From NCBI GenBank assembly GCA_000004985.1, contig GG738847.1: a DNA stretch of 64,000 nucleotides. One strand, written 5' to 3'. This document shows, piece by piece, positions 1-64,000 of this stretch. The notes beneath the pieces are model-generated. The model was not told the DNA's origin. It ran no database searches and saw nothing but the letters and a program-made list of their open reading frames with translations. Source of the stretch: Naegleria gruberi. Taxonomy: Eukaryota. The first letter of the stretch is position 1. Each line of letters begins with the position of its first letter. Position numbers and translations under genes: made by a program.

Positions 1-1
1 A

Positions 2-409
2 TCAGGCGATCATCAATCTGTTGTAATTGAAGTTCCTCTTCCTTCAGTATTTGTTGGTAAATCAGTTCTCCAATTAGTAACATCGTGCTATCAACACAAT
101 TTGATATTATTAGCTTTGAGTCGAGTCAAAACAAACAATCCATCCGATAGATACGTTTACACAAATCCTTCGCTCTCTAAAACACTTGTACAAACCGATC
201 TAGTATTTCTGTGTGGACACAGAAACAATATCAAGAGTCTTGTTGCAACAAGAGGATCTATGGATCGCTTCTTTACAAGATCTTGGACAAGTAATAATCT
301 ATTCTCATCACCCATTTCTGATAGCTCAGACGATGAAGGTAATGATAATATTCAAGTAGAACGATTCAAATCTGAACAAGAGATAACAATTCAACAGGAA
401 GAAGTTTGA
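2..409 (+). CDS. 3' end (C-terminal tail) of an upstream Slo/BK-type K+ channel paralog. The CDS runs off the left window edge; stop TGA at 407-409.
   Basis: In-frame translation from nt 2 (SGDHQSVVIEVPLPS...LALSRVKTNNPSDRYVYTNPS...VFLCGHRN) is clearly paralogous to the C-terminal tail of the complete channel gene at 4862-5613 (AGDHQSVMIEIPLPS...MALSRVKVNRSDERYIYTNPS...LFLLGHRH). Nucleotide similarity between the two copies is also visible. Confidence 0.6.
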   Translation, partial: SGDHQSVVIEVPLPSVFVGKSVLQLVTSCYQHNLILLALSRVKTNNPSDRYVYTNPSLSKTLVQTDLVFLCGHRNNIKSLVATRGSMDRFFTRSWTSNNLFSSPISDSSDDEGNDNIQVERFKSEQEITIQQEEV

Positions 410-424
410 AATGTTTATTGTTAA

Positions 425-1760
425 TTAGTCCTGCTCGTGATATAATCTGAAAATAATTTCATCTTTAAGACTTTCTGGAAGTAAAGACAAATTTTCTTTC
501 CTTTCTGCAATTTGTTTCATATTGTATATTCCAAATTGAATCAGTTTTTCTTTGAGAACAATGGTATCATATTTCTCTAATTCATTTACAAGTGAAAAAA
601 AATTGTTAGTTCCAATTCTTAACTGTTTTATGCAAAAATCAGCAAGTCTTGGCATTCCATAATAGTGAGAGCATTTGAACACTGGAAAAACTAATCTTGG
701 AAATGATGAAATCAATTTTCCAATCTTTCCATAACATGATCTGATAACTATTTCATGTAATTTCTCGTCATATATACTAGTATCTATTTCTAGCACATTA
801 TTTTTCAATTCCTTAAATTCAGATCCACTATTGAAAAGCCCCTCAAAGAAAATAGAGCTTGAGGCAAGAATTGTTTTGTGACAATATAATATTTTCGATC
901 CAATTTTGATAGAAATGTCGCTTGTCTCTCTTTGATCGAATAAACTACTAATATTCCCTCTTTCGGTACCTTTTTCTTTCAGAATAATTGGCGAAAGTGG
1001 GAGTGGAAGTTTGGAAGCTATTAGTTGTAGATGTTTTTGAATTATTGGGAAGGAGAGTATTGTTGAAGTTCTTTTCATATATTCGGCTGCCATACTAAGC
1101 GAGTATTCAAACATTTGATCCAGTAATGGATTGTTAATTACTGAAATATCTTTAGCATTGGAAACAGTTTCAAGCATTTGGGCAGTACTTTTTTCATCTT
1201 TGAACGATGACATAAACCTGTCTATATTCACTCGTGTAATTTTGATAAAGCCATATCCTTTTATCATTCCCAGAACAACCAACAAATCAACTAAAGCAAA
1301 TGATCTTAATTGAGTAATATCCCTTTCATACATGATTAAATCAACTAATTCCTGAACTATATTTTGTTGATTCAGGTTTAACAATTTCAATACACGTTGA
1401 TTATTAATAACTGAATTATAAAAATCCAAATCCAATACTTTCAACACATATTTACAACATATTATATTGGTTCCCTCAATTAAATCTTGATCATTTCTAA
1501 AATTTATATTCCAACAATACAAATCTCTTCTTGACTTACTTTTTCAATTTAATTCCATTGGGAAATAATTTAGACAAAACATATTCATAAGTGTTTTCAT
1601 CAGCCAAGTGATTAGAATCCGTTGGTGCTGAAGAAGTGGACTCCCTCTTAGTATGCAATGAAACACGTCGTGTAATCCCATTCTTGAGACTTAAACGTTG
1701 TTTTACAATTCCGAGTGCTACTTTTTTCCTACGTCTTTCTTCGTGATGGTTTGCTGGCAT
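425..1760 (-). CDS. BTB/POZ-domain protein. Two exons: 1540..1760 and 425..1496, with a 43-nt intron at 1497..1539 (GTAAGT...TTTTAG).
   Basis: The C-terminal region carries a canonical BTB signature (IKIGSKILYCHKTILASSSIFFEGLFNSGSEFKELKNNVLEID). Exon phases are consistent: 221 nt in phase 2, then 1+1071 nt. The start ATG is the reverse complement at 1758-1760. Confidence 0.55.
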
Positions 1761-1796
1761 TCGCGTCTTTTTTTTTAAAATTTTTTAACTAAAACA

Positions 1797-1808
1797 TTTT
1801 GGCGCCAA
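1797..1808. promoter_or_regulatory. GC palindrome TTTTGGCGCCAA, an E2F-like TTTGGCGC core, in the divergent promoter between the BTB gene and the BK channel gene.
   Basis: GGCGCC is rare in this AT-rich sequence. The same TTGGCGCCAA palindrome recurs at 1988-1997, and a TTGGCGCCC variant lies at 22301-22309 upstream of LCB2. Confidence 0.3.
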
Positions 1809-1987
1809 CTGGTTCCAAGCAACCAAAAATCAACAATAATTCCTGGAATTGTATTACTTTCAACTAGCAAGAATAATTGTAAACTTAATCTTCTTTTTTT
1901 TCAAATTATTGATTCTTATTGGCTTTGTTCAAGTTCAGAACTGGTGTACTATCAATAAAGCAAAAAACTCTAAAAAAAATCTCTGAA

Positions 1988-1997
1988 TTGGCGCCAA
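1988..1997. promoter_or_regulatory. Second copy of the TTGGCGCCAA palindrome, about 30 bp upstream of the BK-channel ATG.
   Basis: Exact palindrome. It sits symmetric to the first copy within the 260-bp divergent intergenic region. Confidence 0.3.
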
Positions 1998-2022
1998 AAT
2001 CCAAGAGGTTCATTCAAAAAAA

Positions 2023-5000
2023 ATGTACAATAAGGCGTTTCAAATAACCTCAACAACGGAGAGGAGAACTAATGGCTCTCGTTCTCCCATTGAACATGAC
2101 AATAATACAACAGACACTAATGACTATCAGAAACATGCTCAAGAATTTAGGAATATGATTTTTCGGAAAGTTCAAAAGGAACAAACTGATGTTAATGGGC
2201 AAATAAGAGATTTGAATGAACGAGTGAGGCTGTCAGAGGGAGTACAGGCGATGGAAATAGAGGAAAAACAGTCTTTTTGGGATATAGTCAAGGACTTTTA
2301 TATTGATGTGGAAATCTTTCAAATGGTGTTATCAATTTTGACTGCCATTTTCTTTATCATTTCGACCTATATCCAATTAGATTTCGGAGAAAGAATGACA
2401 GCCCTTATTATTCTGGACTTGATGTTCTCGTTTATTTTCTCATTCTTCTTCTGGACCAATTTTGTAATGGCCAAAAACAAGTAAGTTGAAATTTGTAGAT
2501 TAGTTGAAACATTGAAACAAAGGAAATTATTCTTTTTTCTTCCCCTCTCGATATTGGACTATATCACAATTATTCCTGCACTCGTTATTAATTTAATAGC
2601 CTTAATCCCAGATGGTTGGGATATTGTCAGTGATGTTTACTCAATTGTATCCATTCTTAGAGTGTTTAGATTGTTGAGAATCATTCCTCACATTAAGAAA
2701 ATTGCACAAGGTGGAGGAGTAAACTCAGTATATATTAAAGTTGCCGATTTGGGACTTACAGTTGCTTGCTTGATGGTTATATTTACAGGAATTTTTCAGT
2801 GGTTGGAAAATTATTTTATGAATAGAGGAATTTACTTTCATGACGCATTCTATTTTATGGGAATTACACTCTTCACTATTGGATATGGTGATATTGTAAG
2901 TTTTAGAATGATAATCATAGAATATTAACATCCTGCCTAGTCTCCTTCACATTGGACATCGAGGCTAACTGTTCTTGTATTCTTCTTAATTGGTGTATCT
3001 CTCATTCCCATTCAAATATCCCAAATTTACGATATTGTCACTTCTGACAGAACTCTTTTTAGAGTTAAAAACTCAACAATTTCTAAACATACCATAATAA
3101 CAGGAAACTGTAGATTGGATGAAGTAATTGACTTTATTAAGGAATGCTTTCAGTACAAGAAAAGAACTGGTAACAAGATTGTTTGTAAGTATCAACCAAG
3201 TGGAATATCAATTGAGCCATATAGTACTATTTAAGGATAAGAAATTTTGTGAAGATTTAGAGGAAAATTTGAAATCGTTCTCATTTCTCAACAAACTACA
3301 TGTTCTACACGGAGAAATAATGGATTTTGAAGTTATGACCTTATTGAGAGTTGGGGAGGCTAGCAGTGTGTTTCTATTAAACAGTCCAAAATCTGATGAC
3401 CCTAAACAACAAGACACTAACGTAATTATGACAACAATCTCTTTAAGAAACTTCAATCCAAGGCTTAAAGTGTATGCCCAAATTAATTTATTAGAATCGA
3501 GAAGTTTGATACAAAAAGCTGGTGCTAAGGTAGTTGTTTGTTACGAGTCTGTTTGCTCAAAGATTATGTCGGCGTGCTCAGCTTCTTCTGTTTTTGGACC
3601 ATTCTTGTATAATCTTCTAAGTGGAGCAGATGTTAAGATTGACTATCGTAAAACTAAACATTATAGATTTTCAAAGAAGATATCTCCAGAAGAGAATGAT
3701 ATTGGATGGATTATTGAATATGCTGAGGGGCTATCATGTGAAATATATAAGGTTCACTTTAGCTCAGTGTTTTATGGATATTTATTCATTGATGTTGCTG
3801 AATTATTGAGAAGGTCTGCTGTTATTATTTTTGCTATTGAATCAAACGGTTTGATTTTTATCAACCCAGCAAAATATAAGATTAGAGAAGGTGATAAATG
3901 CTTTTGCATTGCTCCAAGTATCAAGTATGCAGAGATTGTCGAAAAATATGTCATCTCACAAAAGGATTTGGAAAATATCAAATCAAACAAGGTTGAGGTT
4001 GAAAGAATAGATTATAGATGGGGGTCAAAGCAAGAAAATAACGATATTATGGCTTTTGAATCTCATTTTGTTGATTTCTTACGTCAAAATGAAACCGTAG
4101 AGAAGGAGGAGCCAAAGAAAAAAGCAAGAAAACTCAAGCTCAAACCAAAACTTGATAATACCAAAAAACTCCTCAAAGCAAGAAGTGATAGAGTGGTAGA
4201 CATCCACCTTTTACGGCCAAAAGAGGACGATGAAAAAACTCATTTAGAAATCCTGTTGAAGCTAATTGCTCCTGAGAAGTATTTTAGAGAAAAGAGACAC
4301 TACTTGGAAACTATTAGGAAATTATATACAGGCGAACAGCTTTCTGAGAGAGAAAATAATTTCTATCAAACACTTTGTGATAATTATAACGTTTTGGACA
4401 ATGACAGACCCCAAGAAGAGTTCTTTATCAATAGCTATAAGGACATTGATTTAAAGGACCATCTCATTATTTTAGGAGATTTTAGACAACCTGAAATAAT
4501 TTGTTCAATGACAAGATCATTGCAAAGACATTATCGTTCAGTACCTATTCTTTTCCTAAGTGAAGGCTCAGACGACCAGGTTGAAACAATTTACAACAGA
4601 TTGAAAAAATTCAATTTGGTGTATTTAATAAGAGGAAGCTTATTGAATCATTCAGATTTATCAAAAGCTGGATTCGAGGTTTCCCAATCAGTGCTATATT
4701 TCACAACTGAAGAAGTTGATACCTCGACAAACTCATACAATGAGTACAAGGTTGACGCTGATGCGATCAAACTCTCACTCGAATTTTCAGTTATCAACAA
4801 GACTAAGAATTATGTTATTGGTATGTATTTTGGAATTAGCAATGACAATAACTCTAAATAGAACTTGTAAATAGGGCAAATATGAAATTTTTTCAACACC
4901 AAGGAATTCCAACCCATCTCAAAGTCAAAAAGCTAATGAGAGATCATGTGGTTGATTATGATTTGGATGATTTCGATCAATTTTGCTTATTTTCAGATTA

Positions 5001-5613
5001 TTATATCTCTGGAAAGATTTTCCCATCCTCTTCTTTCCTAAGTAAGCTGTTGGCCCAATCTTATCATAATAAGAGAATAGTAGATATTGTTGATCAATTA
5101 TGTTCGGATGAGTTTTCTGCTGGCGATCATCAATCTGTAATGATTGAAATACCACTTCCATCGTTTTTTGCAAACCAAAGTGTGCTCAATTTAATGACTG
5201 TTTGCTATGATTACAATCTTATTCTCATGGCCCTTAGTAGAGTTAAGGTTAATAGATCGGATGAAAGATACATTTACACAAACCCATCTCTAAAGTGTAT
5301 GTTAAAAGATACTGATGTGCTATTCTTGCTTGGGCATAGACACGATGTCAAAAGTATGTTGGCTGATAAGAAATGCAAAGATAGATTTTTCGAAAAATCC
5401 TGGACAAACAACATGCTTAACAGCGCAGGTAATCTAGGCTCCTCTTCCAACGGGTCAAGCAGTCAACCTAATGTACTAGCAGAGGAGGTAAAACCAATCC
5501 AAAATGAAGAACTAGAGAGGATGGGAACAGTATCCTCAATGCAAGTAGAACGATTCCATTACTCAGATTTTGAAAGCGATTCATCAAGTGACAATGAAGT
5601 ACAAGAAGTTTAA
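2023..5613 (+). CDS. Voltage- and Ca-activated K+ channel, Slo/BK family (S1-S6, pore, RCK1/RCK2, C-terminal tail). Five exons: 2023..2480, 2523..2895, 2941..3184, 3225..4820, 4862..5613.
   Basis: The S4 segment has a regular R/K spacing (SILRVFRLLRIIPHIKK). The pore signature is FTIGYGDI. An RCK1-like segment (HTIITGNCRLDEVIDFIKECF) follows S6. The C-terminal tail matches the BK tail (NLMTVCYDYNLILMALSRVK...YIYTNPS). Introns are 42, 45, 40 and 41 nt with GTAAGT/GTATGT donors and AG acceptors. All exon phases close to give about 1141 aa. The start context is caaaaaaaATG. Confidence 0.8.
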
Positions 5614-5623
5614 CTATTTATTT

Positions 5624-7609
5624 TCAATTTTCTTGATTTTTGGCAGCATCTGATAATTTCAAGTAGAGGTCTGTTAATGAATAAACTTGCTTTTTCTTGA
5701 AATTCTTTTTTTGATCCTTTGGAATGAATTCACTCATTAAATCTTCATCATCGTCTTGCTCCTTCTTTTGAGCATACTCACTAAAGAATCCACTCTTGCG
5801 CTTCTTTTCTGATCCTTTAGAAGCCTTTTGGTTTTCAAAGTTGTACAAATAATCCAGTATAGCAGAGGCACCCATATTCTGGATAGATGGTGATATTTCA
5901 CTTATTCTATAGTGCAAATCTCTCATTTGGTGACATTGCATTGCCTTTTTCACATCCCCTGTGATCAAGTATGATTCTTCTGCATAAATAAATGAAGTTT
6001 TGGATGGGATAATACCATGTCTTAAGCAATCTTCAAAAAAGAAAATACATCTCTCATAATTTTGTTGTCTGTAATAGTAGGAGCTCAGAGTTTTGTAAAT
6101 ATTCTTAGTAAATGGAACGCCCTCTCTTTTCATTTCAGCAATTGTTAATTCAAAAAGTCTGTTAGTAGAAAGTACCTCTCTTGGGAGATCATATGGTTCA
6201 TTGATTGGGTGTGTCTTTTCATCAACTTTAACTCCATGTTGCTTGTAGACAGACATTCTCTTACTTTGAGTGCATAGATATTTACGATTGCTGTCCTTGT
6301 AAAATCGGAGAAGAAGGTTGAAAAATCTGTCAGTATCATCCAATGAGGTTGGTTTGTCTGACATTGAGAGTAAACTATCTTCATCTAGTGGAATAGTACT
6401 ACTAATTTTACCTCTGGTTCTCGGTAACTCATACTTGTAGACAAGATTGATGAGTTGCTTTGCTTGCCTATATTTTTGGTTGAATAGATAAAACTCGAGA
6501 GAGTCACACAACATTCTTAGATATGTTCTATTGTACTTGTGGTTAGCAATCCATTCGTTTCTTTTCATTACAATTAATCTTTCAACTGCAGTAAGATCCA
6601 TATTATGGACAAATGACTCGAAAGTACATCTTAGCTTCAAATATTCTAAATATTTCTTTTCTTTTTCATCTCTGAGTTGCTGTCTTCTTTGTCTTTCAAG
6701 TTCTGATTCACTATCAGTAATTACCTGTCCTTGCTTTGTTTTTTCTGTATTTTCGTCTTTGTTTTGTTTGACCTCGTTTTCTGAAAGAGCTGTGGAAATA
6801 AATCCTTTTTTCATTAGGGCATCCATCTTATCGAGTAATCCTGGAATAGCATCCATTTTCCCCTTATTTGCATAGCACAAAATCAAGGCACGATAAGTAT
6901 CGGGAGTAATATCAATGGTTTGAATTTTCTCAAAAATCTTGTCAATTGTTTCAATTGGCATCTTTTTAGATATTTGCAAATTTTCACCAATAGCACGGAG
7001 GAACCTACTGTAAAATTCTCCTGTTCTTGCTACATCTGGATATTTTACAAAGAAAGAAAGGATTTTTGAGAGTTTTGCTGATTTTGATGATTTGAGGTAT
7101 TTCCTAAAAACATTGTCAATAGCTTCTTCAGTATTATTCATAACCAAAGGTTCCTTTTGAGTGATATCCTTTTGATATTTCTTCACTGCTTCCAAATATT
7201 CCACATTCTCCAAATCTTCACTCTTTGAAATTTTCTTCTTTCTATTCCTACGTTCAACAATATTGACAGTCTCCAAAACAAAGTCCTTGATAGAATCGCT
7301 GGTTTCAGGATCCCTCAACACTTGTTGAATTACATCCTCGGAATTTTGATGTAAACACAGACTAGTGTGATAGGAACGATTTTCGGAAACTCTTAAAATT
7401 TCAGCAACTACTCCATGACCAGAATTTAAACCTCTGTTAGAAGATGAAGCTACAATAGCAGCAATACCACCAGCAACAATCAAATTGTATCGATGATGAG
7501 AACCAAGAGAAGATGACAATATGAATCGCCGCAACATTTTTTTTGCTTTTTTAAAGCCTTTTCTGCAAATGGCGTTTTTTTTGTTGTTCATCAATTTAAT
7601 TTCAGCCAA
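5624..7609 (-). CDS. Helical-repeat (PPR-like) protein with a basic N-terminal presequence. Probably mitochondrial RNA-binding; function unassigned.
   Basis: 661-aa uninterrupted ORF. The N-terminus is R/K-rich and lacks acidic residues. Internal PPR-like units are present (TYRALILCYANKGKMDAIPGLLDKMDALMKKGF). There is no specific family match I can assert. Confidence 0.4.
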   Translation of the reverse strand: MAEIKLMNNKKNAICRKGFKKAKKMLRRFILSSSLGSHHRYNLIVAGGIAAIVASSSNRGLNSGHGVVAEILRVSENRSYHTSLCLHQNSEDVIQQVLRDPETSDSIKDFVLETVNIVERRNRKKKISKSEDLENVEYLEAVKKYQKDITQKEPLVMNNTEEAIDNVFRKYLKSSKSAKLSKILSFFVKYPDVARTGEFYSRFLRAIGENLQISKKMPIETIDKIFEKIQTIDITPDTYRALILCYANKGKMDAIPGLLDKMDALMKKGFISTALSENEVKQNKDENTEKTKQGQVITDSESELERQRRQQLRDEKEKKYLEYLKLRCTFESFVHNMDLTAVERLIVMKRNEWIANHKYNRTYLRMLCDSLEFYLFNQKYRQAKQLINLVYKYELPRTRGKISSTIPLDEDSLLSMSDKPTSLDDTDRFFNLLLRFYKDSNRKYLCTQSKRMSVYKQHGVKVDEKTHPINEPYDLPREVLSTNRLFELTIAEMKREGVPFTKNIYKTLSSYYYRQQNYERCIFFFEDCLRHGIIPSKTSFIYAEESYLITGDVKKAMQCHQMRDLHYRISEISPSIQNMGASAILDYLYNFENQKASKGSEKKRKSGFFSEYAQKKEQDDDEDLMSEFIPKDQKKNFKKKQVYSLTDLYLKLSDAAKNQEN

Positions 7610-7760
7610 AGATATATTCCTTCACCAATAATCTCCTCTTTTTTACATTGAGAATTGATAAGATAATTAATTTTAATATTTAATTGATGATCCGATGATG
7701 AATTGTAGATTTTAATTTCCCGCCATTTTCTAACGTGCTTCAAATACAATTTTAAAAAAA

Positions 7761-8378
7761 ATGGAATTTGATGGAAGAAGGGAAGTTCAAAAGACTTTGG
7801 CTCTAATAAAACCAGAGGCTGTTGCGAAGGGATATGAGGATGCAATTATGGAGAGAATTATTGATGAGGGATTTACAATTGTGAGGTGGGATAAGATGCA
7901 TTTATCTCAAGAGAAGGTTCAATTATTTTATAGGGAACACGAAGGAAAATCCTTCTTTCCAACACTTATTGAATATATAACGAGTGGACCTTTAATTGTT
8001 CTTGTTTTAGCTAAGCATAATGCTGTTCAAGCTTGGAGAGATTTGATTGGACCAACTGATGTTGAAATGGCAAAGATTTCCTTCCCTAGATCATTGAGAG
8101 CATTGTACGGAACAAGTAAAACTTATAATGCTTGTCATGGAAGCTCAGATCCAGAAGCAGCAAGAAGAGAAGTTAAATTCTTTTATCCAAATATCAATAC
8201 TGATCCAATACTTACTAATTCCGAAGCCAATCAATACATTAGAGAAAATTTAGAACAATATTTAGTGGACGGATTAACAAAGTTAGCAAAAGAAAAACCA
8301 ATCAATCCAGTTGATTGGTTAGCTCATTGGATCTTGGATAATAATCCTAATAGACCTAGAATAGAGATTGAAGAATAA
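7761..8378 (+). CDS. NME5: Nucleoside-diphosphate-kinase family protein with a C-terminal Dpy-30 motif (NME5 / radial-spoke NDK type).
   Basis: NDK fold motifs are present (ALIKPEAV...LVLAKHNAVQAWRDLIGPTD). The C-terminal Dpy-30-like helix is NPVDWLAHWILDNN. The length of 205 aa matches NME5, and the start context is aaaaaaaATG. Confidence 0.75.
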   Translation: MEFDGRREVQKTLALIKPEAVAKGYEDAIMERIIDEGFTIVRWDKMHLSQEKVQLFYREHEGKSFFPTLIEYITSGPLIVLVLAKHNAVQAWRDLIGPTDVEMAKISFPRSLRALYGTSKTYNACHGSSDPEAARREVKFFYPNINTDPILTNSEANQYIRENLEQYLVDGLTKLAKEKPINPVDWLAHWILDNNPNRPRIEIEE

Positions 8379-8551
8379 TTGAATTCACTCGAATATTATT
8401 GTAAATAGTCTTTAAAATACATTTGATAAATTGATGTTTCAATTTCAGAGATGATCTATGTTCACACAAAGTACTATGCAACAACTTACTTGTCATTAAT
8501 TTTCGTCAGCTCAACAAGGAGAAATAGTAATACATTAACTAATTAAAAAAA

Positions 8552-9187
8552 ATGTTTCCAATCCTCTTGGGAAGCCACTATAGAATGGTGCTTGGACCAA
8601 CAGCATCAAATCCTTTCAAAAAACTTGACACCCAATATTCGAGAGGAACAAATTATTGGTCACAAGATGCCAATGTCAGGTCGGTTATGGCAGACAAGTA
8701 TCCGAGTTGTGGAACAACAAAATCGTGTAGTTTGAGAAAAGTGAGTAGTAAAAAGATCGGAATCAAATACTGATCACATCTTTAGATTCAAGTTGCAAAT
8801 CCATTTACTGGACAAGTTAAAGTGTATCAGAATGATAATTATTACGCTCATCATACTGCATTTACTGAGTGGGTACTAGTTGGCAAACGAATTGGAGATG
8901 TCATTTCTGGAGATTTATTCAATGTGCCAGATCTTGTAAATTGTAAATTACAAATAACTGGAGCCACCAATTTTACTGGTAAATGCTATCATCCATCTGT
9001 GATGAAAATTGGAGAAACTAAAGTTCTTCTCAAAGCTGGAGATTTTGGATTTCAAAAATGGAGAAGACACAGAGATGGAGAAAGGAGAAGGAAACGAGTG
9101 ATGGGATGTTTTTTTGATCGTACAGTGGCATCAGTTTCTCTGAAATTATGTGAAAGGTGTGAAAATTCAGCGATTGATTACACCTGA
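8552..9187 (+). CDS. Hypothetical protein with two exons: 8552..8740 and 8786..9187, separated by a 45-nt GTGAGT...TTTAG intron.
   Basis: Joining ORFs 8552..8773 and 8822..9187 across a phase-0 intron gives one open frame. I do not recognise a family. Confidence 0.4.
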
Positions 9188-9325
9188 AAGAATTAGACGA
9201 AAGAAAAAACAATTACAAGATAGAATGAAGAGAAGTTTGAGGAGAAGTATGGAAAGAAAGGAATTTGAAAGAAAATATAAGAAAAAGTAATTGAAATTTG
9301 AATAATTGTAAAATATTTAAAAAAA

Positions 9326-11080
9326 ATGGCAAGTGACGAGACCTGTCATCATCATGTTGCGTTGACGTGTTCGGAAAAGATTATTCTCATCGTGATTAGT
9401 TTATTTACTCTCCTACTTTCGTCTGTTATTCTTTTACACGTTTCGTCTAGTAATTTCGAAACTATAAACGAAACTCTTGATCCACTTATTACCATCAAAT
9501 CTATTTTAACAGAAACCTTCTTCCGATTCCATGATTTTGTACTAGACAATACCAATTTCATTAATTTCCCATTCAATTTTTCAATTTTCACAGAATTGAG
9601 ATTTGAAAATTGGAAAATTCATGAAAATTCCGAATTGAATCCATTTATCATATTTCCAAAAGAATTAAAATACAATTATGAAAATGTGAGCAGAATAGCT
9701 GGACAGAAAGGAAATGGACCTAAAATAAGAAATGGTCATCATTGTCCTTATTTGGGATTTAGAAAGCATTCTCACTATCAATTGAGTCAAACTATTCTCT
9801 CCACTGTTTGCCATCAAAATATAGAGTACAAGCAGTATTGTAATGTAGAAGTGGTAAAGCAGGATTTCAATAAGAGACTTTCTCCACAAAGTTTGAAAGG
9901 ATTTAATAGAGATTCAAGAGTGAGAGGTCATCAATTTGCACAATGTTGTGATAATTTGGATTTTCAATTTAATTTCAAGAAGAGAATTGATGATGGCACT
10001 AAAATGGAAGAATTGGAAAGGATTATTCCTAAAGCTGTCTTGAAACAGCTTCATTCTGTATTGTTGATGAGTGATTTGGTTTCTTTTGATGATTTGGCGA
10101 GGAGAGTGGATTGGAATGCTTTGCATATTTTTGATTTCTTTCATGATGATAGGTCTAAAAAGAGAATATTGAGATGGATTCCTGAAATTCTTTATTCTGA
10201 ATCAAAATTCTTGGCTGCTCTCAAATTTGGTTTGTGGGCTCATCAATTTACCAAGTATGGAACTTGTGTTACAAATCAAATTTATGAAAATTATGTTGAT
10301 CAGGCATTTAATGTTGATAAATTTGTAGATGCAATGAGTGAAGTGATTGATAGAAGAATTGAGAATGAAAAAGTATGGAGAAGTGATCCAGAGCTTTACT
10401 TTGATTTAATGTATCTCTTACATAGGCGATTCGATTACTTTAGAAGGGATGATAAGGTATTCCTGAAACATTTTCCTCCCTCTCTCACAAAGACCTACAG
10501 GGTTTCAGATATCAAGGCTAAAATTTATGAATTGTTTGGTGATCAGGTCATGCTTTCGTGTGCCATCTCTCAAAATTATACCCATCCACTAGTGTACCAA
10601 TTTCACACATGTATGAAAGTGGAGGATGTCGAGCCATTGGCTTTCTACCTTATGGAAAGGAAAGAAAGATATAGGAATGGGGATCAATCCGTCAAGATTC
10701 AATCCCTAATCAAAGATACTCAGATGTTATCTATTTTGGATAAGGTAAAATCAGATGGTTGTTTGGTCAATCCACTATTTAACAGAACTGAATTTAATCA
10801 AAATTATTTCAATAATTATACTGATATGATTAATCATTTCAAGTACCAAGATGATCCCAACATTCAAAATGTCAATGAATGTAGTGATGAAGAGTTTGTT
10901 CTGATACCAGACACTGCTGAACTATTGAAAAGATTCAAAGAAGGTGAGGATGGGAAAATAGTAGAAGTGGACGAAAGTGAATTGGAACTAGCATTTGATT
11001 TTGGATTCTTAGCAAATGAAGTGGAAAATGTGAATCAAGAACAAGAACCAAATAATTCCGATACAGAATCCAATGTTTAA
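9326..11080 (+). CDS. Hypothetical 584-aa protein with an N-terminal transmembrane/signal-anchor segment.
   Basis: Single long ORF with start context aaaaaaaATG. An N-terminal hydrophobic stretch is present (IILIVISLFTLLLSSVILL). An internal motif KFGLWAHQFTKYGTC weakly resembles the RNase T2 CAS-II motif. Confidence 0.5.
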   Translation: MASDETCHHHVALTCSEKIILIVISLFTLLLSSVILLHVSSSNFETINETLDPLITIKSILTETFFRFHDFVLDNTNFINFPFNFSIFTELRFENWKIHENSELNPFIIFPKELKYNYENVSRIAGQKGNGPKIRNGHHCPYLGFRKHSHYQLSQTILSTVCHQNIEYKQYCNVEVVKQDFNKRLSPQSLKGFNRDSRVRGHQFAQCCDNLDFQFNFKKRIDDGTKMEELERIIPKAVLKQLHSVLLMSDLVSFDDLARRVDWNALHIFDFFHDDRSKKRILRWIPEILYSESKFLAALKFGLWAHQFTKYGTCVTNQIYENYVDQAFNVDKFVDAMSEVIDRRIENEKVWRSDPELYFDLMYLLHRRFDYFRRDDKVFLKHFPPSLTKTYRVSDIKAKIYELFGDQVMLSCAISQNYTHPLVYQFHTCMKVEDVEPLAFYLMERKERYRNGDQSVKIQSLIKDTQMLSILDKVKSDGCLVNPLFNRTEFNQNYFNNYTDMINHFKYQDDPNIQNVNECSDEEFVLIPDTAELLKRFKEGEDGKIVEVDESELELAFDFGFLANEVENVNQEQEPNNSDTESNV

Positions 11081-11093
11081 TGAGACATTCTTA

Positions 11094-13172
11094 TCATGAT
11101 TTATTTAAAAACTGATCTACTTGAAGCAATTTTCCAATAGTAAGACAAATATTCATTAATGTATCATATTTAGCACACAAAGACTCTGTAATTCCCATAT
11201 TTTCTCTCGATTCACACAATAAAAGTCCTTCAGAAATTAAAGAACTCTGTAATGGTGTTAAGGTTTCTTTGGATACAAGCAGGTGTTGAAGTGTCATTGC
11301 TGTCTCCTTTTGCATGGGTGTATTAGTAAATGAAACCAGCATGCTATTGTTGTTTTGCAAGTGAAGAGAAGTTTCCAAACATCTAGAAGATGACACAACA
11401 CCTCCGCTATTATTTGTTAAATTGGAAATGATTTGAACTGTCAATGACTCATAGGTTCGAGAAACAATGTCTATTAACTTTCCAAGTTGTGGAACAGCAG
11501 AATGAAAATTCATCTTTACATAGTTCAATATCCTAATTAATTTACACTCGAAATAACACCCTCCTGAAACAGTAGCTATTGTTGGAAGGGAAGGATCCTG
11601 TGTTAAAAACTTGAATGAATTTGCCAGATATTTCAGCAATTTGTAAAATAGGTTTTTGAAAAATTCTGCCAAAGATTCCATTGGTGCTCTAATTATTACG
11701 CTCGAAATATTTGCCTGATGAATTGGTTCAATGGAGAGAAGCTTGTTGGTTTGTGTGAATGGTATTTCTCTAAAGTTTTTACATTGAAAAACGTGTCCAC
11801 TGGGTACTTGGTCTTTCTGTAATTTTCCAAAATAGATCAATTCGTGCACCTTCCTACTCTCATTATATCTTGTAAGGGTATGAATAGTGAGAGGAATAAC
11901 TCGGAATGTCTCACAGACCATATCAATATCTGGAACATGATGGACACAAATAATGTCGTATTTGGTCAACTCAAAAAGTAAAAAATCATCAATAATATCC
12001 TCGAATATGACAACCTTAATATTATACTGTTGTAAAATTAATACAAATTGTTTTACATTAATTAACACCTCCTTCTGTAATGTGGAAATGTCTGACTCGA
12101 TATCTATTTGAATATTCTTATTGGATCTTTCAATTTGTTTGATAGCTATACAATTCATAATCATGTTTTGTTTCACATTGTATGATTTAGGATAAATATA
12201 TGAACATTCTCCAACTAGTATTCCTGGCAATACTTTGGTATTATTTTCTGTTGGTGCAAGAGGAATAGCATTCACAAAGAAATCGAACAACTTTCTATCT
12301 TTGGAGAGTTTGTAAATTGTTTCAGTTTCCAGTGAGAGTAGCCAATCCATCATTGTTTTAGAAAGGGTGTGAGCTATTTGATTATTTACATGTGGCACCA
12401 GAAAGGAGAAACACAAATTGTAGGTTTTTTGTACTTCCTCAAATGGATCAAAGCAGTCATCAATTAATTCATTCAAAATTACATTTGGTAATAAGATCTG
12501 AACAAAATAATTGATTGCCATACTGAGCTCCTTTTGCATTTTCATCCTATTTCTACTTGTAGAAATATTTTCAAACTCCTTTCGCATAATTGAGTACATT
12601 CTATTCAAACAATAAATAAAAACACCCGATTGATCCTCCACAGCACTCACATGTTTTGAAATCAATTCCTGAATCAACAAGAAACTATATTCCTCCGAAA
12701 GTTGTCCATTCGATTGAGAAATTACCTTTTTCTTCTCTCGAATCTCACTCTTCTTTTGATCAATCCTCTCCTTAAACACACCCACCATAAAGTGAGCACT
12801 CTTTGATATATGAAATTGGTTTGGAAAATTCGGATGTTGAACCATTTTCGATTTTCCCACCACTGGTCCAATCAAACCCTCAATATGTACACAAAGTGTT
12901 TCCAGCAAACTTTTATCCAAACTAGAATCCAATCCACTCAAATAAACAATAGCACTTTCACCATTATTCATCATTATTTCCTTCTCTGTGTATTTTCTAT
13001 TAGTTTTAATCCAATCATTTCTTTCATCATCGGAATGATTAAATTCTTCTTCTTCATCATCAATATCAGCAGCAACAGTATGAGAAGTATTGAGTAAGGA
13101 AAATGAGTCCTCCTCCTCGTTTGAGTGTTGATTCATTTTTTTGTATTCTCCATAATTTTGGCATACAACCAA
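11094..13172 (-). CDS. Divergent group-II chaperonin-like protein (CCT/TCP-1 fold). Most likely a BBS-type chaperonin-like protein of the MKKS/BBS10/BBS12 class.
   Basis: Apical-domain-like segment VVIFEDIIDDFLLFELTKYDIICVHH. C-terminal VSGGCYFE corresponds to the chaperonin VPGGGA.E motif. The canonical GDGTT ATP motif is not evident, which is typical of BBS chaperonin-like proteins. Confidence 0.45.
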   Translation of the reverse strand: MVVCQNYGEYKKMNQHSNEEEDSFSLLNTSHTVAADIDDEEEEFNHSDDERNDWIKTNRKYTEKEIMMNNGESAIVYLSGLDSSLDKSLLETLCVHIEGLIGPVVGKSKMVQHPNFPNQFHISKSAHFMVGVFKERIDQKKSEIREKKKVISQSNGQLSEEYSFLLIQELISKHVSAVEDQSGVFIYCLNRMYSIMRKEFENISTSRNRMKMQKELSMAINYFVQILLPNVILNELIDDCFDPFEEVQKTYNLCFSFLVPHVNNQIAHTLSKTMMDWLLSLETETIYKLSKDRKLFDFFVNAIPLAPTENNTKVLPGILVGECSYIYPKSYNVKQNMIMNCIAIKQIERSNKNIQIDIESDISTLQKEVLINVKQFVLILQQYNIKVVIFEDIIDDFLLFELTKYDIICVHHVPDIDMVCETFRVIPLTIHTLTRYNESRKVHELIYFGKLQKDQVPSGHVFQCKNFREIPFTQTNKLLSIEPIHQANISSVIIRAPMESLAEFFKNLFYKLLKYLANSFKFLTQDPSLPTIATVSGGCYFECKLIRILNYVKMNFHSAVPQLGKLIDIVSRTYESLTVQIISNLTNNSGGVVSSSRCLETSLHLQNNNSMLVSFTNTPMQKETAMTLQHLLVSKETLTPLQSSLISEGLLLCESRENMGITESLCAKYDTLMNICLTIGKLLQVDQFLNKS

Positions 13173-13260
13173 CTATTTAACTTTATTGTAAACTATTTAA
13201 ATATTATAATACTTACTATTTAAAAACCAGTGCCAAATATATTAAAGCAAAATGATTTAT

Positions 13261-14769
13261 TTAAAACAATCCACCATAAGCTTCCTCATCTTCACAATCA
13301 TCATATTCACATTCATATTGAGCCTTAGCTTCCTTCTTTGAAACTTTCAATGCCACACTTGCACTCTTTGAAACAACCTTCTTGTAACTCTCAGAAATTC
13401 CGTGCTTTTCCAATTCTGAACGTTGATGAACAGCTTGTGTGTACAATTGTTCAACAATTCCGTACTGATCCTTCTCAACGAGTTCCTTATATTTCTCCTC
13501 GATTTGTTTGGCCAATTCCAAAGCTTTTTCAGAGTTGTGTTGTTCTAATAATTGGTTGAATTGAACTTGGAGATCGGCAATGGAGAGGATGGAATTTTGG
13601 ACGGTAAAGTCATTTCTTTCGGCACTGGTTTCATAAAGTTTCAATTGAGTGGAGAGTTCACTAGTGTTGGAGGCAAATCTTGTGTGAATGTAATTGACAC
13701 TCTTGACAATTTGTTCATCAGTGTTACTAATGTAGGAATAGTCAACTTTCAACATTGGTAAACCATTATTCGAATCTAATTGTTTAAGGGCTTCTAAGGT
13801 TGCTGAATTTTGTGGATTGTAAACTAAAACACCCTCAATAAAACGCAAATCTCTACAAAATAATCCACCAAGAGAAACTCCACTAATAAGTGAATTCAAA
13901 TCTGACTTTCTATTAAATGATTTGACAGTTACTCCATTCAATCCAGAAACTGTCACATTAAACTTTTTACCAATTTGATACTTGTACTTTTTAAGTGATC
14001 TTTCGAATGCATCTTTGGCATAGGTTTCGTCTTCCAAATAATAATACTCTCCTTTACCAGTTCTAGCAATTGCTTGAAGCCACAATTCATCATAATCACT
14101 TCCAACACCATATGAAGAGATGTGAATTTGATCATCTTTTCCTTCAGAATAATCTTTCAATTTCTTCAATAATCCAGAACCAAAAATGTTTAAATTAGTT
14201 TCGCCAACATTACATTGACCATCTGAGAAGAAGGCAATCAATTTAGTTCCAGGAGCATTTGAATTATGAAGCAAATCAACAGCAGAATGCAAAGCAGAGG
14301 CAATATTAGTACTTCCCTCAGTACTAATCTTATCAATATCATTCAAGTTGACTGATTCCTTATTCTTTTCTGTAAAAACAGTTTTTGGACTATCACTATA
14401 TGTGATCAAGTGAATAGTATCCTTGTAGGTTAAGAAATTGGTGACCAATTCACGAATAGCAGATTTACAGGCAGTCAATTTAGATCCCTTCGATCTATTC
14501 TTTAAAGGTTCATCCATGGAACCAGAAATATCCAAAACTAGACAAATATTTACAGGAGTTTTCAAGACATTGGTTGTTTCTGCTTCTTCTTCTTGTGGTG
14601 GTAAATTACCTGATAGCAATCGAACAAGGAATGGAATTTCGCATTGAACACCAATTTGATCGGTTGGTAAGTGACCAGCATCGATTTGAACACTTAAATT
14701 GACACTTTGTGGGGCAAAGTTGGACAAGAGAGTTTCGAATTTTTGAAGAGCACTTTCAGATACTTTCAT
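13261..14769 (-). CDS. von Willebrand factor A (vWA) domain protein with a coiled-coil, acidic C-terminus.
   Basis: MIDAS motif LVLDISGSM followed by vWA secondary-structure pattern. 502-aa ORF. Confidence 0.55.
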   Translation of the reverse strand: MKVSESALQKFETLLSNFAPQSVNLSVQIDAGHLPTDQIGVQCEIPFLVRLLSGNLPPQEEEAETTNVLKTPVNICLVLDISGSMDEPLKNRSKGSKLTACKSAIRELVTNFLTYKDTIHLITYSDSPKTVFTEKNKESVNLNDIDKISTEGSTNIASALHSAVDLLHNSNAPGTKLIAFFSDGQCNVGETNLNIFGSGLLKKLKDYSEGKDDQIHISSYGVGSDYDELWLQAIARTGKGEYYYLEDETYAKDAFERSLKKYKYQIGKKFNVTVSGLNGVTVKSFNRKSDLNSLISGVSLGGLFCRDLRFIEGVLVYNPQNSATLEALKQLDSNNGLPMLKVDYSYISNTDEQIVKSVNYIHTRFASNTSELSTQLKLYETSAERNDFTVQNSILSIADLQVQFNQLLEQHNSEKALELAKQIEEKYKELVEKDQYGIVEQLYTQAVHQRSELEKHGISESYKKVVSKSASVALKVSKKEAKAQYECEYDDCEDEEAYGGLF

Positions 14770-15171
14770 TTTTTGATCAAGAGATTGATTGTAATGTGAA
14801 GGAGGAGAAGAATAAATTGTTTGATTTTTTTTGGTTTGGAAGTGGTGTTGATCAACGATTTTTAAATAGCTCAGGAAAGTGGTGAAGTGTGAGTTCCAAG
14901 TTCGAAATTGAAAAGGATTTTCAAAGTTGGATTTTATTCAATTCAGAAATTGTTACTAGTTTACAATGAACTTACTAATCATTTTTCCTCACTTTATATG
15001 ATGGAACACTTGTAAATGATTTGAAGTAAACAATAGTTTGTTTATTATCATTCTAATACGGTCTATAAATTTCTAATAAAATTCTTTAAAAGAGTCTCAA
15101 TAATCTGTTTTGATTGTTTGAAACTTTTCAATCAAGCTCATTTCAAATATTATGTTTGAATCTTCAAGTCT

Positions 15172-15912
15172 CTACAATGATGATTTCAATTCCAATATAT
15201 CACATCTGAATTCTTCTAAAATTTCGTTAATTTGTTCAATAAGTTCTGATTCACGGACTATAAACTTTTTCAAATCTTCCAATAAGAGAGTCAACTTGGC
15301 ACCCCCAAGTTCCTCTTCATCTTGGTGATTGTGTCTACACTTTTCGTCATGATCACAAGCCAATTTCTTCTTTTCCTCCTCAACAAATTGTTCAACTTTT
15401 TGAATATTAATTGTCTAAATCATTTCCAGAATTGTCATAATATGATCATAATTAAATTTGCCTTCCAATAAATTATTTACAATATAAAACTCACAATTTG
15501 AAGTTTTTCTCTCTCCAAATTTTGTAATTGATCAATTAATCCACTATATTTCTCATCTCCAATTTCCTTCAATTCTTTTTGTGCTTGTCTGATGGTCAAG
15601 GAAATTTCCTGAAACTCCATTGTTGTACTTTCCACAACTCTGTTGTATTTTAATATTTCCATCTTGTCATTTGGATTAGCCTTGAATGATTTGAAAGAGC
15701 TGAGCAATAATCACAACAATAACACAATCATGATCGGATTAATTGATGATCAGATGATAATTAATAATAATACGTTCCGAAGATGTTGGTTTTTGATTGA
15801 ATGATAATACAAACCTATCGAATGTCTTGTAAGCCAAAATTCTTTCATCTTGTGCGTCCATCACCTTCTTGAGAAGGTTTAACAAGATAGTGGCATCTGA
15901 TGATGAAGACAT
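15172..15912 (-). CDS. Small coiled-coil protein of about 181 aa, three exons: 15815..15912, 15495..15699, 15172..15414. Hypothetical.
   Basis: ATG is the reverse complement at 15910-15912. Intron 1 is 115 nt with a GTTTGT donor; intron 2 is 80 nt with a GTGAGT donor. Exon phases are consistent (2, 0). The C-terminal exon has a C..H..C.H.H cluster (LACDHDEKCRHNH). Confidence 0.45.
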
Positions 15913-16029
15913 TTTTTTGATTCTATTTTAAACTGTGCATTTCCCAAGTCATTGGCAGTATTAAACTGTCAAATAAGCCAAGATTGCTTGACTAAGGATT
16001 TTGAGATACTGTTAAATTTTATCAACAAA

Positions 16030-16213
16030 GACTCACAATCAGAAATACATCTCGATAATAGTCATCCAACTGAATTAGGTATGGGAGAAAGCACAAGTTC
16101 AATCTTAGTAGAAACTCAAGAATAACACTTCACACAAGTCTTCCAATTATCATCAATTTCTAAAGCAAGTCATCCCTAAAAGAACACAACTCTTCAACTC
16201 ACAATCAGAAATT
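16030..16213. repeat. 16-nt exact direct repeat ACTCACAATCAGAAAT at 16030-16045 and 16198-16213, inside an ORF-poor 0.8-kb island.
   Basis: Read directly from the sequence. A chance 16-mer recurrence within 200 bp is unlikely. Confidence 0.6.
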
Positions 16214-16725
16214 GATACGAAAATTCACACCATTACAACTCCTGTATCATTAGAAACATTAACAACGACTGAAGATTGTTGCTTGGCAGCTGCTTCTTCA
16301 TCATCTAATTCTATTATTGAGAAGTTACTCTTAACTGATGCTGAAGCTATTAAGAAATCTATTATTTAATTATGAGTGATAGACGGTGGGCATGGACTGA
16401 GGTGAACAATAGTCAATTCACAAACAGGCCTATCTATTTCCACAACAGCTCCATATTAAAAAACTTTAATAATTTAATTCATTCCTCTTAACCTAACAGA
16501 TCAATGAGTGATTGTGTTTTGGCCAGTGAGTTCTTAAGAAATATTAATATCTAAAGATTGGTTTGAGAATTGTCTGATTTTGCCCTTTTGTTGGTAGGTA
16601 CACTAGCAGTCTTTCTTTTTCTTATGGGAGGTTTCCTTAATTTTAATTGTTTGATTGAGTTAGTAGAATCAAGTTTAACATCTTGTGAGCTTGACTTTAT
16701 TAAATACAAAAAACTCTCTCGAAAA

Positions 16726-17430
16726 TTAATTCTTTGCCCTGGCATATTTCTTAAGCATAGTTTCAGGCACACGAAGTCCATTGGCTACGTGCCAATCTGC
16801 TAATTCCTTGTTAGTTAAAACAGTATAAGCTTCCGATATCAAAGTCATTTTCTTTACACATTCTTCACATCCAGGATTACGATCAGGATGCCACTTTTTT
16901 GTTTGTTCTCTGTGGGCTCTCTTGATAACCTTGGCATTGGCATTTCGTGGTACTTCCAAAAGTTGATAATAATCAATTTCCTCTAAATCGTGTACAGTTT
17001 GGAAGAAGAATACATTTTCTGTTAACTTGAGATAAGCAACAAAGGCAATCATGGCAATAATGATGGTCATCATTACTTGAGCAAAACTGAGTTTCAAATA
17101 ACGATTTCCAAAATAGAAACAACAACAGAAAACTTTGTAAGATGTTGAAGCATCTTCATCTCCTTCCTTCTTTGCTTTAGAAAATCCACCTCCGATTCTT
17201 TTTCTCTTAATTCCGTGAGGATGATAAGTGATACTATTTTCAAATGCCATGTTTTTAGCATGATTTGGATCTACAGCTTGTGAGTAGGCTTGAGCATCAT
17301 CAGATATGAGTGTACGAGCTGTTTCGTGAAATAAACGGTCTTCCAATATGACGTGTAATTTTTGTTCCTTGAGAATGGCATCCTCATCAGTGGCTCCCGA
17401 TGATTGTATTTCCTTCTTCGTTTTGGCCAT
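16726..17430 (-). CDS. J-domain (DnaJ) membrane protein, DNAJC25-like.
   Basis: J-domain with HPD motif (DYYQLLEVPRNANAKVIKRAHREQTKKWHPDRNP) preceded by a hydrophobic transmembrane segment. 234 aa. Confidence 0.65.
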   Translation of the reverse strand: MAKTKKEIQSSGATDEDAILKEQKLHVILEDRLFHETARTLISDDAQAYSQAVDPNHAKNMAFENSITYHPHGIKRKRIGGGFSKAKKEGDEDASTSYKVFCCCFYFGNRYLKLSFAQVMMTIIIAMIAFVAYLKLTENVFFFQTVHDLEEIDYYQLLEVPRNANAKVIKRAHREQTKKWHPDRNPGCEECVKKMTLISEAYTVLTNKELADWHVANGLRVPETMLKKYARAKN

Positions 17431-17523
17431 TTTTTTAAATTTATTTTTTGATTTTTTTTAAAATTAAGAAATTAATGCAATCAGATCGTTATGAATGTAT
17501 TCACTCAATTAGTATTGAAAAAT

Positions 17524-19386
17524 TTATTCCTTCTTATTCTCAATTGAGACATTAACACAATGCCAAGTATTATTGAGAATTCCTCTAATATTCCAAATAC
17601 TCTTAACATCTTCAGGTTGTACATTGTAAGCTGTATCAACTGCCTTGGAGCAGAGTTTAAGTTTTCCTTCCGTAATGTCCTTTTCAGAGAGTGGAACTTC
17701 AACTTGCCACAATGTCCATCCATAATTTCTATTATATTTGAGTGGTTCTCTTTCTAATTGAGCTGTATGCCAAGTAGTTCCATTATCTGTTGTAATGTCA
17801 ACTCTTTCAATACCATTTCCAGAACCTGCCAAGGCATAACCCTTCACAACTATGGTTTCAGAATCAGATGCAATTCTAGAATCTGGCGAAGGAACACAGA
17901 TTGCTGATTGAACTGGAGCATCATGAACTGCACTTGATTTGGAAAAGTCTGCATTATCCCAATCTGTAGATGGTGAAAATGTTTTGTAATCTTTTTGTTG
18001 CCATACAGATTGACTCTCTTGTTCAGACAAGATAATTTTGGATAACCATTTGACATTTCTTGCACCAATAGCTCCTGGTACAATGGCTCTGATTGGGAAA
18101 CCATGATCAATTGGGATATCTTCTCCATTCATTTTGAATGCCAACAAGACATCTGCCTTATTAGATAAGGCTCTATCTGCTGGAATTGAAGTGGCATATG
18201 TGGAAATTCCATCAGTATCAGCTCCAACAAATTCTACATGTTTGACTTTTCCATCTTGTAAAATCTTATCCTCAGTAATTCCATAGGCCTCCAAAATATC
18301 GACAAGTTTAACACCAGTCCACATGGCATTACCAACTGCTGCATTGGTCCAACCGAGACCTCTTGGTGCCTTGTAGCAAGACATTTCAGTTCTTCTATTA
18401 CCAGCACATTGCAAGGCAACAGTTAAGGTGTGTTGTTTGAATTTTTCACCATTCTTCAAATCATCTAAAGTGAGTTTAATTGGACCATCTTTCAAAGTTT
18501 CACCAGTAATTTCCAAAACATAGGTTGATGGATCAATACTTGGCACTGGTAAATGGTTTCTAATAAAGAATAACTCATTTGGAGTAATGTACTTATCACA
18601 AAGGAGAGTAGGTGGAGTTTCAGCATTGAATGGCTTTTGCATATTCACAACAAGAATTGGATTTCTTGCAGGATCATTGGCATAAATATCATTGGAATTA
18701 CTTTTCTGTTGCTCAAATTGTTCTTTCAGCTTTTTGGCATCTTCTGGATGTAATTCTCCAATCTTATACTGAGACAATATCTCATAAACTTCCTTAGTGT
18801 GATGCTGTCTGTAAATTTCCCAGAATGGTTCAATGGATTTACCAGCGGCTAACATAATCTTGTCGGTGCCACCAGGGTGGCCTTCAATAAACTCTGTGAC
18901 ATTATAGACACCTCCTTTAAAGATAACCCAAATACCATTTTGAAGAGAGTTATGATTTGCAACTTGATCCAAAGTAAAATATTGAGTATTTTCCAAATTG
19001 CTTTCTTGTGTTGCTTCCTCTTCTGCATTGATGTAAACAATTAAATTATTGTCATCTGACTTGAGCAGTGTTGCTCCGACAGTTCCAATCGATGCAAACA
19101 AAATCAATGCTAACAACGACTTGGGAATATTAAATTGTGGTAATTTTTCATTAGAGGATGACGATTTGTATTCTTGATGTTGCTTTTGTGAGTATGAAAA
19201 GTGTCTATTGCTATTATTATTATTATTAACAACTAACAAATTGGTATTTTGAACTGATGATTTAGTGCTCCTGTAAGTTGTTATTGTGGATGACCCTTGA
19301 GCTATTTTCAAAAGATTGGAAGCGTGGTGATGATTCTTTCGGAAGCAGGATTGAATCGAGCTTAGTTTTGGTATTAATTTCGACAT
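17524..19386 (-). CDS. SUOX: Sulfite oxidase, mitochondrial type: N-terminal cytochrome b5 haem domain, molybdopterin domain and dimerisation domain.
   Basis: Cytochrome b5 motif HPGGTDKIMLAAGKSIEPFWEIY. Conserved Moco-domain blocks (ALQCAGNRRTEM, GNAMWTGV). The N-terminus looks like a basic mitochondrial presequence. 620 aa. Confidence 0.85.
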   Translation of the reverse strand: MSKLIPKLSSIQSCFRKNHHHASNLLKIAQGSSTITTYRSTKSSVQNTNLLVVNNNNNSNRHFSYSQKQHQEYKSSSSNEKLPQFNIPKSLLALILFASIGTVGATLLKSDDNNLIVYINAEEEATQESNLENTQYFTLDQVANHNSLQNGIWVIFKGGVYNVTEFIEGHPGGTDKIMLAAGKSIEPFWEIYRQHHTKEVYEILSQYKIGELHPEDAKKLKEQFEQQKSNSNDIYANDPARNPILVVNMQKPFNAETPPTLLCDKYITPNELFFIRNHLPVPSIDPSTYVLEITGETLKDGPIKLTLDDLKNGEKFKQHTLTVALQCAGNRRTEMSCYKAPRGLGWTNAAVGNAMWTGVKLVDILEAYGITEDKILQDGKVKHVEFVGADTDGISTYATSIPADRALSNKADVLLAFKMNGEDIPIDHGFPIRAIVPGAIGARNVKWLSKIILSEQESQSVWQQKDYKTFSPSTDWDNADFSKSSAVHDAPVQSAICVPSPDSRIASDSETIVVKGYALAGSGNGIERVDITTDNGTTWHTAQLEREPLKYNRNYGWTLWQVEVPLSEKDITEGKLKLCSKAVDTAYNVQPEDVKSIWNIRGILNNTWHCVNVSIENKKE

Positions 19387-19592
19387 TTTTTTGTGGCTGA
19401 AATATGTTTGGTGGATAATTGGTCGAGAACATGTTTTGGTATCAGAGACAGAAATTACAATAATGTGCGTTTAAAGAAATTATTGTAATAAGGAAATGAT
19501 TGACTTGTTTCAAGTTACTAACATTATCAAATATGGAGCTCTACAACATGTTGTTGCTAGGCCTTCTGAAAAAACAAAAACACAAAAGAAAT

Positions 19593-19666
19593 TACCGACA
19601 ATGGGGCTCGAACCCACGACCCCAGGATTAGAAGTCCTGTGCTCTATCCAACTGAGCTATGACGGC
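19593..19666 (-). tRNA. tRNA-Arg, anticodon TCT.
   Basis: The reverse complement folds as a cloverleaf (GCCGTCATAGCTCAGTTGGATAGAGC...CTTCTAA loop...GGTTCGAGCCCCA). One T:T mismatch sits at acceptor pair 5:68. A downstream T-run follows in the transcribed sense. The anticodon matches the AGA-rich codon usage. Confidence 0.8.
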
Positions 19667-19772
19667 TTGCGGATCAAAAAGAAAATATTTCTAATAAATT
19701 TACAAAGAATTGTCTTGAAACCGTTACGGATTTGAAAAACAGAGAGAAATAACAGTAATCATATTAAAAAAA

Positions 19773-22039
19773 ATGAGCAACGTTTTGGTAGAATACTCGC
19801 TTAGTAAATCAATGTAAGTTTGATGAAAAACACGAAAGCCTTAATGTTATAATAAGCGATGCAAAATTAGAGGAGCATAGAAAAAAGCTGGCTAAGCATA
19901 AGGAATGGCTATTATCTGATAGCCAAAGATCTCCCAGACCATCTTCAGATTCATCATTCAACGTGGATTTATCTTCACAAAGAAAGATTAAGAACATTGA
20001 TGGTAGGTATTGTAAATTTTTCAACAAAACCTCAACAACAACAAAAAGATGGAGAAAGTGTGGAAGCAATCATCAACAAGTTGAAATTAAATGCCTCTGC
20101 AATTTCAGACTCCGACGACGAGAATGAAGGATCTCTCTCTTCGCGATCCAGAAACTCTGGAAGGGGGGAACCTATTGAGGAGAAGCTTATACAAAAAGGA
20201 AAGGAAATGGAAGACAAAAAGGAACAGCTAAGGGATAGGTACTTTAGTGAGGTATGTGTGTTATTACTAATTTTGTTGATTATTGATATCTTTTCCGAAT
20301 AGAATACCTTCCAGCCAAATATAAGTGATTTATCTAGGAGAATAGCAAAGTAAGTTCACCAATTTGAAATGCATTAAGGTGATTAACATGATTTCAGTAA
20401 TAACTCTAATCTAATGGAAAGATTCGAGGAAAAGGAAAGATTAAGAAAAGATAATATTGAAAATCAAAGGCAAGAAATAAGTGAAGAGCTTTCTTTCAAG
20501 CCTGCGATTTCGAAATTAGGACAAAGTATGCGAGGAAGGGAGGATGTGAATGAAATCAATAGAGCTTGGGAAAGAGAACGAGATGAGAAGCTCAACAGAC
20601 TGAGAGAAATGAAAGAGGAGAAGGAAATGGTTGAAGAGGTTTTCAAACCAAAACTTAATCCTAGAACCCTTAAAATTATAAATAAGAAAAAAGCGAAAGA
20701 TAACAATTTGTCTCTTGAAGAATCTTTTGAAAGGAAGGAATTCTTGAGACAGCAACGAGTTGCAGAAATGACTGAAGATTATTTTGGACAAATTGCCCCA
20801 ATGACACCCAAGATTACAGCCCAGGCAGCTAAAATTATGAGAGATGGAAGTGTCACTGATCGTCTTTACCAATTGAGCTTTAAAATGAATGAGAAGAAGC
20901 AAGAAATTTCAATGCAACAATTAGAAGAAGAAAAGAGACTCTACGATTTCAATCCAAAGATTAACTTGACAGATATAGAAAGAGATGACACTGTATATGA
21001 AGACTTATTCCACAAGGAGGAACACTTTCGAATGAAGAGGTACGAAAGATTGGAAAAGTTGCTTGAAAGAGAGAATATGCTCCACTATCCAAAAATTAAT
21101 CCAGTTTCTGAAGAAATTGCTTCAAGACTTCCAGTTTCATCAAAGGAGAGACTTCTGATAAGACCAGAAAAGAAGGATTCACCAAACAAATTGAACCTTA
21201 GCTTTAAACCACAGATCAATGAAAAATCAAAATTAATTGAGGAAGAAAAACCAAGAAATGAAGATAGAATCACGCAACTGCTAAACTTTGAAAAGAAGAA
21301 GAAGCAAGCAATTGAGGAAAAGAGAAAAGAAAAGTGTGAAAAGGAAATGGAAGAATGCACTTTTAGACCATCCATTTCTGCAATCCCAAGTAAGAATCTT
21401 AACAAATCTTTCAACGATCGGGTTGTATCTTGGGACAATAAGAGGAAAGCCCGAATGGAAAAGGAAAGAAGAGAGAAATCTGTTCAAGAAATGAGAGAAT
21501 GTACTTTTAAACCAGTAATAGAAAGAATGAAGCCTGATGAATTTTCAAAGAGTATGGGAGAAGAGAGTGCAATTGAACCTGTTGGTTTTGATGATTTTGT
21601 TCAAAGACAAGTTGAGGCTCGTGAAAAGAAGAAGAATTCAGTTCGTGAAATCAAGTATGGAGAAAATTGGAAGAATGAAATTACAGTACCAAAGGAATTT
21701 ACATTCAACCAAAAAACCTCCCAAATCAAAGCTCTTCGTAAACCAATGACACCTCAAACATCTAAGATATTAGAATCTGAGGAAATAGACAGATTAGAAG
21801 AATCGTTTAATGACATTTATGACCAAAATTTATCAAATCTTGACACTTCAGATTTCCTTCCTCAAGGACTTTTCTCAACTAGAAGTACACATGGCTTTTT
21901 GGAATTTGCTTCCATACCTCAACCAACTCCAAGTGGATTGAAATTGGAAGACATTGCAGAAAGTAACGAATATGATAGTCACTTTGATTTGACATCTCCT
22001 TCTGATGAGTGGCTGAAGAGAAGCATGCTAAAAGAATAA
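19773..22039 (+). CDS. Coiled-coil protein with repeated F-K/R-P-x-I/L-N motifs (TPX2-like repeat units). Five exons: 19773..19813, 19857..20002, 20049..20251, 20303..20349, 20398..22039.
   Basis: Introns of 43, 46, 51 and 48 nt with GTAAGT/GTAGGT/GTATGT donors. All phases close. Repeated units include ECTFRPSISAIP, ECTFKPVIERMKP, LSFKPAISKL and VFKPKLNPRT. The TPX2-family assignment is tentative. Confidence 0.4.
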
Positions 22040-22300
22040 TTGTAGTTTTAATAAGAAATTCTTACAAAATAGTAAGGAATAAAAATGAATGGCGAAATTG
22101 TTTTTCAATCTCAGTAAACGTTGGTCAATCTCTTTGATAAGGAAATCATGATGGAAGGGTTTTTCACATTAGCCACCTTCCTCATCAACGATATTTGTTT
22201 GCCGTTGTTACAAAACACAACCCAATGCGGACAATGGCTGTGTAATCTTCATTTTAAAATTCTTTCTCCTCAACGGTAACTCATAAGAACGACAAAGTGC

Positions 22301-22309
22301 TTGGCGCCC
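22301..22309. promoter_or_regulatory. TTGGCGCCC GC-box about 165 bp upstream of the LCB2 start.
   Basis: A variant of the TTGGCGCCAA palindrome seen at 1797 and 1988. Confidence 0.2.
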
Positions 22310-22468
22310 ATTTTCGCACCCAAAACATAATCCAAACCAAAAAAATATCCGTGAGTGTGATTGGTTTACCCCTGATAAATTGTTGCTTACACCTTTGTCC
22401 TGGTTTTAAAATCACACTACCCGAATTACTTTTTAAAAACAAAACCTCTAGTTTAATAGACATACAAT

Positions 22469-23944
22469 ATGACTCATTGTGATATCTCATCGTGGGTTCT
22501 CATTACCACATACCTCAACTATGCTGTCCTCATCCTTTTGGGACAAATCCGTGACTTTTTCCATGAATTATTTATTGGTTCTATCCATCAAACACCAAAA
22601 GGATTTGCTCCTCTTGTTCATTCATACGAAGACCTCTATACTCGTAGACTCTATCGTCGTATTTGTGATTGTTGGAATAGACCAATCTCTAGCAGACCAG
22701 GTGCTTACATTGATGTTATGAAACGTGTCTCTAACGACTACAACAAGACCATTCAAATTACCGATGATAGAATTCATTGTTTAAATCTTGCTAGTTACAA
22801 TTATTTGGGCTTTGCTGATAGTCCAAAGCACGTTCTTGATGATGTGCTCAAGAGCATTGATCAATATGGTCCTGCTTCCGCTTCTGCTTATGGAGATTTT
22901 GGTTATTCTAAAATTCACAAGGAATTGGAAGATATGACTGCCAAGTTTGTTGGAAAGGAAGATTCTATTGTTTTCTCTATGGGTTTTGCTACTAACAGTA
23001 CTACCATCCCATTGTTGGCACCAACACCTGATTGTTTAATTATTAGTGACCAATTGAATCACACTAGTATTGTTGCTGGTGTCAGATCTACTGGTGGTGC
23101 TAAAGTTACTGTTTTTAAACACAATGACATGGATCACTTGGAAAAGATTGTCAGAAAGAGTATTATTGAAGGACAACCTGTAACTCATAGACCTTGGAAG
23201 AAGATTATCATTATCGTTGAAGGTATTTACAGTATGGAAGGAGAAATTGTCAATTTGAAGCGTGCTGTTGAAATCAAGAAGAAGTATGGTTGTTATTTGT
23301 ATGTTGATGAAGCCCACTCTATTGGTGCTCTTGGTAAGAATGGAAGAGGTGTCTGTGATTACTGTGGAGTTTCACCTGCTGATGTGGATATTTTGATGGG
23401 TACTTTTACTAAGAGTTTTGGAAGTGTTGGAGGATACATTGCTGCAGATAAGGAAGTTATTACTTATCTTAGAAAGAACAGTTATGGTCTTGTTTATGGT
23501 AGTAGTTTACCTATTCCATGTGCTCAACAAGCTCTCTCTGCTCTTAAGGTTATTACTGGTGATGATGGTACTGACATTGGTAAGACTAAGCTCTTCCAAC
23601 TTAATGATACTTCTAACTATCTCAGAGAAGGTCTTAAGAAGCTCGGATTTGAAGTTATCAGTGATGTTGACTCACCTGTCATTATTACCATGTTATACAA
23701 TCCTGCTAAGATGCCAGCATTCTCTAGAATGAGTCTTGAACAAGGTATTGCTGTTGTCGTTGTTGGTGCTCCAGCTTGTGACACACTCTGCTCAAGAGTT
23801 CGTTTCTGCGTTTCTGCTGCTCACACTAGAGAAGATGTCGATAAAGCTCTTAAGAAGTTAGACGTGGTTGGTACTTGGACTGGAACAAAGTACAAGGTAT
23901 TCGAAAGCCAACTTGTAAATGACTTGTACCAATTGGTTATGTAA
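22469..23944 (+). CDS. LCB2: Serine palmitoyltransferase subunit 2 (LCB2/SPTLC2), an alpha-oxoamine synthase.
   Basis: Diagnostic blocks: N-terminal TM YLNYAVLILLGQIRDFF, the PLP-lysine region FTKSFGSVGGY, and EGIYSMEGEIVNLKRAVEIKKKYGCYLYVDEAHSIGALG. 491 aa. Confidence 0.9.
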   Translation: MTHCDISSWVLITTYLNYAVLILLGQIRDFFHELFIGSIHQTPKGFAPLVHSYEDLYTRRLYRRICDCWNRPISSRPGAYIDVMKRVSNDYNKTIQITDDRIHCLNLASYNYLGFADSPKHVLDDVLKSIDQYGPASASAYGDFGYSKIHKELEDMTAKFVGKEDSIVFSMGFATNSTTIPLLAPTPDCLIISDQLNHTSIVAGVRSTGGAKVTVFKHNDMDHLEKIVRKSIIEGQPVTHRPWKKIIIIVEGIYSMEGEIVNLKRAVEIKKKYGCYLYVDEAHSIGALGKNGRGVCDYCGVSPADVDILMGTFTKSFGSVGGYIAADKEVITYLRKNSYGLVYGSSLPIPCAQQALSALKVITGDDGTDIGKTKLFQLNDTSNYLREGLKKLGFEVISDVDSPVIITMLYNPAKMPAFSRMSLEQGIAVVVVGAPACDTLCSRVRFCVSAAHTREDVDKALKKLDVVGTWTGTKYKVFESQLVNDLYQLVM

Positions 23945-24115
23945 AAATTTTAAACAACAATACAATACAATATGGATTGAGTAGATCCATGTTACGAATA
24001 ATCTGTAAAATTATAAAATAGAGTTTCAAAATTTTTGTTTAATTTTGGAAATGTTGAAAAAAATACAAATTTAGAAATATTTAACATATTTTGGAAATGT
24101 TGAAACGTTTTTTAT

Positions 24116-25255
24116 TTACTTTTGACCAACTTGTTCAGCAACTTCTTCAGCGAAAGATTTCTTTGCTTGGTAAGCCATACCTTCACCAACCTTCATTCTA
24201 ATAAAATCAACAACTTCAATACCTTCTTCTTTCAAAAATTGTTGAACTGACATCTTTTGATCTAAAACCCAAGGTTGAAGCAACAAGACATGGTCAGCAA
24301 GGAATTGCTTATTCAATTGACCTTCAATCATCATATTCAAAATGTTTTGTGGTTTTGGCTTATATTCCTTACCAGCTTCTTCAGCCTTCTTCTTTTCTTC
24401 CATATTTTGTTCCTCGAGTCTCTTGATTAATAATTCACGTTCATGAGACAAAACTTCAGCTGGAACTTGATCCTTTGTTAAATAATTTGGACCCATACCA
24501 CAAATGTGCATGGCAATTTGTCTACCAGCAGATTGTAATTGTTCAGCAGTCTTGGTTGAATTTGGAGCAGCTTTAACAATGACAAAAGCACCAACACCAC
24601 CAATCTTTGAGGTCTTACTATTATGAAGATATCCAACTAATTGAGATGAGGAATCGATATTATTAATGAATTTAACTCTTCTGGCCTTTACATTTTCACG
24701 TAAAACAGCAACAAGTTCAGTGAATTTTTGTTTGATTGAAACTCCATTTTCAAAAAGTGCTGAATTTTCAGCAACTTGTTGATTGAATGATTGTTCATCT
24801 TGTTCAACTGAATATTCATTCTTTTCAAACTTTGATTTTACCAAAACATCCAAACATTCGTCAACAACACCCTTGAAAACATCCGAGTTAATAACAAAGT
24901 CAGTTTCACTGTTAACTTCAAAGAGAACACCTCTTTCATTACCATTTTGTTGAATACCAATAATACCTTCTTGTGTAGATCTTGCTGATTTCTTAGCAGC
25001 TGTTTGAAGACCTTTTTGTCTGAGCCATTCCTTAGCCTTTTTAATATCATTATCACTTTCTTCGAGGGCTTTTCTAACTTGTCCTAAAGGAGCATCAGTT
25101 TCGGCTCTCAATTGTTTGATAAGTTCCGTTGGTGGAGCTCTCAAGAAATTAGTACAAGTAAACATGGATCTAGTAGTGGTAACACCATTACAAATCATCA
25201 TATTTTGCTTGCCACACAAGACTGAAGGAACTCTGCTGCAGATACGTTTCATCAT
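24116..25255 (-). CDS. TSFM: Mitochondrial translation elongation factor Ts (TSFM).
   Basis: EF-Ts N-terminal UBA-like motif (LIKQLRAETDAPLGQVRKALEESDNDIKKAKEWLRQKG) and EF-Ts dimerisation core. N-terminal presequence present. Confidence 0.85.
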   Translation of the reverse strand: MMKRICSRVPSVLCGKQNMMICNGVTTTRSMFTCTNFLRAPPTELIKQLRAETDAPLGQVRKALEESDNDIKKAKEWLRQKGLQTAAKKSARSTQEGIIGIQQNGNERGVLFEVNSETDFVINSDVFKGVVDECLDVLVKSKFEKNEYSVEQDEQSFNQQVAENSALFENGVSIKQKFTELVAVLRENVKARRVKFINNIDSSSQLVGYLHNSKTSKIGGVGAFVIVKAAPNSTKTAEQLQSAGRQIAMHICGMGPNYLTKDQVPAEVLSHERELLIKRLEEQNMEEKKKAEEAGKEYKPKPQNILNMMIEGQLNKQFLADHVLLLQPWVLDQKMSVQQFLKEEGIEVVDFIRMKVGEGMAYQAKKSFAEEVAEQVGQK

Positions 25256-25480
25256 TTTTTTTCAAATTTTATTTAATTTCTCAATTTTTCAATTCAATCA
25301 ATTTTTTCCATTTTCTTTGCTTTTGGTCATTAAACACTTCGGGATAGGGAGTTTTGAATTTGTTGTTACGAGTTGTAGAATTGAATCATAGTACATTCAT
25401 CACTTATAAAATAGCAAGTTATTGTAGTTAGTGTAATATGTTTTCATATTCAATCATAATATTATCACAATCACAAATAA

Positions 25481-25768
25481 TTAATTATCGGAAGAGGGTG
25501 ATGTTTGCTTCTTTTTAAAGTAAGCTACGGAACGATCGACCATAAAGTCTAATCCAACGAAAATAGAGGCAGCCAATGCTAGATTCTTTCCGAGATGAGA
25601 CATTTTAATGTTGGAGAGTGAATAGTTTCCAGTGGCTTGCTTTGATTGAAATAGAGTCAAGATACCACCAACTGCAAGACCTTGTTGGGCACTATAAACG
25701 TATGGATGCCTTTTGGAGAATGGCAAATTCTCTACAGATTCCGTTGTGGTGTTATTACTTTCAGACAT
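25481..25768 (-). CDS. Small membrane protein of 95 aa, possibly Tim17/Tim22/OEP16 superfamily-like. Hypothetical.
   Basis: Two predicted transmembrane helices with G-rich faces (LAVGGILTLF; LALAASIFVGL). The family assignment is weak, and additional exons are possible. Confidence 0.3.
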   Translation of the reverse strand: MSESNNTTTESVENLPFSKRHPYVYSAQQGLAVGGILTLFQSKQATGNYSLSNIKMSHLGKNLALAASIFVGLDFMVDRSVAYFKKKQTSPSSDN

Positions 25769-25819
25769 TTTTTAGTAAATTATTAAAAATTGTAAAATAT
25801 TGATTAAACACTGATTGGT

Positions 25820-26890
25820 TTAATTGAATTTTTGAAGTGGAGTTGGAGCACTATAATAATGAGAGAACCACTTATTGAGTGCATCTTGGGCTGCTTTTTG
25901 TTCAGCAATCTTTTTAGTTTGTCCAGTTCCTTCTCCAATGACATCATTATCAACATAGACATGAACTGTGACAAATCTCTTTTCGTCTTTGGAAACTTCC
26001 TTGTATTGTACTGTTTTATGAGCATGTTCATGCATTTCACCAGTTCGTACCATCTGAGCTAATTGAGTTTTTGGATCAAAATATTGTAACATGGCTGTAA
26101 TATCAATACTCTGAGCAATGAGATTCCTCACAATGAATTTTCTAGCTTCCATCAATCCATGTTGTTCAAAGAGTGCTCCAACCATTCTATAAATTGAAAA
26201 TACTAAAAGTGAATCCAAATTATTTCTTTCAATATTCAATCCACTTCCTGTAACTTCTGAATCAATTGGAGGATTATCCAAATCACTATCATCTCTATTA
26301 TTCAAATTATTTGATGAAGCAACCAAAGTCAGTGAGGATGACAATAAACCATCCAATTTTAAACTCTTTGCCACTTGAACAATGGTTCTATTCTTTAAAA
26401 ACTCTAAAGTGGCCATCACAAGATGATCATGAGTGAGATTAGGAAAGTGAGCAAACAAGTAATCAGCTACACACAATGCAGTTACATTTCTTCCAACAAA
26501 ATTCAATCGAGAACCTTCCGATGACAAACCTCTTGTTTGAACAATGGAAGTGAGAAGAGTTTTATCATCAAGAGGGAGTGGAATTTCATTTTCAATACAC
26601 AACTTTTTAAAAGACTCTACAATAATTGCTGTTTTTTCATCGAGTATTCTTTGTTCTTGTCTCTTATTATTATTTGTCAAATTGGTATGATAACAACATG
26701 TTGTTAATCCCGATAAAGCTGGGAAATGTTCACAGTGATGATACTGATGATGATGATTTGTTGTTGAATTATTGAAATTAACTCTGGAGAATATTACATT
26801 TCTTGAGGATGTTGTGGTAGAAGATAAAATTCTTCTCATCATGAGTTTGCAAGTTGTTGAAGTTTTCATTATTTTTATTCTTTGTTTCAA
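25820..26890 (-). CDS. MRPL44: RNase III-fold plus dsRBD protein with degenerate catalytic residues, a mitochondrial ribosomal protein L44 / Mrpl3-like.
   Basis: SRLNFVGRNVTALCVADYLFAHFPN corresponds to the ERLEFLGD...YLFxxFP RNase III signature with the acidic residues lost. C-terminal dsRBD (TVHVYVDNDVIGEGTGQTKKIAEQKAAQDAL). The N-terminus looks like a presequence. Confidence 0.55.
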   Translation of the reverse strand: MKQRIKIMKTSTTCKLMMRRILSSTTTSSRNVIFSRVNFNNSTTNHHHQYHHCEHFPALSGLTTCCYHTNLTNNNKRQEQRILDEKTAIIVESFKKLCIENEIPLPLDDKTLLTSIVQTRGLSSEGSRLNFVGRNVTALCVADYLFAHFPNLTHDHLVMATLEFLKNRTIVQVAKSLKLDGLLSSSLTLVASSNNLNNRDDSDLDNPPIDSEVTGSGLNIERNNLDSLLVFSIYRMVGALFEQHGLMEARKFIVRNLIAQSIDITAMLQYFDPKTQLAQMVRTGEMHEHAHKTVQYKEVSKDEKRFVTVHVYVDNDVIGEGTGQTKKIAEQKAAQDALNKWFSHYYSAPTPLQKFN

Positions 26891-27039
26891 TCAAATTAAA
26901 ACTCTCACAACAATCATCTCTTTGAATACTTTCAAATTTTGAATATTAATATTTTGTTAATGGAAATTCTTGTTCTTGTTTACTTGATGGATTCACATGA
27001 GCTGTGGATTACAAAGCCATTATCGTTCATTAAATCTTC

Positions 27040-29027
27040 ATGTACGATAGATTTGAAAAAAACATGTCAACTATACAAACCGAAGATCAATCGATCCTTG
27101 CTAAATTCTTGACTTGGTTTTCATCAGCATCCTCTGGAGATGACAACAGTACTAGTATTGCAACTAATTGGATCAAAGTTGGTGAAAGATCTCTATTGAT
27201 CTTTCTACTTGCAAATTTCATCCTAAAGACATTCACGAACAGGAAGGAAAATGATCAATCTCTCTTCAAGTCAATTACAATGTCTTTGGCTAATTCAAAG
27301 GTGGGACAAAAACTAATTGGTAGTGAAATTGAGAAGGAGGTAAAGAAGAGTGTTTCCGAAATGTTTAAAACTAAAGCTCCATCTCAACGATTGACCTTTC
27401 CTGGGAAGGCCAGTTCTCAAGCCGAGATTGAACAATATTTACAATCACTGAAAGAATTGGATGCCAAAACAAAGGAAGGAAAAGTCTTTGCTTTTGTCTA
27501 TCATTTATCGGAGGGTCATGATGAATTTGTTACAAAGATGCACAACATGTTTATTGTGAGTTTTCTTTCTCATTATTTCAATATAATTTTGATTCATTAT
27601 TGCTACAATAGAATACTAATTGTCTATCACCAATGGCATTCCAATCTTTGAGACAAATGGAAATTGAATTGGTTGAGATGACCTCTGATCTTTTTCATGG
27701 ACATGATGAATGTAAGGAAAATGAAATACTTCCTCATTCATTTCACAGAGATTTTCTCCATAAGGATGTAGTTGGATCAGTGTCGAGTGGTGGAACAGAA
27801 TCTCTCTTGTTAATGCTCAAGGCCTATCGTGACTTTTTCACAAACTATCACGAAGAGTACAAGAAGATAATGTCTGAAAAGTATCCTGAAAAGAAGGATG
27901 AAATTAACAATTTTCAAGGTCCTTTCGAAGTGATTGTTTGTACCAGTGTCCATCCAGCTGTCAATAAGGGAGCTCATTATTTTGGATTGAAACTTGTTGA
28001 GGTTGAGGTGGATAGAACAACATTTACCATGCATCCAGAATCTGTTGAAAAGGCTTTCAATCCTGGAAAGACAATTCTCGTAATTGCATCATGTCCTAGT
28101 TATCCTCATGGTATTCTTGATCCTATTGAGCAATTGTCCAAGTTGTGTGTTAAATTGGGACCTATTGGATTGCATGTAGATAGTTGTATTGGAGGATATG
28201 TAGTTCCATTCATTAATGAGGCAGTCAACCAAGATGTTCTTCCACCATTCGATTTTAGATTATTGGGAGTTACCAGTATTTCAGCTGATTTACACAAATA
28301 TGGATACTCTTGTAAGGGATCTAGTGTTATCATGTATAGAAATCCAATGATTAGAAAGCAGCAATTCTTTGCCTATGGTGAGTGGAGTGGAGGTCTCTAT
28401 ATCAGTCCAACAATTATGGGAAGTAAAGGAGGTGGTCCTATCGCCTCTTCATATGCAAGGTAAGTTGAATCCATAAGATTGTAAAACTAATTGTCTAAAA
28501 TTCACAGCTTGAAATTGGTTGGACGTGAAGGATTTGTCAAAGTGACAAGAGAAATGCTCAATACTAGGAAGTACATTCAGAATGCAATTGAAACAGATGA
28601 GGTATTATCAAAGTATTTGCAAGTTGTTGGTTCTCCATGTTCTACCATTATTGCCTTCTCCTCAAAGGAAACTCTTTCAAATTTTAGAAATTCACTCACA
28701 AAAGAAGAGAAATATGAACCAATCAACATTTTTGCCATTTCAGATAGAATGGAGAAGGAATATGGATGGGATTTACAACGTCAAACTAGACCAGACTCGC
28801 TCCATATGACCATCATGCCTCAACACATTGGTTTAGAACAGAAACTTGTTGAAAACTTGAGGGAGTGTGTTTCATATGTTTCAGAACATGGTACGGATTA
28901 CGATGGAAAGGACAGTGTTGCAATGTACGGTATGATTGCCAATGTAAAGAATCTTTTGAGTGGAGGTGTTGTTGAATTGTTCCTTAAAACATTCCTTGAC
29001 GAAGTTTATAGAATAAGATACAAGTAA
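27040..29027 (+). CDS. SGPL1: Sphingosine-1-phosphate lyase (SGPL1/DPL1), a PLP-dependent enzyme. Three exons: 27040..27555, 27612..28459, 28508..29027.
   Basis: Introns of 56 nt (GTGAGT...AATAG) and 48 nt (GTAAGT...CACAG); phases close. Strong similarity blocks: SGGTESLLLMLKAYRD, HVDSCIGGYVVPF, and FDFRLLGVTSISADLHKYGYSCKGSSVIMYRN with the PLP lysine. Confidence 0.85.
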
Positions 29028-29184
29028 TATGAAATGGAACCACTCATTAAATGACACTAAATACTATATTGATAAGTTTGTGGGCCCAATTGCTGAATTG
29101 TTGTTAAATTTGTTCTTTGTGGTGATGGGCTATGTGGTTTATTTTACCGCCAAAATACTTTACTGAAAAAACAACTACAAAAAA

Positions 29185-32100
29185 ATGAGCTCAAACCAAT
29201 TAACGGACGAACAGCTCGAAGCACAACAAGAGCAAAAGGAAATGAAGGAGATTGAAAATCAACTTTCCAAACAACAAGTTGCAGAAAAATTATACGAGAA
29301 TATTTGTACTCTCGATCATTCGTTCGGATTTGAGAGTCTTAAAAGAAATAATATTCAGTATTTGAAGGAAAATATTGTTATAACAAGTGTTGGTAACACC
29401 ATACAATTTATTGATATTGCGGAATCAAGATATAGATGGATTAATGTACCCGGTCATGGAGGTATTGGAGCTTTAGCCCTCCATCCTTCGAAAAAGTGGG
29501 TTGCTATCGGAGAAAAGAGTAGAGAAAAACCAAATGTATATATTTATGAAATAACAATAGAGTCAGATATTGAGAGTATCTCATTAAAGCCAATTAAAAC
29601 ATTAAAAAATGGTACTTTGAGAGCTTTCTCTTCGATGGCATTCAATTCTAAGGGAAACAGATTGGCTACAGTCGGATCATCTCCCGATTATTTACTCACT
29701 ATTTGGAATTGGGAACAGGAAAAAATAGCGCTCAGATATAAGGCCTTTGGTCAGGATGTTTATTCTGTTTCATTTTCAGCAACAAGTGAAGGACAGCTTA
29801 CCACAAGTGGTACAGGGCACATCAAATTTTGGAAAATGGCAAAAACATTTACTGGATTAAAGCTGAAGGGTCAGATTGGTAAATTTGGTAAAATTGATAT
29901 ATCTGATATTTCCAGTTGTGTTGAGCTTCCTGATGGTAAGGTATTGTCTGGCTGTGAGGACGGTTACCTGCTGCTTTGGGATGAGAACCTTATCAAATGT
30001 TTGCTCACTAATATGGGTGAAAAATGTCACGAAAAAGGAATTGAAGTTGTAATTTACGATGAAAAAGAGAGTGTTTTTATTACAGGAGGTAATGATGGTT
30101 ATGTCAGATTTTGGGACTTTAACATGATCGATTCTGCAGAACCAATAGATACAAATAACATAATCTCTATCAGACCAAAAAGACAAATATTTATTGGGGA
30201 GGATGTGAGGGTTATTTCATTAATTAGAGAAAATGATATTTGGATTATTCAAGATGCTAATGGAGGATTTTGGAAATATCCATATCTTGAACTTGATGCT
30301 CAGGCCATTAAAATATTTAGTTTCCATTCAGGTGCAGTTGGAGGAATGCTTACATCTCCCACTGATCACGTTGCAATTACTGGAGGTGAGGATGGAACAT
30401 TGAGATTGTTTGATTATTTCTGGGCAAAAAAGGAAGTATACTCTACAAAATTTCAAAGTGGTGTTTCTAAAATGGTTTGGAACCCTTCTTTCCTAGATCA
30501 AACAGGAACTGTATTCACTGCAGGTTTTTTAGATGGTTCAGTAAGAGTACTCAGGAGATGTGAAGATTCATTTGCTTTGGTCAGTGTTTTCAAGCCTCAT
30601 AAGACTAAGGTAAATGATTTTGCCTATTCTAAGGAGGACCATTTATTTGTAAGTTGTGGAGATGATAGCACGGTATTCTTTTTTGATTATACAAAGCAAT
30701 TCTCTCCAATTGGTTATGCTAAATTTACACAACCAATCAATAGTTTAATGTTTTCTCCTGATAACACTGATTTAATTTTGTTTGCTCAAGATGGCTCAAT
30801 TTTGCGAATGGAAAAACCTGACTCCTCTCAGATTGATACCTTAAAAACCTTCGAATTCAAACCAATTACAAAGAAGATAAACTATTCACAATACATCAAA
30901 AAGGAGGCTCCTCCTAAGAAGGTCAAAAACGATGATGACAGCGATGACGAAGAGGAAATTAAGGAAGAAGTCAGTGAGGAGCAACCAAGTGAAATAGTTT
31001 GGGCAAAGATTTCAAAAGCTGGAAATTTAATTATCAGTTTCGAAAGAGGAGAGGGAATTGTAGAATATGACTCGAGTATTTTAACTACCCGTTCTTCAAA
31101 TGAAATGATTTATCCAAAGCGATATATTTGCGACTACAAATCTGTTTGTACCAGTTTAACATACAGCACAGATGAGAAGTACTTTATCTGTGGTTTTAGA
31201 GATGGTTTTGTTTTGTTTATACAGCGAGAAACAATGAAAGAGTTTAGAGGGGAATACTTGCATGATTGTATATTTGGAGAAATAGTGAGTGCCATGACAA
31301 GTTTTGATTCTAGCTTCTTGCTCACTGTTGGTAGGGAAGGTTGTTTCTTCAGTCAAAGAGTTCCACAGTACGAAACAAAGCAAGGAGAAAAACCAAACTT
31401 GACTTTTGTAGCAGAGGAAAAGGTTGTTGATGATTTATCACCAGGTCAAGCTGTCAGTATTGAAGAAGCAAGGGAGCAAGAAGAACAAAACAAAAAGCAA
31501 GCAGCAGCAGAAAAACGAAAAGAAGAGAAAAAGAAGAAGATTCAAATGATTAAGGCCAAGTATATGGAAATTGTAAAAGAAAACGAGAAGAGAGAATCAG
31601 ACATCAAATTATCGAGAGAAGAACTTCAAGTTGACACAAATTTGAAAGAAAGAGTTTTAGCAAGTAATATGAAAAAGCTTGATGAAACCAGACAAGAAAT
31701 GGATTGGAACTCTGCCAAGCATGATGTAGCTCTGAAAAAACTAAAAGACCATTTCATCGACTGCTTAGATGTTGAGAGAATAGACCTGAAGGCCTTCAGA
31801 AGCGGAAAATCTGTAACCTCTTTTAAAACAAGAAAATTGGACGAGGAGCTGAAAAAGGAAATCGAAAAAGTTCACAAGCTCATTAATGAAGAAATTGGAA
31901 GAAAAAGAGCATGGAAAACAATTGGTGATGATTCAATTTCTGCTGTAGAAATCAAAGAAAACAGCACGCCATCAGTTCATTCTTCAAACAATAGAAGAAG
32001 AAAAACTGTAATGAATAACTTTGAAAAGCAGGAAATGATGAAGAGAGAAAAGGAGGAAAGACAAAGACAAAGACAGACATTACTAAATAGAAAACCTTCA

Positions 32101-33969
32101 GAAACCGAAGAAGATCCAGAGGAAATTTCCGAAATCCTGAGAGCACAACAAAACATGGGAGATTATAAATTAAAATCAGCAGATGACTACATTGTTCCTG
32201 ATGGACAAAGAGTAACCACAGAGAAGAAACTTCGTCAAATTATCCTTTTGCAAGAGAGTATGCACACTCTTAGAATGGTTTTCAATGTTAGATTGTTGGG
32301 GTTGAGGGACTTGAAGGTTCGTCTCATTGAAAAGTTCAAGCATTACAATGAGAAAATCCAAGAAATCAATAACAAGATCTGTATTAATGAAAAACTCTAC
32401 GAACCAGAGCTAATGGACGAAGAGTACCCAGAAAAGAGAGAAAATATTTCAGTCTCTGAGATTGAAAATGACGATCAAGAAAGAGGGGATGATAAGTCGT
32501 ATGGTAAAAAAGGTGCAAAGACAGTACCAAAGCACAAAGAAAATCAAGACGATCCTAACACATCCAAGCTTTCAGAGCTCGAAAAGGCAGAGAAGGAAGC
32601 TGAATTCCAAAGACTTCTCTATGAAAAAAATAGATACTTGAGGAAACAAGACAAACAAATCGAGAGCTTTGATAATGCTATTGAAGATTTGAGAAGAGAA
32701 AAATTCAAACTTGATGGTGACCTTAAATCTGCAGACCTAAAGCTTTTGGTATTGTATAGAGAACTCAAGATTTTGAGAGAGTATGAGGTTAAAGACCTTA
32801 AAAAGATTCAAGAATTGCTTGTTAAAAAGCAGGAGAAGGCATCAATTCAAAATCAAATTGCTGAATGTCAAGAACAATTAAAGCAAAAGAAAAAGGAAGT
32901 TCAACAGATCAAAAAGCAAAAATACTTGATTCAAGAATTCCACACTCTTGTTCCTCAGAATTATCCAGCATATGCCGAACTTTGGAAGCTCTTCACCGGT
33001 AACGATCGAGACGATGATGATGAAAATCTTTCAGATGTTGTTTCTACTGATGGAGAAAAGAACAAAATTCCTTCTGGTTGCACCGAAGAACTCTATCATC
33101 AAATATTTGATTTGAAAGTTAGAAGAATTGAACAAGAAAAAGCTCTTAACTCAATTGACAAGGCAGCAAAAAGCATTAAAACAAAGAGAGAAGGTTTTCA
33201 AAAAATTGAAGCAAACATCATCAAGGAATTGAATAAGATTGAGGAATCTATCAGAGAAACACAAAAAGAGAAACAAAACAAGCTAAATGATTTGGAAACT
33301 ATTGTAGTGTTGAAGTTTAACCAAATTCAGTCATTGGTGCAAAATAAGATTGCTGCTGATCTTTCAGATCAAATTGTATTTACCAACAAGTCTCTACAGG
33401 CATTATTTGAAAGAATTAGAGAGCTTTCTAAAGAACGGGATCAACTTCGTACAAAATATATTGATCTTCAAAAGACACAAAGAGGCATGCTAAAGGAACA
33501 AAAGGGGTTGGAAGAAAAGTTCTCAACTGAGAAAGATAAAGTTAGAGAGGTTCAAATGCTCAAATTTGGAAAGGAAATTAATCTTGAGGAAATGGAAAAT
33601 GCCAAGATAGATCTGGAAGCTGAGGAAATTAAAGCTGAACTGTCTCTCAGAGAACAAGAATCTGCAAGAATATTGAAGGAATGGGACAATAAGATTACAG
33701 AATACAAACAAACAATGATCAAAATCAATACCGAAAATACTCAATTGCTCAACAGAATTTCCGAACTCAAAGGTCATCAAAAGAATTTGGAAGGTGAACT
33801 TAACACAGCACAAAACACAATCATCGAAAGAATGGAGAGAGCAATCACAACAACAAAGGATAATACTGAACTTTACAAGACGGTAATTAATCAACAAAAT
33901 AAGAAGATTGAAAGTGTTAAGAATGATATTGCAATGCTAACCTTCAAGGCTTCTTCACTTGGCTTTTAA
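29185..33969 (+). CDS. Large WD40-repeat plus coiled-coil protein of the CFAP43/CFAP44 family (cilia/flagella-associated).
   Basis: 1594 aa. The N-terminal 550 aa carry multiple WD40-like repeats (GxxDGxxxxWD patterns). The C-terminal about 900 aa is K/E-rich coiled coil. The architecture and size match CFAP43/44, but I cannot decide between the two. Confidence 0.5.
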   Translation: MSSNQLTDEQLEAQQEQKEMKEIENQLSKQQVAEKLYENICTLDHSFGFESLKRNNIQYLKENIVITSVGNTIQFIDIAESRYRWINVPGHGGIGALALHPSKKWVAIGEKSREKPNVYIYEITIESDIESISLKPIKTLKNGTLRAFSSMAFNSKGNRLATVGSSPDYLLTIWNWEQEKIALRYKAFGQDVYSVSFSATSEGQLTTSGTGHIKFWKMAKTFTGLKLKGQIGKFGKIDISDISSCVELPDGKVLSGCEDGYLLLWDENLIKCLLTNMGEKCHEKGIEVVIYDEKESVFITGGNDGYVRFWDFNMIDSAEPIDTNNIISIRPKRQIFIGEDVRVISLIRENDIWIIQDANGGFWKYPYLELDAQAIKIFSFHSGAVGGMLTSPTDHVAITGGEDGTLRLFDYFWAKKEVYSTKFQSGVSKMVWNPSFLDQTGTVFTAGFLDGSVRVLRRCEDSFALVSVFKPHKTKVNDFAYSKEDHLFVSCGDDSTVFFFDYTKQFSPIGYAKFTQPINSLMFSPDNTDLILFAQDGSILRMEKPDSSQIDTLKTFEFKPITKKINYSQYIKKEAPPKKVKNDDDSDDEEEIKEEVSEEQPSEIVWAKISKAGNLIISFERGEGIVEYDSSILTTRSSNEMIYPKRYICDYKSVCTSLTYSTDEKYFICGFRDGFVLFIQRETMKEFRGEYLHDCIFGEIVSAMTSFDSSFLLTVGREGCFFSQRVPQYETKQGEKPNLTFVAEEKVVDDLSPGQAVSIEEAREQEEQNKKQAAAEKRKEEKKKKIQMIKAKYMEIVKENEKRESDIKLSREELQVDTNLKERVLASNMKKLDETRQEMDWNSAKHDVALKKLKDHFIDCLDVERIDLKAFRSGKSVTSFKTRKLDEELKKEIEKVHKLINEEIGRKRAWKTIGDDSISAVEIKENSTPSVHSSNNRRRKTVMNNFEKQEMMKREKEERQRQRQTLLNRKPSETEEDPEEISEILRAQQNMGDYKLKSADDYIVPDGQRVTTEKKLRQIILLQESMHTLRMVFNVRLLGLRDLKVRLIEKFKHYNEKIQEINNKICINEKLYEPELMDEEYPEKRENISVSEIENDDQERGDDKSYGKKGAKTVPKHKENQDDPNTSKLSELEKAEKEAEFQRLLYEKNRYLRKQDKQIESFDNAIEDLRREKFKLDGDLKSADLKLLVLYRELKILREYEVKDLKKIQELLVKKQEKASIQNQIAECQEQLKQKKKEVQQIKKQKYLIQEFHTLVPQNYPAYAELWKLFTGNDRDDDDENLSDVVSTDGEKNKIPSGCTEELYHQIFDLKVRRIEQEKALNSIDKAAKSIKTKREGFQKIEANIIKELNKIEESIRETQKEKQNKLNDLETIVVLKFNQIQSLVQNKIAADLSDQIVFTNKSLQALFERIRELSKERDQLRTKYIDLQKTQRGMLKEQKGLEEKFSTEKDKVREVQMLKFGKEINLEEMENAKIDLEAEEIKAELSLREQESARILKEWDNKITEYKQTMIKINTENTQLLNRISELKGHQKNLEGELNTAQNTIIERMERAITTTKDNTELYKTVINQQNKKIESVKNDIAMLTFKASSLGF

Positions 33970-33996
33970 TATTCTTTCCAATAAATATCAGAAAAA

Positions 33997-36900
33997 ATGT
34001 CTCAACAACTCCAGCTTGAAATAAAAGGTGTTGTCGGCAATCTTCAATCATCAAAAGTAACAGATCGCAAAGTATGTTGTTCCTAGTTTTTTATGATCAA
34101 ACATTTTTAAAGAAAGGTATTGGCCAACTAAGAGACTTTGTAAATAGAAATCGGAATAATTTAACAGTACTGGACGAAAAGGAGTGGAGTGTAATTATCA
34201 AAAAAGCCTTTTTGGAATGTTTAGAAACAGAAATCAAGGCTAAAGCAAACAAATCATCAGGAACATTAAAATCAGAGTTTGCTGTTCCATGTAAGGAGAT
34301 TTTAACAACACTTATTGAGTATAGTAAAAGTGACAATCCCGAAGGTAAGTGTTTTAACTTTATAATAAATTTTGATCTGATGATGAATAGATGATAATTC
34401 CGACAATGATAAAACCTATCTACTCAATGCAAAAGTAATCAAAGATATAATTCAATTTATTTTAACAAATATTAATTTTAATGACAACAATAATAATGAT
34501 GATTCTAATAGAAGTTTTTGCTTCTCGGCTGTCAGTTGTGATATTTTGAAATCCATATTAGGCGTGCGTAAATATTCTTCCAAGATAACAAGTGGCCTTT
34601 TTGATGAATTACTTCAATCATTTGGAGATTTAATTATTGATGGAAAGCTTTCCATGGTTGATGCTAATCATTATGCATCATGTGTGGAGATGATCATATT
34701 GGAATATCCAAGAGAGTTCAGCGAATCTCAAAAGAAAGTAATGCTAGCATTATTTGAGGATTACTTTTTAGGAAAATCAAAGAATTGCGTTTATGACAAA
34801 GTTCAACTTCATTTGATAACAGCCTTAAATTATATTACAACTATACTGTCTTTTGATGATATTGATACATTTAGAAAGTTGGCAAACACTATTTGTTCTA
34901 AATTACTTGTATTATTTTCCACAACACACAACAATGAATATTTAAAAGTAAGTTTTAATTCTTTCCTTATTTATCATAATTATTGTAATGTAAAGATCGA
35001 GATTTTGAAATTTTTTAGAATAATTATAAATTTAAGAACAGAAGAAACAGAGCTTATTCTTGAAAATGATAATCTTATTGAATTCTACAATATTTTAAAG
35101 AATAGTTTGAATCAGACAAGGTACTTTTCGTATAATATTAAAAATATAAATACAAAGGAAGCAGAAATGAAGAAGAAAAATAGAGATATCTATTTTGAAG
35201 TCTGTGCAGACTGTATGAACCAGGTACTGATCTATGAGTCCACAAAAAAACCCTCCACTGACGAGGATTCCCAACACAAGTCACCAAGTAAGAGAATGAA
35301 GGTTCAGACTGTAAAAAGTGAAATAGTTCAAACTCTTTTAAATACCCCTCCAGAAAAAGAAGAAACCTCTAATTGGATCAAAGTGGTCTATATAATCATG
35401 AGCAAATACTATGGAAGGTTTTCAGACATTATGGAGTCTGAATTTGTTGAAAGGTTATTCACGATTGTAAAGGAGAGGTAAGTATTATATAACTTGGCTA
35501 CTGACTTTTTGAAAGAAAAATATTTGACGATGTTCATACAGAAATTCTGAAAATATTCAGAATTTGCCTTCTCAAAGAGGAAAAGATATCTTGGGGAAAT
35601 AGCTTATTCAATTTTCTAATTCAACTAGTGAAAAGGGAATCTAGTTATGTTATCAGGGAATCTATTTCCTTGTTAGCATTAATTTTAGAAAAAGTTGACG
35701 ACAATTTGGCATATGAGCCAGAATTCAATTTGCAAGTGTTAGAATCAAAATATTTCTCGAATAGTCAACACGTCTCCATAGAGTCATTACATTTGCTTGT
35801 AGTTTTATTCAAACAACATCACCTGAAAAGGAAATTTAAGGTTTTTGAGGATATGGGGTTACTAATGAAATGGGTTTGTGGAAGTTTAGATATTGGATAT
35901 GGTATTACTTTAGATATGGAAATAGTTTCAAAATTTTTTGTTACTATTTTGTCTACTGATGGAAATATTCAACCATTTAAAGATTCCATATTTAAAAAGT
36001 ATCTGGATTACAAAAGTTCTCTTGAACAATATAATTTACTAGATATATTGAAGGGTAGAGATGAATTGGATTCATCTTCTTCGGAAAACGATAGACCTTT
36101 CGATAGTTCCAATCTGGAAAAGTTTTCCATAACTATGAATGGTTTGGCAAAAAATTTGGCAAGAGATTCTAAATCCGAGTCATCAGAAAACTTTAAACGT
36201 TTGACAAAGATTCTTGAGATGGTTCATTTACTCACAACAATGACCATTGAAAACAGGTCGCTTTTAAGTAATAGAATATTCTCAAAAGTCTACGTTGATA
36301 TTCACAATTTAGTAATTGAATTTTTAAAGGATAGCTTCAAGTCAAAAGAGTTCGAGACAATTCAGTGGGATGCTATACTGGATAAATTGTCAGCAACACT
36401 TGTGAATGAAAAGAATTCAAGACATGATGGTGTTATACTCACATGGTCCTTGCTTGTACAGGAATTAGTATTGCCATTAGTTAAAAAAGCTGTTGAAGGC
36501 TTGAATATCTCAAGAAACTCATCAAATGATGATGGCTTTATGATTGATGATACTCCTTCATCAAAGAATGAAGAGAAACCTATTTGCAGAAGTCTTATTA
36601 ACAATGGGCTTAATTTTACTGGCTATATGCTCACATACAACCCAAATATACAAACGAAGGCAGTTGAAGAGTTGAATACTATTTTCGAATCTTCAACAGA
36701 GATGTTTGTCAAGTTTGGTATTTGTAACATATTGGCCAAAACTGGTAACTCTGCAATGATCACTAATTGCCTTGAAATTATTCCTAGATCTATTGGAGAT
36801 AACAAGAGTTGGAGAAATGTAATGGAAATATTATCCACAATGGCAAACTTTATAGAGGACACACATGTGGCTCCTTTTTCAGAGTTATTAAGCTCACTTT

Positions 36901-39900
36901 TGGACGTATACGAAAAGGATTTCTTCGATAGAGATTCAACTATTTCTCTAGCAAGAGCAGTTGTTTCAGCCTCTAAAATTTCTGAGAAATTTAAAGAGTT
37001 GGAGACTTTCAAAAAAACTTGCAAAGAATTCTTATTTAGTGATAAATTTTTCCCTAGATTAATAATGAGTGAAAGACTGTACGATTGGGCTTCTGTTTCA
37101 AGTATAGATTCTTTGGTGGATGAGTTAATTGAAATTCTCGAGCGTCCAACAGATAAGCTCAAAATAAGAACTTGCCTGCTTTCACTTAGCTTTACAACTG
37201 ATCCGACCCTTTCCAAGAAGATTATTTTACGATTACTTTCATGCTATGCCAACGAGGAATTTAAAGAAAAGGAGCTTGCTAAGGTGACTATGTCTAAAAT
37301 AGCTGGTGGCGATATATCAGGATTTTTGAGAACCAACCTTAGAGAAATAATACTGGGTTGGGTTCAAAAAAAGACAGACTTTTCCTCATTTCCTTATGAA
37401 TTGTTTGGAGAAAAGTCTTTGGGGCCATTTTTGATTAATAATGCTTTTGACATACTTCCTATTCTGTTTACTCAAACTCAACTCAAAACTTTCGAAGGAA
37501 TCTGTTCCTGTATTAACATGGATCTCAAGTCTATTTTGAGAAAATACTTTTGTTATGTATTCCCATATTGTCTGTCCAGATGTTTTAGTGATAGGTCATT
37601 GATCAAATCTATTATTGAGGAAAAAATAAGGGGAACCTTAGGAGCAGAAGTAGACACATTAATACGAAAGAATATCACAGACATTTTACTAGAAACATTA
37701 TTTTTGTTGTCGGAAAAACCAGATAATGTACTTACATTTGGAAAAGATATGATTTTCAAAACATTGTCTGATCTTTCTAAGAATGCAGAAAAAAAAGACG
37801 TAGAAAAACTTTTAAACCAAGATTTACACAAAACTCTAAATATGATTACCAATATTTTCGAATTACTTTCTAAAAAGAAGAATGAGAGCAGTAGAAGTTT
37901 TTATATTTTCAAGACATTTGTTCTTGAAGTAATGGGATCCAACTTGCAAGTACCTATACTTTTGAGAAGTGTTATTACAGTAGCACTGTTTTGTACTTCG
38001 TATTGTGAGCTGTTCGAGCCAAGTTGTTCTTTAATATTCGAAATTTGCTCGAGAATTTTGGATGCAAATAATTCCGTAGCGTTGACAGAATTACAATTAA
38101 CTTATCCTAAAATAAGAAACCGATTGATTGAAATAGTTTCCAAAGGAACTGGATCACCAACACCAATGAAAACATTAATGCTTTTGGTTTCTTCTCCATC
38201 AATGGTACCAGCTGTTGCAAAGACTGAACCGTTTCCTAGTCAAGAAATTTTCAAGGAACTGAATGTATGTCAACAGAAAATTCAAGGAACAGAAAATTTC
38301 TTCACTCAAATTGGAAACATTTTGGCAAGCGAAAATTTATCTACATTCAGCTTTACCTATGTTTCCAGGTTAATCAAAACCCATAGACTCTCACTCATGA
38401 ACGTTCTAGCCCAACAAGACAAGAAAGCCTCAATTTTGGAGGAGTATTTCAACAAATTAATTTCCAAACTAATTGGAGCTTGCTCAACAGAGAGTACAGA
38501 CGAATGGAAAGAGCTAGCAACAGTGGCTTTAGGAAATCTTGGTCTTGTACAAAATATTGAGACTTCAAAGTTAATCGACAAATCATTTATTGATGAGATA
38601 GACAATGATCCAAATGTTACAAACAAATCTTCATCATGGCTCTCTGAAATAATCAAACAGTCAAAAGCTAGAATACTCCTTACTCTGAACGGATATATTT
38701 GTGAAAATAACGTTGAAGTAGTCAAACTGGCATTGAAAACCCTACACCACATTCTTATTTCTTCTAAAAGTAGTATGGAAAAAATTCCAAATGACAAGAA
38801 GCATTACTTTGACCCTTTTGTAAATGCTGATCCAAACTATGTATATATTCCACACATAGCAACTGGACCAATAGAAACAGATGTTACTCTTGTTGCTGAT
38901 AATTCCAAAGAGATTTTTGACACCAATGACAAGTCTCATGAGCAGTGGTTATCCCAAGTCATTGAGCTTGTTCTAACCAAAACTGCAGATCCTGTACTTG
39001 GTCTGTGCAGAGATATATGTAAAAAGAAAGTCAAATTTGCAGAGATGATTTTCATCTTATCTTTGTTAGATTTTGCGACTGGAGCTCAATCTAACAAACT
39101 TAACAAAGAGTTCTCTCCTTTGATAGAATCAGTTCTGGTCAATGAAAATACCAAATCTGAAACTATCAAACTTATAGTAATGGCTCTAGATTTATTACAC
39201 AGACACTATAGATTCATGGTAAATCAGAAGCAAATCAAATCTAAAACAACAGTATCCAACTGCTTTTTTAATATTCCTTATTCAACTATTGCAAAGGCAG
39301 CAGCAAGGGCAGGAATTACATTTTCTTCTTTGATGTTTTCAGAATTATCATTTGAAAAAGATAATCTATTGTCATTCATGGATCAGTTGCCTATTGAATT
39401 CGAAGAATCGGCCAATGATAGTCAAAAATTATTGCTTTCAATTTACAAATCTATAGATGATCCTGATTGTATTTATGGAGCTACCAAAAGTTATGGAGTG
39501 CAATCAAAAATTTTGTTGGGTGAGAAGGAAGGTGATTGGACAAACACCTTAGGTCTTTATGATACTTCCGTATTGGAAAAATCTACCTCTGTGATTGGTG
39601 TTTTAGATTCATTGAAAAATATGGGACTTGATAGAGTATCATCATTAATTTTAAAGAGCATTCAATCAGATGCATTGGATAACCCTCAAGTCAGAGAACA
39701 ATTTTTCGAAAATCGTTGGAAAACATTAACTATTGATAATTTGGAAAGATATTCTTCACATTCAAGTAATATAACTGGATTCAATGAAACAGTTTTCAAT
39801 TCTCTTTATGCTTTGGTAAAAGGTGATTCTGCACTCTTCAAAGAAACATTATCAAACCATAGAAAATATATTTCAAACATTATCAGTGTAGGAAATGCTC

Positions 39901-42473
39901 AATCAAATTTGGCCAAATTACAAGTCCTTTCAGAATTAGAAATAGCATGGTCCCTGAAGTGGACAGAAATTGGAAATGTTGCACTCAAGGAAAATGATAT
40001 TATTGATAACAATTTGGGTTTGTTCATGGGAACTAATGGAATTAAGAATGATTCTTTCACTGAAGTTGAAACCTTGGTAAACTTTAGAGCTTCTCTTTTA
40101 CGTGCCTTGAAGAAAAATGAACTGGCCATCAAGCATGAAAGTGAATTTATTTCAATTGCAAGAAAGGAAGGCCAATTTACATTGGCCACTAATTTAGCAA
40201 ATAGATTATCAGTACAAATGCAAAGTGGAAGTACACCTCCATCAATTTTAGAAGAAGCCAAGATTTTATGGAGTTCAGGCGACACTTCTGGGGCTATTCA
40301 CATTCTCAGATTTTTAATTCAACAATTGGAAAAGAGAAAACAACATGATTCTCCACTCTACTTCAAGGCATGCTATTTGTTGGGTAAATGGTTAGGAGAT
40401 AGCAAAACTGACTCTTATGAAAATATTATACGATTTTTACAATTTTCTAAAGAGAAGGCTTCAAGCAAGGCAAAAGCCTGCTTCCAAATGGGAAAGTATA
40501 TTGACTCTCTCTATCAAAATATTGTCAGAAAGCAAAATAGTGAAGACAGCAAATCATATAGAGAATTATTGGAGAAAAACAAAGAACTCTACCAACAATA
40601 TGCCCAAAAGAGAAAGGAATTAAATGACAAGGACGTAACTTCGGATTTTAGGAGCAAGATGAACCACTTGCAAAAGATTACAGATTTGGATCAAAAAGAA
40701 CAGGTTTTAATTCAAAGTAGACAAGAGGAATTTAGAACTCTTGTTCTTGAAAATTATTTGCTGGCCTCTTCCACTAATGATAATTATGATTTTGTGACAA
40801 TACCAAGAATTTTGAATATTTGGTTTTCAAATTCCACAAATGAGAAAGTCAACCAATCTGTTTATCAAATGACTGTTAAAGGACCAGTTCCCTCCCATAA
40901 GTTTATCCCTCTCTTTTATCAAATAGCTTCCAGAATGGGTTATTTTGCTGAAGAGTGTCTTTTCAATAATGTTGTCATGCATCTATTATTCAAAATAGCA
41001 AAGGAACACCCATATCATACATTACCTCTCATTCTTCAAATTAGAAATGCTGACCAATCCTCCAAGACTACCTCAGCCAAAGCATCATACAAGCCAGATC
41101 CAAATAAGATAAAGGCTGCCAATACTCTAATTGACAAGTTGAAGAAAGAAAACAAGCAATTAATTGAAAGTTATGCCACTCTTATGGATGCCTATATTCA
41201 GCTTGCCTTCCTCCAACTTAGTGAAGAACAAAAGAGAGAGCAATCAACCCCTAAGAAACTAAGTTCTCAGCTCTTAATAACCAATATCAAGAGACCTGTA
41301 ATTCCTATTCTTACTGCTGATGTTCCAATTTGTGCACATGATGCATATAATCTCAAAGACATACCATTTATTGAGAACTTTTCCCAAAACTTTAGTCTTG
41401 CTGGAGGTATTAACTTACCAAAGATTATTTCATGTGTAGCTTCCAATGGCCAAGTTTATAGGCAATTAGTGAAAGGTAATGATGATATGAGACAAGATCA
41501 CGTTATTGAACAACTCTTTGCGATTGCCAATAGTTTACTCAAAAAGGATAAGGAAACAAGAAGAAGAAAATTGTTGATAAGAACTTACAAAGTAATTCCA
41601 ACCTCACCAACAAGCGGTATTTTAGGATTTGTTGAAAATACTCAACCTATGGCAACACTTTTAATTGGAAACAATGAGCAAGATTATCCTCAAAGTTTGC
41701 ACGGAAAATACAGACCTCAAGATAAGACAAATAGTGAAGTGAGAAGAACAATGTTTGGTCTGGAGAAGAAAGCAGACGCTGCCACAAGAATCAACAACTT
41801 TGTAGAGATTTGCAATAACTTTAAACCAGCTTTCCATCACTTTTTCCTTTCCCAATTTCCAAATCCTTCTGATTGGTTCGAAAAGAGACAAGCCTACACA
41901 AAATCCGTTGCATCTATTAGTATGCTCGGTTATGTCATTGGTTTGGGAGATAGACACTTGAATAATATTCTTATCGATCAGTCTACAGGAGAGGCTGTTC
42001 ATATTGATTTGGGTATTTGCTTTGAGCAAGGAAAATATTTACCAATTCCTGAGCTTGTTCCTTTCAGATTGACTAGAGATGTTATTGATGGATTTGGAGT
42101 TTCAGGTATTGAGGGTACTTTTAAGAATTGTTGTTATGCTACCATGACAGTTCTCAGAAATAATGTTGAAGCTCTTTCATTAGTGATTGAAGTATTCTTG
42201 CACGATCCTTTGTATAGATGGGCTCTTTCTCCATTGGAAGGTTATGCAGTTCAGAAGTCTAAAAAAACCTCCTATGTTGTCGAATCATCCTCCTCAACCA
42301 CCAAAAACAATAGAGATGCTGAGAGAGCTCTTATAAGATTGAAAGAAAAATTACTTGGTCAAGAGGATGGAGAACTTTTAGGTGTAAAAGGTCAAGTTAA
42401 CAAACTCATAAGTGAAGCAACAGCAATTGACAAGCTTGGTGTCATGTTTTCTGGTTGGTCACCTTTCTTGTAA
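33997..42473 (+). CDS. ATM: ATM/Tel1 PI3K-like protein kinase (TAN motif, FAT, PI3K catalytic and FATC domains). Four exons: 33997..34071, 34113..34344, 34391..35477, 35516..42473.
   Basis: Catalytic loop and DFG region GLGDRHLNNILIDQSTGEAVHIDLGICFEQGKYLPIPELVPFRLTRD is ATM-type (FEQGK). The FATC ends ...GWSPFL. N-terminal TAN-like motif present. Introns are 41, 46 and 38 nt; phases close to about 2783 aa. The ATG lies only 27 nt after the upstream gene's stop codon. Confidence 0.85.
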
Positions 42474-42503
42474 GATATCCAAAGTTGATAAATATTTTAT
42501 TAT

Positions 42504-43082
42504 TTAAGGTTTTTTAAATAATCCTTTCAACTTGTCATATCTTTCCTTTCCCATAGAACTTTCACAAAATTTACAATCCTTCATCAAATCGTCCATTGAA
42601 GCTGGTTGAAAATCAATACCATCATCTTTCTCGTTGGATGGTGACAGCCATTTCAAATCATCCTCATTTGCATTTGGCTCATCAATAATCATTGTTGTGG
42701 AAAAATCATTTGCATCATCATCCTCCTCCACAAGCCACCTCTTCCAAGCACTTTGGCAATCAGGTACAATTGGTTTTCCGATTTTTTCATTTACTTCATT
42801 GTGACGTTCACACAACCAGATAGAGAGAGCTTCTCTACTTTGTGATTGTACTGGATATTTCTGAATACTCTCAGCAAAATCCTTGGCACACCATCTACAA
42901 GGATAAAACTCTGCAATTCTATAGAATAATTGTTTAATATGTGATTGTTGTTGTTGTGTTGGTTTCTTTGGATATTGTGCTGCCACCGTGTGCATAAAAG
43001 CCCACGTAGAAGCTCCCAAATTATCTTGTAATTTACGATGAGCAGCATCGTTTGATTGTTGTTCCGATGATGAATTACTCAT
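42504..43082 (-). CDS. ERV1: FAD-linked sulfhydryl oxidase of the Erv1/ALR (GFER) family.
   Basis: ERV/ALR core with redox CxxC (WAFMHTVAAQYP...FYPCRWCAKDFAESI...LSIWLCERHNEVNEK). 192 aa. Its stop lies 30 bp from the ATM stop, in convergent orientation. Confidence 0.85.
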   Translation of the reverse strand: MSNSSSEQQSNDAAHRKLQDNLGASTWAFMHTVAAQYPKKPTQQQQSHIKQLFYRIAEFYPCRWCAKDFAESIQKYPVQSQSREALSIWLCERHNEVNEKIGKPIVPDCQSAWKRWLVEEDDDANDFSTTMIIDEPNANEDDLKWLSPSNEKDDGIDFQPASMDDLMKDCKFCESSMGKERYDKLKGLFKKP

Positions 43083-43486
43083 TTCCGATCTTCAAAATTG
43101 TTATTTTACCACTTGGCAATTTAAAGCTATTTTTTTGATTGAATTCTGCCTCATCTAATTTTATCTTTGTTAAACAATTTGATTCAAACCTTAGAAAATA
43201 ATCTATTGTAAGTTTCCAGAAATATCTAACAATGTCTCTGCTCTTCATTACGACCTATTTTGAATTAAAATTTTGTTGTAAAATTACAATTCCGACACGC
43301 ACATTTTATGGAAACATGCCTTCCAAAAATAGGGCCTGAATATTCTTTAGAAAAAATACGTTTGTTGCCGCCAAAGCATTCAAAGGAAGGTGCCTTAATA
43401 TATTATATCATCATCATCATAAAGGATCCACTTCATAGTAGGATTAAACAACAACACGACCTTCTATCATAATTATTTTACATAAT

Positions 43487-44797
43487 ATGGGAGGCTATCC
43501 GAGTGCACTTTCCAATGGGAAAAAGACGAGTGAGAGTGTATCGATAGGGACTGGAATAAGTGTGTATTTGGATAATCAATCATCTACATCATCTAGTAAT
43601 AGACCTAATTCATCAACAAACAATTCAAGAAGTCAAAGTGACCCGAACATTTCAAGAAAAGGAACGTATAAAGCTACAGAGTCTAACAGAAGAAGCTTAC
43701 TCTTGAAAACATCGGATGAGGAATTAGCAAGAAACGAGGATGATGATATCAAGACGGATGTTTTCTCATCAGAACCAGAAAATCGATACGCACAATTTAA
43801 GGTTCTCCAAGAATCACTTCCTAAAACCAACCTTTCACCAAAGACACCACTCATTGCCCTAGACTCTTCAAACAGTCAAACCTCATATCACAAAAGAACT
43901 CCAATGGTTCAAAAGGAAGAATCCTATTCTCCAAGTGGTTCATCGTCTCGAAGCAGAAAAATCATCATTGAGGAAAGACCATTCTCACCTTCTAATAACC
44001 CAATTACCATTTCCTCCCCTAAAAATCAAGCAGCAATTCCAGATCCTCAGGGATTAACTATTGGCGTTCCTCTAAATCATTCCACTTCTGTGAGAATTGG
44101 AAAGAAGAAAACTCAAAGCTCAGAAATTGATGCTATACTTAACCCTAATTCTGAATTCCAAATGAAGAAAATTGACCCTTTTGCCATTCCACAACACAGA
44201 AATCAAAGATATGACAACAAGCCATCCGAAAAGAATGCTAAAGACTTGAAAAAGAAAACAACAGATCCGAATACTAAAATGGCCAACGATGTCGATAACT
44301 TCATTAACCTTATGCTTAGTAAAGACGCGGAGGAACCAGAACAGAATATCAACGATTTGAGAGAAGTGTCGTTACCAACTAATCCAGCTCACCTTACTCC
44401 TGTGACATACCATGGTGGAGCTAATAGAAGAAGAAAAAGTACAACTACTGAGGATGTAGACGATATTGAAAAACAGTTAGAAGCTCTGAAAAGATCTAGA
44501 TCCACATTCTCAACCAATAAGAGGAAAGATGTTCAACCTGTAAATAACCCAATGATTGTAGTTGTAGGAGGAGATCACACTCTGACAAAGGACAAATCTC
44601 TGTATAATGTTGGAGGAATAATTTCTGAAAAGAAGAAGATGGAATCAGCAAAAAGAAAAACGAGGAATAGAAGAAAGTCCTTCACAATGGACCTCGATAA
44701 TGAAGATGAAAGTGTTGGTGACGAAAGAGATGAATTTAATTTTGAGCTTGAAACTGAGTGTGCAACAGAGTATACAGAAAGCGAATTCGAGAATTAA
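43487..44797 (+). CDS. Hypothetical S/N/K-rich low-complexity protein with an N-terminal MGxxxS myristoylation-type motif.
   Basis: 436-aa ORF beginning MGGYPSA. No recognisable domain. Confidence 0.4.
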   Translation: MGGYPSALSNGKKTSESVSIGTGISVYLDNQSSTSSSNRPNSSTNNSRSQSDPNISRKGTYKATESNRRSLLLKTSDEELARNEDDDIKTDVFSSEPENRYAQFKVLQESLPKTNLSPKTPLIALDSSNSQTSYHKRTPMVQKEESYSPSGSSSRSRKIIIEERPFSPSNNPITISSPKNQAAIPDPQGLTIGVPLNHSTSVRIGKKKTQSSEIDAILNPNSEFQMKKIDPFAIPQHRNQRYDNKPSEKNAKDLKKKTTDPNTKMANDVDNFINLMLSKDAEEPEQNINDLREVSLPTNPAHLTPVTYHGGANRRRKSTTTEDVDDIEKQLEALKRSRSTFSTNKRKDVQPVNNPMIVVVGGDHTLTKDKSLYNVGGIISEKKKMESAKRKTRNRRKSFTMDLDNEDESVGDERDEFNFELETECATEYTESEFEN

Positions 44798-44910
44798 ACT
44801 TATTTTTTTAAATCAAACATAAAATCTTGTAAATCTTGAAAATGAAACCGTGCAGTTCAATATTAATTTATCTATTTTTAAAAACAAATAATTAGAAAAA
44901 TAATCAAAAC

Positions 44911-46458
44911 ATGCTCTCTCAACTTGAAACCCTTCCAAACGAAATTATTCTCCACATTCTTCACTACATTGATGACAATGAATGCTTCCATTCAACATGT
45001 TTCACTAAAAAGTATTGGCTACTAACTATTTGGCCATACAGAAAGGAGAAACTGGCCATCAATTCTTATTCCGACCTTGACAGATATTTGCAAAATGTTA
45101 GTAATAATACCAATAACAAGGTATCATCAGCAAAGAATTCAACTATCGGATCAGTTGTAGGAGCCATCAATGCATCATCAAGAGCAACCCACATTGAAGA
45201 AAAGAAAATTTCTACTAAAATTCTATATGATTATTTCGATAGATTTACTCACTTGAAGGAAATTTCTCTTGTAAATTGTGGATTAAACGATTCAAGTCTT
45301 GAAAAACTTTGTTCCATCAATAAGAGAGGATTAATATCATTGAACATTTCTAAGAACAAGAATTTAACGTGGGCCAATACACAAAAGTGTATCATGCTTT
45401 GTGAGAATATCAAGAGTTTGGATATTTCATACAATTTTCAAGCTAGCACACCAAATCAAAATACACAAAATACTTGGATAGAAAGTTTGACATTACCAAT
45501 GTCACTAGAACGATTGAACATTTCTGGATTCCTATCGGAAATTCCTGATTTTGAATCACTTTTTAAACTAATCAAGAAATTTTCAAAGGAAAATCAAGAA
45601 ACCGAGCATCCAATAATCAAAGTATTCACAGCAAATCACTTGACCGAATTTTCACTCCTCAAACCAGAATATTTGAAAACTTTGCGAGAATTATCTAAAA
45701 AGACAATGATAGAAATGTATAACCATTGCTTTATTTTCCTCAAGTCATTGACATTTGTGGAGATTTATACATCACTGGGATTTTATCCTGCCACTGAATT
45801 GATTAACGAATGTATCATTAAGGGTCACACTCGTTCATTGGAATTATTGGCCTCGATTGACTTTCCATTTAATGAAATTTCATTGGGCGTACTGGAGGAA
45901 GCCATCCTTGCTGGACATTCATCTATTATTTCTAAACTCAGAGTTTTGGGATTTACTCGTTTCGACGATATTAGTGATGACCTCTTGGATAAGTTAGTTA
46001 CAAAGGGAGATGCAGCTGCCATTACAGAACTTCGTTCATGCAATGTACCTAGAAGAAAGTGGGATCTCATCACTTTATCAGCAGTTGAAACAGCTGTTAG
46101 AAATGGTAATAAGGATGTACTCGAACACATTAGAATGCTCAACCTGGGAGATTTACTGAAACAAGTTGCTATTGAACATGTGGAATATGCATTGGAACGT
46201 GGTCACTCTGGTATTCTCAAACAATTAACCAGTTGCAATTATCAATACCTTAATGATATTAATGCACAAATTCTGGCAAACATTGTAGCCAAATCTGTTA
46301 CTTTTGAAATTGTCCTAAGAAATGCAGGATACAAAAATCTGACAGAAATCAAGTCACTCATCAAACAACAAACCAACACCAAACCAGAGAAGAAAGCAAA
46401 GAAGGAATCCAAGAAGGAAAAGAAGAAGACAACCACAACAGCAACAAGCTCCAAATAA
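44911..46458 (+). CDS. F-box protein with LRR-like and ankyrin-like repeats and a lysine-rich C-terminus.
   Basis: N-terminal F-box consensus LPNEIILHILHYID. Later ANK-like units (AVRNGNKDVLEHI; ALERGHSGILKQL). Confidence 0.45.
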   Translation: MLSQLETLPNEIILHILHYIDDNECFHSTCFTKKYWLLTIWPYRKEKLAINSYSDLDRYLQNVSNNTNNKVSSAKNSTIGSVVGAINASSRATHIEEKKISTKILYDYFDRFTHLKEISLVNCGLNDSSLEKLCSINKRGLISLNISKNKNLTWANTQKCIMLCENIKSLDISYNFQASTPNQNTQNTWIESLTLPMSLERLNISGFLSEIPDFESLFKLIKKFSKENQETEHPIIKVFTANHLTEFSLLKPEYLKTLRELSKKTMIEMYNHCFIFLKSLTFVEIYTSLGFYPATELINECIIKGHTRSLELLASIDFPFNEISLGVLEEAILAGHSSIISKLRVLGFTRFDDISDDLLDKLVTKGDAAAITELRSCNVPRRKWDLITLSAVETAVRNGNKDVLEHIRMLNLGDLLKQVAIEHVEYALERGHSGILKQLTSCNYQYLNDINAQILANIVAKSVTFEIVLRNAGYKNLTEIKSLIKQQTNTKPEKKAKKESKKEKKKTTTTATSSK

Positions 46459-46462
46459 AAAA

Positions 46463-47695
46463 ATGGAATCACTGATTTGCCTTCCACCTTTTGAATCTTT
46501 CATCGGAAAAACAATTTCATCTCTGCCAACTCCATGTCTGGTGATTGATCAAGTTGTTTATTATGAAAATTTAAAGAATTTGAAAGAGTATGTTGATGGA
46601 AAAGTAGCAATACGACCACACTTTAAAGCACACAAGGTAAGTTTGATGTTTAATTACAATATTAAATTATATTGTTAGACTCCAGCAATAGCTTCCGATC
46701 AAATTTTAATTGGAGGAGGATGTGGAGTTTGCTGTCAGAAAGTGAGTGAAGCAGTAGAGGCCATCTCCACAGTGGATGATGTTTTAATTTCGAATCAAGT
46801 TGTGAGTGTGGAGAAATTAAAGTTGATCATTAGGATGAATAATTTGCAAAACAAGACAGTTTCACTTTGCGTTGATAATTGTGGGGTGATTGAATTGTTG
46901 GATAAATTGATGGATGGTGAATCAAAGAAATTAAATCTTGTTGTGGAATATAATGTGGGACAGAATAGGTGTGGAGTTGAGAGTCAGGATCAAGTATTGG
47001 ACCTTGTCAAAATTATTAATGAGAGTAGACATTTGAATTTTAAAGGCATTCAATGCTATAATGGCTCTAATCAACACATCAAGTCATATGAAGAAAGAAA
47101 GTTGGCAACTCAAAAAGTTGTGGAAAAGACAAGGAGTTTGGTTGACTTTTTGGAAGAGAAGGGAATTAAAGTTGAGTATGTAACTGGTGGAGGTACTGGC
47201 ACTTTTGAATTTGAAATGAATTCTGGAGTTTTCACAGAAATTCAACCAGGTTCATGGCTATTTGGTGATGCTGATTATGGATCTATCATGACCAAAAACA
47301 ACAAACCAGTCTTGGAAGATGATTCACACTTTTACTCACAGTCATTGTACATTCTCTCCACTGTTGTGAGCAAGACAGAAGGTAAAAGGGTAGTATTGGA
47401 TGCAGGACTCAAAGCCTCAACTATTGATAGTGGCAATCCAATTCTGAAAGAACCTCAAATGAGAGTACTCAAATATAATTTTGGTGGTGATGAACATGGC
47501 ATTCTTTCTGTGAATGAGAATGAAAAATCCAAGGACTTGATTGATCAAATTAATGTTGGAGATCAAATTCAATTAATCCCAGGACATGTGGATCCAACTT
47601 TTAATATGTACGATTCAATAATATTCTATAACAGTAGAGAAAATAATTTAGTGACACGAGTTGAAAAAATCAAAGCACGTGGACCAGGTATTTAA
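46463..47695 (+). CDS. D-serine dehydratase-like protein (fold-type III PLP enzyme, alanine-racemase N-terminal domain family, DSD1 type). Two exons: 46463..46636 and 46679..47695.
   Basis: Intron of 42 nt (GTAAGT...TGTTAG), phase 0. The motif RPHFKAHK with the PLP-lysine context is characteristic of DSD1/D-threo-3-hydroxyaspartate dehydratase-type enzymes. A C-terminal beta domain is present. The stop codon overlaps the RidA stop on the opposite strand. Confidence 0.65.
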
Positions 47696-48153
47696 TTCTT
47701 GTAAGCAACAACTTCCATTCCAATAAGAGCATTCTTTGGTAATTGAGAAACTGCAAAACAACCTCTTGCAGGTTTGTTATCAGTGAAATATTCTACATAA
47801 ATTTTGTTTACAGCATCAAAGTTATCCATACTAGTCAAGAGAATTGTTGTTTTCAATACTTGTGACAAGCTTGATCCACAATCTTCAAGTACATTTGTAA
47901 TGTTTTTCAAGGTTTGATGAGTTTGAGCATAAACATCACCATGTTCTTCGCTTGTTGCCAGTTTTCCTATGGCTGGATCAAGTCCAAATTGTCCACTCAA
48001 GAAAATCAAACGATCGTCAAAGATTGAAGCATGTGAGTATGGTCCGAGAGCAGCTAGAAGAAGTTGAATTAATTGAAATAAAAAATTTAAATACATACCA
48101 GGAGCTTTATCAGAGTTCAAGAGTGTGTGATTGATCTTGTTGTTATCAGACAT
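47692..48153 (-). CDS. RIDA: RidA / YjgF / UK114-family reactive enamine-imine deaminase. Two exons: 48099..48153 and 47692..48053, with a 45-nt GTATGT...TCTAG intron at 48054..48098.
   Basis: Conserved RidA blocks (GPYSHASIF...FLSGQ...TTILLTSMDNFDAVNKIY...ARGCFAVSQLPKNALIGMEVVAY). 139 aa after splicing. Its 3' end overlaps the 3' end of the D-serine-dehydratase-like gene by 4 nt. Confidence 0.8.
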   Translation of the reverse strand: MSDNNKINHTLLNSDKAPGMYLNFLFQLIQLLLAALGPYSHASIFDDRLIFLSGQFGLDPAIGKLATSEEHGDVYAQTHQTLKNITNVLEDCGSSLSQVLKTTILLTSMDNFDAVNKIYVEYFTDNKPARGCFAVSQLPKNALIGMEVVAYKN

Positions 48154-48202
48154 TTTCTTTTTGTTTTATTTAAAAATAAAAAGTAAAATATTGTAAAATC
48201 TT

Positions 48203-48275
48203 CTCCCCCTGGTGGGCTCGAACCACCGACCTGCAGATTAACAGTCTGACGCTCTACCGACTGAGCTAAGGGGGA
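48203..48275 (-). tRNA. tRNA-Asn, anticodon GTT.
   Basis: The reverse complement gives TCCCCCT acceptor, TAGCTCAGTCGGTAGAGC D-arm, anticodon loop CTGTTAA, T-arm GGTGGTTCGAGCCCACC, and 3' acceptor AGGGGGA that pairs perfectly. T-runs follow downstream in the transcribed sense. Confidence 0.85.
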
Positions 48276-48350
48276 CGCTTGCCAATATGAATTCCTTAAT
48301 AAAATACTCTACCGTTACTCATTGCCCTAAACTAATGATTCTCTCTATCA

Positions 48351-49754
48351 ATGGTTGTTGCTTCTCTCAAAACATGTCCATTAAAAACCTTAAAAAAAAT
48401 GATCAACTCATCTCCCTTTTCCCGCTCGCAACTTGATGATTCATATCAGAGCTCAAGTTTTCAAGGAGAAGATTATCCAAGTGTTTCGGGACATAAGGAA
48501 TTTACTCCCACCAACAATAGATACAAACAAGATCCAGTTGAAAATGAAAATTCCTTTCAAAAAAACAATTTGAATGGATTGGACAGAAGTTTTGGAGGAC
48601 TTTCATCAAATTCAGTTGAGGCTAGACAAATTCAATTCTCGAGCAGTAGAGAAACACAAGATTACAACAACATGGGAGAAAAGAACTTTACTAGTCCTCT
48701 GAGACACTCCACTAGTAATTATCCAGCGATATTTCAACAACAACAGCAACAACAAACCTTAGAATTTTCACCTCCTCGTGTAACATCATCTCTCCGTTCC
48801 TCATATTCTGGAATTAATAATATTCATACCAGGCCAACCTCTCCTAAGTATCATCAACCTCTCCTCAATACCATCAACAAACCTTCATCTGAACCGCCTC
48901 AAGTATTTTCGCCATCTTCATCCATCAGCTCATGTCCAGTGAGTCCAATAGTGAAAGATCATATTGGTACAAGTTTTGGTTTTGAATCATCTAGTTTAGT
49001 TAAAATACCAAAAAACACTGCTAATTATCATGCACATTTCTCAACTCCAACTAGTTCATATGTCAGAGCTGCTAGTGAGAAGGGTATTCCTCTCTGTAAA
49101 TTACACCAACTTCCTGTAGATATTTTATGTAAGGAGTGTTCTGAATTGATTTGTGCAAAATGTTCAAGAAGTTCTGTTCACAACTCTCACGATTGTCAAT
49201 TAATAGACGAAATGGATAGAGAAAAGGAGTGTAGAGATATCAGATCAACTGTGGAAGTTTTAGAATCTAGAGTAAGTAAGATCCAACAAGCTTGTGGAAC
49301 TCCATATGAATTGGATCTAATGAATCGACAACACGAAGAAGCAGTAAATGATATTAAGCGAGATTTTGAAAAAGCTAGAGATTATCTATACAGAAAGGAA
49401 CAAGAACTTCTTGAATCCCTATCAATGATTGTCCAATCCAGAGTTCAATTTTCTCAGGATGTCACCTCGACCAGAAGAAAATTAGAAGATGCTGGATCAA
49501 TGTATCCCATCGAGAGTGTTTCCAACTATGACATTGCCAATAACAAGTACAGTACTGTTTCAAATCTGAAAGAAAAGGTTGAATTCTTGGAAATTAAATT
49601 AAAATTCAATGGTTCCTGCATTGATCAAGATGGAATGGAGCTTCAACAAAAAGCAAAAGATGTTTCTGCTAAAATTTCAGAACTTTCTCAACATTTTGAG
49701 TTGAAAAATTATCCATTCTATTCCACTTTGAAAACAAACTATAAGGACATGTAA
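48351..49754 (+). CDS. B-box zinc finger plus coiled-coil protein (TRIM-like without an evident RING). Hypothetical.
   Basis: B-box type Cys/His pattern CKLHQLPVDILCKECSELICAKCSRSSVHNSHDC followed by predicted coiled coil. Poly-Q/S-rich N-terminus. Confidence 0.45.
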   Translation: MVVASLKTCPLKTLKKMINSSPFSRSQLDDSYQSSSFQGEDYPSVSGHKEFTPTNNRYKQDPVENENSFQKNNLNGLDRSFGGLSSNSVEARQIQFSSSRETQDYNNMGEKNFTSPLRHSTSNYPAIFQQQQQQQTLEFSPPRVTSSLRSSYSGINNIHTRPTSPKYHQPLLNTINKPSSEPPQVFSPSSSISSCPVSPIVKDHIGTSFGFESSSLVKIPKNTANYHAHFSTPTSSYVRAASEKGIPLCKLHQLPVDILCKECSELICAKCSRSSVHNSHDCQLIDEMDREKECRDIRSTVEVLESRVSKIQQACGTPYELDLMNRQHEEAVNDIKRDFEKARDYLYRKEQELLESLSMIVQSRVQFSQDVTSTRRKLEDAGSMYPIESVSNYDIANNKYSTVSNLKEKVEFLEIKLKFNGSCIDQDGMELQQKAKDVSAKISELSQHFELKNYPFYSTLKTNYKDM

Positions 49755-49910
49755 AAACTGCTGCTAGGTAATAAATAAACAATATTATTCAATATGTATT
49801 GTAACATTTCCCTCCTTTTCGGTTGTTAATATTGAAAATACAAAATGTTCTTTGTGCATTCTTCCCGCCAAACTTTTACTCCTTTTCTACACTTTTTTAT
49901 TATTTAAAAA

Positions 49911-51923
49911 ATGTTTCAAAACCAGACTGCTATGCGGTCAAAGTATAACTCTGCTATTGGTGATGATTATTCTGGTGGATATGCTGGCGGGATGGACAGA
50001 AACGACTTTTCAAAACCAAAAACTACAACACAAAAACTTCCATGGGATGTTGAGCCTTCTCAAAAGGTTCAACCAACCAACAAATTAAGTTCCTATCGAG
50101 TATCTAATTCTGTTTCAAGCAATGGAAGTATAAGCTCATCGGGTAGACCTTCGAGGATTAATAGTGGATCTGCTGTACCAATGTTTGAAGAGGATAATGA
50201 TGATGAATCAACCCCGAGATCATCCTATTCAAATTATTATGAAGATATTTCTACCAACTCTGGTAAACAATCCATTTCTTATTACCAGCAACAAATGGCA
50301 AAAAAGTCAACATCTTACACTCCATCATATGATGAGGATGGTGATTCAAGAAAGGGAATGGATGACTCGAGAAAAATTAGGAAACAATCTGCACCTCCAA
50401 CTTCTTCCAAGACCACAACTTCAACTTCAAATGGTGGTTCAAAACCATCCTCTAGGAGCTCATCAAGGTTATCAAATAGAAGCGATTCCTATGAAGAAGA
50501 TGTTGATGTTAGAGGTTCTGTCCAGAGATATGATTCTGCAATTAAGGCAGTTGTAAATACAGCACAATCACCAAGCAAACCAAGATTGAGTGCGAATAGA
50601 ACTAAACAACCAATTTCTGGAAGCGGAACTCCAAATAGTGCCAGAGAAACTATTGTTGCAGGTCCAAACACTACTGTTGCAAAACCATCTAGGGTAGCTC
50701 AAGAAAAACTTTCTTCGGAGCCATCTCCGTCCATCAGCGAAAGATCTGTAATAGGATCAAAAAGGCCCTCAAAAATTTTAATTGAAGCATCAATAACTCC
50801 TCTAGCTCTTTTCAACAGAGAATTATCAATTAAGGATATAACAATTGTTCCAGAAGAAAAACCAGTGTCAAGACCAAAGATCAAATTTATTCCTCGAAAA
50901 CATGGAACAACAGCATTTGTACAAAGTAGTTCAAGACCTGAAATAGCTCAAAAGAGAGAAATGCCACCACCTTCTAAAGTTGTTCCTCCTTCTAAAAAAC
51001 CAATTGCTCAACCTCAACCAAAGAAGGCTCCTCCTCCACCAATTTATGATGAAGAAGAGGAAGAAGAAGAGGAAGAAGATGACGAATATTACAAGCAAGA
51101 ATTCGAAGAGGAAGAGGAAGAAGAGGAAGAAGAGGAAGAAGAATACATTCCTCCTCCAAAGAAAACTACTTCTAAACCATCAGCTCCAAAGCAGCAACAA
51201 AAACCAGCTTCAAAGGCTGCAACCTCCAGGGTAAATGCTGCAGTAGCATCCACTGTACCTGTGGATATTGACAGTCAACCAATTGGAGGAGGTGGAAAGG
51301 CAAACAGCATGAGCTTGTTTGAAAAGATGTTAGAAGAAGAAATGAGAAAAGGTGATGCTGTGGCAAAAAGAAAAGAAACAGAAAGAAAATGTCCATACTG
51401 TAACGAAATGGTAGAGGTAGACTATTTCTTGGATCACAAGAAAGAATGTAAAGAAAAGGAAACAAAACCTAAAGCAAAGAAGATGAGTTTTATTCCTGAT
51501 GAATTGAAAGAAGAAGCTGAAAAGGCTAAACGAAACGCCAAACCTTACAAAAAGAAGGCAAGTGTTTGGAGAAAACAACATCAAGAATTCATTAATGTTG
51601 CTGGTAAAAACCCAGAACCTACAATTAAAAACGAAGAATTGGACGACAGAATCCAATGCGAATATTGTGGAAGAAAGTTTGCAGAAGAAACTCATAAGAG
51701 ACACGTGATATCTTGTGGTGAACGAGCAGCCAAGAGCAAGATAAAAGATCGAGGAACAAGTGGAAAGGCTACTAATCAAAGCGTTTCATCTGCATCGTCC
51801 AGTACTGGACTGCCAAGAAAGAATTCCACCAGCTCAGCATCTTCAACATCTCGGCAATCATCTGGGCTTTCTGCCACTCGCTCAACAAAGCCAACAATAG
51901 GATCCAGTACAAAACGATACTAG
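49911..51923 (+). CDS. S/P-rich protein with a poly-Glu tract and two C-terminal C2HC-type zinc fingers (ZC2HC1/FAM164-like).
   Basis: CPYCNEMVEVDYFLDHKKEC and CEYCGRKFAEETHKRHVISC match the CxxCgRxFxxxxlxxHxxxC pattern of ZC2HC1 proteins. 670 aa. Confidence 0.45.
   Translation: MFQNQTAMRSKYNSAIGDDYSGGYAGGMDRNDFSKPKTTTQKLPWDVEPSQKVQPTNKLSSYRVSNSVSSNGSISSSGRPSRINSGSAVPMFEEDNDDESTPRSSYSNYYEDISTNSGKQSISYYQQQMAKKSTSYTPSYDEDGDSRKGMDDSRKIRKQSAPPTSSKTTTSTSNGGSKPSSRSSSRLSNRSDSYEEDVDVRGSVQRYDSAIKAVVNTAQSPSKPRLSANRTKQPISGSGTPNSARETIVAGPNTTVAKPSRVAQEKLSSEPSPSISERSVIGSKRPSKILIEASITPLALFNRELSIKDITIVPEEKPVSRPKIKFIPRKHGTTAFVQSSSRPEIAQKREMPPPSKVVPPSKKPIAQPQPKKAPPPPIYDEEEEEEEEEDDEYYKQEFEEEEEEEEEEEEEYIPPPKKTTSKPSAPKQQQKPASKAATSRVNAAVASTVPVDIDSQPIGGGGKANSMSLFEKMLEEEMRKGDAVAKRKETERKCPYCNEMVEVDYFLDHKKECKEKETKPKAKKMSFIPDELKEEAEKAKRNAKPYKKKASVWRKQHQEFINVAGKNPEPTIKNEELDDRIQCEYCGRKFAEETHKRHVISCGERAAKSKIKDRGTSGKATNQSVSSASSSTGLPRKNSTSSASSTSRQSSGLSATRSTKPTIGSSTKRY
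51049..51143 (+). repeat. Coding (GAA/GAG)n microsatellite encoding a poly-Glu run.
   Basis: Direct reading: gaagaagaggaagaagaagaggaa...gaggaagaggaagaagaggaagaagaggaagaagaa, within CDS 49911..51923. Confidence 0.8.
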
Positions 51924-51949
51924 CAATAATTGTAATATTAAATAATAAT

Positions 51950-54085
51950 TTAAATTTTATTCTCTGTAGTTTCTTGGTTAAATTGTTGGTAGTCTGCTTG
52001 AGAATCTCCCAAATCCAAGGCACTTGCGTTTAGTATTGGATTATCAGTAATAACATTATTATTTGGATTTCTAGTGCTAGAGAGAGCATTTTGGATGTCA
52101 AGCTTTTCTTGTTGTTTAGTTTCGGCAATGATTTTCTCTCGTTTGGACTTTCTCTTTTGTCTTAATAATATTAATCCATTCTCCATCAATTCTGCTGGAA
52201 TAGTATCCCAACAATAGAATGTTCTCCATCTATACTTTTTAAATCCAGCAATTCTCTCAAAAACTCTAAAAAAAGATAAAATGCAAACTAAAACAATTAA
52301 AATCATTGGGAATTGTTTCAAAACATTTGTAATTAAATCTCCAATAATTGGTCCTCCCAAACTATCAGGGAAAATTCTAAAATCTAAAATACCAACTGCA
52401 CTAAAGAAGGCAACTCCATCATCTTGCTTAATATCCAATAAGAGTAAGAAATTATAGCACAAAGATGGAACTGCTCTACAAATAAGGGAAGCTGAAAAGT
52501 ATAATGAGTAAGTATCAGTATAACTTGGTACCATTTTAAATATTTTGAAAAGTCTAACCTTAAACATTCCTCCAAGCATTAGCAAAATGATACAAACAAC
52601 CATTAATAAAGAAACAATTTGAATGAGGGGACTGCTTCCTGTTTTAACACAACGTTGAATAATTTCATAGAAAATAGAAGTACCTGTCTCTTCAGCTAGT
52701 GAAAAGACACTTGGAGCAAATTCACTATACAAAATTACTATGGCGAAGGAAACAGCAACAGTAGCTAAAACCTTATAATAAATCCAATGAACAAATCTAT
52801 AGTAAAAATACAAGTAGGTTCTCCAAAATCGATTCATTGGTCTAAAATCAGACACAATTTCTCTTTTGAATAAAGGGTGATTACTTGGATAGGTACAGCA
52901 TCTAATCACATCTTGTAAATAAAATGTTTCATTGAGAGTATTTTCCCATTCATATCTATTAGCTCTGTATTCTCTCATTGCTCTTTGAATTTCTGCATGA
53001 ATCTTCACACAGGTAGATCTTGTGCATGTCTTTTTCTTACTTTCCTCTGGGCATAATCTCTGTAGAGAACCCACTTCGAGGAATTTGTCAAAAGTTTGCT
53101 TGTTATAATTGGTACAGTCTTTCAATTCAATAGAATTGACAACTTTTTGTAATTTTGGAAATTCTTCGATAATGCTGTCGCATGTCTTTGAAACTGCATC
53201 AATATACCAATAGAGTTTGTGCTCTTTTGTGACAATTTTACTAACTTCTCTCACAGTGACAACCATTTCAGCTAGAGCTCTCTCCTCCTTTTTCATTTTA
53301 CTTCTCTTTCCAGTTGATTCAATACAATTCCACTTGATAATTCTTTCAACATTTGATTTTCTCCACAAGGTTCTAGGCATTTTCACAATACCATATCCTA
53401 AAAATATAGAAAATAGAATTAAACCAAAAAGGTTAGATAATGCAACACCAACGTTGATAAGGAAAGAAAAACTTAAAAGTGTCTTGTCAGCAATTACCAA
53501 AAATATGACAAAAATCACAATTACAACTCCAGCAATAATACCCAAAATTGAGTAGGTAATAATATGTGATAGAACAGATCTGATAAACTTTCCATAAAAT
53601 GTAAATTCACCAGTGTAGGCATAATTTTGTAAAATTGGTAAAACAATCCAAGATAATATTTGTAAACTAAAATAGATAATATACCAACAAATTTCCAAAG
53701 CTGTATCAGGTAAAACACCTGAACTTGTTAAAGCCAAACTGACATCTAATGTAATTAAGGATACAGAACTAAATAAGAATGTGTAATTTAGAAATAATGG
53801 AACGTAGAGAAACCATGATACAAATTTCTTATTTTGTGAAGTGTAATAACGTAAAAGTGCATATGCCAACACTGCAGCTACAATAATAGAAATTACAAGG
53901 GAAATGTAGAAAAACCACGCATCCGTCGCACCAACCTTTGTATCCAGAGTCGAATTTGCTGTAGTGTTAAAGAAGAAGGGAGTGTACGTTCCAAAGGAGG
54001 TGGTAGTACTATTACTAGAATTATTGAATAACGGTACTATTGTTTCATAAAGTGTCCTCTCAAGGGAATATGACTCAAATCCCAT
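51950..54085 (-). CDS. LMBRD2: LMBR1 domain-containing protein 2 (LMBRD2) homolog, a multi-pass membrane protein.
   Basis: Strong colinear similarity to LMBRD2 blocks: LPDTALEICWYIIYFSLQILSWIVLPILQNYAYTGEFTFYGK (compare ...[33 protein letters not shown]), GYGIVKMPRTLWRKS, and the central coiled-coil loop. 711 aa. Confidence 0.75.
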   Translation of the reverse strand: MGFESYSLERTLYETIVPLFNNSSNSTTTSFGTYTPFFFNTTANSTLDTKVGATDAWFFYISLVISIIVAAVLAYALLRYYTSQNKKFVSWFLYVPLFLNYTFLFSSVSLITLDVSLALTSSGVLPDTALEICWYIIYFSLQILSWIVLPILQNYAYTGEFTFYGKFIRSVLSHIITYSILGIIAGVVIVIFVIFLVIADKTLLSFSFLINVGVALSNLFGLILFSIFLGYGIVKMPRTLWRKSNVERIIKWNCIESTGKRSKMKKEERALAEMVVTVREVSKIVTKEHKLYWYIDAVSKTCDSIIEEFPKLQKVVNSIELKDCTNYNKQTFDKFLEVGSLQRLCPEESKKKTCTRSTCVKIHAEIQRAMREYRANRYEWENTLNETFYLQDVIRCCTYPSNHPLFKREIVSDFRPMNRFWRTYLYFYYRFVHWIYYKVLATVAVSFAIVILYSEFAPSVFSLAEETGTSIFYEIIQRCVKTGSSPLIQIVSLLMVVCIILLMLGGMFKVRLFKIFKMVPSYTDTYSLYFSASLICRAVPSLCYNFLLLLDIKQDDGVAFFSAVGILDFRIFPDSLGGPIIGDLITNVLKQFPMILIVLVCILSFFRVFERIAGFKKYRWRTFYCWDTIPAELMENGLILLRQKRKSKREKIIAETKQQEKLDIQNALSSTRNPNNNVITDNPILNASALDLGDSQADYQQFNQETTENKI

Positions 54086-54477
54086 GATGCTAATTTAATG
54101 ATGACCAAGCCTATAATAACATGAAACTCTTAATAGAGAGAGTTGAAGAGGAGAGATGTGAGGTTATTTTTTAAGATGATAATATCATTCATGGCAACGG
54201 TAAATGCTCACCGCTCGACGATTAATCGATCTTCTCGAATGTGAAAATGTTAATATGCATTGAATCATAGAGGTATTGTAATAATGCTGTAGATAAGGAA
54301 AAGGAATGGGTTCACAATTAATTGAAACACACTATTGTTGATTCAGTTGTGGTGGTAATACTTTGAATTTCCTTACACTTTCTCGAATTATTATTAGATC
54401 AATTTGGTTGTTGAAATGAAAACAAATAATTGAAATATAAATAACATAAAAAACAAAAAAACAAGCATCCACTACTG

Positions 54478-55491
54478 ATGATCATACATCCAAGCACAAT
54501 CAAGGAGAGTCAGGATGATGTTATAAATGGCCTCATGAAAGAGGTAGAGCCAGAGTATCGTATAAAACCTACATATCTATTCAAAAAAGAATATACTAAA
54601 TGGATGAATCAGGGAAGTGCTCTAAATTTTGATCTATCCTATTCCCTTGGCAATAATCTTGATGAAAAACTACTTTTCACAATTGAGAATGTTATTCGTA
54701 TGAGTAAAATGGAGCAGTATCAAGAGTTATTTCGTTCCTTTAAATATGGAAAGCAAAGAGAATATGTGTTCAACTCAAATAAGGGTGAAAATGTTGGTCA
54801 TCAAACTCTACATGAAACAATCTCATCCCTTCAAAACTATAAAGAAGGGAATGAATTAAGCTCTAAGGAATCTAATGAAACCGTCAATACTCTCAAAGCC
54901 TTAGAATTCCTTAATGAAACAAGATCTGAAATGCTGTCAACTCTCAATGAATCAGAACTACATCACTCCATCATGCTTTTTGAGGATACCATTAAGGAAT
55001 GCCACTCCATCCTGATGAAGGGTCTTGTAGTGAATAATGGCCTCTACAGACAAAAGCAAGCGTGTGCAATGAGAGATGATAACACCCTTCTCTATTATGT
55101 AGATCATGATTTAGTAGCAGATCGTTGTGTAGGCCTCATAGATTATTACAATACAATTGTCGATGAATGCGTAGGTGAAGATATGTTCAATGTTGAAAAA
55201 TTATTCAAATTGGCTTCCTACTTGGCTTTTAACTTTGTAGACATCCACCCTTTTTCTGATGGAAATGGTAGAATGGCAAGATTATTGGCTAATTATGTTC
55301 TTTCTCTTCACCTTCCATTCCCTGTCACATTTTCAAATGATAGAAAGGAATATATAGCAGCAGTCGAAACTTTTAGAAATTCACATCCCCAACAATTTAC
55401 AGTCATGTTGATGGAAAATGCATTTCAATCCTGTTTGGACTTTTTGAAAAGCAATAACCTAAATAATGACAAATACAATCACCAAATTTAA
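54478..55491 (+). CDS. Fic (filamentation induced by cAMP) domain protein, a putative AMPylator/adenylyltransferase.
   Basis: Canonical Fic active-site motif HPFSDGNGRMARLLANYVL (HPFx[DE]GNGR). An upstream helix contains FTIENV, a candidate inhibitory-helix glutamate. 337 aa. Confidence 0.8.
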   Translation: MIIHPSTIKESQDDVINGLMKEVEPEYRIKPTYLFKKEYTKWMNQGSALNFDLSYSLGNNLDEKLLFTIENVIRMSKMEQYQELFRSFKYGKQREYVFNSNKGENVGHQTLHETISSLQNYKEGNELSSKESNETVNTLKALEFLNETRSEMLSTLNESELHHSIMLFEDTIKECHSILMKGLVVNNGLYRQKQACAMRDDNTLLYYVDHDLVADRCVGLIDYYNTIVDECVGEDMFNVEKLFKLASYLAFNFVDIHPFSDGNGRMARLLANYVLSLHLPFPVTFSNDRKEYIAAVETFRNSHPQQFTVMLMENAFQSCLDFLKSNNLNNDKYNHQI

Positions 55492-55702
55492 ATGTAGCAA
55501 TGAAAATTGTTGAAACTGACGATCCTATCACTAGTTAATAATAAAAATTTCGAGTTGTCAGTTCCATTCACTCATTTTTTTAATAATTGATTTGAAAATA
55601 ATTTTAATATTTACTGGATGATTTTATTACAATTATTGTGCAATAATATCGGAAAAGATCGGATTGGAAAGGGAAATATTTGGTGAGAAAATGTTAGATA
55701 GT

Positions 55703-56522
55703 TTAGAATTCGTCATCTTCTGGGATGGCAGTAGATTCAGCAAGCTTTTGCAATTCTTCTTCGTATTGCTTCATGACGTTCATGTCAATAGCAACTTCAG
55801 CAGGTGCCATAGCTGGAGCTTCAGAGAGACCCAAATTTGGATCACCAACAATCTTTCTAGCCAACCACAAGAATGGCTTTTCAAAGTTGTAGTTACTCTT
55901 AGCAGAAACATCATAGTATTGGAGATTCTTCTTTCTGTGGAAGTTGATAGATTTTGGCTTAACCTTTCTGTCAGCAACATCGACCTTGTTACCACATAAA
56001 ACGATTGGAATGTTTTCACATACTCTGACAATATCTCTGTGCCATGTTGGAACGTTCTTATAAGTAGCACGAGAAGTAACGTCGAACATGATGATGGCAC
56101 ATTGTCCTTGAATATAATAACCATCTCTCAAACCACCGAACTTTTCTTGGCCAGCTGTTGTTGTTGTTTAAGAATTAATAAATGACAAGATTAAAATCAA
56201 CATCAAAATACAAATTAAAAATTGAATATTAATATTACTAGGAGGAATAACAAGATTTTAACTTACCAGTATCCCAAACGTTGAAGCAAATAGGACCTCT
56301 AGTAGTGAAGAAAGTCAAAGGGTGAACTTCAACACCGACAGTGGCAATATACTTCTTTTCGAATTCACCAGTCAAGTGTCTCTTGACAAAAGTGGTTTTA
56401 CCAGTACCACCATCACCGACTAAATTATTTGATTGTTGATGTATCCAATTAATATTTTCTTCATCACTTTATTACGTACCGAGTAAAAGCTTGAAAGTTG
56501 GAACTTGATTTTGTTGTTGCAT
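55703..56522 (-). CDS. RAN: GTP-binding nuclear protein Ran. Three exons: 56480..56522, 56267..56419, 55703..56154.
   Basis: [51 protein letters not shown]...[32 protein letters not shown]...NKVDV...DPNL...EDDEF. Introns are 60 nt (GTACGT donor) and 112 nt (GTAAGT donor). Phases close to 216 aa. Confidence 0.9.
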
Positions 56523-56886
56523 GTTGGGATATTTTTTCAGACAAGAAATTTTTGCACCCAGCACTTTAAAGCTTCCACGACTGTTTTTTCCCGCCACAGA
56601 GAAATTCCTTTGGGTAGAATTTTATTTTTGTAATTTTTTACTTTGAATTGTTCATGACTAAAGCTTTGGAGGGAATTCTATTACCATAGTTTCTTAACTT
56701 AGCTGATAGAAACAAATTGTTTTTGAATAACTTGAAGCTAATCATATTATCAATTGATTAGAAATTGCAAACAGACATTAACTTGTTGAAGTGTTCAAAA
56801 AACCAAGTTCCGAATCTATAAAAAAAATTAATGCCTCTCTGAAAGCAATAAATCAATTCCGAAATATTAGTACCACCATCAACAAG

Positions 56887-59267
56887 ATGACCTCTCAATT
56901 TAGACAATGTGTGGAATGTGGTGCACCATTGGGTGCTTCTAAAGTTTGTGGATATTGTGGTTTTGGTAGCAAAGGAAATAGAGTGACATATTATTTGGAA
57001 ATAGGAGACCAAGAGGATGATACTCACAATTTTGCTTACATGACTGGTCAACAGGAAAGAGAACAAACAAGTAGGGATGTTTTTACATTTTCAGATTTCG
57101 GAACATCTCAATCCTTGGAAGAATGTTGTGAACAGAATAGCGGATATTCTTTTATATTTTGCTTTCAAAGGGTTCTACAATATCAGGTGGATTGTCTTGT
57201 GGATAAATTAAAATTTCCACCAATTTTGAGGAAGGCCGTTGCTGATATTTGGTTGGATTATGTGGATGAAATCAAATAGTAGGTGTTAATTTGATTATTA
57301 TTATTTATTGGAATTTTTCAATTTTAGTAAAAAACCCCTACTGAGAGGTAAAATCAACAAGAAGAATTTACTTGCAGATATGAGAGAAAAATTACATAGA
57401 TTTGTAAAAGTAAATAGTAGAGCTTTGAGAAAATTATATTTGAGGAAAGAGGTGACATTTGTTGGATTTTTATTGCCAAAACTCAAACCTTATGACACTC
57501 TTATTTTTATTTATTTGGCGTGTGCAACAATAGGTCACCCAGTTATGCTCTCTGTTCTGAGACATTGGGCTATGAATTCTACTCTCCCATATAGAAGAGT
57601 TTGTACCGAGCTATTTTCTAATGATCCAAGATTTAGAAAATATAGTACTAACACATTTTCATTCAACATGTACACGGAAGATAACATGGCATCCAATGTA
57701 AGTTATATTAGGAATTTTTTCAATAACCTTTTCAAAGTTTCGTGAGGGCGACATTCCAGATTGTAGAGCATTATGGTCCAGAGTGAAAAAACTTTCGATC
57801 AGAAAGATTAAGGATTCTTTTTTGAAAGAAACATTTGTATCCATTCCTGATTTGAATTGTCAGATATTATTGGATAGATTTTATAAATTGATTCTGCCGA
57901 ATATACCACAAGATGAATGTGACACATTGACAACATACACATGCAGACTCATAAGAGCTTATAGAGCCAATAATGAACCATCCTCAACTCATATTGAATA
58001 CGAAAGTGAAACCTCTACAATACCTTTTTGGAAGAATCCACTCTCAGAACGATTCATCTCTCCATGCATGTTTGTAACTTGCTTTGTTTGCCTTACTCTC
58101 AAATTATGTTTTGGATTGGATAGATCTCTAGATTCTAATAGTACTGCTGTACATCCCAAGTGGGCGCAATATTTTGTAAATATTAACAAGAATTTTTCGA
58201 GACAGAATAGAGGTGGAATTCTCATCAATGACAAACCACTTCGAATTCAATGCTCAGAGGATACCATGTCTCTTTCGAATTTCCTCCAAATGACCATTCA
58301 GGAAAAGACATTTCACCACACCTTATTGAGAAGCTCACTTCACAAACAACTTTTCAAGGCAAATAACTTACAGGCTGGTATCAAGGCAAATACTCTCTTT
58401 CTTGCAGAGATGAATATTCAAGGTTTACAACCTCTCTTAAAGGAAATGGAAGAATTATATGGAGAGGAATCAAATCAAGGTTCTTACAACTTGCCTCTCC
58501 CATCTGTAAATTATATGAAGAACAAATCTCAAGAATATAGACTCTTGTTTGATATTGGAGAGGGTGTGAAAAATAACAAGTATTTCGATTGGAATTATTT
58601 ATTACAATCCATTTGTTGGTTTATGGGTATTGATCCTCACTCAAAGGGATACAAAGATGAGGTTTTACTTACAAAAGAGGATTCAGATGAATCATTCCCA
58701 TTCAAAACATTGTTAAATCATTTCGTAACAATTATTGAAGCTATTTTATTGGGAGTGGGAGGAAACAACTTGTCAAATAATAAGACTCACCCTTACGGAC
58801 TATCGATTTACTCTCTAAGAAAATTGGCAACTATTCGAAAACCCATTCTGGATGATGAGTCTCTCTATCAACTCGAAAGAAGCACAGGTATATTCAACAA
58901 TGAGTATAATAGAGATTTGTGGGATCTCTTCTTACCAATTCATCAAGTGTTATTCCCAGATATTGATTATAGAAAGAGTTTCTCAGATCACTCTCAAATA
59001 ATCACAGTGGAGGTGGAGGATGAATCTCCTCAAGAATTCTTAGTCACTGAAGATGATGATACTGGCTCAACCAACAACAATCAAAGAACAATAATCAACT
59101 CACACTTCCTTCAAATATGTGAGAATATTATTGAAAAACCAGAACATCCACAATCCTTCTCATCAACCCTACAAACTACCACTCTATTCTCTGAGAGTTA
59201 TCATGTCTTTGGTGAGAAATCACTTGAACATGCTCTTCAACTTGCATACAACGTACTCTCAAAATAA
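56887..59267 (+). CDS. Protein with an N-terminal TFIIB-type zinc ribbon, possibly in the Rrn7/TAF1B/Brf family. Three exons: 56887..57278, 57328..57697, 57738..59267.
   Basis: Zn-ribbon CVECGAPLGASKVCGYCG near the N-terminus. Introns are 49 nt (GTAGGT...TTTTAG) and 40 nt (GTAAGT...CAAAG); phases close to about 764 aa. The family assignment is tentative. Confidence 0.3.
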
Positions 59268-59334
59268 ACTCGACAGCTTGGGAAACCGACTTTGTAGTAA
59301 TAAGTGGGTGATGATAAATACAACCTTAAAAAAA

Positions 59335-62300
59335 ATGAGAAAGAAGAAAACTATTAATGCAAAGGCTATCAAGCAGGTACTAGAAAAACTTCAACAACGA
59401 TACAAAGTATTCTCTTTTGAGGATTATGATCGGAAGACGAAATCGGATGGAAATGTAGATATGGAGAGGGATTTGATTTCAATGGAAAGATTAGATGCTC
59501 AATTTCATGTATGTTATCTTGTGGGGTTGTATTTATAGTATCAAATAATTGTAGAAATATGATATTGTGAGTGCAATTTTATCACACATAGAGAGTGTTT
59601 TTACAAAAGATGTAATTCAAAAAATCAATGAAAAAGGAGAGGATTCTTTGCTATTTGATATCATGTCTGGAAGTGTAAATTTTGGGAAAGAATTATCAAG
59701 CTCTCCAAAGTTTGAACATTTGCTAGTTCAAGTTTTGGCCGAGGTTGACAGAGCAATTATCGAGTTCAAAGAACATGGGTGGAGAGAAAGGAAGGGAGCA
59801 AAATCTAGTCATACTAATGTAGACTCTCCTTCTGGAGACTCAGAATTTTATTGGGAAAACTTTGTCAATCAGACAAGTCATATTAGTGACAGCTCAGAAA
59901 GAAGAAAGGAATTGGCTCTTCAATTAGGAGATCAGAAAAATGAAAGGACTATTAGATTGGCAGCTTGTGAGGAGCTCCATAAAATGTTTGCAGGTGATAT
60001 AGTATCGAATGAGTATTGGAATATTGTATTGGAGAATGTGAAAAATGGATTAGAGGATGAGGACGAGGAAATTAGATTGTTGTGTGTTGAAATGCACAAG
60101 AACTTTTTCAAAGTTTCTCCTCCAGAGACAACAGCAGAGATTCACTTGAATCTTTTGGATTACCTACTTTTAGAATGTAAGAATACGAACAAGGAGACTA
60201 TTGAACATATTGAGGCTAACGTTACACTACTTGAATGTTTTAAGGTTTTAATTCAATTTAATTATGAATTGCCTAAGAACTGGCTTTGTTTTTTTGGCGA
60301 TACCTCAAAAATATTATTAGAAAAAACCTTCGCTCTATTTTCTTATGTGACAGCCTACCATTATCAATGTTATCTTGACACTGAGGCTGAGTGGTTTTCG
60401 GCTTGGATGAAGGAGTACAAGATTCGTAAGAAAGTGATCAAAAATATTATGAAGAGCGACTTTTTGAATAGAATCTATGAGGGGTTGAACAGTACTTCAA
60501 AGGATCAAAAAATTATGAAATACTTTATTCTTACCCATAGTTCGGCTGTTTGTGCTCAATTACTTCAGCATAGAGAATGCAAAGCCATTCTCGATCACTC
60601 AACAGCTATCAACAAACTATGCGAGTCTTTGCTCAAAGCTATCAGAGAGCAAGAGGGAACTGTTATTGATTCTGGGCACTACAGAAGACTATTGGCTGTC
60701 ACTCAACAGGCCCTCACAAATGTTCATGAGGTATTTTCAGATGTGGACTATGTTTCCTTACTGCTTAAATCTTTTAAAAAACCAAACGTGATTAACGCCT
60801 TTACCGAGCAATTTATTATAGCAATTTGCGACATTTGTAAATGCTCCATAACGAAGAATAGAAGCCTATTTTCAAAAGATAAGGTTAAACTTACTGGAAT
60901 GTTTGATTTTTTGAGAACTATTATGGATTCACCAGAACTACCATCTGAAATAATGAAACACGTGTTGGAGATCATTGAATCAATATCCCAATATGAGGAA
61001 TTTTATGACACCTTAGAATCAACTGATACCTTAAACTTGGTGCTGAAGCATCAAAAGAACTTTTACGACAAGATCATCTATTTGCTTATTGGAATGCACA
61101 AATTCACCAGAGGTATGAATCTAATTCTCCAACACAAAATGATGGAGGAATGCGTTGAACATATATTTTCATTGTAAGTTTGAACAATTTGAATTCCAAT
61201 AATTAATAATCGTGAAAAATATCAGAGCCCTCAAATACTCCCCAACAAACTGCTTCCTAATTTCTCAAATGTGCAATGTACCTCAAGCACTTTCAGACAT
61301 TTCTCAAAATTATATTATAGATCTAATAGAGAAAGACAAGATGGTGTATGACCAATTTGAGTGGTTGCCAGAAACTGAAAAGAATGAAACAGGATTCCTC
61401 AGATATGACCTCGTTCACTGTATTCTTATTTCACCATTTTCTTTCTCAGAAAAAAGCGTAACGGATAGGTTGTGGAATGACTTTATTTTGCAACCTTATG
61501 AATGTGATTCAGTTGTAAGTATACTTCAAAAAATCATAATCTAAACCTTTCAGTATGGCCTAAGACTACTTCAGAGTGTGATAAACAATCTCAACTCAGC
61601 TGCAGACATGTACAACAACGATACCTATTGGAGCAGATTAATCCAAATATCTTCTACTGATGAGTCTGAGATTGTGGATGAACCAACTTTTTTGAGAGAC
61701 TCAATTATAAGATTTTGTGTAACTGTGGGTGGAAAACAGGAGAGAGGTGAGGAATCTAAATTCAAAATTGAGAGAATTTCAGTATCGAATTCACAAGGAT
61801 CATGCTCCAGTCTGGGTGAAGCTCTGTCTTCAAGCTCGGTTGTTGGATTGAGATCATTTATTGGAGAGTCTTGTCTAGTTTCAATATCTGTCAATTCGAA
61901 GGAGCTTCAGGAATTTGGAAAAATTAATTTAGGAAGATTTGGAAGAAAGTTTTCCTCTTCTTATTTCAAATCTATATACGGAAAAGATGTGGAACCTCTG
62001 GAACACATACCTCTTAGTTGGTCTAAGATTCTCAGTATACTCTTGTTTGGAGAGGTTCAACAGGCTAGCTCCTTCATCTCTAATAATCCATTCTTAGACC
62101 TTATCAGCAACAACCAAGAGGTCATACTAGAGATTGCCTCACAAGTTGAAAAAGTACTCTACAAAGAGTATCCTACTCATTTCAATTCTTATATTTTGTG
62201 TGGACTAAGCATAACCAATGTTGTAACGAGATGGTTGAGACAATTGTTTTTCAACTTTTTAGATTTGCGATGTATCTTCCAAATGCTGGCTATTGTCAAA

Positions 62301-62519
62301 GAGTTTGGTCTTGAGTCATTAGTTTTCTTCTGTGTCCTTTTCCTTAAAGAGCAGTCAAGCTTTGAATTCTGCCAAGAGTACAAACTTGAAGCTTGGACAC
62401 ATTGTGTATATGACCCAATAGATGTTGATTCAGAATGGTTGGTCTCAAAATTTGAGAAGGAATTCAAAATACTTCGCGAAAAGTATACAGTAAGGCTGAG
62501 CTTTGAAAAGAGTAACTGA
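59335..62519 (+). CDS. Large helical-repeat (ARM/HEAT-like) protein of about 1014 aa, hypothetical. Four exons: 59335..59508, 59555..61173, 61226..61514, 61554..62519.
   Basis: Introns of 46, 52 and 39 nt, all with GTATGT/GTAAGT donors and AG acceptors. Phases close. Start context aaaaaaaATG. No family recognised. Confidence 0.45.
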
Positions 62520-62635
62520 AACATATTTGAAACACTCAAGGCCGTACAATAGCCAACCAATGAACAATGAATCTCTCAATAAAATTCCAATGGGCGCAAC
62601 ACATCGGTTAAAAAAATTGATTCAATACATCATCT

Positions 62636-64000
62636 ATGGAAAAATACACGATTATTGAGGATTTTGAGGCTAAGGTCGCCTCTCTAGCGAGCCATGGTAA
62701 GTGATTATTAAATAATAATATAATTGTTAAATATGATTGTTTTTTAACAACAGACAAATATTTGTGGATTGGTGGAAATGATGGGAAATTGTACATGTTT
62801 ACTATTAATGAAAATTTGGAAGGGATAACAAAATATAGTGCTACTCTATTGAAAAAGAAGACAGTGGCTGTTAAGAAGGGAATTACCAATCTCCAAGTAG
62901 ACCCTCCACATAAAAAGCTTTTTGCTCTCGTAGATTCAACGGTTTGTGTTTACGATATGACCACCCTTACTCACCTTGAGGTAGGTTTTTCAATTTATTA
63001 TTTAAATCGGATCACCAACAATGAAAGACATTGGAAGCAACAAGAGGAGCAACTTGTTATGCTATCAATAAGAACTTCTCTCACGAGTTAGTTGCTGTTG
63101 TAAAGAGAAAGATGGTTGTTTATGATTATAGAGAACATACAGAAGTTGTAAGAGAAATCAAAGTACCGGGCAATGATAATGTTGTTGGAGTTGAATGGAT
63201 GAAAAAAACAATTTGTTTAGGATTTAAAAGTAAACACGTAATGCTTAATTATCAGACCGGAGAAGTTGATGAAGATTTACAAAAACTTCAATTAACAAAC
63301 ATTGTTTCGGATGAATATAGCATTTATGGATGTTTTGTTAAAATTATTGGAATGACGTCAGGAATTCAATGGAAAGAAACTCCATTAATTGTGAGCATTT
63401 GTTTCCCATTCCTTTTGGGTATATCTAAAAACCATATTGAAGTATATAATATGTACGAGAAGAGATTTGATGAAACTCTTGAGAACAATAAGGCATTTAT
63501 GTCGTCAGATCATATCCAAAAAGTTTTCACAGCAAACAAAGATTCAGTTTATTTACTAACCCCTAAGCCAATTGATCAACATATCAGTGATTTAATAGAT
63601 AAGATGAGACTTCTTGAAGCTTTTGGTTTGTTTGAAAAGACATTTCAAGGAACCAAGAAGGAAAAGGAAAGAAAACTTTATATTTATGAGCAACAAGCCG
63701 GTTTTGCCTGTTTCTTTAGAACAAGATTTAAGGAAGCTTTTGCCCACTTCAATAAGAGTAGGATTGATCCCAGAGAAATTCTCTTTTATTTTAAAGACCT
63801 TGTCGAACCAACCTCGATATTTGTGAGCCAGAAATCAAAAGGAGATTTGAAAGAAAAGAGTAAGTGTTTGCTCCAATATTTTATTTAATTCAACCTTTCA
63901 TTCAGTCAAAAAGGCTATGGAGCAGGAAGGTGAAGATACAGCTCCTGTTAAAATTGAGGTCAGAATTAAGAACGCCAAGAAAGCATTGCAAGAGTTTTTA
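62636..64000 (+). CDS. VPS39: Vps39/Vam6/TGFBRAP1-family protein (HOPS/CORVET-type). Only the N-terminal CNH-domain region is in the window, and the CDS continues past the right edge. Exons: 62636..62696, 62754..62980, 63028..63859, 63906..>64000.
   Basis: Colinear similarity to the Vps39 N-terminus (LWIGGNDGKLYMF; NLQVDPPHKKLFALVDSTVCVYDMTTL; HELVAVVKRKMVVYDYREH) and to the region ...LEAFGLFEKTF...YIYEQQAGFACFFRTRFKEAFAHFNKSRIDPREILFYF. Introns of 57, 47 and 46 nt. Confidence 0.6.

Follow-up and report, generated by a model that had tools for sequence, protein, structure and literature searches.

Where does one transcript end and the next begin when two genes on the same strand lie only a few bases apart? 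This question was raised by the junction of CFAP44 and ATM in the window analysed here, a stretch of 64,000 nucleotides of Naegleria gruberi DNA (contig GG738847.1). Direct reading of the sequence placed the TAA stop codon of CFAP44 at 33967-33969, the ATM start codon at 33997-33999 and, in the 27-nt spacer between them, an AATAAA hexamer at 33980-33985. An earlier sequence-only reading had given the same stop, spacer, hexamer and start, exact to the base, together with an upstream ORF of 1594 codons ending in TAA, which ORF reading confirmed. It had concluded that any ATM promoter must lie inside the upstream coding region or that the two genes are co-transcribed. Our analysis favored, with a probability of about 0.7, two independently transcribed and slightly overlapping units, not an operon, with the spacer probably being the CFAP44 3′ UTR superimposed on the ATM 5′ leader or initiator.

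The label "CFAP43/44-like" given earlier to the upstream gene named the right family, and protein matches narrowed it to CFAP44, not CFAP43. The protein contains WD40 β-propellers followed by a Cfap43/44-type coiled coil, is 69% identical to N. fowleri FDP41_013171 across 99% of its length and 58% identical to a Willaertia protein, and has named CFAP44 or FAP44 matches in Acrasis, animals, and chytrids. Its C-terminus, NDIAMLTFKASSLGF before the stop, agrees with that of N. fowleri, NDIAMLTFKASSLGY. The ATM/Tel1 identity of the downstream gene was borne out by the TAN, FAT, PI3K-like kinase, and FATC domains, all of which were detected; aligned along its full length (100%), the protein shows 45% identity to the ATM of N. 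lovaniensis and N. fowleri, and the next-best matches were animal ATM and fungal Tel1. The best matches of the window came from N. fowleri, N. lovaniensis, and Willaertia, as for a Naegleria-like heterolobosean, and exact look-ups with four of its proteins had no hit. Met1 lines up with Met1 of seven ATM/Tel1 orthologues from Naegleria, animals, and fungi, and the Pfam TAN match spans residues 10-168 (3.3e-9), the TAN motif beginning at about residue 10. Judged by these comparisons, ATG 33997 is the authentic start codon, as had been proposed. ATM would comprise 2767 aa with intron 3 spliced and 2783 aa with it retained. The features are listed in the table.

Table. Features at and around the CFAP44-ATM junction (positions in the window)
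Feature	Position	Strand	Remarks and basis
Candidate E2F-like motif, TTTGGCGG (CCGCCAAA on the + strand)	29147..29154	-	about 31-38 nt 5′ of CFAP44 ATG
CFAP44 orthologue, single exon, 1594 aa	29185..33969	+	ORF, domains, protein matches
Spacer, 27 nt, tattctttccAATAAAtatcagaaaaa	33970..33996	+	read directly from sequence
13-nt block abutting ATM ATG, AATATCAGAAAAA	33984..33996	+	conserved in three Naegleria species
ATM exon 1, 25 codons	33997..34071	+	starts at ATG 33997-33999
Second sense AATAAA, ATM codons 8-10 (Glu-Ile-Lys)	34020..34025	+	one of only two in 49.5 kb of CDS
ATM intron 1, 41 nt, GTATGT...AAAG	34072..34112	+	splicing restores frame and yields TAN motif
ATM exon 2	34113..34344	+	gene model
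ATM intron 2, 46 nt, GTAAGT...ATAG	34345..34390	+	gene model
ATM exon 3	34391..34947	+	gene model
Probable ATM intron 3, 48 nt, GTAAGT...AAAG	34948..34995	+	in frame, without stop; retention possible
ATM exon 4	34996..35477	+	gene model
ATM intron 4, 38 nt, GTAAGT...AAAG	35478..35515	+	gene model
ATM exon 5, encoding FAT, PI3K-like kinase, FATC	35516..42473	+	domains, protein matches
Erv1/Alr gene, convergent with ATM, 30 nt stop to stop	42504..43082	-	neighbour kept in N. fowleri and N. lovaniensis
AATAAA (46454-59) embedding stop TAA (46456-58) of F-box/LRR-like gene	46454..46465	+	tighter second junction

The hexamer at 33980-33985 is very probably the poly(A) signal of CFAP44. According to a published N. 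gruberi study, AAUAAA is the top poly(A) signal of this species and lies 15-20 nt ahead of cleavage, the median 3′ UTR is 39 nt, and genuine sites are told apart from those in coding regions mostly by the identity of the hexamer (PMC11529991). In the 49.5 kb of CDS in the window, AATAAA was seen twice on the sense strand versus 45.7 ± 6.2 expected from codon shuffles, and 48 times on the antisense strand, a bias of strand and location that is far from chance. This near-purge from coding sequence suggests that elongating polymerase uses any AAUAAA that it meets. The 4.8-kb CFAP44 CDS contained no sense-strand AATAAA, and the first one begins 10 nt after its stop. The hexamer occurred within -5 to +45 of the stop codon in 12 of 30 window genes, and the CFAP44 orthologues carry it as well, at +27 in N. 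fowleri and overlapping the stop in Willaertia. The polyadenylation-like signal noticed in the spacer is thus plausibly a genuine one, being the published signal of the species and purged from CDS. Given the distance of 15-20 nt from AAUAAA to cleavage and the median 3′ UTR of 39 nt, CFAP44 cleavage is predicted at about 33995-34005, level with the ATM ATG or slightly beyond it. The TAA inside the hexamer (33982-84) shares the reading frame of CFAP44 and that of ATM, and constitutes an in-frame stop 12 nt 5′ of the ATM ATG.

The spacer AATAAA could instead be merely part of the A/T-rich ATM leader, with CFAP44 cleaved further 3′ and overlapping ATM more deeply, which we consider unlikely. With 46% A and 30% T in the gene leaders of the window, a stretch of 27 nt would carry one or more AATAAA with a chance of about 0.12, and the mere presence of the hexamer in the spacer is not significant by itself. 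AATAAA was found within 40 nt 5′ of the ATG in 6 of 22 window genes, as composition predicts, and some of these have no upstream tandem neighbour, including the gene with AATAAA 6 nt before ATG 26868. Of the published auxiliary elements, no UGUA was present upstream of the 33980 hexamer and no U-rich stretch downstream. One candidate for the CFAP44 site would then be the second hexamer, 34020-25 in ATM exon 1, which is followed by the GU-rich stretch ggtgttgtcgg and is matched by ATTAAA at the homologous Ile-Lys of the ATM orthologues. Nevertheless, it is mainly the hexamer itself that sets genuine sites apart in N. gruberi (PMC11529991), the one at 33980 is the first met by the CFAP44 transcript, and a 3′ UTR of about 30 nt agrees with the published median. 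Moreover, the ATM leaders of N. lovaniensis and N. fowleri, which have no tandem gene 5′, read ATTTAA and GAAAAT at this place. Both sense AATAAA in the CDS of the window sit no more than 45 nt from their ATG, and the one at 34020-25 may be a back-up CFAP44 signal or may be tolerated as promoter-proximal.

As regards the start of ATM, the argument from space made by the sequence-only reading was sound: 27 nt are too short for a 3′ UTR, a full promoter, and a 5′ UTR together, and typical tandem spacers here are about 90-160 nt. However, beyond a promoter in coding sequence and co-transcription, the only choices that it offered, the spacer itself may contain a minimal initiator or leader, as the conservation of its last 13 nt among ATM orthologues suggests. 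The block AATATCAGAAAAA was the sole invariant cluster in the three-species alignment of ATM upstream regions, sequence further 5′ being unalignable, and it persists in the Naegleria orthologues despite different upstream neighbours. The leader matched those of two ATM orthologues at 13/17 and 11/17 positions, and the null comparisons (n=53) averaged 7.5 with an sd of 1.5 and reached 10 at most. By this measure the conservation is modest, and part of the block is the A-run generic to Naegleria genes, 12 of 22 window genes having four or more A residues just before their ATG. The block would represent the ATM 5′ UTR, initiator, or translation context. Other genes have their candidate promoter motifs just 30-50 nt 5′ of the ATG, which implies short 5′ UTRs and compact promoters. 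One of them, TTTSSCGS, had 8 matches versus 3.1 expected, most of them in this range, and the E2F-like match 5′ of CFAP44, which recurs in the same or similar form at a similar distance in N. fowleri (CCGCCAAA) and Willaertia (GCGGGAA), is a candidate CFAP44 promoter element. A literature search found no report on where Naegleria transcripts start or on how long their 5′ UTRs are.

We propose that CFAP44 and ATM came to abut through a lineage-specific rearrangement and subsequent genome compaction. The spacer AAUAAA would direct CFAP44 cleavage and polyadenylation, giving a 3′ UTR of about 26-36 nt and an mRNA end at the ATM start codon or a few bases beyond. ATM transcripts would arise from a compact promoter with AATATCAGAAAAA as initiator or leader, any further upstream elements lying within a few tens of bases of the end of the CFAP44 CDS, and the two mRNAs would have a few to a few tens of nucleotides in common. 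To escape the hexamer, ATM transcripts could start 3′ of it, or poly(A) signals very near a transcription start may go unused. From these features we infer where CFAP44 is cleaved, where ATM transcription starts, and that the two transcripts are independent.

Co-transcription is not a serious alternative given that CFAP44 and ATM are not neighbours in N. fowleri, N. lovaniensis, or Willaertia and that the upstream ORF has 1594 codons. In N. fowleri a convergent Alg6/8 gene comes after CFAP44, in Willaertia a different gene does, and the ATM of N. lovaniensis and N. fowleri has a divergent DnaJ/RRM gene 5′, 165-214 nt away. A bicistronic or operon-like transcript, with ATM expressed by re-initiation, internal entry, or trans-splicing at tatcAG, is very unlikely, although the genes share a strand, a conventional promoter does not fit in the 27-nt spacer, and polycistronic mRNAs are reported from green algae and Cryptosporidium. 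The AG that follows a short pyrimidine stretch 5 nt before the ATG is conserved in orthologues, but there it is kept with the leader behind a divergent promoter region, and the base ahead of the A-run differs among other genes, which speaks against a general acceptor. In eukaryotic translation a long first ORF excludes leaky scanning and leaves re-initiation very inefficient, and to our knowledge no spliced-leader trans-splicing has been reported in Heterolobosea. Furthermore, if the AAUAAA between the cistrons functions, such a transcript would be cut there, and an axonemal protein and a DNA-damage kinase have unrelated functions.

The same conserved block, tatcAG or tattAG, could be a 3′ splice site instead of an initiator, the ATM transcript then starting well inside CFAP44 and losing a 5′-UTR intron. 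The AATATYAG block does end in AG in three of three species, and weak GTAAT donors lie about 100-110 nt 5′ in the window (33883) and in N. lovaniensis; but the confident introns of the window all begin with GTAAGT or GTATGT, chance alone would yield one GTAAT in about every 500 nt at this composition, N. fowleri has no comparable donor, and a donor in the CFAP44 CDS would risk CFAP44 mis-splicing, which makes such an intron highly improbable. An assembly mis-join is scarcely credible: synteny with N. fowleri and N. lovaniensis does break at the junction, but the sequence there shows no repeat, N-run, or composition jump, both frames are intact to conserved termini, the conserved ATM leader runs seamlessly on from the CFAP44 3′ flank, and other neighbours differ too, as expected for divergent Naegleria species.

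The junction is not a special locus; equally tight or tighter ones recur in the window. Among 18 head-to-tail stop-to-ATG distances, which cover the window and also three related loci (4, 27, 33, 51, 66, 93, 113, 121, 124, 127, 155, 156, 157, 211, 225, 244, 382, and 429 nt), that of CFAP44-ATM is the second shortest; its excess over chance is partial, the gap being short for a tandem pair yet not unique. In the shortest, only 4 nt (AAAA, 46459-46462) separate the stop of the F-box/LRR-like gene from ATG 46463 of a D-serine-dehydratase-like gene, whose Ala_racemase_N match begins at profile position 7 with exon 1 included and at 48 without it. Convergent stop-to-stop gaps in the window were 10, 13, 15, 26, and 30 nt, plus one overlap of 4 nt, and the coding share was at least 77%. 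Tiny gaps with overlapping end and start signals are thus routine in this compact genome, and the CFAP44-ATM junction is ordinary.

Several known systems resemble this arrangement in part. In spliced-leader operons (C. elegans, including the SL1-type without intercistronic spacer, Oikopleura, and kinetoplastids), the genes likewise share a strand and the upstream AAUAAA stands beside an AG just before the downstream ATG; unlike them, CFAP44-ATM shows no spliced-leader evidence, no conserved adjacency, and no general acceptor pattern in other genes. Promoter-proximal poly(A) sites are occluded in the HIV-1 5′ LTR and CaMV, and a hexamer used by transcripts from far upstream and ignored by those starting beside it would be comparable, a parallel suggested by two CDS hexamers. 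Giardia has minimal promoters with an A/T-rich initiator directly 5′ of the ATG and 5′ UTRs of a few nucleotides; similarly, an A-rich run abuts the ATG in most window genes and candidate motifs lie within about 50 nt. Such features would let a promoter fit in, or just 5′ of, the 27-nt spacer.

Overlapping transcription units in compacted genomes, namely those of microsporidia (such as Antonospora and Encephalitozoon) and cryptomonad nucleomorphs, were reportedly described by Williams et al. in PNAS in 2005. They share with CFAP44-ATM the tiny spacers, the 3′ processing in or beside the neighbour, promoters pushed into upstream genes, and an origin as a by-product of compaction, not of co-regulation. 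In contrast, Naegleria is free-living, with a genome of about 30-40 Mb, normal splicing and poly(A) machinery, and a canonical AAUAAA purged from coding strands, and the overlap here is one that we infer. A transcriptome paper on E. cuniculi also belongs here (PMC3629993). For N. gruberi and Giardia, PMC11529991 describes 3′ UTRs that are ultrashort and dual-use signals in which stop and poly(A) signal coincide; as far as consulted, it does not address the cleavage position relative to the start of the next gene. As in the genes described there, the AAUAAA of CFAP44 stands a few to a few tens of nucleotides from the stop, with a predicted 3′ UTR of about 30 nt. Unlike the dual-use signals given there, the CFAP44 hexamer begins 10 nt past the stop without overlapping it, whereas the pair at 46454-59 in the window is a true dual-use AATAAA/TAA of the kind described.

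A 27-nt spacer, tattctttccAATAAAtatcagaaaaa, separates the stop codon of the CFAP44 gene from the start codon of the downstream ATM/Tel1 gene. The anatomy described by the sequence-only reading, with the stop codon, the 27-nt spacer, AATAAA and ATG in this order, was matched exactly by the sequence. The hexamer started 10 nt past the CFAP44 TAA. The ATG of ATM shared the reading frame of the CFAP44 ORF, with two in-frame TAA codons (at 33967 and 33982) in between, so a read-through fusion protein of CFAP44 and ATM was excluded and is not at issue. The window as a whole was about 34% G+C and very gene-dense, and its GT-AG introns were short (38-48 nt).

Coordinates of the features discussed (positions in the window unless a related locus is named)
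Feature	Position	Strand	Remarks
CFAP44 ORF	29185..33969	+	single exon, 1594 codons; TAA at 33967-33969
Spacer	33970-33996	+	27 nt
AATAAA in spacer	33980-33985	+	candidate poly(A) signal of CFAP44
ATM start codon	33997-33999	+
ATM exons	33997-34071, 34113-34344, 34391-34947, 34996-35477, 35516-42473	+	gene model; product 2767 aa
ATM introns		+	41, 46, 48, 38 nt; gene model
ATM intron 3	34948-34995	+	probable; 48 nt, GTAAGT...AAAG
AATAAA in ATM exon 1	34020-34025	+	Ile-Lys codons
AATAAA in NDK-like gene	7805-7810		sense; Ile-Lys codons
AATAAA before RNase III-like gene	26874-26879	-	6 nt upstream of ATG 26868
F-box/LRR-like gene, TAA	46456-46458		embedded in AATAAA 46454-46459
D-serine-dehydratase-like gene, exon 1	46463-46636		ATG at 46463
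D-serine-dehydratase-like gene, intron	46637-46678
Convergent pairs (gap)	409/425 (15 nt), 5613/5624 (10), 11080/11094 (13), 42473/42504 (30), 51923/51950 (26)
Convergent pair (overlap)	47692-47695		4 nt
TTTSSCGS sites	1798, 1991, 7716, 29147, 43368, 49865, 56587; 48418		48418 inside CDS
TTTSSCGS sites, related loci	L001 ~9965; L003 ~9963
tRNA-Arg(TCT)	19593-19666	-
tRNA-Asn(GTT)	48203-48275	-
Mago nashi / 227-aa ORF	L001 20890/20910	- / +	N. fowleri
Retroelement-like ORF	L005 20665-24276		N. fowleri, ~3.8 kb past ATM

Judged from its homologue matches and Pfam architecture, the upstream gene is the CFAP44 orthologue of a Naegleria-like heterolobosean. Its product had 69% identity over the full length with a protein of Naegleria fowleri and 58% with one of Willaertia magna, and the more distant matches, with E values from 0 to 1e-196, carried the names CFAP44 or FAP44 ("flagella-associated protein 44" in Acrasis, and many animals and chytrids). 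Members of this class were taken to contain N-terminal WD40 β-propellers followed by a long Cfap43/44-type coiled coil, in about 1600-2000 aa, and to have best full-length homologues named CFAP44/FAP44. Both the architecture and the naming were found here, with EML-type propellers and WD40 repeats at aa 62-555 and a CC_Cfap43 domain at aa 942-1097 (30.5 bits, cutoff 27).

The downstream gene showed all three features of ATM/Tel1, namely a TAN domain (Pfam PF11640, aa 10-168, 3.3e-9, 37.5 bits, cutoff 27.1), the order FAT (3.4e-13), PI3_PI4_kinase (1.1e-64) and FATC (1e-10, at the extreme C-terminus), and a closer relation to ATM/Tel1 than to ATR, TOR, SMG1 or DNA-PKcs. The best matches were the ATM-type proteins of N. 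lovaniensis and N. fowleri (45% identity, 100% coverage, ~2050 bits), followed by animal ATM (~550 bits) and fungal Tel1/ATM-type proteins (294-394 bits), while ATR scored at most 229 bits and TOR, SMG1 and DNA-PKcs lower still. These homologues were obtained with the C-terminal exon; the first 700 aa as a query gave no match at E<=1e-5, the N-terminus having diverged too far for the word index. The probable third intron keeps the frame and contains no stop codon, and full-length products would result from its splicing (2767 aa) and its retention (2783 aa). The predicted protein shared the alignment position of its Met1 with both Naegleria orthologues, with ATM of fish and of Aplysia, and with three Tel1 proteins from fungi. 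At the expected distance past Met1 lay the TAN motif LQSSKVTDRKKGI, which aligned with its counterparts in the proteins of all these groups. The next in-frame Met lies about 200 residues on, where initiation would lose the TAN domain, and an in-frame TAA 12 nt 5' of the ATG closes the frame. By these alignments and this frame, ATG 33997 is the real start of ATM, and a true start farther downstream, one of the findings that were to overturn the sequence-only reading, was excluded.

The function of the AATAAA in the spacer was evaluated against published data and against the distribution of this hexamer in the window. [quoted passage not shown] Roughly 1238 AAUAAA hexamers are reported from coding regions of N. 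gruberi. In the window, 12 of 30 stop codons had AATAAA within -5 to +45 nt, and the hexamer was depleted over the whole window (99 matches vs 139 +/- 12 expected). In 49.5 kb of confident CDS only 2 sense-strand copies were present, vs 45.7 +/- 6.2 expected from codon shuffling (500 shuffles, minimum 29), and 48 on the antisense strand. The 4.8-kb CFAP44 CDS contained none on the sense strand, so the copy at 33980 is the first that a CFAP44 transcript reaches. In the CFAP44 orthologues, AATAAA was found at +27 from the stop codon in N. fowleri and overlapping the stop codon in Willaertia. An exact hexamer near the stop codon and the pattern of enrichment and avoidance were thereby observed; of the auxiliary elements, TGTA was absent from 33930-33980 and a U-rich stretch from 33986-34020, leaving neither UGUA nor U-rich elements around the hexamer. 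The chance of AATAAA in a 27-nt A/T-rich leader was about 12%, and 6 of 22 gene leaders contained it. One of these hexamers precedes an RNase III-like gene that has a divergent gene upstream, and this indicated that leader hexamers occur even where no upstream gene needs one; it had been listed as a CDS copy (26879) and was dropped from that list when the true ATG of the gene was placed at 26868.

On balance, the spacer hexamer is probably the poly(A) signal of CFAP44. From its position and the published spacing of 15-20 nt, cleavage would be predicted at about 33995-34005, which is at or just past the start codon of ATM, and the 3' UTR would measure some 26-36 nt. The main competing explanation is that the spacer hexamer is incidental and that CFAP44 is cleaved farther downstream, for example after the AATAAA in ATM exon 1. 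This second copy is flanked by a GU-rich stretch. The avoidance of sense hexamers in coding regions and their placement near the CFAP44 stop codons of the relatives argue for the spacer copy.

Part of the spacer also appeared to belong to ATM. Upstream of ATM, N. lovaniensis and N. fowleri have a divergent DnaJ/RRM gene, 165 and 214 nt away, and downstream of it a convergent Erv1/Alr gene that is common to all three species. The upstream regions of the three genes were unalignable, even between the two close relatives, save the bases abutting the ATG, which read AATATCAGAAAAA-ATG in the window and AATATTAGAAAAAA-ATG in both relatives. When compared with 53 unrelated Naegleria/Willaertia gene leaders (mean 7.5 matches, sd 1.5, maximum 10), the leaders of the ATM orthologues ranked first and second, with 13/17 and 11/17 matches. 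Among 58 Naegleria/Willaertia genes, taken from the window and from the related loci L001, L003, L004 and L005, 36 had a run of at least four A's immediately before the ATG; these runs, of 4-9 A's, are genus-wide and Kozak-like or initiator-like. Since the A-run is generic, the specific part of the block is AATATYAG. We read the 3' half of the spacer as the putative leader or initiator of ATM itself. The hexamer overlaps the conserved block by two bases, and the homologous positions in the orthologues, neither of which has a tandem gene upstream of ATM, are ATTTAA and GAAAAT. An additional likeness between the last CFAP44 codons and the region upstream of N. lovaniensis ATM (aaggctt...acttg) was rejected, being due to conserved Lys-Ala codons of CFAP44 and missing among the invariant columns of the MAFFT alignment.

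The two genes are not neighbours in the related species. Downstream of CFAP44, N. fowleri has a convergent Alg6/8 gene at a distance of 45 nt, Willaertia has another neighbour again, and the upstream neighbour of ATM differs in the two Naegleria species, so that the CFAP44-ATM adjacency is lacking in N. fowleri, N. lovaniensis and Willaertia. Because of these differing neighbours, the junction is, on the gene orders compared, a lineage-specific rearrangement breakpoint. This weighs against bicistronic or trans-spliced expression of the two genes, which the common strand and the 27-nt intercistronic spacer would otherwise allow. The functions of CFAP44 and ATM are unrelated, the first ORF is 1594 codons long, and no general acceptor pattern was found, the base preceding the A-run varying among the 58 gene leaders; an operon is thus disfavoured. 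An AG at -7/-6 of the ATM ATG, in the window and in the orthologues, might be the end of a 5'-UTR intron of ATM, an explanation we also disfavour since there is no good donor, the confident introns all beginning with GTAAGT or GTATGT. Nothing in the sequence pointed to a mis-assembly of the junction.

The close spacing of CFAP44 and ATM agrees with the compactness of the genome. The coding fraction of the window was at least 77%, tandem spacers were as small as 4 nt, and gaps of 19-45 nt were found in the N. fowleri annotation. The head-to-tail distances from stop to ATG in the window and the annotated related loci were 4, 27, 33, 51, 66, 93, 113, 121, 124, 127, 155, 156, 157, 211, 225, 244, 382 and 429 nt. 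The 27-nt gap lies in the lower tail of these distances and forms no outlier class of its own. The shortest distance was observed at a second tight tandem junction, where the stop codon of an F-box/LRR-like gene forms part of an AATAAA and is followed by AAAA and the ATG of a D-serine-dehydratase-like gene. The first exon of the latter was validated, since with it the Ala_racemase_N match began at profile position 7 instead of 48. Convergent stop-to-stop gaps were 10, 13, 15, 26 and 30 nt, and one pair overlapped by 4 nt; as 3' UTRs measure about 39 nt, antisense overlap of transcripts must be common and routine at convergent pairs. Other features of these loci were also recorded. The start codons of Mago nashi and a 227-aa ORF in N. 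fowleri are 19 nt apart, both leaders being poly-A/T; the locus that carries N. fowleri ATM contains a non-LTR retroelement-like ORF (endonuclease, reverse transcriptase, RNase H), and its ORFs at 18697 and 24310 have in common the repeated leader tttttttgaaagcgac...aaaaaaaATG. A search of the entire window with Rfam found two tRNAs and nothing else, and the tRNA-Asn gene is located within a divergent promoter region of about 200 nt between the starts of an L-PSP gene (48153) and a B-box gene (48351).

The promoters of these genes also appeared to be short. The E2F-like motif TTTSSCGS had 8 matches in the window vs 3.1 expected (8 were reached in 1 of 100 shuffles), nearly all in short promoter regions and typically 30-50 nt before an ATG, and the site upstream of CFAP44 was kept in the window, N. 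fowleri and Willaertia. The position of these candidate motifs suggests that promoters are compact and 5' UTRs short; the literature search gave nothing usable on Naegleria transcription starts, 5' UTR lengths, promoters or polycistronic transcripts. A typical tandem spacer of about 90-160 nt would house a 3' UTR of about 40 nt, a promoter and a 5' UTR. At the CFAP44-ATM junction, the conserved 13 nt before the ATG would act as the initiator or leader of ATM, and upstream elements, if any, would lie in the final tens of bases of the CFAP44 CDS. ATM would be transcribed independently, its transcript overlapping the 3' end of CFAP44. We infer the overlap from the hexamer position and the published spacing, and all transcript ends given here are likewise inferred.

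The two sense hexamers in coding regions, in the NDK-like gene and in ATM, are both within 45 nt of the ATG. About 2.7% of the CDS lies in the first 45 nt of genes, and two of two would fall there by chance with a probability of roughly 7e-4 (n=2), a thin hint from these two cases that tolerance of poly(A) signals is confined to the close vicinity of the transcription start. It is conceivable, though we consider it improbable, that AAUAAA is read in two ways at this junction, being used by polymerases after the 4.8-kb transit of CFAP44 and ignored, together with the hexamer at 34020, by fresh ATM polymerases in a promoter-proximal "blind zone", and that strong CFAP44 transcription during amoeba-to-flagellate differentiation silences the embedded ATM promoter by transcriptional interference in the non-dividing flagellate. 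If true, the blind zone would explain how ATM transcripts pass the hexamers that terminate CFAP44 transcripts.

For the annotation of Naegleria genomes, overlapping UTRs of neighbouring genes should be allowed, promoters may lie in coding sequences, and RNA-seq assemblers tend to fuse such pairs. With a stop codon, a candidate poly(A) signal, a conserved leader and a start codon in about 60 nt, the locus is a compact test site, which could serve to define a minimal Naegleria promoter and to test the neglect of poly(A) signals near the transcription start; transfection of Naegleria is now emerging (PMC12845041). The sequence-only reading had reasoned that the ATM promoter lies within the CFAP44 coding region or that the two genes are co-transcribed. 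This was largely right, except that the locus is an everyday result of genome compaction in Naegleria; it is no new kind of element and probably no operon. Taken alone it matters little, as another case of gene-boundary compression in the genome of a free-living protist.

Follow-up and report, generated by a model that had tools for sequence, protein, structure and literature searches.

Two genes of Naegleria gruberi, one for a putative aldolase-type enzyme dependent on PLP and one for a RidA protein, are arranged tail-to-tail, and their coding sequences (CDSs) end on one and the same TTAA. This arrangement is very probably incidental, with two unrelated metabolic genes of the housekeeping type adjoining each other in a nuclear genome that is very compact. 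An earlier, sequence-only reading of the window, i.e. the whole 64-kb stretch of DNA that was analysed, had interpreted the pair as a D-serine dehydratase and its intermediate deaminase, which would form a coherent module, possibly co-regulated via antisense 3′-UTRs. We compared both proteins with known structures and families, searched for the pair in other genomes, and determined the spacing of the other convergent genes in the window.

Gene models and the shared TTAA stop

The two genes and their elements are as follows.

46463–47695, + strand: aldolase-like gene (fold-type-III PLP enzyme, DSD1 family), two exons, one intron, 396 aa
46463–46636, + strand: aldolase-like exon 1 (from the ORF and splice sites), residues 1–58, its 3′ end encoding the PLP-lysine motif RPHFKAHK
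46637–46678, + strand: aldolase-like intron, 42 nt, GT..AG, directly after RPHFKAHK
46679–47695, + strand: aldolase-like exon 2, residues 59–396 and the TAA, with R155, Y185, H191, Q247, H361, and D363
47692–47695, both strands: shared stop TTAA, with the + strand TAA at 47693–47695 and the − strand TAA as the reverse complement of 47692–47694
48153–47692, − strand: RidA gene, two exons, one intron, 138 aa
48153–48099, − strand: RidA exon 1, MSDNNKINHTLLNSDKAP and the first base of the split Ala19 codon
48098–48054, − strand: RidA intron, 45 nt, GT..AG, in frame and free of stops
48053–47692, − strand: RidA exon 2, residues 19–138 and the stop, with the PAR arginine R114 and the ME(V) glutamate

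The exon models of the sequence-only reading, including both stops, were borne out by comparison with homologues. For the aldolase-like gene, tblastn revealed an exon break after HFKAHK also in the orthologues of N. lovaniensis, N. fowleri, and Willaertia, and the N-termini of the orthologues align with that of the N. gruberi protein (..FIGK..LPTPCL.ID). The C-terminus ARGPGI* recurs as ARGPGI in the orthologues of the same three species, compared with ARGPGL in those of Acrasis and a metagenomic relative. The RidA intron is in frame and contains no stop codon, so that a plain ORF scan runs straight through it; its removal restores the motif DKAPxAxGPYS, as found in the relatives P0122 and P0123 and in UK114. 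The RidA C-terminus AYKN* matches those of relatives, namely AYKK* in the closest one, and AYQK.

Across the junction, bases 47686–47701 are AGGTATTTAATTCTTG. The last codons of the aldolase-like CDS on the + strand are GGT ATT TAA, and those of the RidA CDS on the − strand are TAC AAG AAT TAA. Each CDS ends within 47692–47695, and thus one TTAA serves for both stop codons; the convergent, tail-to-tail overlap of the two CDSs is 4 nt. An identical junction with an identical overlap is present in contig L008 of an independently assembled metagenome, which has 99.5% identity over 2013 nt. The shared palindromic stop, which the sequence-only reading had proposed, is thereby confirmed as real.

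The upstream gene on the + strand, at 44911–46458, ends in AAATAAAAA, and the ATG of the aldolase-like gene follows 4 nt further on, so that the tandem packing is equally extreme. The GC content of the window is 34%, and the introns are of the spliceosomal type (GT..AG).

Family assignment of the two proteins

The PLP enzyme contains the Pfam domains PF01168 (the Ala_racemase_N barrel) and PF14031 (a C-terminal beta domain), both with scores above the gathering cutoffs. The latter is named “putative serine dehydratase domain”, which accounts for the dehydratase label in the sequence-only reading, and members of the aldolase clade are frequently auto-annotated as “D-serine dehydratase-like” after this domain. 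The structural matches do not uphold that label. The best PDB matches are D-threonine aldolases (4v15, E = 1e-69; 7yqa, 8e-66; 7dib, 2e-62) and a 3-hydroxy-D-aspartate aldolase (6qkb, 2e-68), compared with values of 2e-9 for the D-threo-3-hydroxyaspartate dehydratase (3wqg and 3wqc) and 2e-8 for the chicken D-serine dehydratase (DSD; 3anu), the latter match covering the N-terminal domain alone. The domain architecture PF01168 plus PF14031 is common to the PLP enzyme, the enzyme of Alcaligenes xylosoxidans (AxDTA, 4V15), Chlamydomonas 7YQA, and BhcC (6QKB), and the full-length identity to AxDTA and BhcC is about 40%. In contrast to the genes of AxDTA and BhcC, the N. gruberi gene is eukaryotic, contains an intron, and has orthologues across the Heterolobosea.

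For AxDTA, the roles of the active site residues have been described: PLP is bound to Lys59, stacked against Tyr187, and contacted at its pyridine nitrogen by Gln249; the carboxylate is held by Arg157, His193 acts as the base, and the Mn2+ is held by His347 and Asp349 (PMC4401734). In the dehydratase, the metal site consists of His and Cys, and His193 is lacking (PMC4401734). Counted along the structure alignment, Lys59, Arg157, Tyr187, His193, Gln249, His347, and Asp349 of AxDTA correspond to K58, R155, Y185, H191, Q247, H361, and D363 of the PLP enzyme, respectively, i.e. every mechanism residue named for AxDTA is kept. All seven are invariant in an alignment of 20 sequences comprising eukaryotic and bacterial relatives. 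The H-x-D of the metal site (H361, D363) lies in the motif GHVDPT. Yeast Dsd1p and chicken DSD (3ANU) share the superfamily, the Pfam domains, and the position of the metal site with the PLP enzyme; however, they are remote matches, their ligands are His/Cys instead of His/Asp, and they have no base of the His193 type.

These comparisons show that the enzyme falls into the clade of D-threonine/beta-hydroxy-D-amino-acid aldolases, as a predicted metal-dependent enzyme of fold-type III. From the same residues, we infer aldolase rather than dehydratase chemistry. The expected reaction would be a retro-aldol cleavage yielding glycine and an aldehyde or glyoxylate, and in view of the aldolase signature 2-aminoacrylate is unlikely to be the main product. 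Side activities are possible among members of the fold-type-III superfamily.

Two more specific identities were considered. A zinc-dependent D-serine dehydratase is not supported, in view of the His/Asp ligands (His361 and Asp363 in place of His/Cys), the presence of the His base (His191), and E-values of 2e-9 to 2e-8 for the dehydratases versus 1e-69 for the best aldolase. The enzyme can also not be named BhcC, because its score with the NCBIfam equivalog model NF045642, 303.1 bits, is far under the cutoff of 690.

The identity of the second protein, as proposed in the sequence-only reading, held up. Its sequence agrees fully (100% identity) with that of N. gruberi XP_002682546.1. It matches PF01042 with an E-value of 1.5e-32 (Pfam), and passes the NCBIfam subfamily model TIGR00004 with 135.9 bits (cutoff 106.25). 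Its best PDB matches are UK114/RidA deaminases, aligned end to end (UK114 6tcc, E = 4e-29), and its PAR arginine, the counterpart of the catalytic Arg105 of Salmonella RidA, is aligned with those of UK114 and 1xrg. The comparisons show a canonical protein of the RidA/UK114 type, a predicted enamine/imine deaminase. With mammalian UK114 it shares about 45% identity, and the conserved motifs GPYS and PAR(x)C are kept; relative to the UK114/YjgF family, a short N-terminal extension and the one intron are the differences, and neither is notable. An obvious targeting peptide is absent, unlike in the relative P0123.

Conservation of the pairing

The sequence-only reading had named synteny in related genomes as a check of the proposed module, and a lack of synteny in every relative as a refutation; the latter is the outcome for the loci compared below. 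We retrieved the orthologous loci of the PLP enzyme from N. lovaniensis, N. fowleri, and Willaertia magna (L001, L002, and L003) with 6-kb flanks, together with those of a metagenomic heterolobosean (L007) and, with 8-kb flanks, of Acrasis kona (L089) and Phytophthora sojae (L090). The PLP enzyme orthologues of the first three species are 60%, 58%, and 53% identical to the N. gruberi protein, respectively. A search with tblastn and with a 121-sequence RidA HMM on six-frame ORFs yielded no Rid homologue within 6–8 kb of the aldolase orthologue at any of the six eukaryotic loci; as a positive control, the HMM on the window scored 5.6e-47. The convergent gene that follows downstream in N. lovaniensis and N. 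fowleri, at a distance of about 50 nt, encodes an unrelated protein of 538 aa.

The reverse comparison gave the same result. None of three contigs (L004, L005, and L006) with the two closest RidA relatives, P0122 (60% identity) and P0123 (56%), has an aldolase gene beside the RidA gene, and the adjoining genes are those of RabGAP, FolB, or enoyl-CoA hydratase. Among 80 bacterial loci, representing the nearest prokaryotic relatives of the PLP enzyme (35–41% identity), a Rid ORF within 5 kb was found at a single one (L045; phmmer followed by the 121-sequence HMM). The pair is kept only in L008, a second N. gruberi-like strain, and this retention is uninformative because of the 99.5% identity.

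Naegleria species have diverged so far that not one flanking gene is common to the window and the orthologous heterolobosean loci, and therefore the lost adjacency argues only weakly against a functional link confined to this lineage. At the level of the loci compared, the absence of the pair elsewhere shows that the pairing is not ancient; it does not show a lack of function.

The proposal of a coherent two-gene module has to be weighed against these results. It supposes a PLP enzyme that acts as a D-serine/D-threonine dehydratase and releases 2-aminoacrylate or 2-aminocrotonate, a RidA that is its dedicated quencher, and a selected adjacency of the two genes. The name of PF14031, the membership of RidA in a bona fide enamine/imine deaminase subfamily, and the retention in L008 (with the reservation just given) speak in its favour, as does a bacterial precedent: a chitin-oxidation cluster contains OngC, a D-amino-acid deaminase of fold-type III, and OngD, an essential gene of the RidA family (PMC9537276). 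As in the N. gruberi pair, the gene of a fold-type-III PLP enzyme adjoins a RidA-family gene. However, OngC belongs to a separate clade distant from the D-threonine aldolases, and its operon is co-directional and co-induced, whereas in N. gruberi the two genes converge, their pairing is not conserved, and the enzyme is of the aldolase type. The convergent orientation excludes a common promoter, and RidA targets freely diffusing intermediates, so its gene need not adjoin that of the producer. Fold-type-III enzymes are known targets of damage by 2-aminoacrylate (PMC9127364), and their protection from it is independent of gene adjacency. On the best available evidence, the enzyme would be an aldolase with its His base and His/Asp metal site, not a dehydratase, and the biochemical case for a module fails. 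Together with the scarcity of the adjacency, this makes the module unlikely.

Spacing and 3′ ends of convergent genes

Convergent ORFs form eight pairs in the 64-kb window, with stop-to-stop gaps of 15, 10, 13, 171, 30, −4, 26, and 211 nt. Six of the eight, the base rate from one window, thus lie between −4 and 30 nt, and the overlap of −4 is the extreme end of a continuous distribution of tight convergent spacing. Most of the predicted ORFs in the tight neighbouring pairs are confirmed as real genes: at the five junctions, seven of the 10 ORFs have a Pfam domain, six of them above the gathering cutoff (BTB, RNase T2, PI3/PI4-kinase, Erv1/Alr, C2HC zinc finger, and LMBR1), and the seventh with a Cpn60/TCP-1 match of 20.4 bits, below the cutoff of 34.3. 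The PI3/PI4-kinase has a FATC domain at its exact C-terminus, and the stop of the Erv1 gene is 30 nt away.

Direct-RNA sequencing has revealed a median 3′-UTR length of 39 nt for N. gruberi, with an AAUAAA signal 15–20 nt before the cleavage site and “dual-use” stop codons overlapping the poly(A) signal in about 11–13% of the genes (PMC11529991). With gaps of 10–30 nt versus a median 3′-UTR of 39 nt, convergent transcripts should usually overlap, and 3′ transcript overlap is probably the norm for convergent genes in this genome. In several neighbouring convergent pairs AATAAA sits in the short gap; with the signal inside so small a gap, cleavage would occur within the CDS of the partner. For the aldolase-like/RidA pair, an overlap of the mRNAs at their 3′ ends, as proposed in the sequence-only reading, follows from the CDS overlap if both genes are transcribed.

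The RidA strand has one candidate signal at the junction:

47691–47696, − strand: AUUAAA hexamer overlapping the RidA stop (AAG AAT TAA ATA)

Judged from its position, this hexamer may have a “dual use”, in the stop codon and as the poly(A) signal. It is followed, about 20–35 nt downstream and inside the aldolase-like CDS, by a U-rich tract. On the + strand, only UGUA (+5) and AAUAAG (+27) were found past the aldolase-like stop, and AWUAAA is absent from the 300 nt that follow it. The 3′-end positions of both genes are predictions. Short intergenic spacing, overlap of stop codons and poly(A) signals, and 3′ ends in or near the neighbouring gene have been described for compact protist genomes with ultrashort 3′-UTRs and overlapping convergent genes, i.e. 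those of N. gruberi and Giardia (PMC11529991), and are seen or, for the 3′ ends, predicted here as well. In comparison with this pattern, the overlap of the CDSs themselves by 4 nt is a local extreme.

The overlap could alternatively be a pair-specific cis-NAT device, in which double-stranded RNA or transcriptional interference couples or anti-couples both genes. With CDSs overlapping by 4 nt, any 3′-UTR would be antisense to a coding exon of the partner; the AUUAAA at the RidA stop fits this view, and, with no canonical AWUAAA for 300 nt, the aldolase-like transcript may extend far into RidA. However, this geometry is shared by the majority of convergent pairs in the window, nothing marks out the aldolase-like/RidA pair, and the arrangement is not conserved. 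Because 3′ overlap is probably the default in this genome, it provides no evidence of pair-specific antisense regulation, and the co-regulation by 3′-UTR antisense pairing that had been suggested has a very low probability. The same low probability applies to a combination of both ideas, in which the N. gruberi enzyme, although of the aldolase type, would have a significant beta-elimination activity on D-serine/D-threonine, and the recent juxtaposition with RidA would be adaptive, with antisense 3′ ends coupling the enamine producer to the detoxifier. If true, the pair would represent, in a eukaryote and in convergent orientation, a counterpart of the deaminase-RidA clusters of bacteria (OngC/OngD, for example), and a eukaryotic case of a RidA coupled in cis to its producer enzyme.

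In the case of an incidental juxtaposition, the shared TTAA would be the far end of a genome-wide tendency and no designed feature. Convergent genes of N. gruberi would typically be 10–30 nt apart from stop to stop, and the two CDSs would have drifted until a single TTAA ended each of them. The 3′-UTR and the poly(A) site of each gene would then lie inside the coding exon of the partner, which probably holds for the majority of convergent pairs in this genome.

The two public gene models, which are located on one scaffold of 941,567 bp, differ from those presented here. The aldolase-like protein clusters with XP_002682333.1 (“partial”, 284 aa), which starts at Met111 and is therefore missing the PLP lysine along with the other residues of the first 110; it breaks off with ...ARGP, two codons too early and directly before it would reach the RidA model. 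The start of XP_002682546.1 is an ATG within the 45-nt RidA intron. These defects probably stem from clipping at the overlap. The differences could also point to the overlap itself as an artefact of a faulty gene model or assembly, which is scarcely credible, as both C-termini align with those of orthologues residue by residue up to the stop, the junction is the same in the independently assembled metagenome, and the public truncation resembles clipping that avoids overlapping models.

A useful by-product of the analysis is two corrected gene models, as both public N. gruberi models need repair. In addition, the label “D-serine dehydratase-like”, taken from the name of a Pfam domain, misleads functional reasoning about this enzyme. 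The biological weight of the pair is small: it adds one more case of extremely tight gene packing, with termination space shared between convergent genes, in a free-living protist.

Packing of the aldolase-like gene and other convergent pairs

The aldolase-like gene, which encodes a fold-type-III PLP enzyme, closely follows another gene on the same strand:

44911-46458, + strand: upstream gene, 515 aa

The 3′ end of this gene reads ...AAA TAA AAA, so that an AAUAAA overlaps its stop codon, and the aldolase-like ATG lies at 46463, just 4 nt past the end of the upstream gene (junction at window 46454-46465). The poly(A) site of the upstream gene should therefore fall within the aldolase-like CDS. 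As judged from this arrangement, the promoter and 5′-UTR of the aldolase-like gene would have to reside inside the upstream CDS.

In the 64-kb window, the stop codons of five more convergent ORF pairs are 10-30 nt apart:

409/425, 5613/5624, 11080/11094, 42473/42504 and 51923/51950: further convergent pairs

In several of these five pairs, the AATAAA of one gene is located in the gap. Overlap of convergent transcripts seems to be the rule in the N. gruberi genome.

Public gene models and RidA relatives

The public N. gruberi models of both genes at 46463-48153 are defective. The aldolase-like model (XP_002682333.1, "partial", 284 aa) lacks residues 1-110, including PLP-Lys58, as well as the last two codons, and the RidA model (XP_002682546.1) starts at an ATG within the intron and lacks exon 1.

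For the window RidA (47692-48153, - strand), two metagenomic, apparently eukaryotic relatives rank first (56-60%), followed by bacteria as the best named matches (Spiroplasma, Clostridium, 50-53%). N. fowleri, N. lovaniensis and Willaertia contribute no annotated RidA orthologue to the top matches. The results suggest that RidA is either patchily distributed or present as unannotated small genes in other Naegleria genomes.

tRNA genes and the metagenome contig

The window contains two tRNA genes:

48203-48275, - strand: tRNA-Asn(GTT), on the same strand as RidA and 49 nt upstream of its start codon
19593-19666, - strand: tRNA-Arg(TCT)

The metagenome contig L008 (99.5% identical) follows the window as far as 48278 and diverges completely directly past tRNA-Asn(GTT) (L008 2014-2326). 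This may mean either that the strain is rearranged at the tRNA or that the assembly is chimeric.

The Acrasis kona locus

In Acrasis, the aldolase-like gene (L089 8001-9370) is followed, 3.7 kb further downstream, by an aminotransferase gene:

L089 13045-14341: PF12897 "Asp_aminotransf" aminotransferase gene

No PF12897-type neighbour is present beside the aldolase-like gene in the N. gruberi window. Because PF12897 may be the family of BhcA, the Acrasis neighbour hints at a beta-hydroxyaspartate-cycle-like context for the aldolase-like enzyme family in Heterolobosea.
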